This document shows positions 1-50,192 of a DNA stretch of 50,192 bases, piece by piece. A program made the translations under genes and the position numbers. How positions within the stretch are numbered: the stretch's first letter is position 1; each line of letters begins with the position of its first letter. This DNA is from Asterionella formosa (Eukaryota): contig NKIB01013883.1 in assembly GCA_002256025.1 (NCBI GenBank), forward strand, positions 1-50,192, written 5' to 3'. A model generated the notes under the pieces. The model saw only the letters and a list, made by a program, of their open reading frames with translations, searched no databases and was not told the origin of the DNA.

Positions 1-797
1 TTGTAGGCTAAATCAGATTAAAGTTACAGACAATTCCAAACAACCAGGTGGTCAGGTGGTTTATTAAATGAAAAATCAAAAGAGATACACATGAATCAAT
101 TTGGAATTGGAATCACTATTGCCAGCATGATGACGTATGTAGCACTAAAGTTTGGATACTGCTCGTTTAGCAAAATTACCGCAACTTGCCGGTAAGCTGA
201 GTACCCTGGTACCAGGTACCTGGTACCTGGTACCGGTACCACCATCTTGCTTCATGTGCATATTTTTATGCATCATCACGCACATCCCGGACTTTCTACG
301 ACTAATCAGAGTTGATTTTTCAACCAAAAAGGGAGTACAAAATCAACCGTCAATGCAACCGGGTTGATTTTTTCTTTGTTGTACAATACTGTATTTTCTC
401 GTGATCTAGTACGGAAAAATACCGTCAAGGTATTTTACCATCCGCAGTAGAACGATACTTGAGGCCTACAGAAAAATACAACCTGGGTTGATTTTTACAA
501 GTAATACCACGGGTCCCTGGTGCCTTGTAGAAGTAAATGGTATGTGGTACCAGGGTACCATTTACCTTGTACCAAGTACCATTTCTACGCAAAATGTGCA
601 ACGGCACTGGCACCTATCACACGCAAGTAGTTACCGGTAAATCATTTCAGTTGTGCTCGACACACCCAAATCATTCAGACATGCACTTACCTCTTCTACC
701 TTACTTGGTATCAACTGTTTTCATTTGCATCGGTTTTCGCGACAGGAGCGAACAACACGAGAAATAGAACAAGGTGCGACCATGACGGAGGCTGCAT

Positions 798-946
798 CCA
801 AAGATGATGATTCAGTTGCACATTCGAGTGCAATAAAGTGAATGTTGTCGCTTCTTCCTGGTAGTCAGCAGAGAGTGGAATTGTGACGACGAGATGCGCT
901 TTAATGTGTTGCCTGGTTGTGTTTCCGGGGTCTGAGCCCTGATTGG
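798..946 (+). ncRNA. candidate box C/D snoRNA in the RPL18A 5'UTR intron
   Basis: C box ATGATGA 804-810, D box CTGA 939-942 (second CTGA 932-935), terminal stem ccaa(798-801)/ttgg(943-946), C'-like GTGACGA 883-889. It lies in a predicted intron of a ribosomal protein gene. No rRNA target identified. Confidence 0.45.
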
Positions 947-1030
947 TCCCTCAATGCCTACACTAAAAAAAAGTCCGTAAATGTCATACAGAAAGTATCG
1001 CTCACATTCTTTTCCCTTCAAACTTAACAG

Positions 1031-1582
1031 ATGACTGTTGCAGGACTTATGCGTCAATATCAAGTGGTTGGCCGTAAGGCTGCCACTGACGATGCCCCAA
1101 ACCCTGAAGCATACCGTATGATTATTTTCGCCCCCAACAAAGTGATTGCCAAATCCAAGTTCTGGTATTACATGCATCAGTTCCGTAAGATGAAGGCCAC
1201 CACCGGTGAAATTCTTGACTGTGTCGAGATTGTTGAAAAGAACTCCCGAATTGTGAAGAATTACGGAATCTGGCTCCGCTACTCGTCCAGATCTGGAACG
1301 CACAATATGTACCGTGAATTCCGAGATGTCACTCTCGTTGGAGCTGTTTCCCAACTTTACGACGAGATGGCTGGTCGACACCGTACCCGCCCTCGTTCCA
1401 TCCAAATCATTCGTACCGGCACAGTTGCTGCCAAGGATTTGAGACGCCCCAACGGCATGCAATTTGCCAAAGCGGCCGTCAAATTCCCTCTTCCTCACCG
1501 CGTTGCCAGTGGAAAGCGTCTTCAAAAGGCCCTCTCCGACCGCACATATTCTACTGTCCGCCCCACAACTTTCTTCGGTTAA
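1031..1582 (+). CDS. RPL18A: 60S ribosomal protein L18a (eL20)
   Basis: 183-aa ORF with characteristic motifs YQVVGR, IFAPNKVIAKSKFWY, KNYGIWLRYSSRSGTHNMYREFRD, MAGRHR, KFPLPHR. The ATG is directly preceded by a pyrimidine tract and 'aacag', suggesting a 5'UTR intron (donor aag|gtgcga at ~774, acceptor 1030). Confidence 0.97.
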   Translation: MTVAGLMRQYQVVGRKAATDDAPNPEAYRMIIFAPNKVIAKSKFWYYMHQFRKMKATTGEILDCVEIVEKNSRIVKNYGIWLRYSSRSGTHNMYREFRDVTLVGAVSQLYDEMAGRHRTRPRSIQIIRTGTVAAKDLRRPNGMQFAKAAVKFPLPHRVASGKRLQKALSDRTYSTVRPTTFFG

Positions 1583-3899
1583 TAATGCACAAGTTATTCA
1601 ATCAAAGCAAAGAATCGGCTTCGTCTCACTTCTTATGTCGTTTTCTCTGTTTGGACAAATATATTGCAATCTGATTGGTATTCACTAAAGATTTCTTCCG
1701 TTCTAGTTCGTTTTCTTGTGAGTAGAAGTAGATTATGATTCAAGTGCAGTAGTCTTGTTGTAACCACTGTCGACTCTGTGGAGTACAATAGGATTGACAA
1801 ACCATGGTTGTTCATGCTTGAGTGACCATCTATTATTCTGCCTGGTTGTGGATACTCTCCTCATAAATTTGAATCAAACCAATAGCATATCCCAGATATC
1901 TGGGTTGGTAAAAAGCCCAAAGCTATGATGTACCCCGAAAATTAACTAGCAGTCAGACTAGCAATACAGAACTGTTTTGGCTACTCCAGAGTCACATGTT
2001 CTGTGTGTTAAAACCAAATTGACAAGAGTACTAGACAAACTCAGAGTCAAAAAGTAAACTTCATAATATTAAGAAAAAGCACTACTCAGTACATTGCTTG
2101 ACTCTTGTTTTCTCGAATTATCTTGATGTTGCTACCTTTTGTCACACTCTGGAGTATAATAATTGCTTAGCCCTTTGCCTACTCTCAGAAAACATTCACT
2201 TGATCCAGCTTGCTCCTGCTGTAGTGTTTCGAAACATTTATACTTGCAACTCACAGTTTCTAGTGATAACTTGGACAGATAGGATTAATCATTGCTTTTT
2301 GCCAAGCAGTGGCTGATTCAATTTCTATGGCTGGTTGCAATTTCTGGGGCCACGAGGTAGACCCCATAGGCCTAGTATTAGCAAAAACCCTGACCCTACT
2401 AGTAGGAGAACTGAATATAATATTTTGCGCCTTAGTAAAACCCTTGTTAAAATCACACTGACCATGTTGGTATTTTTCTGTTGGTTTACTCAACAACAGA
2501 ACAACCTCCTGCGCCGCCGCTTGATTTATCAATATCTCCGCCATGAGCAGCGCTACCATTAGATGCATCAAGCGGCGCAGGAGCAAACAATATGGTTTAT
2601 CTATGACCTATCTAGTGTTGAGCATGGTAAATCCATGCCTAGATGACCAATAGATTCATGAGGAAAAGGTCTTCAGCTTGATAATGGGCGATCTGGAGCT
2701 GAAGCTGTACAGGAATGCCTCAAATATAGTCCTATAGTACTAGCAGAAACAATGAAGCTGCTACAACGATTTCACAACTGTCACCATGCAATGGACTTCG
2801 ATTTAAAGTTCACCATGAATGAACTCAATCACGACAGCAACAAGATCATATGGTAAAATTATTCAAATGTGTACATGAAATTTATTCATATGAATGTTAT
2901 TAAACTAAAATAACGTTGTACTTGTGGCTACTATGGCGGCTAGCTACCTAATGTATTTTCAGGATGCACCTAGCCAGTCAATCAAGCAATTCTCGCTCCA
3001 GCTATCATCGAGTCATTCATGTACTTCTAAGTAGTTTCTAGGCTCTTCAGTTTGGCAACTAAGCGCTACTGGTTTCATCAATGAACTCATTTAGCCTCAG
3101 ACTGGGCATGATGGACTATGATTGTCATGGTGAAAGTTGAATTGCTTTTTTCACTTTTCAGCAACACAAACAAAAATGAGGTGAATACTAGATAGATTAT
3201 AATCAAATCTGTGGAGTATATAAAATGGTTTCCGTAAGTAAACCCCTTGCCAATGTTCTTGCCCAGGCATGGAAAACCAACAAGGCTCATTTGCCATAAA
3301 TTGCATTGCAAACACAATGGCAACATATGAAATATGCAAAATATATTTTAATGATGCTGGGCAATACCGGACCCTTGGCAACTTTTGATGTGCATTTAAG
3401 AAATATACAGAATATTTTTATGTAATGGGCATTACATCTTTTACGCTCAATGAGTGGGCAGAAGATAAGCAAATAGTTCCACAATTGCTAGTTTGTGAAT
3501 TGCTTCAACAATGACATACCCTTCTTGACACTTATTTGCCTTTTTGTATACATGTGTACTCGGCTGATTTGGCACTTGTTGGGTGACCTTCTTGCAGTGC
3601 TGGGGGCGCCACTCATACAGTCAACCAACTGCACCACCCAACTTCTCACACATGTATACTCACAGACAAGCGACCAGCCACCTCGGGCGTGTCTTGCATT
3701 ACGTCAAATCAACAAATTTGCTACATACCTATCATAGTACCCATTCTAGGTACCGGTACACGCGTATCAAACAACAACTCCCTGCTACATATTATGTAAA
3801 GATACCTCGTTCACCTTCTACTATTGGTAATGGTATTCAGCAACTGGATGACGGTTTGCTGATGAAATTCACCAACCAAAAAATCAGTAACTTCTATTC

Positions 3900-4900
3900 G
3901 TAGTCAGCAGTTTCTAGTCGTAGCCAGAAAATTCTCATCGCTCTCAGCAAATTCTAATTTTTGTCAGCAAGTTCTAGTTGCATGTAGTCACCAGCTGGAT
4001 CATCTATCACGAACAAAAGAGACATTTTGAAATGTCAATGGACTTTTAATCGACATTACTAATTAAATAGAAAATCAAAAAAATTTCGTTAGACCTACAG
4101 AACCGGTTACCGTAGTGTAGCGTCGTGCTGCGTAGTACTATGAAAATATCAAATCTGTTTGTAACTTCGTTGTTTTGAATTGTGCATCATCTAAACTTCG
4201 TGAAGCAATTCGCCATTGGCGACTTAAATTTTCATTGTCAAAATAGTTTCATTGTCAATTATTTTTTACGATTGTATTATCTATGTTGTGTTAGATATAT
4301 TTACCGGATAGCATAGTTTTCATTTTTCCATGTAGAAATTTGCTATTTTTGGCAAGGTCAAGGGGGGAGCCGGCATGATGCGGCAGGATTATCCAGCCAC
4401 GCACAAGAACTAAAATCTGGTGCGTGTTAATATACAGAATGAAATTGCAACATGTAAGCTAATTAATTATATACCAGCTTATATGAGGCAGCGCTACCTT
4501 GGGTACCCTAAAAATATACACCAGTATCCTAGTATGTAGCCATCATAGAATATATGTGATAGATCTATGTGATATATGTGTTATCTCTTTGTGATATATG
4601 TGTGATATTGCAAATAGTATAGCAATGCCCCGGTATGCTGTTGCATCTGACGTGATGATGACTGTGACCACAATGTATATAGATATGACATTACATGTGC
4701 TTATATGTATTGGCAAGGCAATCAGGGGGTATTGGTTTTGTTTGTTCATGTATATACTTCGTAGCATAAGGGTCATTCAGAAAATCTACGGTATTCTTAT
4801 TCTCAAATTCTAGTTGCTGTAGCAAGTTCTAGTCGTAGTTAGCAAATTTCAGTAATTGTCAGCAAATTCTAGTCGTTGTCAACAAATCCTAGTCATTGTC
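3900..4900. mobile_element. non-coding dispersed repeat (non-autonomous DNA element body), inverted copy of ~20640-21450
   Basis: 3990-4800 aligns by eye with the reverse complement of 20700-21435 (e.g. ttttgaattgtgcatcatctaaact vs agtttagatgatgcacaattcaaaa; ggttaccgtagtgtagcgt vs acgctacactacggtaacc). Partial third copy at ~25740-25920. Confidence 0.8.
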
Positions 4901-5092
4901 AGCAAATCCTAGTCATTGTCAGCAAGTTCTAGTGGTACTCAGCAAATCTTAGTAATTGTCAGCAAATTCTAGTCGTTGTCAGCAAATCCTAGTCATTGAC
5001 AGCAAGTTCTAGTCATACTCAGAAAATTATAGTCATTGTCAGCATATTCTAGTCATTGTAAGTAAGTTCAAGTCATTGTCAGCAAGTTCTAA
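4803..5092. repeat. 20-bp minisatellite (agcaaattctagtcattgtc), about 14 degenerate units
   Basis: Visible 20-nt periodicity. Related units at 3900-3980 and reverse-complement units at ~20660-20710. Confidence 0.9.
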
Positions 5093-5357
5093 ATGTAGAA
5101 AGGGTAGAATTCCTATTTGGATTCTGAAGCTAGAAGATGGTTTGCTGAACCCGTTCATCAGTCAGGAAATCCGAGTCATGTTCAGAGACAGATTCTGCAA
5201 GTCGTCATCAGTCAATAAGAGTAATGTTTTCCTAAATTACTTCAGGAATATCATTTTCATTGAAAGCTGGCCTATCATCCGGCAGGCAGCATGAGATGAT
5301 CCATTGGGATTGCATCAAAACTGAAAAGGTGCGCTACTGGACCTTCCAGGTGGAGTA

Positions 5358-5453
5358 CCTGCAAGTTGCGTTAATTGTAATCTAGCTATATATTTAGCTC
5401 TCTTTATCCTATATTAAATTGTTCATTGAAGCAAAATGACCGCAACTAGCTGG
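5358..5453. mobile_element. ~95-bp MITE (family A), TA-flanked
   Basis: ta|cctgcaagttgcg...cgcaactagctgg|ta. Shares internal tttagctctctttatcc...gcaaaatgaccg with the other copies. Confidence 0.8.
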
Positions 5454-5518
5454 TACCTGGGACCACCGATATCAGTGATGGTGATTCCTTTCATGATGAT
5501 GTCATCACTTCAGTTCTA

Positions 5519-5666
5519 CCGGACAAAGTACCTGGATTCTGTGTACCTTCACCGGACAAAAAGATCAAACTGTTGATCATCAAGACGAACGCGGTGAAGC
5601 TAGTGATTTTCGGTTGAAGTTATAGTGAAGATCACCTTCACGGCGTTCTCCTGGACGATTGTCCGG
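5519..5666. mobile_element. small TIR element (ccggacaa...ttgtccgg), TA-flanked
   Basis: ta|ccggacaaagtacctgga ... cctggacgattgtccgg|ta, followed by a cctggtacctg array. Only one copy seen. Confidence 0.45.
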
Positions 5667-8084
5667 TACCTGGTACCTGCCTGGTACTAGATCGTAGTAG
5701 CATCCTACCAAAGGCGAAATAAATTTATGGAATCCTGTTTTGTGTACACGGATATGGTAAGTTTTTCATGAGTTCAAGTGTGTTTGAAAGAATTTTGAGA
5801 CATGCATCACGATCAACACACTTATACACCATGGCGCCTTTGTTCCATCATGTCATTGCTGCAAAACTTGATGGCTGCCCAGTGAATGCTTATTTCGCTT
5901 GGTAGGCCTGCTTGCAGGAAGTCATTGAATAGTTGATGCAGGTTGAAATGCGCAAGCCAAGCAAGTTAAGAAGTAAAGCATGTTTGATAATATTAAAATA
6001 AATTTTTATTCTTTTACTTTCTTGATTTGCTACTACTTTATTATTTTATTTTGTCACAAATCTTTCCCTTCCTTCCATCATTCCAACAGATACTCAGCAG
6101 AACCATTTTAATGTTTGACAGCTTAGCTATCATTCCAACCTTTTTCTTCTTCGAACAAAACTCCACTCAATTAGCTAGAATTTGATTTTAGTCAATCTGT
6201 CAGCAAACCCAAATACATTTTCACTCTCCACATGTGTCAATATGCTTTGTTATGATTATAGAATTAGCAACTTAATACCAGCTATTTTGGTGGTTTTCGT
6301 TTTAAGAAGTGGATGCAACTCAAATTGTATTACATATCTGGAGTTGATCTGGCTGTCAGTGGACCAACACCATGCATAGCTATCTTGGTTTCAAATTCAT
6401 GAATTATTAAACTTCGTCATGACGATGAATTATCGTACAAATCAAAAAGTATTAATGGCCCATGCATTTGTACTACCCTATTTGTAGGCAAGTCTTTCAT
6501 CGTGCTCAAAACAACATATTTACAGCTTAAATTATTCGACAAAAAATTGAATTGGTTCATTGAGTTGAACTCTCAGCAGACCCAAACCGAGTCTCACTTT
6601 CAATATGAATCATAAGCTTTCATGATATGACCCTTGATTATCCAACACAACAAAGCTGTTTTCAACCTAGTCGACACAGACCTAATTACTTTATTTGGTT
6701 CAACTCTCAGTACTAGACCCAAATCGATTTTTATTTCCATAGGAATCATCAGTAATCTTCATCATATAATGATACTAGGGCAGATTATCCTGTACAAGAA
6801 ACAGTATGTATGCACTTTTCGAATGAGTCGACACAAACCTGACCGAACTGTTTGTTTTCGATTGAATGCTCACTGGATCCAAATTGAATTTCTCTTTCCA
6901 TTTTAATTATTATTCTTTGTCATGGCAATACTTTGTCAAACAAAGCTGGACTCAAATAGAATTGATTGTTTACATTATCTGTCAGCGAACCCCAAATTAG
7001 TTTTCGCTTGTTTACTTCCAGACCATATGAATTCTTCTTCATTGTGACCATAGATCTTCTCCAACAACTCAAAACATAACAATACTGGTCCTTGTTCATA
7101 CAAGTTGTTCTTCACGATCACTTAATTACCCAGCAAATCAAAACAGTAAAGTTTGTACTTTTTGTTGCCAGTTAAATCTTAGCAGGCCAAAAATTTTCGA
7201 TCTGAATTGCTATTTATTGTCATGATGTGAGATCATACCAAACACCACCTCGAAATAGCATGACATAAGTACTACTAACTAGCTAGTAACTCAAAATACT
7301 ACTGGTAGTCACATGGTGCATTGAGTGTATTATCTATACCGGGTGAACCGTGCAAATTCATGCACGATTTCATACATGCATTGTGTATTTATAATTTGTT
7401 GCCGTATTTCGACAACAAGTATGGCATACAAATGGATTCTGGATTCCGTCCTGTTGTACACTCGTGTGTAGAATTCATTGTATGTAGCCTGTCCATATCT
7501 CACCTACATAAATGTCGAAGTGTCCGGTAAAACTGAAATGCAACTCATCATCCACTGCCGTGGATCACTCATTCGCTCGTTTATTTAATTAAATGCATCA
7601 AAGCAATTACCGGTATGCTGGCTGATACCAGGTACCTGGTCGTTCCTCCGCCCCTGCCTCGTCGGCTCTCGGTCTGCCGCGCACTCCGTACTTTTTGCCT
7701 GCTGAGTCACTCAGGTCTTGGACTCACTCGACCAAATCATTCGTAAACCGGGATGTTGAAGTGTTTGCTTGCACGTAGCTAAACAGGGTCAATCCTACGA
7801 TCGCGTTTCTCACTTGCTTTTCGCACACCATGCATTCTTCGCTCATCTTGACATCTGGCTTTATGAAACCACGTTGTTTTGTTGGGTTAATTCTGGGCTT
7901 AAATTGTATGAATCAGCCGCTTGGTTCGAACTTTATGTTCATCATCACTTTGTTCTGATTCAGTTCATCCGTCGCTCAGCACAGTCAGCACAACGAGAAC
8001 TCCGTTATATGCATTTCAGCTACGTGATAGACGCAAGCAACCTACCGGTACTCCCCTCTCATATCACAATTGTAAAAATAGCAA

Positions 8085-11000
8085 ATGGTCAAATATGGAT
8101 TTGCAGTAGGCGTGTTGGTAGCATCAGCATGTGGATCGGTCAACGGCTTTGCTCCAGCTAGATCGCTTCTCTCTCCTTCAGTTAAACGTGAAATACGAGT
8201 TGGGCTTCGAAGAGGCATATCTGCTTCGACACTCTACGATCCCGAATTTGACCGCAACGACATCAATGCTTCCTTCCAAACTGTGAGTGCTGAGTATCTT
8301 GACTCCTTGTCGGGTGTGCTAAGCGACGACGACGATGCGGTTGAAGTTCAGATGGCCCTCAAGAAGAAGGTTGTCAAGGATCGTGTCCAGAAAAGCCTTG
8401 GCACCTTTCAACTTAGTTTCTCGACGATTGCTCCTTTGGGCATGTCATTGTGCCAAGTGGATCCAGGTCTTGTTTTCTCGGAAGTTGACCTCAACGTTGA
8501 TACCCTTAGCTCCCAACCAGCACCTTTGCCAGGCGCTACTCAGGACCTGGCAACAATGGACCTGGAGGCTACCAAGAAGAGAATTGGGTCCAAGTTTCGT
8601 GGGCTTTTGGTTTCATCTGTAGTTAAGGGAGGTTGTGCCTGGCAGGCTGGTGTTCGTCCCGGTGATGCCCTTGTAGCAACCTCTGCTACCATCGGGGATG
8701 TAAGTGGGCATGACAGGAGTGATATTATGCTTTTCTGACTTTCGTGATGTTTTCTTACCTTGCGAAATTTCGCATTCGCTAGTCTCTGTGGCCTAAATCA
8801 ACACTTGATGGAGTCAGATCAGCTATTTCCTCCAGAAAAGTAGTTTCTGGAATGATAGATTTTCAGTTCCAACGAGCAAGCGAGGCTGGTGTCAGCGCCC
8901 AAACCTATGAGCTTACACTCGCTCGACCCATTGGTATTGAAATTGAAGGTATGTCCATCGCGCTTCTACATTTGTGATCAACCACGTAGGTTTGATCAGG
9001 TTTTTGACCATGCCATACTTTCATCGCACACAGAAACACCTGACGGTTACGTGCAAGTTACTGGTTTCACCGAAAATGCCCCTAGACTTGTCAAATACGC
9101 AATTAATATTGGAGATCGAATTTTAGCTGTTGATTCGTCCATCGGTGGGAGCATGTGGCCTGTATCGACCGCAGCTGGTGTGATTTCAGCATGTACTTCC
9201 CGCTTGCCAGGCCAATCTATCACTATTCGATTTGAAAGACCTGAGAACCTCAACGGAGAAGCATTAACAACGGCTGCCATGGTTTCACCAGTTCGCGAGC
9301 AACAATCAATTCTGTTGAAAGCAGGACCCAAACAAGAAACGTTATTGAAGCGATGCAGAGATGTGCTAAGGAAATACAAGAACGAAGAACAACAAGACGA
9401 GCAGAAGAACTTCTCTGGTAAATACTCAGTTCCCTCATTGGTCGCTGACAAGGTGTTGGATGCGGTCGCTAGTGCGTCAACCTCACTTGATGCCAAGACA
9501 CTTTGCATGATTATGAATGCCTACCTTTCATGCAAGCAGCCGGAGGCTGCCATTAGAGCATTCGAGACGTCGGTTGGAATTAGCGCCGACGGATCTTTTA
9601 GTACATCAACCTCGACGATTCATGGGAAGGAGAAAGGCACACTTATCCCCAATCTAGACGCTCTGAATCTTTATACTGTATCGTCATTGATGAGAGCTCA
9701 TTCACTTCTTGGCGACATCGCATCTGTTCGTAGAGTCTTATGGGCCTTAGAAGGTAAATCAGGGATAGATGTTGACGGAAAAGTAACAGGTGTGTGGCCT
9801 CGCTCTGGGAGTACCGCATCTATCATTCCAGATACTCAGTTGTATAACATTGCCTTGTCGGCGGCTGCAAGGAGTGACGAGAGCCTTGAGGATCTTCTAA
9901 TGCTCTTCAACAATATGAGGGACAGGAAGGATTTCGAGGAAGGACCCGTCAAAGACACAGTGTCGTACAATACTGTCATCAACGCTTTGGCACAGGCTGG
10001 AAAATTCGAAGATGCTTTCGCCGCTTTCTACACCATGAAGCGATCAGGAATTAAACCAGATAAGTTTACATATACTTCTTTGGTGAAAGCCTGCGTCCAA
10101 GACGGTGACACTCGAGAACTCCTGTTTGATATGCAGGAGGAAGGAGTGAAAGCTGACGTGGTTATGTTTAATTTCATAATTAGAAACCTTTGCGAAAGCG
10201 GAAAATGGTACGATGCAAAGAAGCTAGTCACACAAATGGAGGCAAGTGGAATTGCGCCTGATGCAATGACTTATGGATTCCTGATGAATGGGTTGTTGAT
10301 AGCCAAAAAACCAAGTGCATGCCTTTCACTTTTTGAAGCAGCATGCGCTGAATCAAAAACAATTTCTTTAACTGAGAATGTTCATCTATTCACTACTGCC
10401 ATTACTGCAGCATCTGCACTTGAAAACCACGAGAAAGCTTTTCATTTGATAAACCGAATGAAAATTGCCGGAATCAAGCCGAATATTAAAACATTGACGG
10501 CGCTAATGGGCGCTTGCATGTCGTCCGGTAAGTACGCTTTAGCAACGGAAGTATACAAGCAGATTGAAGTACCCGATGCAGTCGCAAAGTCTAAAGGTGT
10601 GGAGGCATTTTGTCTGGAAGCTAACTTTGATAAAGCCATGGAAATCCTGACAAGCAAGGAAGGGCCCGAAATGTCCGGCAAGCAGCAGATGATGGCTCAT
10701 GGACACCTGCTAAGAAACTCATTGATGGGCGGAAACATGAAAGTTGCCAGAGACGCTTTCAAGGCATTCCTCGGGGCCGGCTTCATCCCTTCGAAGAACA
10801 CATTCCTTATCATTATTCAAGCCCTAAACCTGGTGCCACCAAAGAAGAGAAATCTACCATTTGCGAAGGTCATCCCAGAGGAGAACTTCAGTTTTCTTCT
10901 TTTCGTCATGGACTCCATACGAGACCGAAAACTTCCATGTGATGGCGTTTTTTATACATCCGTCTTATTGGCGGGATCGCGCATTGGTGGACTTCGACGA

Positions 11001-11306
11001 AAGATTTGTTCCCTCATGACAGAATCTCGAGGGAAAACAGAAGAGCCCGAGTCATATCAACGACAGACACTTGTTCAGGATAATTCGGCCCCTGTTTTAA
11101 ACGAAATCAGTTGGGAGGATTTGCTACATAACTACGATGCGATCAAGGCCGATATTGGTGTTCATCTCAGTCTTCCCTCGCTAACAGTCCGAATGGGCAA
11201 AGATGACGTTAGGCAAGTATTAACTGCTGAGCATGAAGTGACATACAAAGGGGTTGCAAGAAGGAAATTGAAAAGCACTGCTCCTCTAGTGTCATTGTCC
11301 TCTTGA
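8085..11306 (+). CDS. plastid-targeted protein with two PDZ-like domains and pentatricopeptide repeats (3 exons: 8085-8699, 8783-8948, 9034-11306)
   Basis: N-terminal signal peptide ending VNG-FAP (ASAFAP-like). PDZ-like segments GLLVSSVVKGGCAWQAGVRPGD...SLWPKSTLDGVRSAI and INIGDRILAVDSSIGGSMWPV. PPR motifs DTVSYNTVINALAQAGKFEDAF...MKRSGIKPDKFTYTSLVKAC, DVVMFNFIIR, PDAMTYGFLM. GT-AG introns 8700-8782 and 8949-9033 keep the frame. Confidence 0.9.
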
Positions 11307-11610
11307 ACCTTTACATTTCCTTATCATGATGGGCTATTCTGCGACAATGCCTGAATTGGCTCTACTTAACCACCTAACCAGTACACTATTATAAAAACTA
11401 ACAATAGATTTCCCAGTCATCTCAACTTCATCTGCCTTCAACTCAAGCCTTTCTAGTGATTTGCGAATCAACTTATTTTGCCAACCCGCTTCCACAAACT
11501 CCGCCAATGCATCATCAACCAATTGTTGAGTGAAAGGACGTCGAACGTAGAATTCGCAAAAAAATGCATCCAAATAACAAAATATAACATGAAGCAAATT
11601 CACAATCTCA

Positions 11611-12936
11611 TTAACAGCCAAGATACTCTTTCTTTTTGCCCCAAAAGGAAATAGGGTGCCTATTGGCAAATTCAATGCATTGAAGGACTCCAGCAATGAA
11701 AAAAAAGCAACTTCCCCACATTGTGCTAAAACTACTAGCCCACTTGGTAAGTTGGTAGCAACAACCAGCACTAGCTGTGGCAGGGATCGCAAACAACCCG
11801 CAAAAGAGGAAACCCCACCCACCCAAAGCGTTGAAAAAAGCCACATAGTATCCAATGGATTGAGATTTGGTTGCCCAGCACCATGATCCCGATGCTTCAG
11901 CCATACCGATATGGCCCACAACAACGAATCCAACACTTGGTATGACTTGTAGCAAATCCAAGAAAAATATTTCTACTCCGACTCGAGGAGCAGTGTTGAT
12001 ATCGTAGGGATACCACATCACAGCTGGGATAAAAAATACGAGTGTTGACACAAAGAAAAGATACGCACCAAATACGGAAACATATCCCCAGTCAGGATTC
12101 CAGGACCACCAGATATAGGGAGAATGGATTTCATATTCGTCAACGTGAAGTGAAGGACGAAGGGCCTCACAAGATGAGACCTTGGATCTTATCACATGGT
12201 TACCGATGACCACGTCAATTTCTGTTCACACAATACCTTCCTTGTTTACGAGCGGATCATCTCTTGTTATAATGTTGCCCGTTTCATGATGGTAAACAAT
12301 TGGATACCCATCACTGCGAATTAAGTATTGTCGGTCGTCGCCGTCAAGTCCATGATTGTCATGTGCGAGGGGAGACCGGTTTTTTCCATATACTCGAGTC
12401 GAACGTCGATAATCCCGCTTTAAATCATCGCTAGGGAATGCCATTTCCGTGTGAGTTTGATTTAAAACTTCAACAACACCAAGGTAGCCCGTGACGATAA
12501 ACATGAAAGCTCCCAACACTCCAGTGCCATAGCTAATCTGCAGAGCTTGATCTTCTGCCACTATTCCGGGCCAAGTCGCAAAAACTCCGTTTATGACCCA
12601 GAGAGTGTTAGCTACAAATCCAACCCAAGAAATCCACCAAGAGACAATATGAGGCTCCCAAGAAAGAAATTGAACGCTGCAATGGCCCTTTGCTGTTTCC
12701 CCACCAGGTTCTGGTTCGCCTTCAGCGAGGGCCAAGAAACGCATCTTGCGATGATGACGAGCATTCCAGTGGTAGAGGTTCCCGTCTTCATCGTTGCGGA
12801 TGACGGCCAACACAGGATGGCTGAAGAAAGGCCCACAAAGAACTGATTTCTCGAGGACCGAGTAACACAGACGTGGTTTCAACTTCTGCGCATTCTCAGT
12901 GTAGGCTTGAACTTGAACTGGATTATCTTCCTTCAT
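11611..12936 (-). CDS. multi-pass integral membrane protein (YrhK-like/fungal integral membrane type), interrupted by an in-frame TGA at 12226-12228
   Basis: ORFs 12226-13023 (likely start MKEDNP at 12936) and 11611-12213 are in the same frame, separated only by TGA and 4 codons. Many hydrophobic helices (SWWISWVGFVANTLWVING; WGYVSVFGAYLFFVSTLVF; YYVAFFNALGGWGF; WGSCFFFIAGVLQ). The family call is tentative. Confidence 0.7.
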
Positions 12937-13292
12937 TCTACAACTTCGAATGCGCTGTGCTACTCTCGAGCACCCATGGACCTTGAGACCCTTGTACCTT
13001 CGGCTCGAGCACCAAGGTACCACTACAACTCAGTTTGACCCTGTTGCTTGTGATGTACTCCATATCATAAATATGTGTACCGGTATTACCTCTATACCGG
13101 CATGATGTAATACATCGGGTCCCTTTATTTTCAATACTTTCTTTATCCGGTATACTGTACTTGTACGCCTGGTACCAGGTACCAGGTACCAGGTAACGGG
13201 TATGCCGACACGACAGGGAGCTACAGGCAGACAGTACCAGTACCAGCACCAGTGAAAGTCCTGGTACCAGGTACCAGGTACCAGGTATCAGA

Positions 13293-13369
13293 GGAAGCAA
13301 GGTCCGGTAAAACACGTTTTGACTTAAGTAAAGATTAAGCTAAATACCTCAATTACCGGACCTTCCAGG
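13293..13369. mobile_element. mini TIR element (family B: gaaggtccggta...taccggaccttcc)
   Basis: aaggtccggtaa (~13299) and ttaccggaccttccagg (~13353-13369) form an inverted pair embedded in taccagg arrays. The same right end occurs at ~5335-5350 and ~21670-21686. Confidence 0.6.
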
Positions 13370-13833
13370 GTACCAGTACCATAGTAAGTACCTGGTTGGG
13401 TCTACTCGGAGTAACTGGTACTCCTGTAACAGGTACTCAGTGTCATACTCGTAAAGTGCCAGTACCAGGTACCTGGTACCAGGCGCCGATAAACGGGAAA
13501 ACCACGGTTTGCTGCTCTAGAAAGGGAAGTTGCATTCATCAACAAAAGACTACCGGTAAACTACCGGTTCGGACCGGTAGACTACCGGAATGTAACTGTG
13601 GTCGTATATAGAAATGTAGATGCGAGTGGAATTTGTTTGAGGCCCGGCGAATGATTGTCAAGAACGCAGAATCTCGGCCGTCGTCATTGTAAGAAGTCAT
13701 TGTTATATACATTTTTAGATTGCTACCGGGAATATCTAATCAACTTTGGCTTCCACCCATCAGCGTGGAGACGAAGGGGTACAGAATAATATAATTGATT
13801 AAACTGATCAACTCGAAGGTCCTGATCCGAGCA

Positions 13834-16800
13834 ATGGCGGACGATGTGAGTCTAAATTTCACAGGTGTATTTTTTATGTACATTCATTACTAAGTATGAT
13901 ATGATGCTGTCCCTTCATTCAGTATTGTTTACTATCTACCGGTTTACCTTTCAATACCGGTATACCATAGTTGAAAATTAAGACTTTCAGTTTGCAAACT
14001 AACTTGTCTGATTCTCTCCTGACTTTACCTAGGGAAGCGAACGGCGAGGGAACCGTCGACGTGGGAAAGGATCTCGTCAAAAGATCCGGAGATACACCAA
14101 TTTAGAAAATGTGATAGTAGAAGAAACCTTCTCGCTTTCAGTCCCGGCTGATACCCCTGCTGCAATTCGTATCGAGGCAGGGATAAAAGACGAGGATGAA
14201 AATACTACCGGTGACGGCTACTATATCTCGGCTACCGTGCAAAACAATCGCAGATACTATGGAGTACTCATAGACCAAGCAGCACTTAAAGCTGCTTCGT
14301 TGCTTCATTTTCAAGACGAGTCCAGATCTCTAGACTTAAACCGGAGAATGAAGTTCCTAAGAGAACAGCAACAAAGTGAGCAAATGTTTACGAACCAAGA
14401 TAATTTATCGCAAACAGAGGGACCTCCCCAGAAGAAAACCAAACTGGAATGCAGCAACGGCGCGATGCCCTCGGACACAACGAGTCGCATTGTTCAGAAG
14501 TTTCGCTATGTCGAGTCTACGTCCACGGAATGCAATGGCCTCGGATATCGCTTACTTCTGGCTACTTTCACTGACGTAGCCGCGGCAGCCGAAGATGACA
14601 CCCTAAAGGCACAAAAGATTCATGACGTTTGTCAAAGTGGAGGTGGGTTCGTCGAACAATATTACTATCAATATCAGGTAAGTGTTGTGCATTCTTCTAT
14701 AGCAGCAATTAAAAGTTGGATAAACTAATAACATTTTAAAGGTACTTGAGAGTTCCCTGGCATCCACGAAGATCGGGAAGCCAACTGATGTTGGACTTCG
14801 AACGTCAATGGGGTTCCAAGACTTCCTACTCAATACACCGCTGCCCATCTGGTTTCCATTGTCAAATCTTCAAATCAGTCAGCACAAGATTCTTTCTATG
14901 CTCCAAATGAAAAAAAATAACAAAGGCAACATTATTTGGGATTCGAAGGTCGCAGAGTCGAAAGCAGAAACAAGTAGCTCAATGACCGGGAGCCACATTC
15001 CCATCGAGCCAAGAGCATGCTATCGAATAGGAATTATCGGAGGCGGAATAGCTGGTCTAGCTTGTGCCTTGGAAATATTTAGACAGGCTGAACAAGACAA
15101 GATTGATGTTGAAGTTGTCCTTATTGAAGGTCGGTCGAGGCTCGGAGGCCGCATTGCGACGGACCAGTCGACTTTTAAATTCGAAGATGGGGATGTTTTC
15201 CCAGTCGACCTTGGGGCTTCTTGGATCCACGGGATCGATCATAACCCTTTGGCAGCATTGGCTAAAGACGTGGGAGTTGATTTTGTTACAGCCAGCGAGG
15301 AGGTGAAGATGCTTGGCCGAGCGATGAATCCTGTGAACAGCACTATCGACGAAAAGATGGGGAAGTTATTTGATGATCTTCTTGACGAAGCAGTAAGTTG
15401 AGCATGTGTGGAGCATATTTGTTTATACCCTTTGGCATTCATCTAATTTCACTCAAAAGGCTGACGATGTGTGGGACACTGAAGATTCCATTCCTGATGA
15501 CTCACGGACTCAAAAGGCGGTGAGGTGGTATGCCGCAGTCCTCGATGGGAGCGATGAAAGTCATCGCGAGCTCCCAACAAGTGATGCACCAACTCACAGA
15601 AAGTCTTCTGATGTTTCTATAGACCACTCGATTGGACAGGCTGTAGCGAAGAATATACACAGAGAATTTGAGCGATTCGGTCAGGAACACCACGCCTTAC
15701 TTCTTTGGAACATCAAGAACATTGAATATGCGCTCGGAGCAAACATCAGCGACTTGTCCATGAAATTTTGGGACAGCGACGAACGCCACGCATTCGAAGG
15801 CGATCACGTCCTTCTTAAACAAGGATATGCTTCTATTATCGATCACTTAGAAAACAAACTAAAGAATAAGGGAGACAAGTTCCAATGCATACTTGACTGT
15901 CCAGTTAAGAAAGTTGAATACGCTCGGAAGACTACAACGTTACCATACACTGCAAGTGAGACGGTAGGATTCCGTAAGCTTGTCGAAATGTCAGATAGCT
16001 GTTCTGTGTCGGCTGGAGTCAACAATACAAGCTACAGGTTTGATTTCCTTGTGAGTACATTGCCACTTGGAGTGCTAAAAGCATCTACATCAACTAGAGA
16101 AGATGAGATTGGGAAAGTCGAGTTTGACCCTCCTCTCCCATTTTCAAAGATTGACGCTATCGAGAATACTGGCTTTGGCTTGTTGAACAAAGTTTATCTC
16201 CAGTTTACTCGAGCGTTTTGGAGAATCCAATCCATTTTTGACGAAGAGCAAACTCTATTCGGCAACGCTTCAGGAGTAAATCCTCACCATTACTTGTTCC
16301 ACGATATTGGGAAGAGCCTAAATAAAGATTGCGATGCTCCTGCTGTACTTATGAGTTTAATCTCTGGGAAAGAAGCAGTAAGTTGTGAACTTGTTTCGGA
16401 CAACGAGTTGATAGAGGAAGTTATCCATACTCTTCGAACTCTTTTTACTGCCGATATGGTGCCTGATCCCATTGCGTTTAAAGTAACCCGTTGGGGTGCC
16501 GACCAGTTTGCTCGAGGTAGCTATACTTTCCTTCCACCCGGAGCGTCTGATCAAGACTTTCACATCCTGCAATCGCCTATCAACGGCAACGGTGATTCGT
16601 TGGTGTTAGAGGGTTCCGAAACTATGCGCTTGTTCTGGGCCGGAGAGCACACAACTGCTTTACACCCATCAATGGCTCATGGTGCAATGATGTCAGGTAT
16701 TCGTGCTGCAAAGGAGGTTCTATCAACAATTCAATTCAATTACAACGACGAGAGGTCCGGCTTCGAGAAAATGATTCCTCTGTCGATTTTTCGGAGAAAG

Positions 16801-18162
16801 AATCCGAATACAATGCTTCAGTGCAATCTTTGCAACGAGGTCGGTAGCAGGGTTCGTGAAGGATCACTGTTGGCGTTTCAGAAGGGCTCACGTCAAGTTC
16901 TTGTTCACAACAATTGCGGCGAAAATTCTCCTGAGGTTGAGGTAAGAGACGGTCAATGGAAGAGCGTCATCAAGGCAATTAACAGGGGGAAACAAATTAA
17001 CTGCTGCATGTGCGGAAGGGTTGGCGCAACAATCGGTTGTACCCAAGAAAACTGTTTTCGTTCCTTCCACTTCAGTTGTGCTGAAGACACTGGCTATCGG
17101 TTTGAACGTGACGGCAAGACGTACTTTTGCGACTTACATCGTACCTATGACACGCACGAGGAAACTGAGTGTGATCGCATTTCGATTGCTTTTTATCGAT
17201 CCAAGAAGCCAACTGTATCATTGAAATGCGCGTTTTGTGGGGAGGTTTCCTCAAGTGATGCAGGACGGCAAGGTAAGATCATGGCATTCCAGCAAAAAAG
17301 TCGGCAGCTTCTTGTCCACGACAAGTGTGCTAGGTACACAAACCTCATGGAAACCCTAGAGGATCCCAAGAGTACCAATGAGTTTGATTTTCAAAATCTT
17401 TTCGAAGTCTTGGCTGGAGCCAAAATCTGTTCCTTGTGCTCGGAAGGGGGTGCGACAATTCAGTGCACTGACGGCTCATGTGACTGCCATTTTCACTACC
17501 CCTGTGCCGAGGATACAGGTTGGAGGTTTGATAGAAAGGGACTTGCATTTAAGTGTGAGAATCACCGTAGTATGAACGGTTTCCGATCCAAGAAAATAAC
17601 AATGGATGCTACATCGATTCCACATGGGTTTTTTTCAAGTTCTAGAGGTGGGCCATTCTCGCACAACCTGTTCCAGACAGGAGGAGGTACAGTGGTAAAT
17701 TCGCCTTCCAAGATTCTTCGTTGTCTAGATGCCAGTGCTGTCAACTCGCAAATGGGCAGATCACGCCTGGATATTCACCAGCAGCACATAACACTTGCAG
17801 ACGAGGATGAAGAGATTGAAGTCTCCAGTGAGGAAGAAGTGGAAAGTATTTGTAATCCGATGCTACAGGTGTTGTCTCGTGTACCTTCGAAAATTTGTAG
17901 TAGCAAGTCTACTGTCATACAACTCACAAGAAAGTCGATTACGGCTCCCTGGCAATTCACTTTTATCCTTCAAGATTTAGAGCCAATGACAACCGTCCTT
18001 TGCGTCGAATTGAACACCCCGATTGACTCAACATCGAAGAGCTCATTATATGTTGAATCGATCAATGGTAATCGTATTGGCAAAGAAATCAACCATCTCC
18101 TCGATGCCATGGCAATGCTGGAATCTTGCCTTGAGTTGAATATTGGGGTAAACTCAAATTAA
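13834..18162 (+). CDS. LSD1/KDM1-like FAD-dependent amine oxidase with two C-terminal extended PHD-type zinc fingers (exons 13834-13845, 14033-14677, 14742-15392, 15460-18162)
   Basis: IGIIGGGIAGLACA...EGRSRLGGR, DLGASWIHG, TLPLGVLK, GFGLLNKVYLQF (conserved Lys), TRWGADQFARGSY, RLFWAGEHT...AHGAMMSGIRAA. Two C-x2-C...VH-x2-C...C-x2-C...GATI-x-C-x4-C-x3-FH-x2-CA...C-x2-H modules. Three GT-AG introns join the ORFs in frame. Exon 1 is less certain. Confidence 0.88.
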
Positions 18163-19079
18163 GAGATTTTTTCAGCACCAAAATCGGTTAATGAATGATG
18201 GGAGGGTGGGGACGATATTTGACATGAACTGGACAGTCGCAAACACTAACAATGGGTGTCGGACTTTGCCAACTCTACTGCCACGAACTGTTCAGCCATC
18301 ACTCCAGCAAAGCGTAGGGAAAACATAAACGAAGTGGTCCGCTTAGTCCATCATTACTCTTCAAACATGACAATGAACAGCGGAAACTGCACAATCATTT
18401 CTTCTAGTAGTAACTTTAAAGCTTCCTTGGTATTGAAAATCGAATGGATGATCTGGAGCAGGAGAAGAAAATTTTCTTTGGAGACTTTGCACACAAGGAA
18501 TCCATTGATATCAGCAACTCTAAGTACGATGCCGTGAAAGCTTTGCTTGTCTCACAAGGAACGAAGGCTCAGAAGTGGTTTCGCGAAGAATTCATGGCAA
18601 GCCCTGATGTCGTCATGATGAGGAGTTTCAACCATCGAGAAGCAGGGGCATCTGGATCTATATCATGGGCTGAAATTCCCCAATTTTCAACCTTTTTGAT
18701 GCCTTCTTAGGTTAGAATAATCCTTACTATATTTCATCAGATCAAATCAGATAACTTCAGAAAAATATGCAATGAAAAGTATGAGCATTTTTGCTCTGAG
18801 GTAACGGGTTCAAGGTTCGAGTCCTTTCTCACATTCTGAGTAATCCATAGCAAATCATAATTGCTGATTACTCTTAGTCATATGAAGAGATAAGGTTATT
18901 TTGTAGTGTGGGAGTTGATGACTTGCATTTTTCGGTAACTGCCACCAAATGGAATTATTGTTTCAAACGGCAAGGGAAAAGTTATATCGTCTGGTTCCAC
19001 TGGGAGTTGACGGAAACTCCAAAGTACGAAAAGTCACATACAAAACTCTGTTTTATCTGAAATCAACCTCATATCATGT

Positions 19080-19470
19080 TTTCCAAAAAAATGCAAAAGA
19101 ATGCGAAATTTGCAAAAGACCGCAGAAACCCAGAGTCAAATGCCGAAAAAATCGCATATCTGGGTTTTCTTGTCTTTTTGCAGTTTTGGTGCATTCGTCT
19201 CCAGGCTTTTGCATTCTTTTGTAAACTTTGCGTTCTTTTGCATTCTTTTAAGGTCTTTTCATTCGAACTCTCTGAGTGTGATACCACCACGTTTTCTTGC
19301 CATGTATTGAAAGCAATGTTCATATTGCCCCGGATGTTTAATGTCTTATCATAGCTCAAATTTGGTTTGACAAAATGATAGTTGTGCATACTTTTCAAGA
19401 AGTACGCCAACTTCGCAAAAGAATGCTAACTTCTCAGAAGCATGCGAAATTTGCAGAAGAATGCATGACT
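19080..19470. repeat. A-rich direct and inverted repeat cluster (tgcaaaagaatgcgaaatttgca units)
   Basis: Units at 19090-19125 and 19415-19465, with inverted units ttttgcattcttt at 19207-19250. Confidence 0.6.
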
Positions 19471-20639
19471 AGAATCTTAATAAAAGTTGCTGGCTTGGAG
19501 CATGCCATCAAATCTGTTACTAATCACACTCTCATGATGTTTATCTTTTGAGCTATGCTTGATTTGTTGAAATTATTTTCTTTAGGACTATTCTTCTATT
19601 CACTAGTCTTGTTATTCATACATCTACTTATATCATGAAAAGTAATAGTCATGCATACTGGGTAGTTGGAATGATGGTGCTGATAATTCCAAATTTCAAA
19701 TCCCAATGACTTCAATTGGGCTGGAAAAAGTAAAAAGATTTTGAGTTTGTTGGATAGAATGAATATCAAGATTTGCTGACTTTAGCTGACCAGTCATTGT
19801 CATATGCCAAGAATTCTGTAAAATTTTGGGCATTTTTGTAAGAATAAAATTAGGATAAAACCTACCTAAATGAATAGTGATACAGACAATTTCAACAGAG
19901 AATTCATGATGTTCTCCACTATCTTGAACACAAGTCACAAGCACCTATTAGGCACCACATTGTCTGTTTCAATAAAATGACTGCAATATGCAGATGTGAC
20001 TGATAAACTCCAATGTATTACAATTTTTGCTAATACACCAGGTACTGTTAGTCTACTACTGCAAGTTTCGGAAGTTTTGCTGAAACTGACAACAAGGCAG
20101 TGGAGAGGCACTCGAATTCAACTCAAATATCAAAATTATATTGACATAAAATAATTTTAAAAGTTTTGCGCTGGATCATTTATTTTAATTTTTATCAAAA
20201 TCAAGTTTAAAGAATTATCTTCTGAAAAAATGAAAAAAATTCCTCAAACCTTGCAATGATTGGGGGGATATGTGGAGATTGAGTACAGATGTATATATAT
20301 TACTGACATTACTGCATCATCATCAACACTTTCATGGTTGCACATATTCATCATCAAAAGCAAGTTGCCATTGTTCTACGGTTACATACTTCCTCATATT
20401 CCTATTGAGAAACTGTGTGGTGTCATGAAAAAAGCGTCCTCACGGAGCTCCTTTTTCCTCAAGATAGGCAAAGGCAACAATCGATAGAGCACGAAAACTT
20501 ATTTCAAATGTAGTTCCCAATTTTAATCTTTCTATTTATATTAAGTAATTTAGAAAAAAACGTTATTCTTATTAACTTATGACGATTTACAGAATCAGTC
20601 TCTGAACACGACTCGGACTCGTCTTCTAGCTTCGCAATA

Positions 20640-21450
20640 CAAATAGGAATCATCTCTTTTCTACTTTTAGAACTCTGACAACGACTATAATTTGCTGACA
20701 ACGAGAACTTGCCTTGCCAATAGTACTATATATAAGCATATGTAACGTCATCTCTATATTCATGTTCACAGTCATTATCACGCCAGATGCAACAGCCTAC
20801 CAGGATACCAGGTACCGCTATACTATTTGCAATATCATCATACTGCTACATATATCACACATCACAGCCCATATATACTATGGCTAGCAACATAGGATAC
20901 CGGTATATATTTTCAGGGTACCCGAGGTAGCCCTTATAGACGAAGCTAATATATAATTATTTAGCTTAGATGTTATAATTTCTTTCTGTATATAAAATGC
21001 TAGAGTGTAGTTCTTGTGCATGGCTGGAGAATCCTGCATATTGCTGTCTCCACCTTGACCTTGTTGAAAATAACGAATTTCTCCATGAAAAATAAAAATG
21101 ACATTATGCTATTTGGTAAATATATCTAACACAACATAGATAATACAATCGTAAAAAAATAATTGTAATAACACTAATATTGACAACGAAAATCGAAGTC
21201 GCCAATTGCACATTGCTTCACGTAGTTTAGATGATGCACAATTCAAAACAACGATGTTGCATACAAACAAATTTGACACTTTTACAGCATGCAGCACGCT
21301 ACACTACGGTAACCTGTTTTGTAGGTCGAACGAAATTTTGTTTGGTTCTCTATTTAAGTTATGTCCATTAATAGTCCATTGACATTTTCAAAATGACTCT
21401 TTTTTGTTTATGATTGCTGATCCAGCTGGTGACTACATACGACTAGAAAA
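20640..21450. mobile_element. dispersed repeat, inverted relative of 3900-4900
   Basis: Reverse-complement similarity over ~800 bp, including 20-bp minisatellite units. Confidence 0.8.
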
Positions 21451-22011
21451 TACGATTACCAGTAGTAGTAGGTGGACACAATTTCGATGATCAGAACACG
21501 ACTTGGATTTAATTAATGATAATTTAACATTGACGAAAGTTATTTAATTTAACAATGAAGAAAGTACTTAAGAGAGTTTGGAATGAAAAGCCAGCCTATC
21601 TCGTCCAGCAGGCATGAGATGATCCATTGGGAGTGCGTCGAAACTGAAAAGTTGCGCGTAAAACGTGCGCTACCGGACCTTCCTGGTGGTAACCGTATGT
21701 ACTGCCACTAGTTCGTTTCCATGTACCTGAAATACCAAATACTATGATACATACGTAAGGATATATTTTTATCACAGATTACTCGTATTCCGGTTTATAT
21801 ATACATATGATATGCTCACTTTAAATAAATATACAGGGAAAACCGGTTTGACTCCAGATCCAAAATACTGGTACTCAGGAGATTCGCTCTTTAAGATTCA
21901 TTCTGATGTGAGCAACGTCGAAAGAGGCAAGAAAAACTTGAGACGAATCGAATCTCATTCCCTACGTAATGATAAAGTATACTTACGCAACCGACAAGCA
22001 TACTTTGCTTC

Positions 22012-23938
22012 ATGCCAGTCTCTTTGTTGAACATAATCTTCACCGATTCGTTATATAACATGAATTACTCCAATGCCCCAATCCATATGAATGTTGTAAC
22101 ATTGCCATTGCTACACATTAGTAATTTTCACGAAAAAATGGCGCGACCATCAAGAATTGCCTTTGGCTCCTGCAATGATCAAACTAAGCTGAATCCGTTT
22201 TGGCCAATATTGGAGCAGCGTAAACCAGCAGCATTTATCTGGGGAGGCGATGCTATATACAGTGTGAGTTCGTGCCATTGTACCTATGGTAACTTGCGCA
22301 ACATGGCACCCACGACATCAATTCGTCTGAATGATGCAACTGTAAGAGGGCAAATAGTATTCTTATTTTAACAGCAATGTCATTTTAACAGCAATGTCAT
22401 TCTCCACCGAATCAACAGGATTTTGAACTTCCTGTGGACTGGAGCAGCTTTCCTCCCACAAAAGGAGGCTTCGATTGTGCAGACGAGCCTCGACTACGAA
22501 CACTCTATCATGAAATGCAAGAGGTAGTTGGATACAGGGCTTTTCTTGACAATACCAATGTAACCGTATTCGGAACTTATGATGGTGAGTCGCATTGCTT
22601 TTAATACATTTGGTTGTAGTGCAACCGCCTCATGCCTCATCCTGATCACCAGATCACGACTACGGCTGTAACAACGCTGACAGAAATTTTGAACATAAGC
22701 TTGGTAGTGCCATGGCTTATGTCGATTTTCTAGGTGAAGCAGAAGGATCACTTATGGCGAGGCGAGCTCGGGATGGCCATGGAGTATATGGAGTGAAGCT
22801 TTTTGATTTTGCGCGCCCAGATGGTCAAGAGCTAGTTGCCGATGATGAGGCTGGGATCGATCCGGACTTAGAGAGCATAGGTTCTCAGTCGAATATATCC
22901 AACAAGACGGTAGCAATTTTCGTCCTTGATGGTAGATATCACAAGTCGCCTTGGGAACAAGGCCATGCTAGGTATCGACCAGACTACCGCGGAGATTTTC
23001 TTGGTGAGCGCCAATGGCAATGGTTTGAGTCTGCTATTCGTCAATCACGAGCTTCGGTCAACGTTGTGGTAAATGGACTTCAGGTTCATACGAATCTGTT
23101 TCCTGACGGCAACCTCGCAGAGTCATGGAGTAAGTTTCCAGTTGCGCAACAGCGAATGTTCGATGCATTGCTGCAAGATGGGGTGGAGGCGCCGATCTTG
23201 ATTTCCGGTGATGTCCATATGGCACAGCTTCTGCGCAAAGACTGCAGACATACCAGTGAACCTACTCGACCTTCTAGACCACTAGTCGAAATGACGACTA
23301 GTGGAATGACACACTCTTGGGGTACCATAGCAAAACCGTTGGAGGAACCTCACCATGCTCCATCGGTGACAACGCGTTTCCAGTCATTAATTGCTGACTC
23401 CATGATGAGACTGCTGCACTGGATTTGCCCTTGGAATGATGTCTTGATTAGTCCTCATGAAGTCGAATCTAACATTCCAAATGGCCTTTTTGAAAATGGA
23501 GGCGGAGAAGGCGCCAAGACCGGCAAACAATTCTCGCTGCTTAAGAACTTCGGCGAGCTTGAGTTTGACTGGGACGACAGAACTGTGACCGTTCGAGTTA
23601 TTGGTGAAAAAGCCGTGGAAACCCCACTTTTGAGCGCGAAATGGAGTATGGATCAACTCTCAGGCCGTGTTAATATGCCCGGCAGCAAATTATCATCCAA
23701 CGACTTTGAACCTTTACCGAATTCGGTAGGTACCTGGACTTGTGTGAGTCACCGCGGGAATGCCAGTAATTTTGAGCAAATTCTGGGCCATGTAACAACG
23801 GGGGCTGCACTTTTTCTGCTATTGTCCTTTCCAATATTTCTTGCTATCTCCATCCTATTGTCTTTGGCTCGCCGTGGTCTCAACAGCAGTTTATCAGCTC
23901 AAACACTGTTTTCTTCGAGGTCATGTCGGCCAAACTAA
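22012..23938 (+). CDS. PhoD-family alkaline phosphatase/phosphodiesterase with C-terminal TM helix (introns 22264-22418, 22585-22652)
   Basis: RIAFGSC, FIWGGDAIYSD, spliced GTYDDHDYGCNNAD, VLDGRYH, FLGERQWQWF, ESWSKFP, LISGDVH, EMTTSGMTH, NFGELEFDW, and a hydrophobic C-terminus. The start codon is uncertain. Confidence 0.9.
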
Positions 23939-24199
23939 GGTCATGTGTTTCCTTCACTGGAAAAAAGACCATGAATGGTCCTTGTGATAACATAAACTAG
24001 TGTCTAGTATTGCATTTGCCCGTCTGCAGGCGGTATAAATGCTTGTTTCAACCACAGAAGTGGTAAACTTTACAGGGAGTGACCCCCTGAGAGTTGCCTT
24101 CTCTTAGTTTGCCAGTACTGACATTCTTGGTTCCATAATGACTCATCATTTGAAGGAGGAGATAAAGGTGGCTAAACTGAATTTGCTAATAGCAGTGCC

Positions 24200-24890
24200 A
24201 GCACATCGAGCAATACCAATTTCATTTGGGAGTTGTTACACATAATGATGCGTCAATTTGGTTAAAAATGCAAAAATGTTTTGGCCACCACATCAACTAA
24301 GACAAAATTTGCTTGGGTCTTGGTTGAGAATGACCCTGATATTGACCAAATATCAGGGATTTTGTTGAGAGACTACAACTGTAGCCAAACAAAAGAAGCA
24401 TTTCTATTGGTGCAGATTGTGGCTTGTGCTGGCATTGTAATGTCTATGGTTTAATTAGTGCATACATAATTACAGTACATATACCATGCTCGCTTTTTGT
24501 AGAACGCTTTAGTCCAATGTTAGCTTGCTTGGTGCATATACATATTGAATCAACATCATAATCATCAAAAGGATGGGTTCCGGTGTCATGTGGGAGAACA
24601 AGGACGAGGACAATGCACTCTCTCAGGTCGCCCTGGGTAGCAGTAAGTGAAGATACAATCACTGGGACTTGTCAGAAGGCAATCAAGTTTTGGGACCAAG
24701 TGTTCAAAATATATGTTGGGCTTATCCTGGATGGTAAGGATTGTACCTCAACAGCGTGCACTGCTCAATGGGGAATGATCAATCATGATATCACACAGAG
24801 TTTTAGCCTCTACAGTATTCACAGGTTACATCCATTCCTAAGCAAGTCAGGATGGACAGAAAACAATTACCTTGAAGATGGATAGGCGTA
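24200..24890 (+). pseudogene. PIF/Pong-Harbinger ORF1 (Myb/SANT, NAM-associated-like) remnant
   Basis: WVAVSEDTITGTCQKAIKFWDQVFKIY...AQWGMINHD...KSGWTENNYLED. Homologous to 48184-49200(-) at both DNA and protein level. Confidence 0.7.
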
Positions 24891-25928
24891 TTGCTAGCTG
24901 CGTAGGAGTAAGTTATGTAAGTGGCTTCTTCATTAATTTAGAATAATACACATATAACTACACTCCAGCTATATTTCTTTTCTCTAAAAATTTGAGCGCG
25001 AGATTTGAATACCAGTATTTTAGGATTTGGTCGATGCAGTGGAAAAAATATGAAAAATTCGACTGTTCATAAAAAATACTCGACGAATTGAAGTATTTTG
25101 GTAATTTCAACCAGCCCACATTGCACAGCATCTTTTATTAGTATATACAACTGCAAGTTGCTGCCATTTTGCTGAAATTGAAAATCGTGACGCAGGACAG
25201 GCGCTTAGATACATAGAAAACATCATTAATTCAATCTTTAAAATCGTCTGTATGATCACCACTTACCTGTAGTGATGTAGGATTCATGCTAATTTCATTC
25301 TTCCAAACAGGGAAACAACAACAATGGCTTACACAAGGAAAAGACTCTCCAAACTCAAAATTGTTCGCCTTTCCCGACCGAATTGATGAAAACAATCTAT
25401 CCTAATTAATGGTTTCAAAGTCGCTAGTTGGGATTGGAAATTCGCAACTGCAAGCATCATCATACACAACTACCCGATATTCTATTTACAGTACATATGC
25501 ATGTTAGCTATGTATACTATATTGACTGTCAATTAATGACAATACTAGTATATCGGTACTTACTGGTAAGCGAAAAAATTTGAAATCTCATCATTACACT
25601 CGCTTCCATGATCATTCCCATGTCACGATTCATCCTTTTAGCGGTGTCAATAGAAGAAATCAAATCTAAGCTACTTATCAATAACTTGTTTCACATCTTC
25701 TGCTTTAATTAATCATTCTATTGTTTTAGTCACCTTTGTAGTCATTGTACAGCTACTATGAAAGTGTCAAATTTGTTCACAACATTATCATTTTGAATTG
25801 TGAATGTATAAATTACATGAAATAGGCTAATATAGTTTTCGTTGTTAATATTAGTGTTATTACAATAATTCTTTTACGATTGTATTGTCTACATTGTGCT
25901 AAATGTATGTACCCAATATAGTCGAGTA

Positions 25929-26028
25929 CCAGCAAGTTGCGGTCATTTAGCTTAAATAAACAATTTAATATGGAATAAAGCAAGATAGCTAGACTTTTAG
26001 TTTCAGCGTGGTTATCGCAACTAGCAGG
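25929..26028. mobile_element. ~100-bp MITE (family A), opposite orientation
   Basis: ta|ccagcaagttgcggtcatt...tcgcaactagcagg|ta followed by cctggtaccaggta. Confidence 0.8.
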
Positions 26029-26359
26029 TACCTGGTACCAGGTAGTCTATCTACCGGTCTTGGACTTAGGCTGTGTCTTCCGGTGCCCAAAATACAAAGA
26101 TTGACTCAAACGGATAACTGTTGGGCGTAGAATATTCGTATTTTGCTTCCTTAAAGGGCCTTAAGGGCTAAATAACTCGCAAATTCCGCTGAATACGAAG
26201 ATTAATCTTCGCTCGCCCAAAGATTATGAGAGTGATCCACGATATTGACTCAATCTTCGTATTTCGCAGATTAATCTTTGGGCAAATGAAGATTCTTGTT
26301 TCCACTATGAGAATGTTATTATTGTTCATAAATAACAACCGGATCTATCACGAATCATC

Positions 26360-27061
26360 ATATGCCAGCTATAGCTACTATTCATTATAATTGCAACATC
26401 ATGAGTTCTCCACTAATGTTGATGTCAACATTCCGGAGCAATATCAACAAAGTGTCCAGCCATGGAAATTACTGTGGTTGTTGTCATGGCAACTACCAGC
26501 AGCCTCGCCAGCTGCATTGCGCAATGAGCTTTTATCTCAGCTCATTCCACAACTGGTGATAAACACAAGAGGATACAAGCGCCAAATTGACAACCTTCAC
26601 AACCAAACAACAAAGGCTAAGCGAAGCAAAAGGAAACATGTTCATGTTCCAAAGCAAGAATCATGTTGGTGGAAAAAGTTCCACACAGAGAAAAACGCAT
26701 TTTACAATTGGACCATAAAACACTTTTTCGGCAGATTTTTCGCGTGCCATATAGTGTATTCTGTTTTCTGTATGACATGACAATTTCAAATGGATGGCAT
26801 GATCCATTGAAGAAAGGTTGTACCAATCTTCTCTGCAAGGATGGTGTTGATTTGTACAATATAAAGTATGGCAATGAACATGGAAAAGAAAGGGCTTGGG
26901 GTAGAATTGTGGAGTCTGTTCGAAAAGACATAGAATGTAATTTTGGTACATTGAAAGGTCAATGGATATTCCTTAAAACCTGGAACAAGCTTAGTCGACC
27001 TTCGCATATCGAAAATGTGTCCACATCATGCTGTATGCTGCTGCTTCATCATGATGCATAG
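26360..27061 (+). pseudogene. internally deleted, frameshifted PIF/Harbinger DDE transposase remnant
   Basis: LFRQIFRVPYSVF (N-terminal FR motif) joined to VESVRKDIECNFGTLKGQWIFLK...CCMLLLH (HARBI1-like C-terminal motif). The central catalytic region is missing. Confidence 0.7.
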
Positions 27062-27094
27062 GTATCATATTCATATCCGTCTTAAATACCGGTA

Positions 27095-27981
27095 CCAGTA
27101 AGAAACTGCATTGACCCACTGAGAAAAATTTCGAACTGCATTGACCCACTGACGGTACAAAAAACACATTTTGTAATAAAAAATCATTCATTTTCTATTT
27201 TTTAAGCTCCAGAATGTATCTTGAGCATATACCGGATGGAGTCATACTGTTAGTTCTCAGCCGATTTGACGTCGATCTTTTGTTAATTTAGGTCAAAAGT
27301 GGCGATCGAAGAAAAAAAAAGTGGCTGAAAAGCACAGATTTTCTAAAGTTTGGAGTTCTCATCTTATATTGGCTGTGTACAACAATGGATATAAATTTCT
27401 CGCATTTTCTATATTATCCATAGCCTAGTCAATAATAATTCTGTAAATAAAAATTGATGAAACCCAGCACGGCCATGTAATACCTGTATCTTTGTGGGCA
27501 GACCATTATAAGTGGTTCGGAGTACCTGGTACCAGGTACCTATATGTACACATGCGCACAAAACTGATACATCTATAGTACCAGGTACCAGGAATGGTAC
27601 TGGTACGGTACCAGGTACCGGTTTAATGTACCGGTCTGTATGGAGCATCATGCCTTTGCTTGCTTTATGTCTTTTCGCTTTGAACCAAACAGGATAAGAA
27701 GTGTTCACCAACGAATATAAAATTACTTGCAGGTATGGTAAAAATTTCATATTTGTACTGCATTGACCCACTGAGACTGAATTTTCCGTCTAGATGAACA
27801 TAAATATCTTCTGAACCAGATGTTCAATTTGACTACCTGGTACTAGGAAAAGGATGCTAATGTACCAACGCCTTGTGCCATCAATACTTCCGAACAAATT
27901 TCAGAGAGAGGTGAGGTAAGTGCTAGTCGAACTAATCAAACGAATGGGATAAAACAGTGGGTCAATGCAGTTTTTAACTGG
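27095..27981. mobile_element. ~887-bp non-autonomous TIR element (family C), TA target duplication
   Basis: Left end ccagtaagaaactgcattgacccact, right end agtgggtcaatgcagtttttaactgg (26-bp TIR), TA on both sides. Internal repeats of ctgcattgacccact at ~27136 and ~27758. Confidence 0.9.
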
Positions 27982-28639
27982 TACCCTGGGACCAAAGGAT
28001 ACTGGGACCAGTACCAGTAGTCGGATCTATATAAAGTTCTCTCACATATGTGCTAAACGCTGTGTCGGCTTCAAAATTATATGATCCTAAACTTCGCTCA
28101 CGTACGTGTTCAACCCTGCGTCGGCTTCAAAATTATTTGATACTCCAGTATATGTATGCTCACATAGCTATTATATACTGGTCGGTATTCATGTCAGCCA
28201 ATTTTTAGTTTGCTGAGTCTGATGTCGTCTGCATATAGAAAACATCTAATTCTTGTGATGAATCTTATAATGGCGATAATATGATCATATAAATTCGATT
28301 TATCATCTAATATGAATAATATTTATCGTCATGTAGAATATTGTTTGTATATATATATACATGTATTATAATATATATACCATCACTGGCTGCAAACATC
28401 AACAACCGCTCAATCTGAATGCGAGTTGCATGAGTAGGACAGTCGTACATGGGTATGTGTGCATAGCTGCTGTAGCAATCTATAGCGTAGAAGACATGAT
28501 AGATATTCATACCGGTATGTGCATATTCATGTTCGAGTCTACTTGTGTGTGAGTACTGGTACGACCAGGTACTACTGTCCATTGTATCATCTATTGTACC
28601 ACCTGGTACCAGGTACCCTGGTAGTAATATGTTGCACAG

Positions 28640-29190
28640 ATTTTTTGTATGTACACGATTGATTTGAATTTTAATCATGCCCATCATCGGGATACCTACC
28701 GGTATATATGTAGCACATATTTTTCTGCATGTAAACGCACGTACCAGTATGCATACGATTGATTTGAATTCAAAACATGTCCATCATAGTGACACCTATA
28801 TACCGATATGTTTCACAGATATTTGTATGTAAACGAACTACGTGTACGATTGATTTGAATTTGAATCATGCCCATGATAGGAATAGGGTTAGGGAGTGAC
28901 TTTGGAATACCGGTATCTAAAGGTGATTGAGGGTACGCAATATCACGTAGTCGTACAACAATGTGGCATTGGTATCTGTTGGTGATGAAGGGGACGCAAT
29001 GACACTTTCTCGTCCAAACAAGGTGACATTGGTATCTATTGTCACCTCGTACTCAGGCTACATCACATTCTTGTACAGACAAGGTGACGACTTTGGTATT
29101 GTCTATTGGTGATGGAGGGGACGCAATAACAGGTTGTTCTCGTACAAACAAGGTGACATTGATATCTATTGTCACCTCGTACTTAGGTTA
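28640..29190. repeat. two adjacent degenerate tandem repeats (acgattgatttgaatt units; aaggtgacattggtatct units)
   Basis: Three units of ~95-100 bp at 28640-28880 and repeated blocks at 28950-29190. Confidence 0.7.
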
Positions 29191-29500
29191 AAAGTAAGAT
29201 CAAACAAGCTAAAAGTTGTTATCTGTTATCTTATTTATTGGCAATCATCATATCTAACCAGAAAGTATGATCTGTAATTTTTTAGTAGTAAGATATATTC
29301 ATGTTAAAAGTAAGATCAAAAAAGCTAAAAATTGTTATCTGTGATCTTATTTATCGGCAATCGTATCTAACCAAAGTATAATCTGTAATTTTTTAGTAGT
29401 AAGATATATTCGTGTTAAAAGTAAGATCAAAAAAGCTAAAACTTGTCATCTGTGATCTTATTTATTGGCAATCATTTCTAACCAGGAGGTATGATCTGTA
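29187..29500. repeat. ~112-bp tandem repeat, 3 copies
   Basis: gttaaaagtaagatcaaa-aagctaaaa-ttgttatctgt-atcttattta recurs at ~29188, ~29303 and ~29414. Confidence 0.9.
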
Positions 29501-30504
29501 AATCATAAAGATTGATTCGAGCGATTCATCTACCGGTAAATATTTTATGATTTGTACCATATGAAAAATTTCGTATGACTCCCGCTAATTGAGGGGCTTA
29601 ATTAAAATACTTACTTGTAGGTACAAGAATTGATGCGGAAAAATTCAAAGACAGTACATCAGGTCGTTGAAAACAATGATATCCTCATGCATTGTATATA
29701 TTTGAATTATGTATAAGCTTAATTGACGATAGTATAAACATTATGTGCATATATTTATACGTTTTCAAATTTTTATAAATGTATACATAGCCTATACATT
29801 TGAAATCATGTTTAAAGGTTCCTTGTTATGCCTACCGGTACCCATGATCCTGAAATGAAAGATAATCTCTGCCCTGTGACAAGCAAGGAAAACTGAAAGA
29901 ACGACGCTTCAACGCACACCATGATGATAAACCTTGCGGCTTAGAAGCAAGGATTGAAAATGGAAGAGTGAATGGAATCTAGCTATGGTATGTCAAGAGT
30001 ACATGCCAAGGTGATCAATTGTTGGGTTCACAAAGACAAAATGATTGCCTCCTTCCCTAACAATTCAAAAGCACCTTTCGCATTCAGCGGGATACCACCA
30101 ATGTCGACCAAAAACTTGTAAATGCTCTTGTTGGAACAATGAGCCACTGTTAGAACATCACTGCTGACACATGTTTGTTTTTCAATCTTTCAGGATCATT
30201 TTAATCAAAGATTTTTGTTGTAAGTTATAAATGACATTGGTGGAACGGTTTATTAATTTGTACTTATGTGATCATTGACTGACACACTAATTTACAGAAT
30301 TATGCGAAAAGTTCATCGATTTCTGGTAAGTGGAGCATGCTAAAATGGGACTGCAGTGTTGATACATAAACAAGACATGGCTAACAAGCGAGTAATTCCT
30401 TCTCATTGTTGTTATGATTAGGAAATCAAAATGGATAAAACAGAATCGGATCAAAAGGAAATGGGATTTGCAGCATGAAGTCAGATGAGTTTCAGAATCT
30501 GAGT

Positions 30505-30685
30505 GGAAGGGAGGCGGGAGGCATGCATCAAGAGATTTGAAGGCAGGATGCAATGCATCCTCAAGAGCATTGAAGGGAAATGGGGGAGAGGCAGGCATCC
30601 TCAAGAGCATTGAAGGGAAGCGGGGGAGGCATGCATCCTCACGAGCATTGAAGGGAGGCAGGAGGCATGCATCAAGAGCATTGAG
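30505..30685. repeat. purine-rich ~35-bp tandem repeat (ggcatgcatcctcaagagcattgaaggga)
   Basis: About 5 degenerate units visible. Confidence 0.8.
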
Positions 30686-31352
30686 ACAAGAATAGAAAAG
30701 GGGAACATTGGCTGTTTAACCACACAAAATGTAGAAAAATAAAAATGATTTCGTGATATAACAGTATAATTACAATCCATTTCAACCTATTTTTAACAGC
30801 TATTTCGATTAGAGTTACCATCATATAAGGCAGGATAGGTATATGATAAAAGAAAATACATCATAGGATAATGTTTTGATAATTATATGGTGGTTTGTTT
30901 ATTTTGAGTAAGCTTAGCCTGTTCACTTTCATAGTATGCATTTATCATAGTACATGTAACAAAATATGTATCATGCACAGAAAAATTCTGTGCCAGTTAT
31001 CGTACTATGATACCCCTGATCTTATAAGTACGATATTTTTTATTTGCAGACAGTACGCACATGCATCGAAGCAAAAGCAGAAGCAAGAACGCATGAATAA
31101 AAGCATACTCCACGTGCACGTAGGGGGAATTAAGGATTGACGACCATCAAATGAGAAGGCTGGTCCAACATACGTAGCCCTTTCTGCAGTTATCACAGCT
31201 ACTTGCCGCTTTTGTTGTCGCCTCCTTCTATCCATTCTCCTTGTTGAATATATTTGATCGAAAGAAAGCATTATGGTGAAGATTTGCTCTATTGCCTTGA
31301 GCTTTGCACTTGTATTCACTGCTTTTTCATTTACCCTCCATAAAATATATTG

Positions 31353-31851
31353 ATTTCTCGCATTTTATGTCTTATCTGTAACCTTGTTAATAATAATTCT
31401 TTAAATAAAAATTGATGAAACCCGGCGCGGCAGTGTACCGTAATACCGATACATAGTTACTACCTACCTGGTACCTGGTACCTGGTACCGGTACAAGCAA
31501 TTGTGCTGGTACTGGTTTAATGTATGGAGCATCATGCATTTTATGTCTTTTCGCTTTGAACCAAACAGGATAAAACGTGTTCACCAACGAATATAAAATT
31601 ACTTTCAGGTATGTTCAAAATTTAATATACTGCATTGACCTACTGAGACTGAATTTTATGTCTCCATAGATGTTTATAAATATCTTCTGAACCAGATGTT
31701 CAATTTAGCTAGGAACAGCATGCTAATGTACAGACGCCTTACATATGACATCAATACTTCCGAACAAATTTCAGCGAGAGGCGAGCAAAGTGTTAGTCGA
31801 ATTAATCGAACGAATGGGACAAAACAGTGGGTCATTGCAGTTTTTAACTGG
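31353..31851. mobile_element. family C element, right-hand part
   Basis: Direct similarity to 27395-27981, ending agtgggtcattgcagtttttaactgg|ta. Confidence 0.85.
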
Positions 31852-32143
31852 TATATGTACCTGGTACCTGTTATGATACCTGGGGTGAGATACACGAGCT
31901 CCTGCTGCCTCCTGCCGCCTCATTCCTCAAAGCACATGCATCCTGGTCGTACGGCGTTCTGGGTTCGAAAAAACATCTTGGCAAAATATACGAATATGTA
32001 TGCATATGATGAGCACTGGTAGGTGTGCAATACCATAATTGATACACTTCCATTTCTTATACAAAATTGAGGTTCACTGTATATCGGCCCTTTCGTTCGC
32101 TTCATTAATCTTGCAAAGGTCTATTACAACAAACTCATTAATC

Positions 32144-33161
32144 ATGTCTTCTCAAGGTGATGCCAGCAATGCTTCTGCAGCTGGCAGTGCAGTCTCGTCG
32201 TTGATGGGCATGGCCAGTTCCATGTAAGTGTCAGTCACCGTGGTCAAATTCATTTTATAGGTTCTGCTTCTACGTTAAACAGTACCAGAACTGCTGTAGA
32301 CGACCGTCGGTTCGCTTCATTGCCAAATTTGGGACATCATTTTAGCACTGCGTTGAACAGGGGGTCTAAGTTTAAATGTCGTCATTTGGCATGCATACGA
32401 TGGCGTGAAGTCGTGTGTCGGCAAATCTGTTCCTCTCTCACTTACGCAACTCATCGCCATTACAGGAAAGAGAAGTGGGACTCAAGTGGAGGAAACGAAT
32501 TGGTTGGCAAGGTCTCCTCCTCTATTCCTCAGGGTACAAAAGATTACATTGGAAATGCGTCCAAGACATTGTTCAACCGAGAGCATTTGCGATCAATTAC
32601 AATCTTTTTCGGTCTTGGCGAAGAGCGACCCTTTTACGTTGAGAAGTCGCCGTCTCTATTGGTAGCTCGTCTTCGCCACAACACAGCTTTCTTCTACTTG
32701 AACTATATGCTGATGTTTGCGGTTCTATTTACCTTAACTCTTTTGATCAGTCCGACTTCTATCATTGGCATTGGACTTCTGGGAATCGCCTGGATCTATG
32801 TCATTCGCGCATCTCAAGAGGGAACTCTCAAAGTCTTCGGTACGTTTTCTCCTTGCTTCTTTATCGATCCTCAAGGTTGTGTTGAAATACATTTCTCACC
32901 GTTCTTTTAGGAGTATCAATTCCACAGAAGACTGCAACTATTGCAATGGGCATCTTGAGTGCATTTATTTTGATGTACTTGCTTGCGACAATTTTCTGGT
33001 GGACCATTGGGTCAGGTGGACTTTTGGCGAGCATTCACGCAGTTCTTCGCGACGCTTCGATGCACCAGGATCAAGATGACAAGATGGAAATGCTGGGAGA
33101 TTTGGCGTTGGATGAAAATGCTGCCTTCTTAAATCCGGTGGTTGTGGCAAATACAGTGTAA
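32144..33161 (+). CDS. PRA1 (prenylated Rab acceptor) family protein (exons 32144-32223, 32466-32839, 32911-33161)
   Basis: RLRHNTAFFYLNY motif, hydrophobic hairpins, and IHAVLRD. GT-AG introns join the ORFs in frame. Confidence 0.88.
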
Positions 33162-34077
33162 GCGCTTTCTAGCAACAGATGCATACTGGCATGTCTACAG
33201 TAGATATGGTTCACTATAAGAAATGCTTGTGTCGATAATGTTAAGAGCCAGAAACAAAAGTTTCAGTGAATTTCCGTGTTGATGATGCACTTTAAATCTG
33301 TATACCTGATATACCAGTAATTGGAAGGCACAGAATCCTTGTACCGTTAAGCAATTTATATTTCATCTGTTAGGCTACATGTCAAGTACTGGTAGTTACT
33401 TTTGCTCTCCTGATCTTCATCGGTAAAGTGTGAATGAATAGTGTCCCGCCTGAATGTCAGTTTAGCTGTCGGTAAGACTCCATATTACCGATAGCCAACA
33501 GACAGTAGACCTGCCTATTTCCTGGGTGGCATTTATATGCTTTTAGTTCTGGTATTTCAAAGCTACCGGTATTCGATCGCAGGCGTGTGTACTGTAAATA
33601 CTCGTAGTTACATGATGTGAAGTCCAGTTCTTGTTGCAACTCCTACTACTTTGGGTATACTACCTGGGACCAGGTATCAGGTTAAAAAGGATCATGGAAT
33701 CGTATCAAGCTCAACAATCGTTTTTCCGCCATTGTGTACACCATAGATTGAAGCTGCTACTAAACATATTTTCAGGATCATTCGTAACTCAAAGGCACCG
33801 ATAGTACCTCCCTCGTACCTAGTACACTAAGAACGGAATAAATAAGAATCATCAGGCAAGAATGCCATGTCCGGTAAATACTGAATACCGGTACGCACAT
33901 TAACAGTTGTTCTACGGAGTACATCCTATAGAATAATAGCTATCATAGATGTACAGTTCTTGAGGAGGATGGACAAATGGCACAGGGAGCGATACCTGGT
34001 GCGTACCGGGTACTCCGAGTACTCCGTACTCCGTCGTAAGTAATTACGCATTGGGAGCTACTCCGGAAAGCCAGGTA

Positions 34078-34273
34078 CCTGCAACTCGCGGTAAATTTGC
34101 TGAAACTAAAGATTTAGCTACCTTTATCCCAGATAAAAATATTAGTTTAAGCAAAATGACCGTAACTTGCTGGTACCACGTGCAAGTTTCCGTAATTTTC
34201 CTGAACCAAAGATTTAGCTCTCTTTATCCCAAATTAAATTGATGATTTAAGCAAAATGCCTGCAACTTGCTGG
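34078..34273. mobile_element. two tandem family A MITEs (34078-34173, ~34178-34273)
   Basis: Both contain gatttagct-c-tttatccca...tttaagcaaaatg-c-g-aacttgctgg. Confidence 0.8.
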
Positions 34274-34485
34274 TTCGAGGGAGTACCCGGTAGCTGGTAC
34301 CAGGGTACCAGGTACAAGTACCAGTACTCCAGACTCTGGAGTTATCCTGAGTCCGTAGTACCAGTACTGGTACCAGGTACCGGTACCACAGCCGGTTCCT
34401 GATAAAATCATATGAAATGCATGCATACATCATCATGTGCCGGGAGGGCCAACAAGGCAAGCAAAGAATGTCATCATGAAAAATA

Positions 34486-36088
34486 ATGATGCACTTTATT
34501 GCTATTCCCTTGGTACTCCTCCTGTTGCTACCTCCCCTAAGCTTAGTCACTGCATTGACGACCATGCCTCCTCTTTCCAAACAAGCAGAGCACCTGCCAC
34601 TGGCCCAAAAGGCGATGGAATTCTTCGACAAATCGCCAGATCCGTTCCATGCCGTGCAGACGTCGATTGACCTCCTGACAGCGGCTGGCTTCGAGGAACT
34701 AAGAGACGCCACGCCCTACACTGGCAAACTCTCGCCAGGGGGCAAGTACTTTTTCACACGGAACAAGTCCACAATCGTTGCTTTCAGTGTCGGCGCCAAG
34801 TACATTCCTGGGAATGGCTTCAAAGTCATTGGAGGGCACACCGACTCGCCAAACTTGAAAGTTAAGCCCAGGTCTAAGCGCAGTTCGTCGGGCTGCATTC
34901 AGTTAGCGGTGGAGTGCTACGGAGGAGGACTTTGGCATACCTGGTTTGACCGAGACTTGGGAGTCAGTGGCCGGATCCTAGTCAGAAACCCAGATAGGTA
35001 CGTCGCTCTCGTGTCATCACGCCTCAGCATTGCCTTCTGCTGGTTCCTTGATGATTCATTTGATTCTCTGACCGTTGCTTCTCAACAGTGGCACTATAGA
35101 TCAAAGGCTCGTTAAAATTGATAGAGCCATTTTGAGAGTCCCCAATCTTTCCATTCACCTACAGACACCAGACGAACGCAAAGCATTTGCCGTCAACACG
35201 GAAGACCACCTTAGCCCAATTCTTGCCATGGAGGCCAAGAAGGCATTGGCAGGAGAGAAGAAGGAGAACAAAGAAGAAAATGGTTGGGATGAATACCAGG
35301 AGCCACTCCTGCTGCAGCTGATTTCGGAGGAGTTGGGCATCCCTGCAGTGACGATTGTGGATTTCGAATTGAACCTTTTCGACTGCCAGAAAGCTTCCTT
35401 GGGAGGTGCATTTAATGAATTCATTCACTCTGCTCGTCTTGACAACTTGGCAAGTTGCTTCTTAGCTGTGAAAGCCTTGATTGAATATGTTGAGGAGGGA
35501 ATGCTGGATATTGACGAAGATGTTTCGCTGGTAGCACTTTTTGATCATGAAGAAGTCGGAAGCAATAGTGCCGTTGGCGCTGGATCACCCATAATTGGAG
35601 AGGCTGTTGAACGCATTGCCGCGGCTTTGAATGATGGAGTGGGAAATGCCGACCTTTACCAGTCCTCGATTCGCAAGTCATTTGTCTTATCTGTTGATCA
35701 AGCGCACGCCCTGCACCCAAACTATGCGGGCAAGCACGAAAAAGGGCATCAACCCAAGATGAATGACGGCATGGTCATTAAGCGAAACAATAACCAGCGA
35801 TACGCTACTAATGCCATCACTGCATTTTTGATTCGCGAGATTGCTCGCAAGGCTGGTCTTCCTCCCGTACAAGAGTTCGTTGTTCGGAACGATTGTGCCT
35901 GTGGCTCAACAATCGGTCCCATCATTAGCGCAAGGACTGGTATCAGGGCCATTGACATGGGATGCCCTCAGCTATCGATGCATTCGATTCGAGAAACCAT
36001 GGGAATTTGTGATTTGACAAACGGGCTAGCTTTGTTCAAGGCATTCTTTTCAACCTTTCGCGAAGTTGATTCCTCCGTCCAACAATAA
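34486..36088 (+). CDS. DNPEP: aspartyl aminopeptidase (peptidase M18), intron 34998-35088
   Basis: SPDPFHAV, GGHTDSPNLKVKP, YGGGLWHTWFDRDL, SARLDNL, FDHEEVGS, HALHPNY, CGSTIGPI, DMGCPQLSMHSIRE. Confidence 0.95.
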
Positions 36089-36189
36089 GAAAGTTCAGGA
36101 AATAGATGCTTTTATTTACCGAATGCTAATAGGTATTCATATTACAATTAAAATCTAATTAGGAGCGTTTCGTTGCAATGGCGTCATTC

Positions 36190-37623
36190 TCAGCTCGTCT
36201 GAGTCATATTCCAAAACCAGGCGAGCAACAGTCCCACTACAATCCATGTTTGCCAATCTTGAAGCCCCTGGACAGGATCATGGGCAAAGACAAATGGCCA
36301 TGGGCACCTCTTCGCGCTTGTTGTTGCCGTTGCGCCCTGCTTGGTGTTTATTTTGGCAAACGGACATTCGTCTGGGATATTCTTCTTAGTCGTTGCTGGC
36401 GTGGCTACCATCGTCAGAGCCTCTGTCAATGATCGCACCTTGGCTCCAGGAATATTTGCCTTCACGTCCAATTCTTCAAAGATACGCATATTTAAGACAA
36501 ATGCCACATTGGCTTCGACAACAATTTTGGAAATTTCACTCTTGGTCAACTCCAGATCATCCAAGGACCGTCTATACAAATCCTTGAACAATTTGGAGGA
36601 AGGGACATTAACGAACTCATAAAAGGCCAGTCCATCACCCTCAGAAAGATTCATGGCACGCTTGGCAACTCTTGCCAAAATCTTTCCTCCCGAAAGATCT
36701 CCCATGTAGCGAGTGTAAGCATGAGCAAGCAACAAGAGTGGGTCTGTAGAAGCAATGAAGTCAAGCCGGTCAATGTAGTCCTGAGTTGCAGGACTTACTT
36801 GAGTTGTCGTTGCTGGGTTCGATCCCATCCAAAAGTCCACGTCTTCTTCGAGTGTGTCTCTTCGGGATAGTTCTTTAGGAAAATGACAAGTGTTGAAATG
36901 CGTTGGAGCATGCTGATCCAATGCAGACTCCAACTTCTGATAAACATGATACAAACTCAACGTGAAGTCGGCAAATAACTGTCGGTCAATCTTCCCTCTG
37001 ATAAAGTTCTGCACAAAGTGCACGTCCTCAGCTGCCTGATGGGATTCGGCTGTTCCGCTCTTGAGCTCTTGCGAGAGTGAGGGGGACTGAATTTCTTGCG
37101 AAGAAGCAAGTGACGCCGAGATCTGAGTCAACATTTGAGATGGAAGTTCCAACGTCGGTGTGGTCATTTCCTCTTTCTTGCTGCCTTCTTCTTGTGACAT
37201 GACGTCTTGGGCCATTCTGGCAATGATACTGGAGAGACTCAAGTCCTCGAGAGCCCGAGTGAACGATAGAGTCCCATCATTCATATACTGTTGCATCGGA
37301 CATCCTCCTGGAATGCTATATTCTGAGCGAATGGCAGGGCTTGGCTGCACGGAGTGAAGGTGCTCTAATGCCTTGGCTAGGTATCCGCGATCTTTTTCAA
37401 GGTGTGAAGCTGGGATATGCACTAGGGCTTCTCTCACGTCCTTCCCCTTGAAAGGACAATTTCCAGCTTCAAATGCCGGGCATTTCTTGGCTAGCTCGAG
37501 AAGCTCGGGAGTTGAATGTTCCGAAAGATCGTCATCGTCAATCGAAACTGCGTAAGGGCAAGAGGAACCGCTCGTTCTGCTTGTTGCATCCTTTGTAGAG
37601 GCAGAGGCGCTCGCAGTCGTCAT
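36190..37623 (-). CDS. heme oxygenase with multiple Cys-Pro motifs and C-terminal membrane anchor
   Basis: LKSGTAESHQAAE (proximal His), LYHVYQKLE, ELSRRDTLEEDV, LLAHAYTRYMGDLSGG, EANVAFVLNMRIFEEL, and a hydrophobic C-terminus. First ATG at 37623. Confidence 0.92.
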   Translation of the reverse strand: MTTASASASTKDATSRTSGSSCPYAVSIDDDDLSEHSTPELLELAKKCPAFEAGNCPFKGKDVREALVHIPASHLEKDRGYLAKALEHLHSVQPSPAIRSEYSIPGGCPMQQYMNDGTLSFTRALEDLSLSSIIARMAQDVMSQEEGSKKEEMTTPTLELPSQMLTQISASLASSQEIQSPSLSQELKSGTAESHQAAEDVHFVQNFIRGKIDRQLFADFTLSLYHVYQKLESALDQHAPTHFNTCHFPKELSRRDTLEEDVDFWMGSNPATTTQVSPATQDYIDRLDFIASTDPLLLLAHAYTRYMGDLSGGKILARVAKRAMNLSEGDGLAFYEFVNVPSSKLFKDLYRRSLDDLELTKSEISKIVVEANVAFVLNMRIFEELDVKANIPGAKVRSLTEALTMVATPATTKKNIPDECPFAKINTKQGATATTSAKRCPWPFVFAHDPVQGLQDWQTWIVVGLLLAWFWNMTQTS

Positions 37624-38619
37624 GGTGAATGTTGTCAAAATAAGTCCTACTGTATGCTACTGGGAACGCAGTCGTAAAGAATTAAACTCCCAGTTAAACC
37701 CGTTGTGGAAGCTAGCACTAGTAGTTTACTAGCACTCCAGTACAGTGCACAAAGCTAGCGACAATTCCGTTTCTGGTACCAGGTACCAGTACCTAGTAAC
37801 GGCGCCCATTTGCTCCTCCTATCGACCGGTTACCTGGGTGTGCCTGGTACCAGGTACCGTACCAGGGAACGTGTGTGCGGGAATAGACCAGTTTATGTAT
37901 TTAGAGTACCTGGTACTTAATATGGAGTCACCACGAGTACAGATACTATAGCACTATATTACAGTAAATAGAGGACCAAGTCTATTACTGGTAGGTGTGT
38001 ATATGTCTAATATACACATCCCCGAAACGAAGTGAAAACAATCAAAATATATAGCTAATGAAAAATAGTGAAAAAATAATGTAGTATGAAATCATGCACC
38101 TGTGTAATAATAACCTAAATACATACTAGCTGTGTATGACCACCAGTGTGATTTTCAGCAGATATCAATTGATTGGCAATCTAATCTGTGGCACTGTTCT
38201 ATCTAGAATTTATACCTCATACATTTTGTCAATTTGCAATGTGGGAGTGAAAAGAACACAGCTCAAAGTAGGACAGTCATCATATCCCACACAATGCTTT
38301 ACCAAGCAACAATACTTCACCATTCTTACTATATCCTGCTCAACCCTTGTAAAATTTTTAGCCACCTTACAAACCTAGTTCCAACTTTTTGCATTCCTAC
38401 CAAAGAACAAATAGTTTTTGGTGTTACAGAAAGACTACAATACTGACAGAATTGTTCCTCCCTCCTACCTCTTTGACACACATTCTGCATCATTTCTGTT
38501 TGTTCATCAACTTGTTAATTGTTGAAAACTTCTTCAAACACCACATTTGAGGCATTTCTGGACTCTCAATCATCATTCTGCATAATTGTGACTCCAGCTA
38601 CCACCAATAATACTAGCTA

Positions 38620-41600
38620 GTAGTAGTTGAAACAGACAAGTCAAATGAATCTTGTTTGTGTCTCCAAATTAGTCCAGTCATGACCTTTTTGGGTCTAGTC
38701 ATGAACATGAGTCAATCTTTACTCATACATGAATCAATCTTTGAATCTTGTCATGAACATGAGTCGATTTACTCATATATGACTTAGTTTTTTTTGGTTT
38801 GCAAAAAGTTAATTCTATAAGCTCACTTTATTTGGAAATACCAACAATAGAGTCAGATCTATCCTACAACATTCTCCTAAATTCACCGTGATCCTTTGAT
38901 CCACTGCCTAGCACCTACGTTGCTGAGTATATATTTCGATATATATACTATTCCTCAATAAGTCGAACTCCTTTCAGGTTAATCTACGACTTCTCTTTCA
39001 AGTGGTTATGAGCCTAAAACGCTTATATCTGCGCATTCCTCAGTTGGTTTCTCCTGCTCCTTTGTTCCCAGAGCTATTTTCTAAAACCAGTTCATTTTCT
39101 TGTCCCAGTGACAGTGTCAAACTTCTTTCAGCTAACTTCATTGCATATTCTTTCATTGTTACCTGGTATTGCCCCTTGAGACAATTGCCCGGTCCTTTTT
39201 TTTCTTCTCTCTTTCTTCTTTCGGCAAGCTTCTTCATTGCATTTTCTTTCATTGTTACCCGGCATTGCCCCTTGAGACAATCGCCCAGTACTTTTTTAAA
39301 TCTCTCTTTCTTTTCTTTATTAACCAGTATTGCCCACTGAGACAATTGCCTGGCCTATTTCTTTACTTTACTTCACTCTCTTCTTTTATCACTGCTTTCT
39401 TATCTTTCCCATACACTCCCACTTCCTTGCAATGTCAGTATCCACTACTATTACTACTATTCTACCTACCAAGTTTGGCCAAGTGACCACTGGTACTGTT
39501 GTCAAATGATACTCTGGTGGTCAACTGAATGATGACTTTACTATCACCAAGAAACCAATGTGGTCTCCTTACCAGATCCGTTCAGATGATTCCAGGGACA
39601 TCAAGACTGCATTTGAGTTTCTTACTCAAAAACTTGAAAAGGTATACAATGGCCCCAATGGTGACCCTAACAACAATCTCACTCTTGCTCAGCTCTGCAC
39701 TCTTATTTACAATGATACAGAGACTGGCAGTGTGGACGTAGTGTGGACACTTTCCTCTATGCCCCTGACAGTTCTGGTAAAGTTTGGTTTATGACCAGAA
39801 ACCATACTTGACTTACTTTTGAAGAGACAAAGAAATATGTTGATCATTGTATTGGTCTCGAGACATTCACACCAGACATTGATACTAAAACTGGAAATCT
39901 CACACCTGATTCTCTTACCAAGTCACAACAGATTTTTGATGATCAGGCATTGGATGATTCTTCCCACCTCTGGCGTCTGATTGTTTCCTACATTTCCCCA
40001 AACCTCTTAACAGGTCTCCTTGAATGTCTCGAAGATTATGGCAATCGTGGTCCAGGCCTCCTCCTCTGGATGGCCTTAATGGATGAAGTCACCTCTGGTT
40101 CACCTCAGGCAATGGATAGCATCTTGGAAAATTTTAAGAAGATCCAACTTTCTGATTACCCTGGCGAAAATTTCCGCCTCATGGTCCATGATATTCAAGA
40201 TATTCAAGCTTCATTTAACCTAATAAAGAGTGGACAGTGTCTTCCTATCACTACCTCCAGCATTGTTGCTACCAAGCTCCTACTCTGTCAAGTTGAGGAA
40301 TTTTGTGCTGTCTTCTATACAATCTCTGTCAAGATTGATGCTGAAGAGCGGGGTCTCATGGGTAAAGATAATGCTGCCCTTGACAGATTCCAAGCTACAA
40401 CAAGTGGTGTCAAGATGCTTCTTGATATGGCACTCACTCAGTACAAAAGTCTCATTGACAATGGACGATGGCCACCTTCCCAAACTGTTCTAAAGAAGCA
40501 GTCAGATTCCCTACCAGATGCATTCCAGGCTACAGTTTTTTCCTAATACTTTTCAAGCCCTTGCTGATGAATTTAAAGCCCTCCGCAAAGATTTTGAGAC
40601 CAAGCCTAGTGGGGCTGGCCAAGACCTCTCTGAAACTACTTGCTACAAGTGTGGCAAAATTGGTCATCTTTGTCCTAACTGTCCTGACAAGACAACCACT
40701 TACCCTGAGAACTCTTGGCAAAATGTTCCTCCTACTGATGGAAAGTTTTCAATGACCAAAGATGGTCGTCAGTGGCATTGGTGCAACAAATGCCATGGCG
40801 GGGAAGGGAATTGGTCTACTACTCATGGCACTGAGACTCACAAAGGGAGTCCCAAAACTGTTACCTTTACTGCTGCTGCCAACCTAGCTGGAGTTGCCAA
40901 GGAGACTCCAGCAGAAGGTGGTGTTTTGATGTACAATCCTGCTGGTTTTGTTGCTTCTTGCTATGACCATGATTTCGATTGGTCGTCAATTGAACCTCCT
41001 GACTTAACTCATCATCATCTTTCCCTTGAGAAAGATGAATTTTTTCAGTTTGGCTTTGGCATCCATTCCAATAGTGTTGTCAATCCAATGTCTCCATCTG
41101 ACTTGGACTTACACTTTCACCACTCCTCTATTGTTGCCTCCTCATCTGGTTTGTTCTTCTTCAGCCTCCTACTGCCCACTGTTTGTGCTCCCACTCTGAA
41201 TCGATGACACATTATGACTGGTGCCCAAGTGTCTTTCTCATCAATGAAGGACCTTCATTGGCATTCCTGGATTCCAATGACATCACTGGACTTTTTCTGT
41301 CATCTGGGACACTGGTGCCACTCGTCCTGTCAGTGGGTACACTGGTGACTTTATTGGCCCAATGATTATTCCCTCTACTCCTTTGTTACTTGGCGACATC
41401 GCCTCTGGTCTGGTTTTTGAAGGAATTGGAACTGTCAAATAGTCTTTCTATTCTGATAATAGCACCCTCCTTACACTTCATTTAAAGGCCTTTTATGTCC
41501 CTACCTGCAAACAACGCTTGCTTTCTCCCCATAAAATCTTTTGTCCTACTGAAAATGTCCATGGTACTTTTGTGATCTTTTCAGCAATGCCCAACTCTTA

Positions 41601-44295
41601 CTTGATGACTCCCCCATTCTCACTGTTCCCTATGACCCAATGAATGGGCTACCAACCAGCCAAGCTATCCTCCTAGCTACATCATGGCGCGTCTTCCCCT
41701 CAAGTTAACTTGTGTGTCACAGAGGAGATAAACCAAAATCTCACAGAGGCTCAAAAGGAATATCTTCATTGGTATTTTCGTCTTGGACATCTTAATTCTA
41801 ATATTATTCAATGGCTTCTTTGTCAACCTTCTTTTGGAAACAGTCATAAGGTCCGTGCTACTGCCCATTACACTCCACCTAAATGTGCAGCTTGTGAATA
41901 TGGCAAGTCCCATCGTCGTCCTCTTGCATCTACCCTCTCTACACCTTCACCTGAGAGGGAGGGAGCTACAAAATTTGATGATTTATTCCCAGGTTCAGGT
42001 GTCTCAGTGGATCATTTGAATCAAAGGTGCCGGGTCGTCTATACACCTCACGAGGTAAATCACAACTTGCCTCAACTTATGAAGGCGGTTGTATTTTTGT
42101 TGACCATGCATCTGAACTACTTTATGTCCGTCATCAAATCAGCTTTACTTCAGAAGAGACCATTCATTCGAAAATTCATTTCGAAAATTGGGCATCCAAT
42201 CAAGGTGTCTTAGTTCAAAAATATACTACTGATAATGGCATTTTTGGCGCTTGCGAATTTACCAGTGAAATTTCTGCCAAAGGTCAAATTGTGAAATATT
42301 GTGGGGTTGGAGCTCATCATCAAAATGGTACTGCTGAACGTAGCATTTGTACAGTCTCAAACATGGCTAGAGTAATGATGCTCCATGCCTCCCTATAATG
42401 GCCAGAATTGCTGATGCTTCCCTCTGGCCCATGCCTGTTGACTATGCTGTCCATGTATACAACCATATGCCAAACCCAAAATCTGGTCAATCCCCCCTTG
42501 ATATTTTCACAAGTACCATTGTGCCTCGTCATGGAATTAAAGAATTTCATGTCTGGGGTTGCCCTTGTTATGTACTGGACCCCACTTTACAGAATGGTCA
42601 TAAACTCCCTCGTTGGCAACCTAAATCTTGTCGTGCGATCTTTATGGGAATCTCTCCTTCTCATAGTAGCAATCTACCCCTAGTACTGAACCTAAAAACA
42701 GGTACCATATCACCTCAGTTTCACATGGTTTTTGATGACTACTTTACCACTGTTATGTCCATCTCTGACTCTGATGATCCTCCAGGTCACTGGGAAATTT
42801 TATTTCATGAATCCCGGTTTCATACTGAATTTGATGAACACAAACAAGTTTCCTTACATGGTGATTGGTTAGCTTCCAGTGAACAAAATGACTTTCAAAA
42901 TCACAAACAGATGCAAGTAAAAATCTTACCTCATATGAATATACCTAAGGATAAATTGCCAACAAATAAGAGGGAGTTTCCTCTCCTGGTTCCTCTGCCT
43001 ACTGTGGTGCCTCCTTCAGCCCATAAAGAGCCTGCTGCAAGTACATCTACATCTGGCTCTGCTGTGGTTGTTCAGAGCCCTCCCCCTACTACCTATATCC
43101 ACCCAGTTGATGTTCAGGATATTCCTATGGCTGCTCATTCTACTGAACCAGCAATTCCTGGCCATGATCTGCCCACTATTTCTACCTCAAATTTACAGGT
43201 ACCTAAACTCCACCTGTTCACACAACTTCTATTAGCATGAAACCAACTGCAATTTCTACACCTTGCCGTAGTACCAAGACAAACTTCGGTGTGTTTGGTA
43301 CTCGTTATGTCCCTGAAGGCCACCTTGCCCATGCTTTCTTCTCCCAATTGGTTGAAGAATGTAACACCCATGGCTTTGACTCTCCTACCTGGCTGCTGTT
43401 ATGACAGATCCAACAACAGGTCTCTTGGAGTGTTCTAACCCACTTGTCTATGCTGCAATGGCACGTCGAAATAACCCAGATGATCCTAGATACCATGAAG
43501 CCATGGCTAGCATTGATCATGAATCTTTTAAAGCTGCGATGGTCACCGAGATTGTTGCTCTTACATCACAGAAAACCTGGACTTTAGTGACACGTCAATC
43601 AGCCAGTTCAGGGTAAAAATATCTTACCTGGCATTTGGGCTTTCAAACGTCAGTTGTTTCCAGATGGCAGCTTACGTAAATTCAAGGCTCGGTTTTGTGT
43701 ACGCAGAGATCTGCAAGTTGAAGGAGTGGAATTCTTTGAGACATATGCTCCGGTTGTCCAATGGTCCACTGTTTGTGCTTTACTGGTGATGTCCATTGTG
43801 TTAAACCTTGCGACTCAGCAAATCGATTTCAGTAATGCCTTCTGTCAAGCGGACATTGATGAAGAGGTATATTTTGAAATACCCAAAGATTTTGGTGATC
43901 CCAGGGGGAGAGACATGGTACTTCGGTTAAATAAATCATTGTATGGAACAAAACAGGCACCTAAGACTTGGTTCCTAAAATTGAAGGAATGTCTCGAGCA
44001 ACGGGGTTTCACACAGTCATTGTTAGACCCATGCCTTTTTATTCACGCTGACATGGTCTACCTGGTATATGTGGATGATTCGATTCTTATTGGTCGTGAT
44101 AGAACCAAGATTGATGCTATGATTGAAAATTTGGCTATTGACCTAGAATTGACTCGAGAGGGAGATCTAGCTGCTTTTCTGGGCATCCAAATCAACAAAT
44201 CAACTGAAAACGGTTCACTTAAACTTACGCAAGAGGGTCTGATTAAGCGTGTTCTGCAAGCTACTGGCCTCGAAGACTGTCGGGCTAGCCGATGG
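38620..44295 (+). mobile_element. degenerate, 3'-truncated Ty1/copia LTR retrotransposon (CoDi-like)
   Basis: Putative 5'LTR ends ...tttca (39000), followed by PBS ggttatgagcc. gag starts ~39432 with CYKCGKIGHLCPNC knuckle, then protease VIWDTGAT (~41299), HWYFRLGH...CAACEYGK, integrase (VSVDH, TDNGIF, QNGTAER) and RT (FKARFCVR, YAPVV, KSLYGTKQAP, YVDD). Many stops and frameshifts; no RNase H or 3'LTR. The LTR start is a guess. Confidence 0.93.
39004..39014 (+). promoter_or_regulatory. primer binding site complementary to the anticodon-stem region of initiator tRNA-Met (half-tRNA priming type)
   Basis: GGTTATGAGCC three bases after a CA, resembling the Ty5 / Drosophila copia type of PBS. Confidence 0.7.
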
Positions 44296-44299
44296 GCGC

Positions 44300-44735
44300 C
44301 CTGGAGGAGTTGCGGTAAAATACCGTGTTCACTATTGAGCAATCAAAGCTAAATTAATTTCTCATTGTCTTGGTATCATATGCGGTTTTTCTCGTTGGCC
44401 AGCAAAAAGCTAACAATTTTGGAGACTTGACTTCAGGAAATTCCATGCATTTCAACAAATCTTCTTACACATTTCCTTAAGGTTCCTGAAGTTTCATGAA
44501 ATTTCCTTCCGTTTCCTGAAAGTCACAGGCATTTCCTGAAATTCATAGGAATTTCCTGAAAGTCAAAGTCATATGCTGTGTGTTCTCGTTTTGGCATCTA
44601 GAAGAATTCCGCTATTTATTTCACTGAGTCGTGCTATGAATAGAAGATGTTTTTCTTTGTATGTATGATAAAATATGTCGCTGTCTGGTAACACGTTGAC
44701 CGTTTCAGGGAGATGACCGCAACTGCCCTTTCAGG
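44300..44735. mobile_element. ~435-bp TIR element at the copia truncation point
   Basis: cctggaggagttgcggtaa ... gaccgcaactgccctttcagg, with internal tttcctgaa repeats at 44440-44560. The TIR core is related to family A. Confidence 0.65.
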
Positions 44736-44737
44736 CA

Positions 44738-44838
44738 CAACAACGAGATGCGGTCATTTTTTGTAAATAAACAATTGAATATGGGATAAAGGCAGCTAAA
44801 TCCTTACCGTAGTTCAGCAAAATTACTGCAACTTGCAG
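44738..44838. mobile_element. degenerate family A MITE
   Basis: gcggtcattttttgtaaataaacaatt...gggataaaggcagctaaatc...actgcaacttgcag. Confidence 0.7.
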
Positions 44839-44904
44839 ATACCCAGTTCCTGGTACTCGGGAGAACCACGTACCAGGTACCAGGTGGTAATAAAGCAAAA
44901 CATA

Positions 44905-45806
44905 CTGGAAGGTACGGTAACTGCGCGCGCCATCTTCGCGCTTTTTTGGTTTCAGCCTGCCTGAAGGGCTTTGTAAGTGCGACCGACCGTTGGAGTCGGC
45001 TGGCTGCCTATCCATGTTTGTCCTTTTAAGTATATTTAAATTATAACCGTACTTATTGATTTGGCGTTCACTCTTTAATAAACCCTCCAATTTGCTCACT
45101 ACACGAAAGTTTTGCTCATCGCTAATAGCATTTGCTCATTGCTCTGAGGAATTGCTCGTCGCTAAATAAATTTGCTCAGTACCTCAAATGGGAGGTCGTA
45201 AAATTGATGAGTTAACCAACAGTATAATACCGACATGGTCAATCTGATTTTACCAAGAGTTCTTGGGCGCAAAATATTTCCGATAAATACATAGGGTCAG
45301 GTTTTTGCTAGTACTAGGCCTACGGGGTATACCTCGTGGCCACTCATTCAGCCGAACAAATAACGGTCGTATAATTAACATTGCTCAATGACCGGTATTG
45401 CATGGAATTTACGATTGGTATTTAATTGTTGCTCTAATTCCGACAAATGAAGACGAAATTGTTTCAGCCTAAAAATTACGATGTTTTATTTTTTGCTCAT
45501 GACTCTTTGCTTTTGCTCTAACCATACTTTCGTTTTTGCTCTATCCCGAACTTTTTTGCTCAATCGCTAAATTTTTTGCTCACTATGCGAAAATTTTGCT
45601 CATTGCTTAAAAAAATTCTCACTGTAAGTTGGCTCGGTTTAGCAGTTAATACCTTTTCGTAATTAAGGTTATCATTTTAATTTACTTAAGAAAAAGCCAT
45701 TGACTAGAAAGTCAGCCGACTCCATCAGGCCGTTGTGGCTTCGATGCCCTGTAGGCGGGCTGAAACCAAAAAAGAGCGTAGAATGCGAAATTACCGCACC
45801 TTCCTG
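44905..45806. mobile_element. ~900-bp element with long (~100+ bp) imperfect TIRs (family B)
   Basis: ctggaaggtacggtaa...ttttttggtttcagcctgcct...tggagtcggctg vs cagccgactcca...aggcgggctgaaaccaaaaaa...ttaccgcaccttcctg. Internal tttgctca repeats. Confidence 0.85.
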
Positions 45807-47769
45807 ATATTGATACCACGCATAGAAGTCTACTACCTACAAAACGTGTACCGGTATACCACTGCGGTTAGCTACAGAGCCACTCCTTGTTCCGTATGCG
45901 TCTTAAAATTACATAGGTCCACCATCCACGGTAGATCGTAGAACTTACTATCATTATGAACAAGACTAATGTACCAGGTTAGTGATTAGCGGGGGCGCTC
46001 TGATGTTAAAAAATTATTATATCATTTGTATTATAACACAAATTTTTGTCCCCATAACCCCAAAATTTGTTTTTGTGTTGACCAAATTTGGTAAACCTGG
46101 TAGGCACTATATAAGTAGATATTTAGGCATGAATGACTACATATAATCTCCCGTAATATTTCAAGACTTGCTTGGTGCTCATACCCGAAATGGCTTGCTC
46201 TTACCAAAAATGATGTCAGAATGCATATACATATACATCAATCATCCTAAAGGTATTATCAATCCTCGTCTGCTTTCTGTTTTGTTGTGACCATGTCTTC
46301 TTGTTAAAAATACACCTGCAATACAGTCTTATTGGTCGCAGCCACTATCAATTCATGTGCATTGTCTGCACTGATTAATGACTATAAGGCGAAATGAAGA
46401 AACAGAGAACATTATATCATTCTGTACATTTGCTTGTTAGCTTTAATGTTACTACATCGTCAACATTGCCATAAACTAAAATACATTTGCTGTGCTTGTA
46501 AATGAAGATATTGTGTTCACCACAGACCTTTGTTACTGTAGCATCCTTTGTAAAAAGGCGTCTGCAGCATGGAACTTATTTTCCAGACAAAAAACAGTCC
46601 ACTGAATGTCTCCGCTGGTACCTTATCGTCTCCATCTACAAGTTGCAATACATTTGGATTTGCTGCCAATTTCTCTTGCAGCTGTTGTAATTGATTTTCA
46701 ATGTCATCAAAAACTGAATTGATTTCACCTCCGTCCCCATGGGAATGGATACGATCTTGTCTTTAAAAGTCGGGAATTAGTTGGCGGGCTTGCTGCCAAT
46801 CGCTCTTGCCTTTGCTGAGATTGATTTTCAATTTCATCGAAAACTTGATTGATTTCACCTCCATCGCTATGGGGATTGATAAGAACTCGTCGTTGAAAAG
46901 CATGAACAGGTTGGGCTCAGTCCATAGCATGGGCAAACAAACAATGCAAGTCCCTCTGACTGTCCTCATTTTGGAGTGAAAAGTCGCTCTTGGAGAGCAA
47001 TACCTCGTTGTGAAAGTTCTGTTGGCCTGATTTGACGATCAAAGGCTTGTTTCTTGAGAAAAGCTGAAACTTCAATTCAATGTCTCTGTCTCATGTTTTA
47101 AGTTCACTCATGGCATCATCCTTGTCATCAGGAGATGAGAGGTAAACCGACATGCTGTTCAGTGACTGACATTGGTGAAATTATGGAACTCATGTGGACA
47201 ATGAACAAGAGGCCGCATAACAAGCAAAAGCGTCTATGAATGAAAAATGCGTTATGCCTAAAATTTGTGCTTAATTGACGACTGCCCCAAAATTATCGCA
47301 GTATGACATATTGTTTTGATTGATCATCATTTATAACAAATTATTGATCACACAAAAAAGTTATTGATCCATAACTTTTCGCATGGTTGATCATAAACAT
47401 ATGTTTGCATGTTTATATACATAGTGTTCTTTTATCAAACAGTTTTTGTTGTTGTATCAGGTTGTGTTTCCTCAGTATAAAACATTCAATCTATTTATCT
47501 ATCAATGCACGCAAAAATTAATCGTTCCAACAATGGCGCCATCTTCAATACAGAACCGTTACTTTTTTATCAAGTAATGTTTCAACTTATGATCTAATGA
47601 TAACAACCGATCGATGAAGTCAATTGATCTATTGATCTAACATTTGGAGTGTTTGATCAAATAATACTAAGCTTTCGACCTTACGCATTCATTTATACAT
47701 ATCTAAACCAATCTTACTTTTTGTCCAACATATTATGATGTTCAATCAACGATCTAGAAAAGTCGAGTT

Positions 47770-48065
47770 ACATGTATTGCTACTTAATTTTATATCCTTT
47801 ATGCATGCAACATCCGTTCCCACTTCACATCCTTTAACAGAATGAGCACATAGAGGATGAGCGGGAAACTGAAAATACAAATGATAATCTTTTTGACAAT
47901 ATTCAGGATGGATTTTTGGTTGACAACGTGAATCATCATGACAATGTACGTACATTTCTTGATTTCAAGAATATTAGAATGAACTACATAAATGAAGGTA
48001 AGCGCTTTCAATTGCGAAACAATTTGATTGAGCACTTGTGGATTCAAAACGAGAACAAATGGTAG
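47770..48065 (+). pseudogene. C-terminal remnant of a Pong/PIF-type transposase
   Basis: Translates by hand to YILYACNI..., IEDER and FKNIRMNYINEGKRFQLRNNLIEHLWIQNENKW*, matching the (ACIILHNM)IVEDER and L-x2-DL-x-EH-x-W motifs of Pong-like transposases. Confidence 0.7.
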
Positions 48066-48183
48066 ATAATAACTTCATTCTAGATTAATAATTTTAAGTC
48101 TGTAAAATACAAGTTCTAGATTGACAATAATGAAATGAATAGTGTAATGTAATGTCACTATCATCAAACTAGCTTAATACTTT

Positions 48184-49200
48184 TTATGGTCCAGTCTCTA
48201 GAATCGAAACCTCATCATCAGTAGATGATGAACAAGAAGTTGAAACATCGATTTCAACTGAACTGCCTGACTCCAAAGAACCGGTCTTGGCTTTTTTGCG
48301 TGATGGTTTTGAACTATCCTCCATCTCCTTCATAGCAACAAACCACCTTTTGGCTTCCTCTGAATTAATATTAAGAGAGAAAATCTTTCTAAACATTCAT
48401 CACATTGCGTCTTCACCTTTTTTCCCAACATCTGCACATGCTTTTGTTCAATGACAAGCTGAGCATTTGCCAGCATCTTACTACATTTTGCTGCTTTCGT
48501 CCCCATGGGACGCACATCTAGTAAGAACTTAGGACCCGTTTTTGTGATTTGCTGCTGATCTCGGACATATCCACACCACCCACCCTTCCACTTTGGGGCA
48601 TCCTTCAAAATTCGCCAACACTCTTCGAACACGAATTCTCTACCCAGTTTCCTTCCTCTTCCTACTATTTTAAATAGCTCCTTGGCTTCTTCAAGGTATT
48701 TGTCGTCTGTACATCCTGACTTAGCAATGGATGTAACCTGTGAATAGAGGCCGCAAAAATTTGTCACATCTTGATTGATTGTTCCCCATCGAGGAGTGCA
48801 CACTGTTGAGGTGCGATCCTTGTTCCCATCTTGGATAAGCTCAACATAAATCTCGAATACACTGACTCAAAACTTGCTTGCTTTCTGACCAGTCCCAGTG
48901 ATTGCCTCTTCACTTGCTTCGTCCCCTTCCTTTTTCCACGTGACGCTGGAACCCATCATGACAACTTGTCAACAATCATCATTGAATGATGATTGTTGTT
49001 TTATGATGTTGACTCAATATGATGTCTGATATTTGGTCGATAAGGGGGTCATCCTCGACCAAGACCAAAGCATATTTGGTCTTGGTCAATGCGGTGGCTA
49101 AAATATTTTTGCTTTTTCGACTAACACAACGCATCATGACGTGTAATGACCCGCAACTTCAATTGGCTTGGTATTTGGTCAATGCGATGGCGATGCTCTA
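48184..49200 (-). pseudogene. PIF/Pong ORF1 (Myb/SANT + NAM-associated-like), frameshifted
   Basis: SEEAITGTGQKASKF*, RWGTINQDVTNFCGLY, KSGCTDDKYLEEAKELF, FVFEECWRILKDAPKW, RPMGTKAAK. Convergent with the transposase remnant. Confidence 0.8.
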
Positions 49201-49254
49201 AGTAGATTTGTGTTACTAGTCCAAATGCCTAAAATCACATACCGGTTGTAGCTA

Positions 49255-49485
49255 CCCGTGAGAAACTGCATTGACCCACTGTTTTATCCAACTCGTTTGA
49301 CTAATGCGACTAACAATCAGCTCGCCTCTCTCTGAAATTTGTTCGGAAGTATTGATGTCATAAGGCATTGGTACATTAGCATCCTGCTCCTAGTTAAATT
49401 AAATATCTGGTTCAGAAGACATTTATATTCATCTAGACGTAAAATTCAGTCTCAGTGGGTCAATGCAGTATATGAATTTTTTACT
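49255..49485. mobile_element. family C element end, reverse orientation
   Basis: ta|cccgtgagaaactgcattgacccactgttttatcc... is the reverse complement of ~27745-27981. Confidence 0.85.
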
Positions 49486-50192
49486 TCTTCATGATGAAAT
49501 ACAACTGACAGCAGTTTCAGCAACCCAGACAGAATTGAATGCCGCTATTTCGACCATCACACCAGCAGGACTGCATCTAAACAAAGGAATCACCAGCACT
49601 CTTCTTGGCAACGTTATTGAATACAGAAACACAGAGGATTCAAGGAATGGCATCAATCTTGATCAGGTGGCTCACCAACACAAAGAGTCGGTGCTATTGG
49701 CAATTACCCAATAGAAAAAAGTATTTATCGGAACTTCATGTGGCGGCTGGTACTGGGTACCACGACTGTCGTCGTTCACCTCATTTTTACGTATGCACTT
49801 GGTATGTCTATATGCATACATGTTCCTGTGTCGTCGTTGTTGTTCGAACACTGACTTGCAAGATCCTGGACGATTTAGCAATTCCCGCTCCAGCTATTGT
49901 CTTGCCATTCGGGTACTTCTAAGTAATTTTTAGTCTCTAAGTAATTTCTTAAGTAATTTTTATTTAAGGGCAATATGGGGAACATCGAATTTTTCGGCAA
50001 TAAAATTGCCGATTTTAGCATGACAACCAAAATAACGGTAATTTGCATGGAGATGGTACAACAAGCGTAAAACACACGAGAATGATTGTAACATGCAACA
50101 TCAATGAAAATCGAACATGATGTTTGGAGCAACCAAAGTATGAAATGCGATGTAATAAGTAGCATCAAATGAGAAATAGAAAAAATTGTTTT

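What the first reader, a model, noticed from the sequence alone, without database searches (positions are those of the whole stretch)
13150..13585. Self-regenerating transposon 'footprint arrays' (TA-CCWGG-TA)n clustered at gene flanks
Seen: dense imperfect runs of taccagg/tacctgg/taccgg/taccag/tactgg units occur here, in the divergent promoter between the membrane-protein and LSD1-like genes. They also occur at ~201-243, ~547-580, ~5665-5690, ~7626, ~26029-26044, ~27522-27635, ~28605, ~31465-31515, ~34283-34388, ~37773-37915 and ~44870, but not as arrays in exons. Unit orientation flips at random, unlike a slippage microsatellite. Several TIR families in the window end in CC(A/T/G)G...C(A/T/C)GG and are flanked by TA. 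Established: Tc1/mariner excision leaves TA + a few terminal bases + TA (e.g. Sleeping Beauty TACAGTA). Inference: the arrays are accumulated scars of repeated insertion and excision. Each scar creates a new (G)TA(C) target, giving self-amplifying landing pads that record past transposition in accessible chromatin near 5' ends.
Basis: partly seen in the sequence, partly recalled or inferred. Interest (0 to 1): 0.8.

Follow-up and report, generated by a model that had tools for sequence, protein, structure and literature searches.

The report
Likely transposon excision scars forming arrays
A freshwater diatom's non-coding DNA is peppered with single and chained TA-CC(A/T)GG-TA units that look like scars left when small TA-targeting transposons jump out, but no direct proof from alleles could be obtained.

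Summary
TA-CCWGG-TA occurs 34 times against 0.2 expected, TA-CCGG-TA 20 against 0.2, and there are 19 GTAC clusters against 0.07. The host is a freshwater pennate diatom.

Two MITE families in the window are flanked by TA and end in CCWG...CWGG. The spectrum of units is what end-joining of such ends predicts:
- The centre base is A or T in 34 of 36 five-base units.
- Units one base shorter outnumber base-substituted units, 42 to 16.
- CCAG/CTGG occurs 19 times but its mirror CAGG/CCTG only 3.
- 44 of 77 units stand alone.
- One transposon copy gained such a unit at a TA that two paralogues lack.

Arrays are irregular in unit length and in A/T order. The same heptamer in bacteria forms regular, slippage-like arrays.

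I read the units as excision scars of Tc1/mariner-like elements (confidence 0.55). The "self-renewing landing pad" step is plausible but untested.

Missing evidence: filled, empty and scar alleles (contigs break at the arrays), an autonomous transposase, and orthologous promoters. Rivals are a palindromic transcription-factor site and an ordinary satellite.

The parts
13157..13195 (.). Array 1 of the finding: GTAC units ending in CCTGG followed by three CCAGG fillers, each bounded by TA
13232..13291 (.). Array 2: two TA-CCAG-type units, then a 28-base stretch (13260-13287) identical to 13168-13195
13365..13445 (.). Loose units (TACCAGTA, TACCTGG) and one TACTCGGAGTA unit of a possible second scar type
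13462..13485 (.). Array 3: CCAG, CCAGG, CCTGG, CCAGG fillers. It is 96% complementary to array 1.
13547..13588 (.). Four imperfect copies of an 11-base unit containing TACCGG(TA)
201..243 (.). Array of 6 GTAC units (fillers CCCTGG, CCAGG, CCTGG, CCTGG, CCGG)
5358..5453 (+). MITE family A, copy A1 (about 96 bases), TA on both sides, ends CCTG...CTGG
25929..26028 (-). MITE family A, copy A4, TA on both sides. One flank runs straight into the array at 26029-26046.
34078..34273 (+). MITE family A, copies A2 and A3 head to tail, joined through a single TA (34174-34175), in the promoter of the M18 aminopeptidase gene
34283..34388 (.). Two arrays directly downstream of A3, with fillers CCCGG, GCTGG, CCAGGG, CCAGG, CAAG, CCAG / CCAG, CTGG, CCAGG, CCGG
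27095..27981 (+). MITE family B, copy B1 (887 bases): TA on both sides, 31-base arms 94% complementary, ends CCAG...CTGG, and two direct copies of an 18-base word in the left arm. It holds the internal arrays at 27522-27546 and 27578-27632.
27834..27845 (.). B1-specific 10-base gain (TA-CCTGG-TA-C-TA) at a site that reads C-TA-G in both paralogues B2 and B3. This is the best single case of a unit born at a TA.
31347..31851 (+). MITE family B, partial copy B2 (83% identical to B1). Its right end CTGG is followed by TA-T. Its internal array 31465-31494 sits at the same relative place as in B1 but has a different unit make-up.
49255..49484 (-). MITE family B, short copy B3 (84% identical to B1). 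Its end is followed by TA and then G on the element's strand.
37773..37865 (.). Two short arrays 120-210 bases upstream of the heme oxygenase ORF
28553..28617 (.). Two short arrays at the edge of a high-copy repeat region

Best explanation
The units are excision scars of TA-targeting cut-and-paste transposons of Tc1/mariner type. At least two non-autonomous families of this type, with ends CCAG/CCTG...CTGG, sit in the window.

Proposed mechanism:
1. Insertion duplicates a TA.
2. Excision cuts a few bases inside each end, so the donor site keeps TA plus the first bases of one end and the last bases of the other.
3. End joining then gives TA-CC(A/T)GG-TA, where the overhangs overlap with an A:A mismatch that is resolved either way.
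4. It gives TA-CCGG-TA when the mismatched base is lost, and TA-CCAG-TA or TA-CTGG-TA when one end dominates.
5. Chains arise because later insertions and excisions hit a TA of, or next to, an existing scar. Local re-insertion, a G-TA-C target preference, templated repair, or some slippage could each contribute.

Shown here: the element ends and their TA flanks, the unit spectrum, and one new unit at a TA.

Inferred: the excision chemistry, the way arrays grow, and any landing-pad effect.
For: 1. Elements. Family A has 5 copies and family B has 3. Each end that can be read is flanked by TA and is CCWG or CWGG. After the three family-B right ends the flank reads TA-C, TA-T and TA-G, so the duplication is TA rather than GTAC.

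2. Spectrum. In unbiased rankings of all fillers between successive TAs, the strongly enriched ones are almost all 'beginning of CCAG plus end of CTGG' (one search used 300 shuffles):
- CCWGG: 34 against 0.25.
- CCGG: 20 against 0.23.
- CCAGGG/CCCTGG: 4 against 0.07.
- CCAG/CTGG: 19 against 1.07.
The mirror forms CAGG/CCTG, which cannot be built that way, are at background (3 against 1.05).

3. The centre base of the 5-base filler is A 20, T 14, C 1, G 1. All other single substitutions total 14 over 22 kinds. One-base deletions total 42 over 5 kinds. This looks like junction variation, not mutational decay.

4. Of 77 units, 44 are isolated. Many sit in flanks without G...C. Slippage cannot make single units.

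5. B1 has a 10-base gain, TA-CCTGG-TA-C-TA, where B2 and B3 both read C-TA-G. B1 also has a further 10-base difference holding TACCGG relative to B2, without an outgroup.

6. Arrays are irregular.
- Window: 25 of 56 GTAC-to-GTAC gaps are 7 bases (13 are 6, 2 are 5, 3 are 8). Adjacent centre bases are the same in 9 pairs and different in 11.
- Same heptamer in 110 bacterial loci: 418 of 448 gaps are 7. Adjacent centre bases are the same in 224 pairs and different in 33 (Fisher p = 3e-5).

7. All 8 MITE ends that can be read lie in or within about 10 bases of a unit, and A2 and A3 share one TA.

8. The chained form is lineage-specific. TACCWGGTA occurs 0 times in 104 kb from 22 loci of other diatom-like organisms.

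9. Published rule: Tc1/mariner scars are the first or last 2-4 transposon bases between TAs, for example TACAGTA/TACTGTA for Sleeping Beauty (PMC6943129, passages). Stowaway/mariner excision keeps the duplication plus end bases (PMC4561436, abstract and passages).
Against: - No allele-level evidence. Logan contigs of 4 runs stop at the arrays, and none of the 32 listed pieces bridges 13150-13486.
- No Tc1/mariner transposase ORF is in the window.
- The untrimmed junction CCATGG is absent: TACCATGGTA occurs 0 times.
- The MITE copies are old, at 75-84% pairwise identity, while many arrays are clean. The scars would therefore be younger than these copies, or come from families not in the window.
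- Runs of (GGTACCW)n occur in at least 110 bacterial contigs, so this heptamer can expand without such elements.
- TACCGGTA is a reported promoter motif of the stramenopile Phytophthora infestans (M94; PMC3597505, passages).
- A footprint origin was considered and rejected by the authors for the related TACATGTA (PMC3520976, passages).
- TACCGGTA is also common in one unrelated marine locus, L012, with 6 copies in 15.8 kb.
- The CC and GG could belong to the target rather than to the element if these MITEs insert site-specifically. The window cannot separate the two readings.
- Only 3 of 51 distinct paralogue gaps of 3 bases or more carry a unit, and only one of these has outgroups.
Confidence: 0.55

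Rival explanations
1. The palindrome TACC(N0-1)GGTA is a binding site for a dimeric transcription factor, kept by selection. Arrays are overlapping homotypic site clusters in promoters. The MITEs merely carry or resemble the motif.
For: - TACCGGTA is listed among 'high-confidence' stage-specific promoter motifs of Phytophthora infestans (M94), beside TACATGTA (M93) (PMC3597505, passages).
- TACATGTA lies upstream of 12,070 Phytophthora genes, and its authors prefer a homodimeric factor (PMC3520976, passages).
- TACCGGTA and TACATGTA are the top TA-bounded four-base fillers in an unrelated marine locus, L012 (6 and 4 copies in 15.8 kb).
- Several arrays lie 100-900 bases upstream of ORF starts, at 13157-13485, 34283-34388, 37773-37865 and 7626.
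- Units are nearly absent from coding-like DNA, 2 of 77.
Against: - Many units lie inside transposon copies and a high-copy repeat rather than promoters. Examples are 20898, 27087 and 27522-27632 and 28510-29833.
- Spacing between half-sites varies (0, 1 or 2 bases), and the one-sided form TACCAGTA (19 copies) is as common as the palindrome.
- The asymmetry of CCAG 19 against CAGG 3 has no reason under a palindromic site.
- A unit arose inside one transposon copy.
- Chained units are absent from 104 kb of other diatom-like loci.
Confidence: 0.15
2. The arrays are an ordinary heptamer mini/microsatellite (GGTACCW)n that grows by replication slippage. The MITEs insert preferentially, or site-specifically, into it. 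The CC...GG next to TA may then belong to the target and not to the element, and single units are decayed remnants.
For: - The same heptamer forms tandem runs in at least 110 bacterial contigs, next to other heptamer repeats, without any link to eukaryotic MITEs.
- Some window arrays are perfect repeats: 13171-13195 has 3.6 copies at 100%.
- 13168-13195 and 13260-13287 are identical 28-mers.
- The C1/C2 paralogues differ by exactly one 7-base unit.
- Every complete MITE copy is flanked by half-units, which both readings predict.
Against: - Only 25 of 56 unit spacings are 7 bases, against 418 of 448 in the bacterial arrays.
- Centre bases alternate almost at random, 9 same and 11 different, against 224 and 33.
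- 44 of 77 units are single. One-base-shorter forms outnumber substituted forms 42 to 16, the opposite of decay.
- The centre is A or T in 34 of 36 five-base units, although transitions should dominate decay.
- This reading offers no source for the motif's abundance.
Confidence: 0.15
3. The arrays are parts of the transposons themselves, as subterminal or internal binding-site repeats, spread by transposition rather than left behind by excision.
For: - B1 and B2 carry an array at the same relative internal position (27480-27636 and 31438-31520), so an array was already inside their common ancestor.
- Array 1 and array 3 of the finding form a 24-base, 96% complementary inverted pair 272 bases apart.
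- The array-holding bin reaches about 90 times single-copy depth in 4 runs, as a dispersed repeat would.
Against: - The flanks of arrays differ from place to place. Loose-end consensus agreement is only 0.36-0.42.
- Arrays next to MITE ends differ in length and make-up between copies.
- The internal arrays of B1 and B2 differ in unit content.
- Isolated units have unrelated flanks.
- The near-palindromic unit makes inverted matches between any two arrays trivial.
Confidence: 0.08

Closest known systems
Excision footprints of Tc1/mariner transposons (Sleeping Beauty TACAGTA/TACTGTA; Stowaway/Osmar scars)
   Same: Both have two TAs enclosing the first and/or last 2-4 bases of the element. In both, a central A/T ambiguity is expected from a mismatched overhang, and trimmed variants arise from error-prone end joining (PMC6943129; PMC4561436). 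The elements here have TA flanks, inverted ends and a doubled binding-word in one arm.
   Different: - The commonest filler here has 5 bases drawn from both ends.
- Scars are so frequent that they are the most over-represented words of the window.
- 33 of 77 are chained through shared TAs.
- I found no description of scar arrays or self-renewing target sites in searches. These cover only the held library.
- No excision was observed here.
Abundant TA-NNNN-TA promoter palindromes of Phytophthora (TACATGTA, motif-1/M93; TACCGGTA, M94)
   Same: One word is identical (TACCGGTA). Both occur in a stramenopile, are highly abundant in non-coding DNA and have palindromic form. The Tc1 footprint idea was raised for TACATGTA (PMC3520976; PMC3597505).
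   Different: The Phytophthora authors judged those motifs conserved between species and read them as transcription-factor sites. They are not reported there as chained arrays or next to MITE ends with matching termini. I did not read the supplementary tables of either paper.
Bacterial heptanucleotide tandem repeats (the cyanobacterial STRR class is recalled; only the search listing was seen)
   Same: The same heptamer GGTACCW occurs in tandem in intergenic-looking DNA, often several loci per genome.
   Different: - The bacterial arrays have strict period 7 (418 of 448 gaps) and uniform centre bases (224 of 257 pairs).
- They sit next to runs of other heptamers.
- The diatom units vary in length, alternate in centre base and are often single.

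Membership tests
Tc1/mariner (IS630-Tc1-mariner) superfamily, non-autonomous MITEs (families A and B) | 2-base TA target-site duplication | tested here: met
   TA lies on both sides of B1, A1, A2 and A4. The right flanks of B1, B2 and B3 read TA-C, TA-T and TA-G. A 4-base GTAC duplication is not strictly excluded, because the copies are old.
Tc1/mariner (IS630-Tc1-mariner) superfamily, non-autonomous MITEs (families A and B) | Terminal inverted repeats | tested here: met
   B1 has 31-base arms that are 94% complementary. Family A has about 23-base arms with one fixed mismatch at base 3.
Tc1/mariner (IS630-Tc1-mariner) superfamily, non-autonomous MITEs (families A and B) | Mobilised by a DD(E/D) transposase of this superfamily with matching ends | not testable with these tools
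   No such ORF is in the window. No whole genome is held. The one metagenome scan returned only distant loci.
Tc1/mariner excision footprints | TA + first/last 2-4 element bases + TA at a site from which an element has left | tested here: inconclusive
   The sequence form fits, and one unit is new at a TA relative to two paralogues. No site with both a filled and a scar allele was seen.
Slippage microsatellite/minisatellite | Constant unit length and mostly identical neighbouring units | tested here: not met
   25 of 56 spacings are 7 bases. Neighbouring centre bases are the same in 9 pairs and different in 11.
Conserved cis-regulatory palindrome (as Phytophthora M94) | Conservation in orthologous promoters, position bias towards promoters, protein binding | not testable with these tools
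   No orthologous promoter could be fetched; the best relative is 53% identical at protein level. Within the window many units lie in repeats rather than promoters.

The most novel reading that the evidence does not exclude
Excision scars of TA-targeting transposons are a major, self-reinforcing source of new sequence in this diatom. Each scar adds two G-TA-C sites that attract further insertions. Scars therefore chain into satellite-like arrays that mark and keep open insertion hot spots beside genes. The same process may underlie the abundant TA-NNNN-TA 'promoter motifs' (TACCGGTA, TACATGTA) seen in other stramenopiles. That would make a class of presumed regulatory words a by-product, or a later co-option, of transposon traffic.
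Probability: 0.3. Interest if true: 0.8.

Novelty: new variant of a known kind. Interest (0 to 1): 0.6.

Why it matters
If the reading holds, three things follow.
- It shows a way in which cut-and-paste transposons write short repeats and palindromic words into promoters at genome scale.
- It gives a readable record of past excisions, which are normally invisible.
- It suggests a simple feedback (scar, then new preferred target, then new scar) that would concentrate transposon traffic next to genes.

It also warns that abundant palindromic 'promoter motifs' found by enrichment, as in oomycetes, may be transposon scars.

The idea is directly testable with two long-read strain assemblies and one excision assay.

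Tried and rejected
- Whole genome of the window: none is held.
- Allele test with public runs. Four runs from four studies were laid on 13100-33099. All are contigs that end at the arrays, so there is no verdict on filled, empty or scar alleles or on array length variation. The listed joints between arrays have sides of only 18-22 bases and are repeat artefacts.
- Orthologous promoters. A scan of metagenome contigs with the heme oxygenase protein gave 22 loci, the best 53% identical.
- Viral contigs: 0 matches to the triple unit.
- Earlier findings of this scan: nothing relevant.
- A 4-base GTAC duplication with CAG...CTG ends. I considered this because it would give the classic three-base scar. 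I set it aside because two family-B flanks read GTAT and GTAG, and isolated units often lack G and C outside the TAs.
- A TA-flanked CCAGTA pair in locus L008 turned out to be a chance match inside a coding repeat.
- A second scar class from CTCC...GGAG ends: only 2 instances of TACTC..GAGTA, too few to claim.
- A generic inverted-repeat scan gave mostly chance pairs. Only families A and B, and an unrelated 850-base element at 44933-45782, look real.
- Literature searches for scar arrays or for this motif in diatoms found nothing. One search failed on a badly formed search term.

Full report
**What is there.** The window is nuclear DNA of a pennate diatom. The heme oxygenase ORF at 36190-37656 (minus strand) matches named diatom proteins at 62-68% (Asterionellopsis, Grammatophora, Synedra, Fistulifera, Nitzschia, Seminavis). 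Near-identical DNA is held by public runs of 16 studies, mostly labelled freshwater or lake metagenomes.

Against 200 dinucleotide-preserving shuffles:
- GGTACC occurs 59 times (mean 5.1, maximum 13).
- Clusters of at least three GTAC with gaps of 14 or less number 19 (mean 0.065, maximum 1).

Read as 'what lies between two successive TAs', the fillers are:
- CCAGG/CCTGG: 34 against 0.21.
- CCGG: 20 against 0.24.
- CCAG/CTGG: 19 against 1.06.
- CCAGGG/CCCTGG: 4 against 0.02.

TACCGG, CCGGTA, ACCGGT and GGTACC are the four most over-represented hexamers of the window. Of 77 such units, 2 lie in the 39.7% of the window that I marked as coding-like; 33 are chained through shared TAs and 44 stand alone.

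**Surroundings.**
- The finding lies between a minus-strand gene with several hydrophobic stretches (ORFs 11334-13029) and an amine-oxidase/PHD-like, LSD1-like gene from about 14033.
- Other arrays lie upstream of the M18 aminopeptidase (34480), the heme oxygenase (37656, minus strand), a PRA1-like ORF (32161) and an ORF at 7760.
- Others sit inside transposon copies and a high-copy repeat.
- Depth in four public runs shows the arrays are dispersed genome-wide. The 667-base bin with the finding has about 87 to 97 times the single-copy depth in X1 and X6, and 50 to 70 times in X7 and X8. Dozens of contigs end in the arrays with unrelated continuations.

**The transposons.** Self-comparison and alignments define two non-autonomous families.

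Family A is about 100 bases long:
- Copies lie at 5358-5453, 34078-34173, 34176-34273, 25929-26028 (minus strand) and about 44746-44858 (minus strand).
- It has roughly 23-base inverted ends that begin CCTG on one side and end CTGG on the other.
- TA lies outside the ends wherever they are intact.

Family B:
- It has one complete 887-base copy (27095-27981) with 31-base arms that are 94% complementary, and two direct copies of an 18-base word in the left arm.
- TA lies on both sides, and the ends are CCAG...CTGG.
- Partial copies lie at 31347-31851 and 49255-49484.
- After the three right ends the flank reads TA-C, TA-T and TA-G, so the duplicated target is TA and the CC...GG belongs to the element.

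No Tc1/mariner transposase ORF is in the window. The only transposase-like hit is a weak Harbinger-type match at 26621-27061.

**Why I read the units as scars.** Published work states that Tc1/mariner transposases cut the non-transferred strand a few bases inside the element. End joining then leaves the first or last 2-4 element bases between the two TAs. For Sleeping Beauty this gives TACAGTA or TACTGTA, plus trimmed variants (PMC6943129, passages; PMC4561436, abstract and passages). For ends CCAG...CTGG this predicts fillers made of a beginning of CCAG plus an end of CTGG.

Observed:
- The four strongly enriched filler classes are almost all of this form. The impossible mirror form CAGG/CCTG is at background (3 against 1.05), whereas CCAG/CTGG is 19 against 1.07.
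- The centre of the 5-base filler is A 20, T 14, C 1, G 1. That is what an A:A mismatch between two overlapping CCA(G) overhangs would give, and not what mutational decay would give.
- All other single substitutions total 14 over 22 kinds, while one-base deletions total 42 over 5 kinds.
- Single units are common and often sit in flanks without G...C.

The best direct case lies inside B1, where TA-CCTGG-TA-C-TA stands at a site that both paralogues B2 and B3 read as C-TA-G (27834-27845). B1 also has a 10-base difference holding TACCGG relative to B2, without an outgroup. In all, 3 of 51 distinct paralogue gaps of 3 bases or more carry such a unit.

**Arrays compared with slippage.** The triple unit also occurs in at least 110 bacterial contigs, next to other heptamer runs. 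Those arrays are regular:

| Measure | Bacterial loci | Diatom window |
|---|---|---|
| GTAC spacings of 7 bases | 418 of 448 | 25 of 56 (13 are 6, 2 are 5, 3 are 8) |
| Neighbouring centre bases, same / different | 224 / 33 | 9 / 11 |

Fisher p = 3e-5. The diatom arrays therefore look like strings of independent junctions rather than copies of a neighbour. Some slippage or duplication is still likely, because 13168-13195 and 13260-13287 are identical 28-mers.

**Landing pad.** All 8 MITE ends that can be read lie in or within about 10 bases of a unit. Removing B1 or A4 in thought leaves a TA inside or at the edge of an array. A2 and A3 are joined through one TA. Isolated units have G before the first TA in 19 of 44 cases and C after the second TA in 21 of 44. 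This fits a preference for G-TA-C or for local re-insertion, but it is correlation only. A one-step origin of multi-unit arrays by templated repair is equally open.

**What speaks against it.**
- No filled, empty or scar allele set was seen, because contigs break at the arrays.
- The untrimmed junction CCATGG is absent.
- The MITE copies in the window are old (75-84% identity) while many arrays are clean.
- TACCGGTA is a reported promoter motif of Phytophthora infestans (PMC3597505). The authors of PMC3520976 weighed and rejected a Tc1 footprint origin for the sister palindrome TACATGTA, because of its abundance and conservation.
- An unrelated marine locus, L012, also has TACCGGTA 6 times and TACATGTA 4 times in 15.8 kb.
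- The alternative that the MITEs insert site-specifically into a pre-existing palindrome cannot be excluded from this window.

By contrast, chained units are absent from 104 kb of 22 other diatom-like loci (TACCWGGTA 0 times). That argues against a general diatom regulatory array.

**Comparison with known systems, and novelty.** The mechanism I propose is the known Tc1/mariner excision footprint. Three things would be new:
- the scale, with scars as the most over-represented words of non-coding DNA;
- the chaining of scars into satellite-like arrays;
- the suggested feedback between scars and new insertions.

Searches of the held library found no description of this. Subscription journals and the supplements of the two Phytophthora papers were not seen.

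| Reading | Confidence |
|---|---|
| Excision scars | 0.55 |
| Regulatory palindrome | 0.15 |
| Ordinary satellite with targeted insertion | 0.15 |
| Transposon-borne repeats | 0.08 |

Interest is 0.6.

Noticed in passing
Often there are several per genome (for example 8 contigs of one Acidimicrobiia MAG and 5 of one Planctomycetota MAG). The runs usually lie directly next to runs of other heptamers. These are strict period-7 arrays and resemble the cyanobacterial STRR class (recalled). How they arise is unclear.
   Followed up: partly
L012:163-13865 and L012:11975-12010: A marine diatom-like locus has TACCGGTA 6 times and TACATGTA 4 times in 15.8 kb, and a small GTAC cluster built from CATTG, CATG and CG fillers. 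These are the same two palindromes reported as promoter motifs in Phytophthora. They may be scars of CC...GG-ended and CA...TG-ended elements in other stramenopiles.
   Followed up: partly
window 34003-34034 and 13403-13413: Units built on GTACTCC occur here (TACTCCGAGTA, TACTCCGTA, TACTCGGAGTA). They would fit scars of elements with CTCC...GGAG ends. There are only 2 full instances, too few to claim.
   Followed up: partly
window 28441-31108: A high-copy repeat region, 40 to 700 times single-copy depth in four runs. It has internal tandem units of about 59, 100 and 111 bases and five isolated TACCGGTA.
   Followed up: no
window 26621-27061 (+): An ORF of 146 aa has a weak match to the PIF/Harbinger-type 'Plant_tran' transposase family (E = 2.5e-4, below the curated cut-off). 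It lies just upstream of MITE B1.
   Followed up: no
window 39812-44352 (+): A degenerate Ty1/copia-type retrotransposon split over several frames (RVT_2, retroviral SH3-like and gag-pre-integrase matches). An array follows it at 44865-44885.
   Followed up: no
window 4804-5091 and 3866-4010: A 20-base tandem repeat (14 copies, 77% matches) has a second, shorter block 900 bases upstream. Both are part of a larger repeat also present in inverted orientation at 20543-21448.
   Followed up: no
window 44933-45782: An 850-base element with 30-base (up to 83-base, 73%) inverted ends, not flanked by TA. It belongs to a different transposon family.
   Followed up: no
window 14724-18162 (+): The LSD1-like amine oxidase carries PHD-like zinc-finger domains (zf-HC5HC2H) after the oxidase domain, in one long exon.
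   Followed up: no
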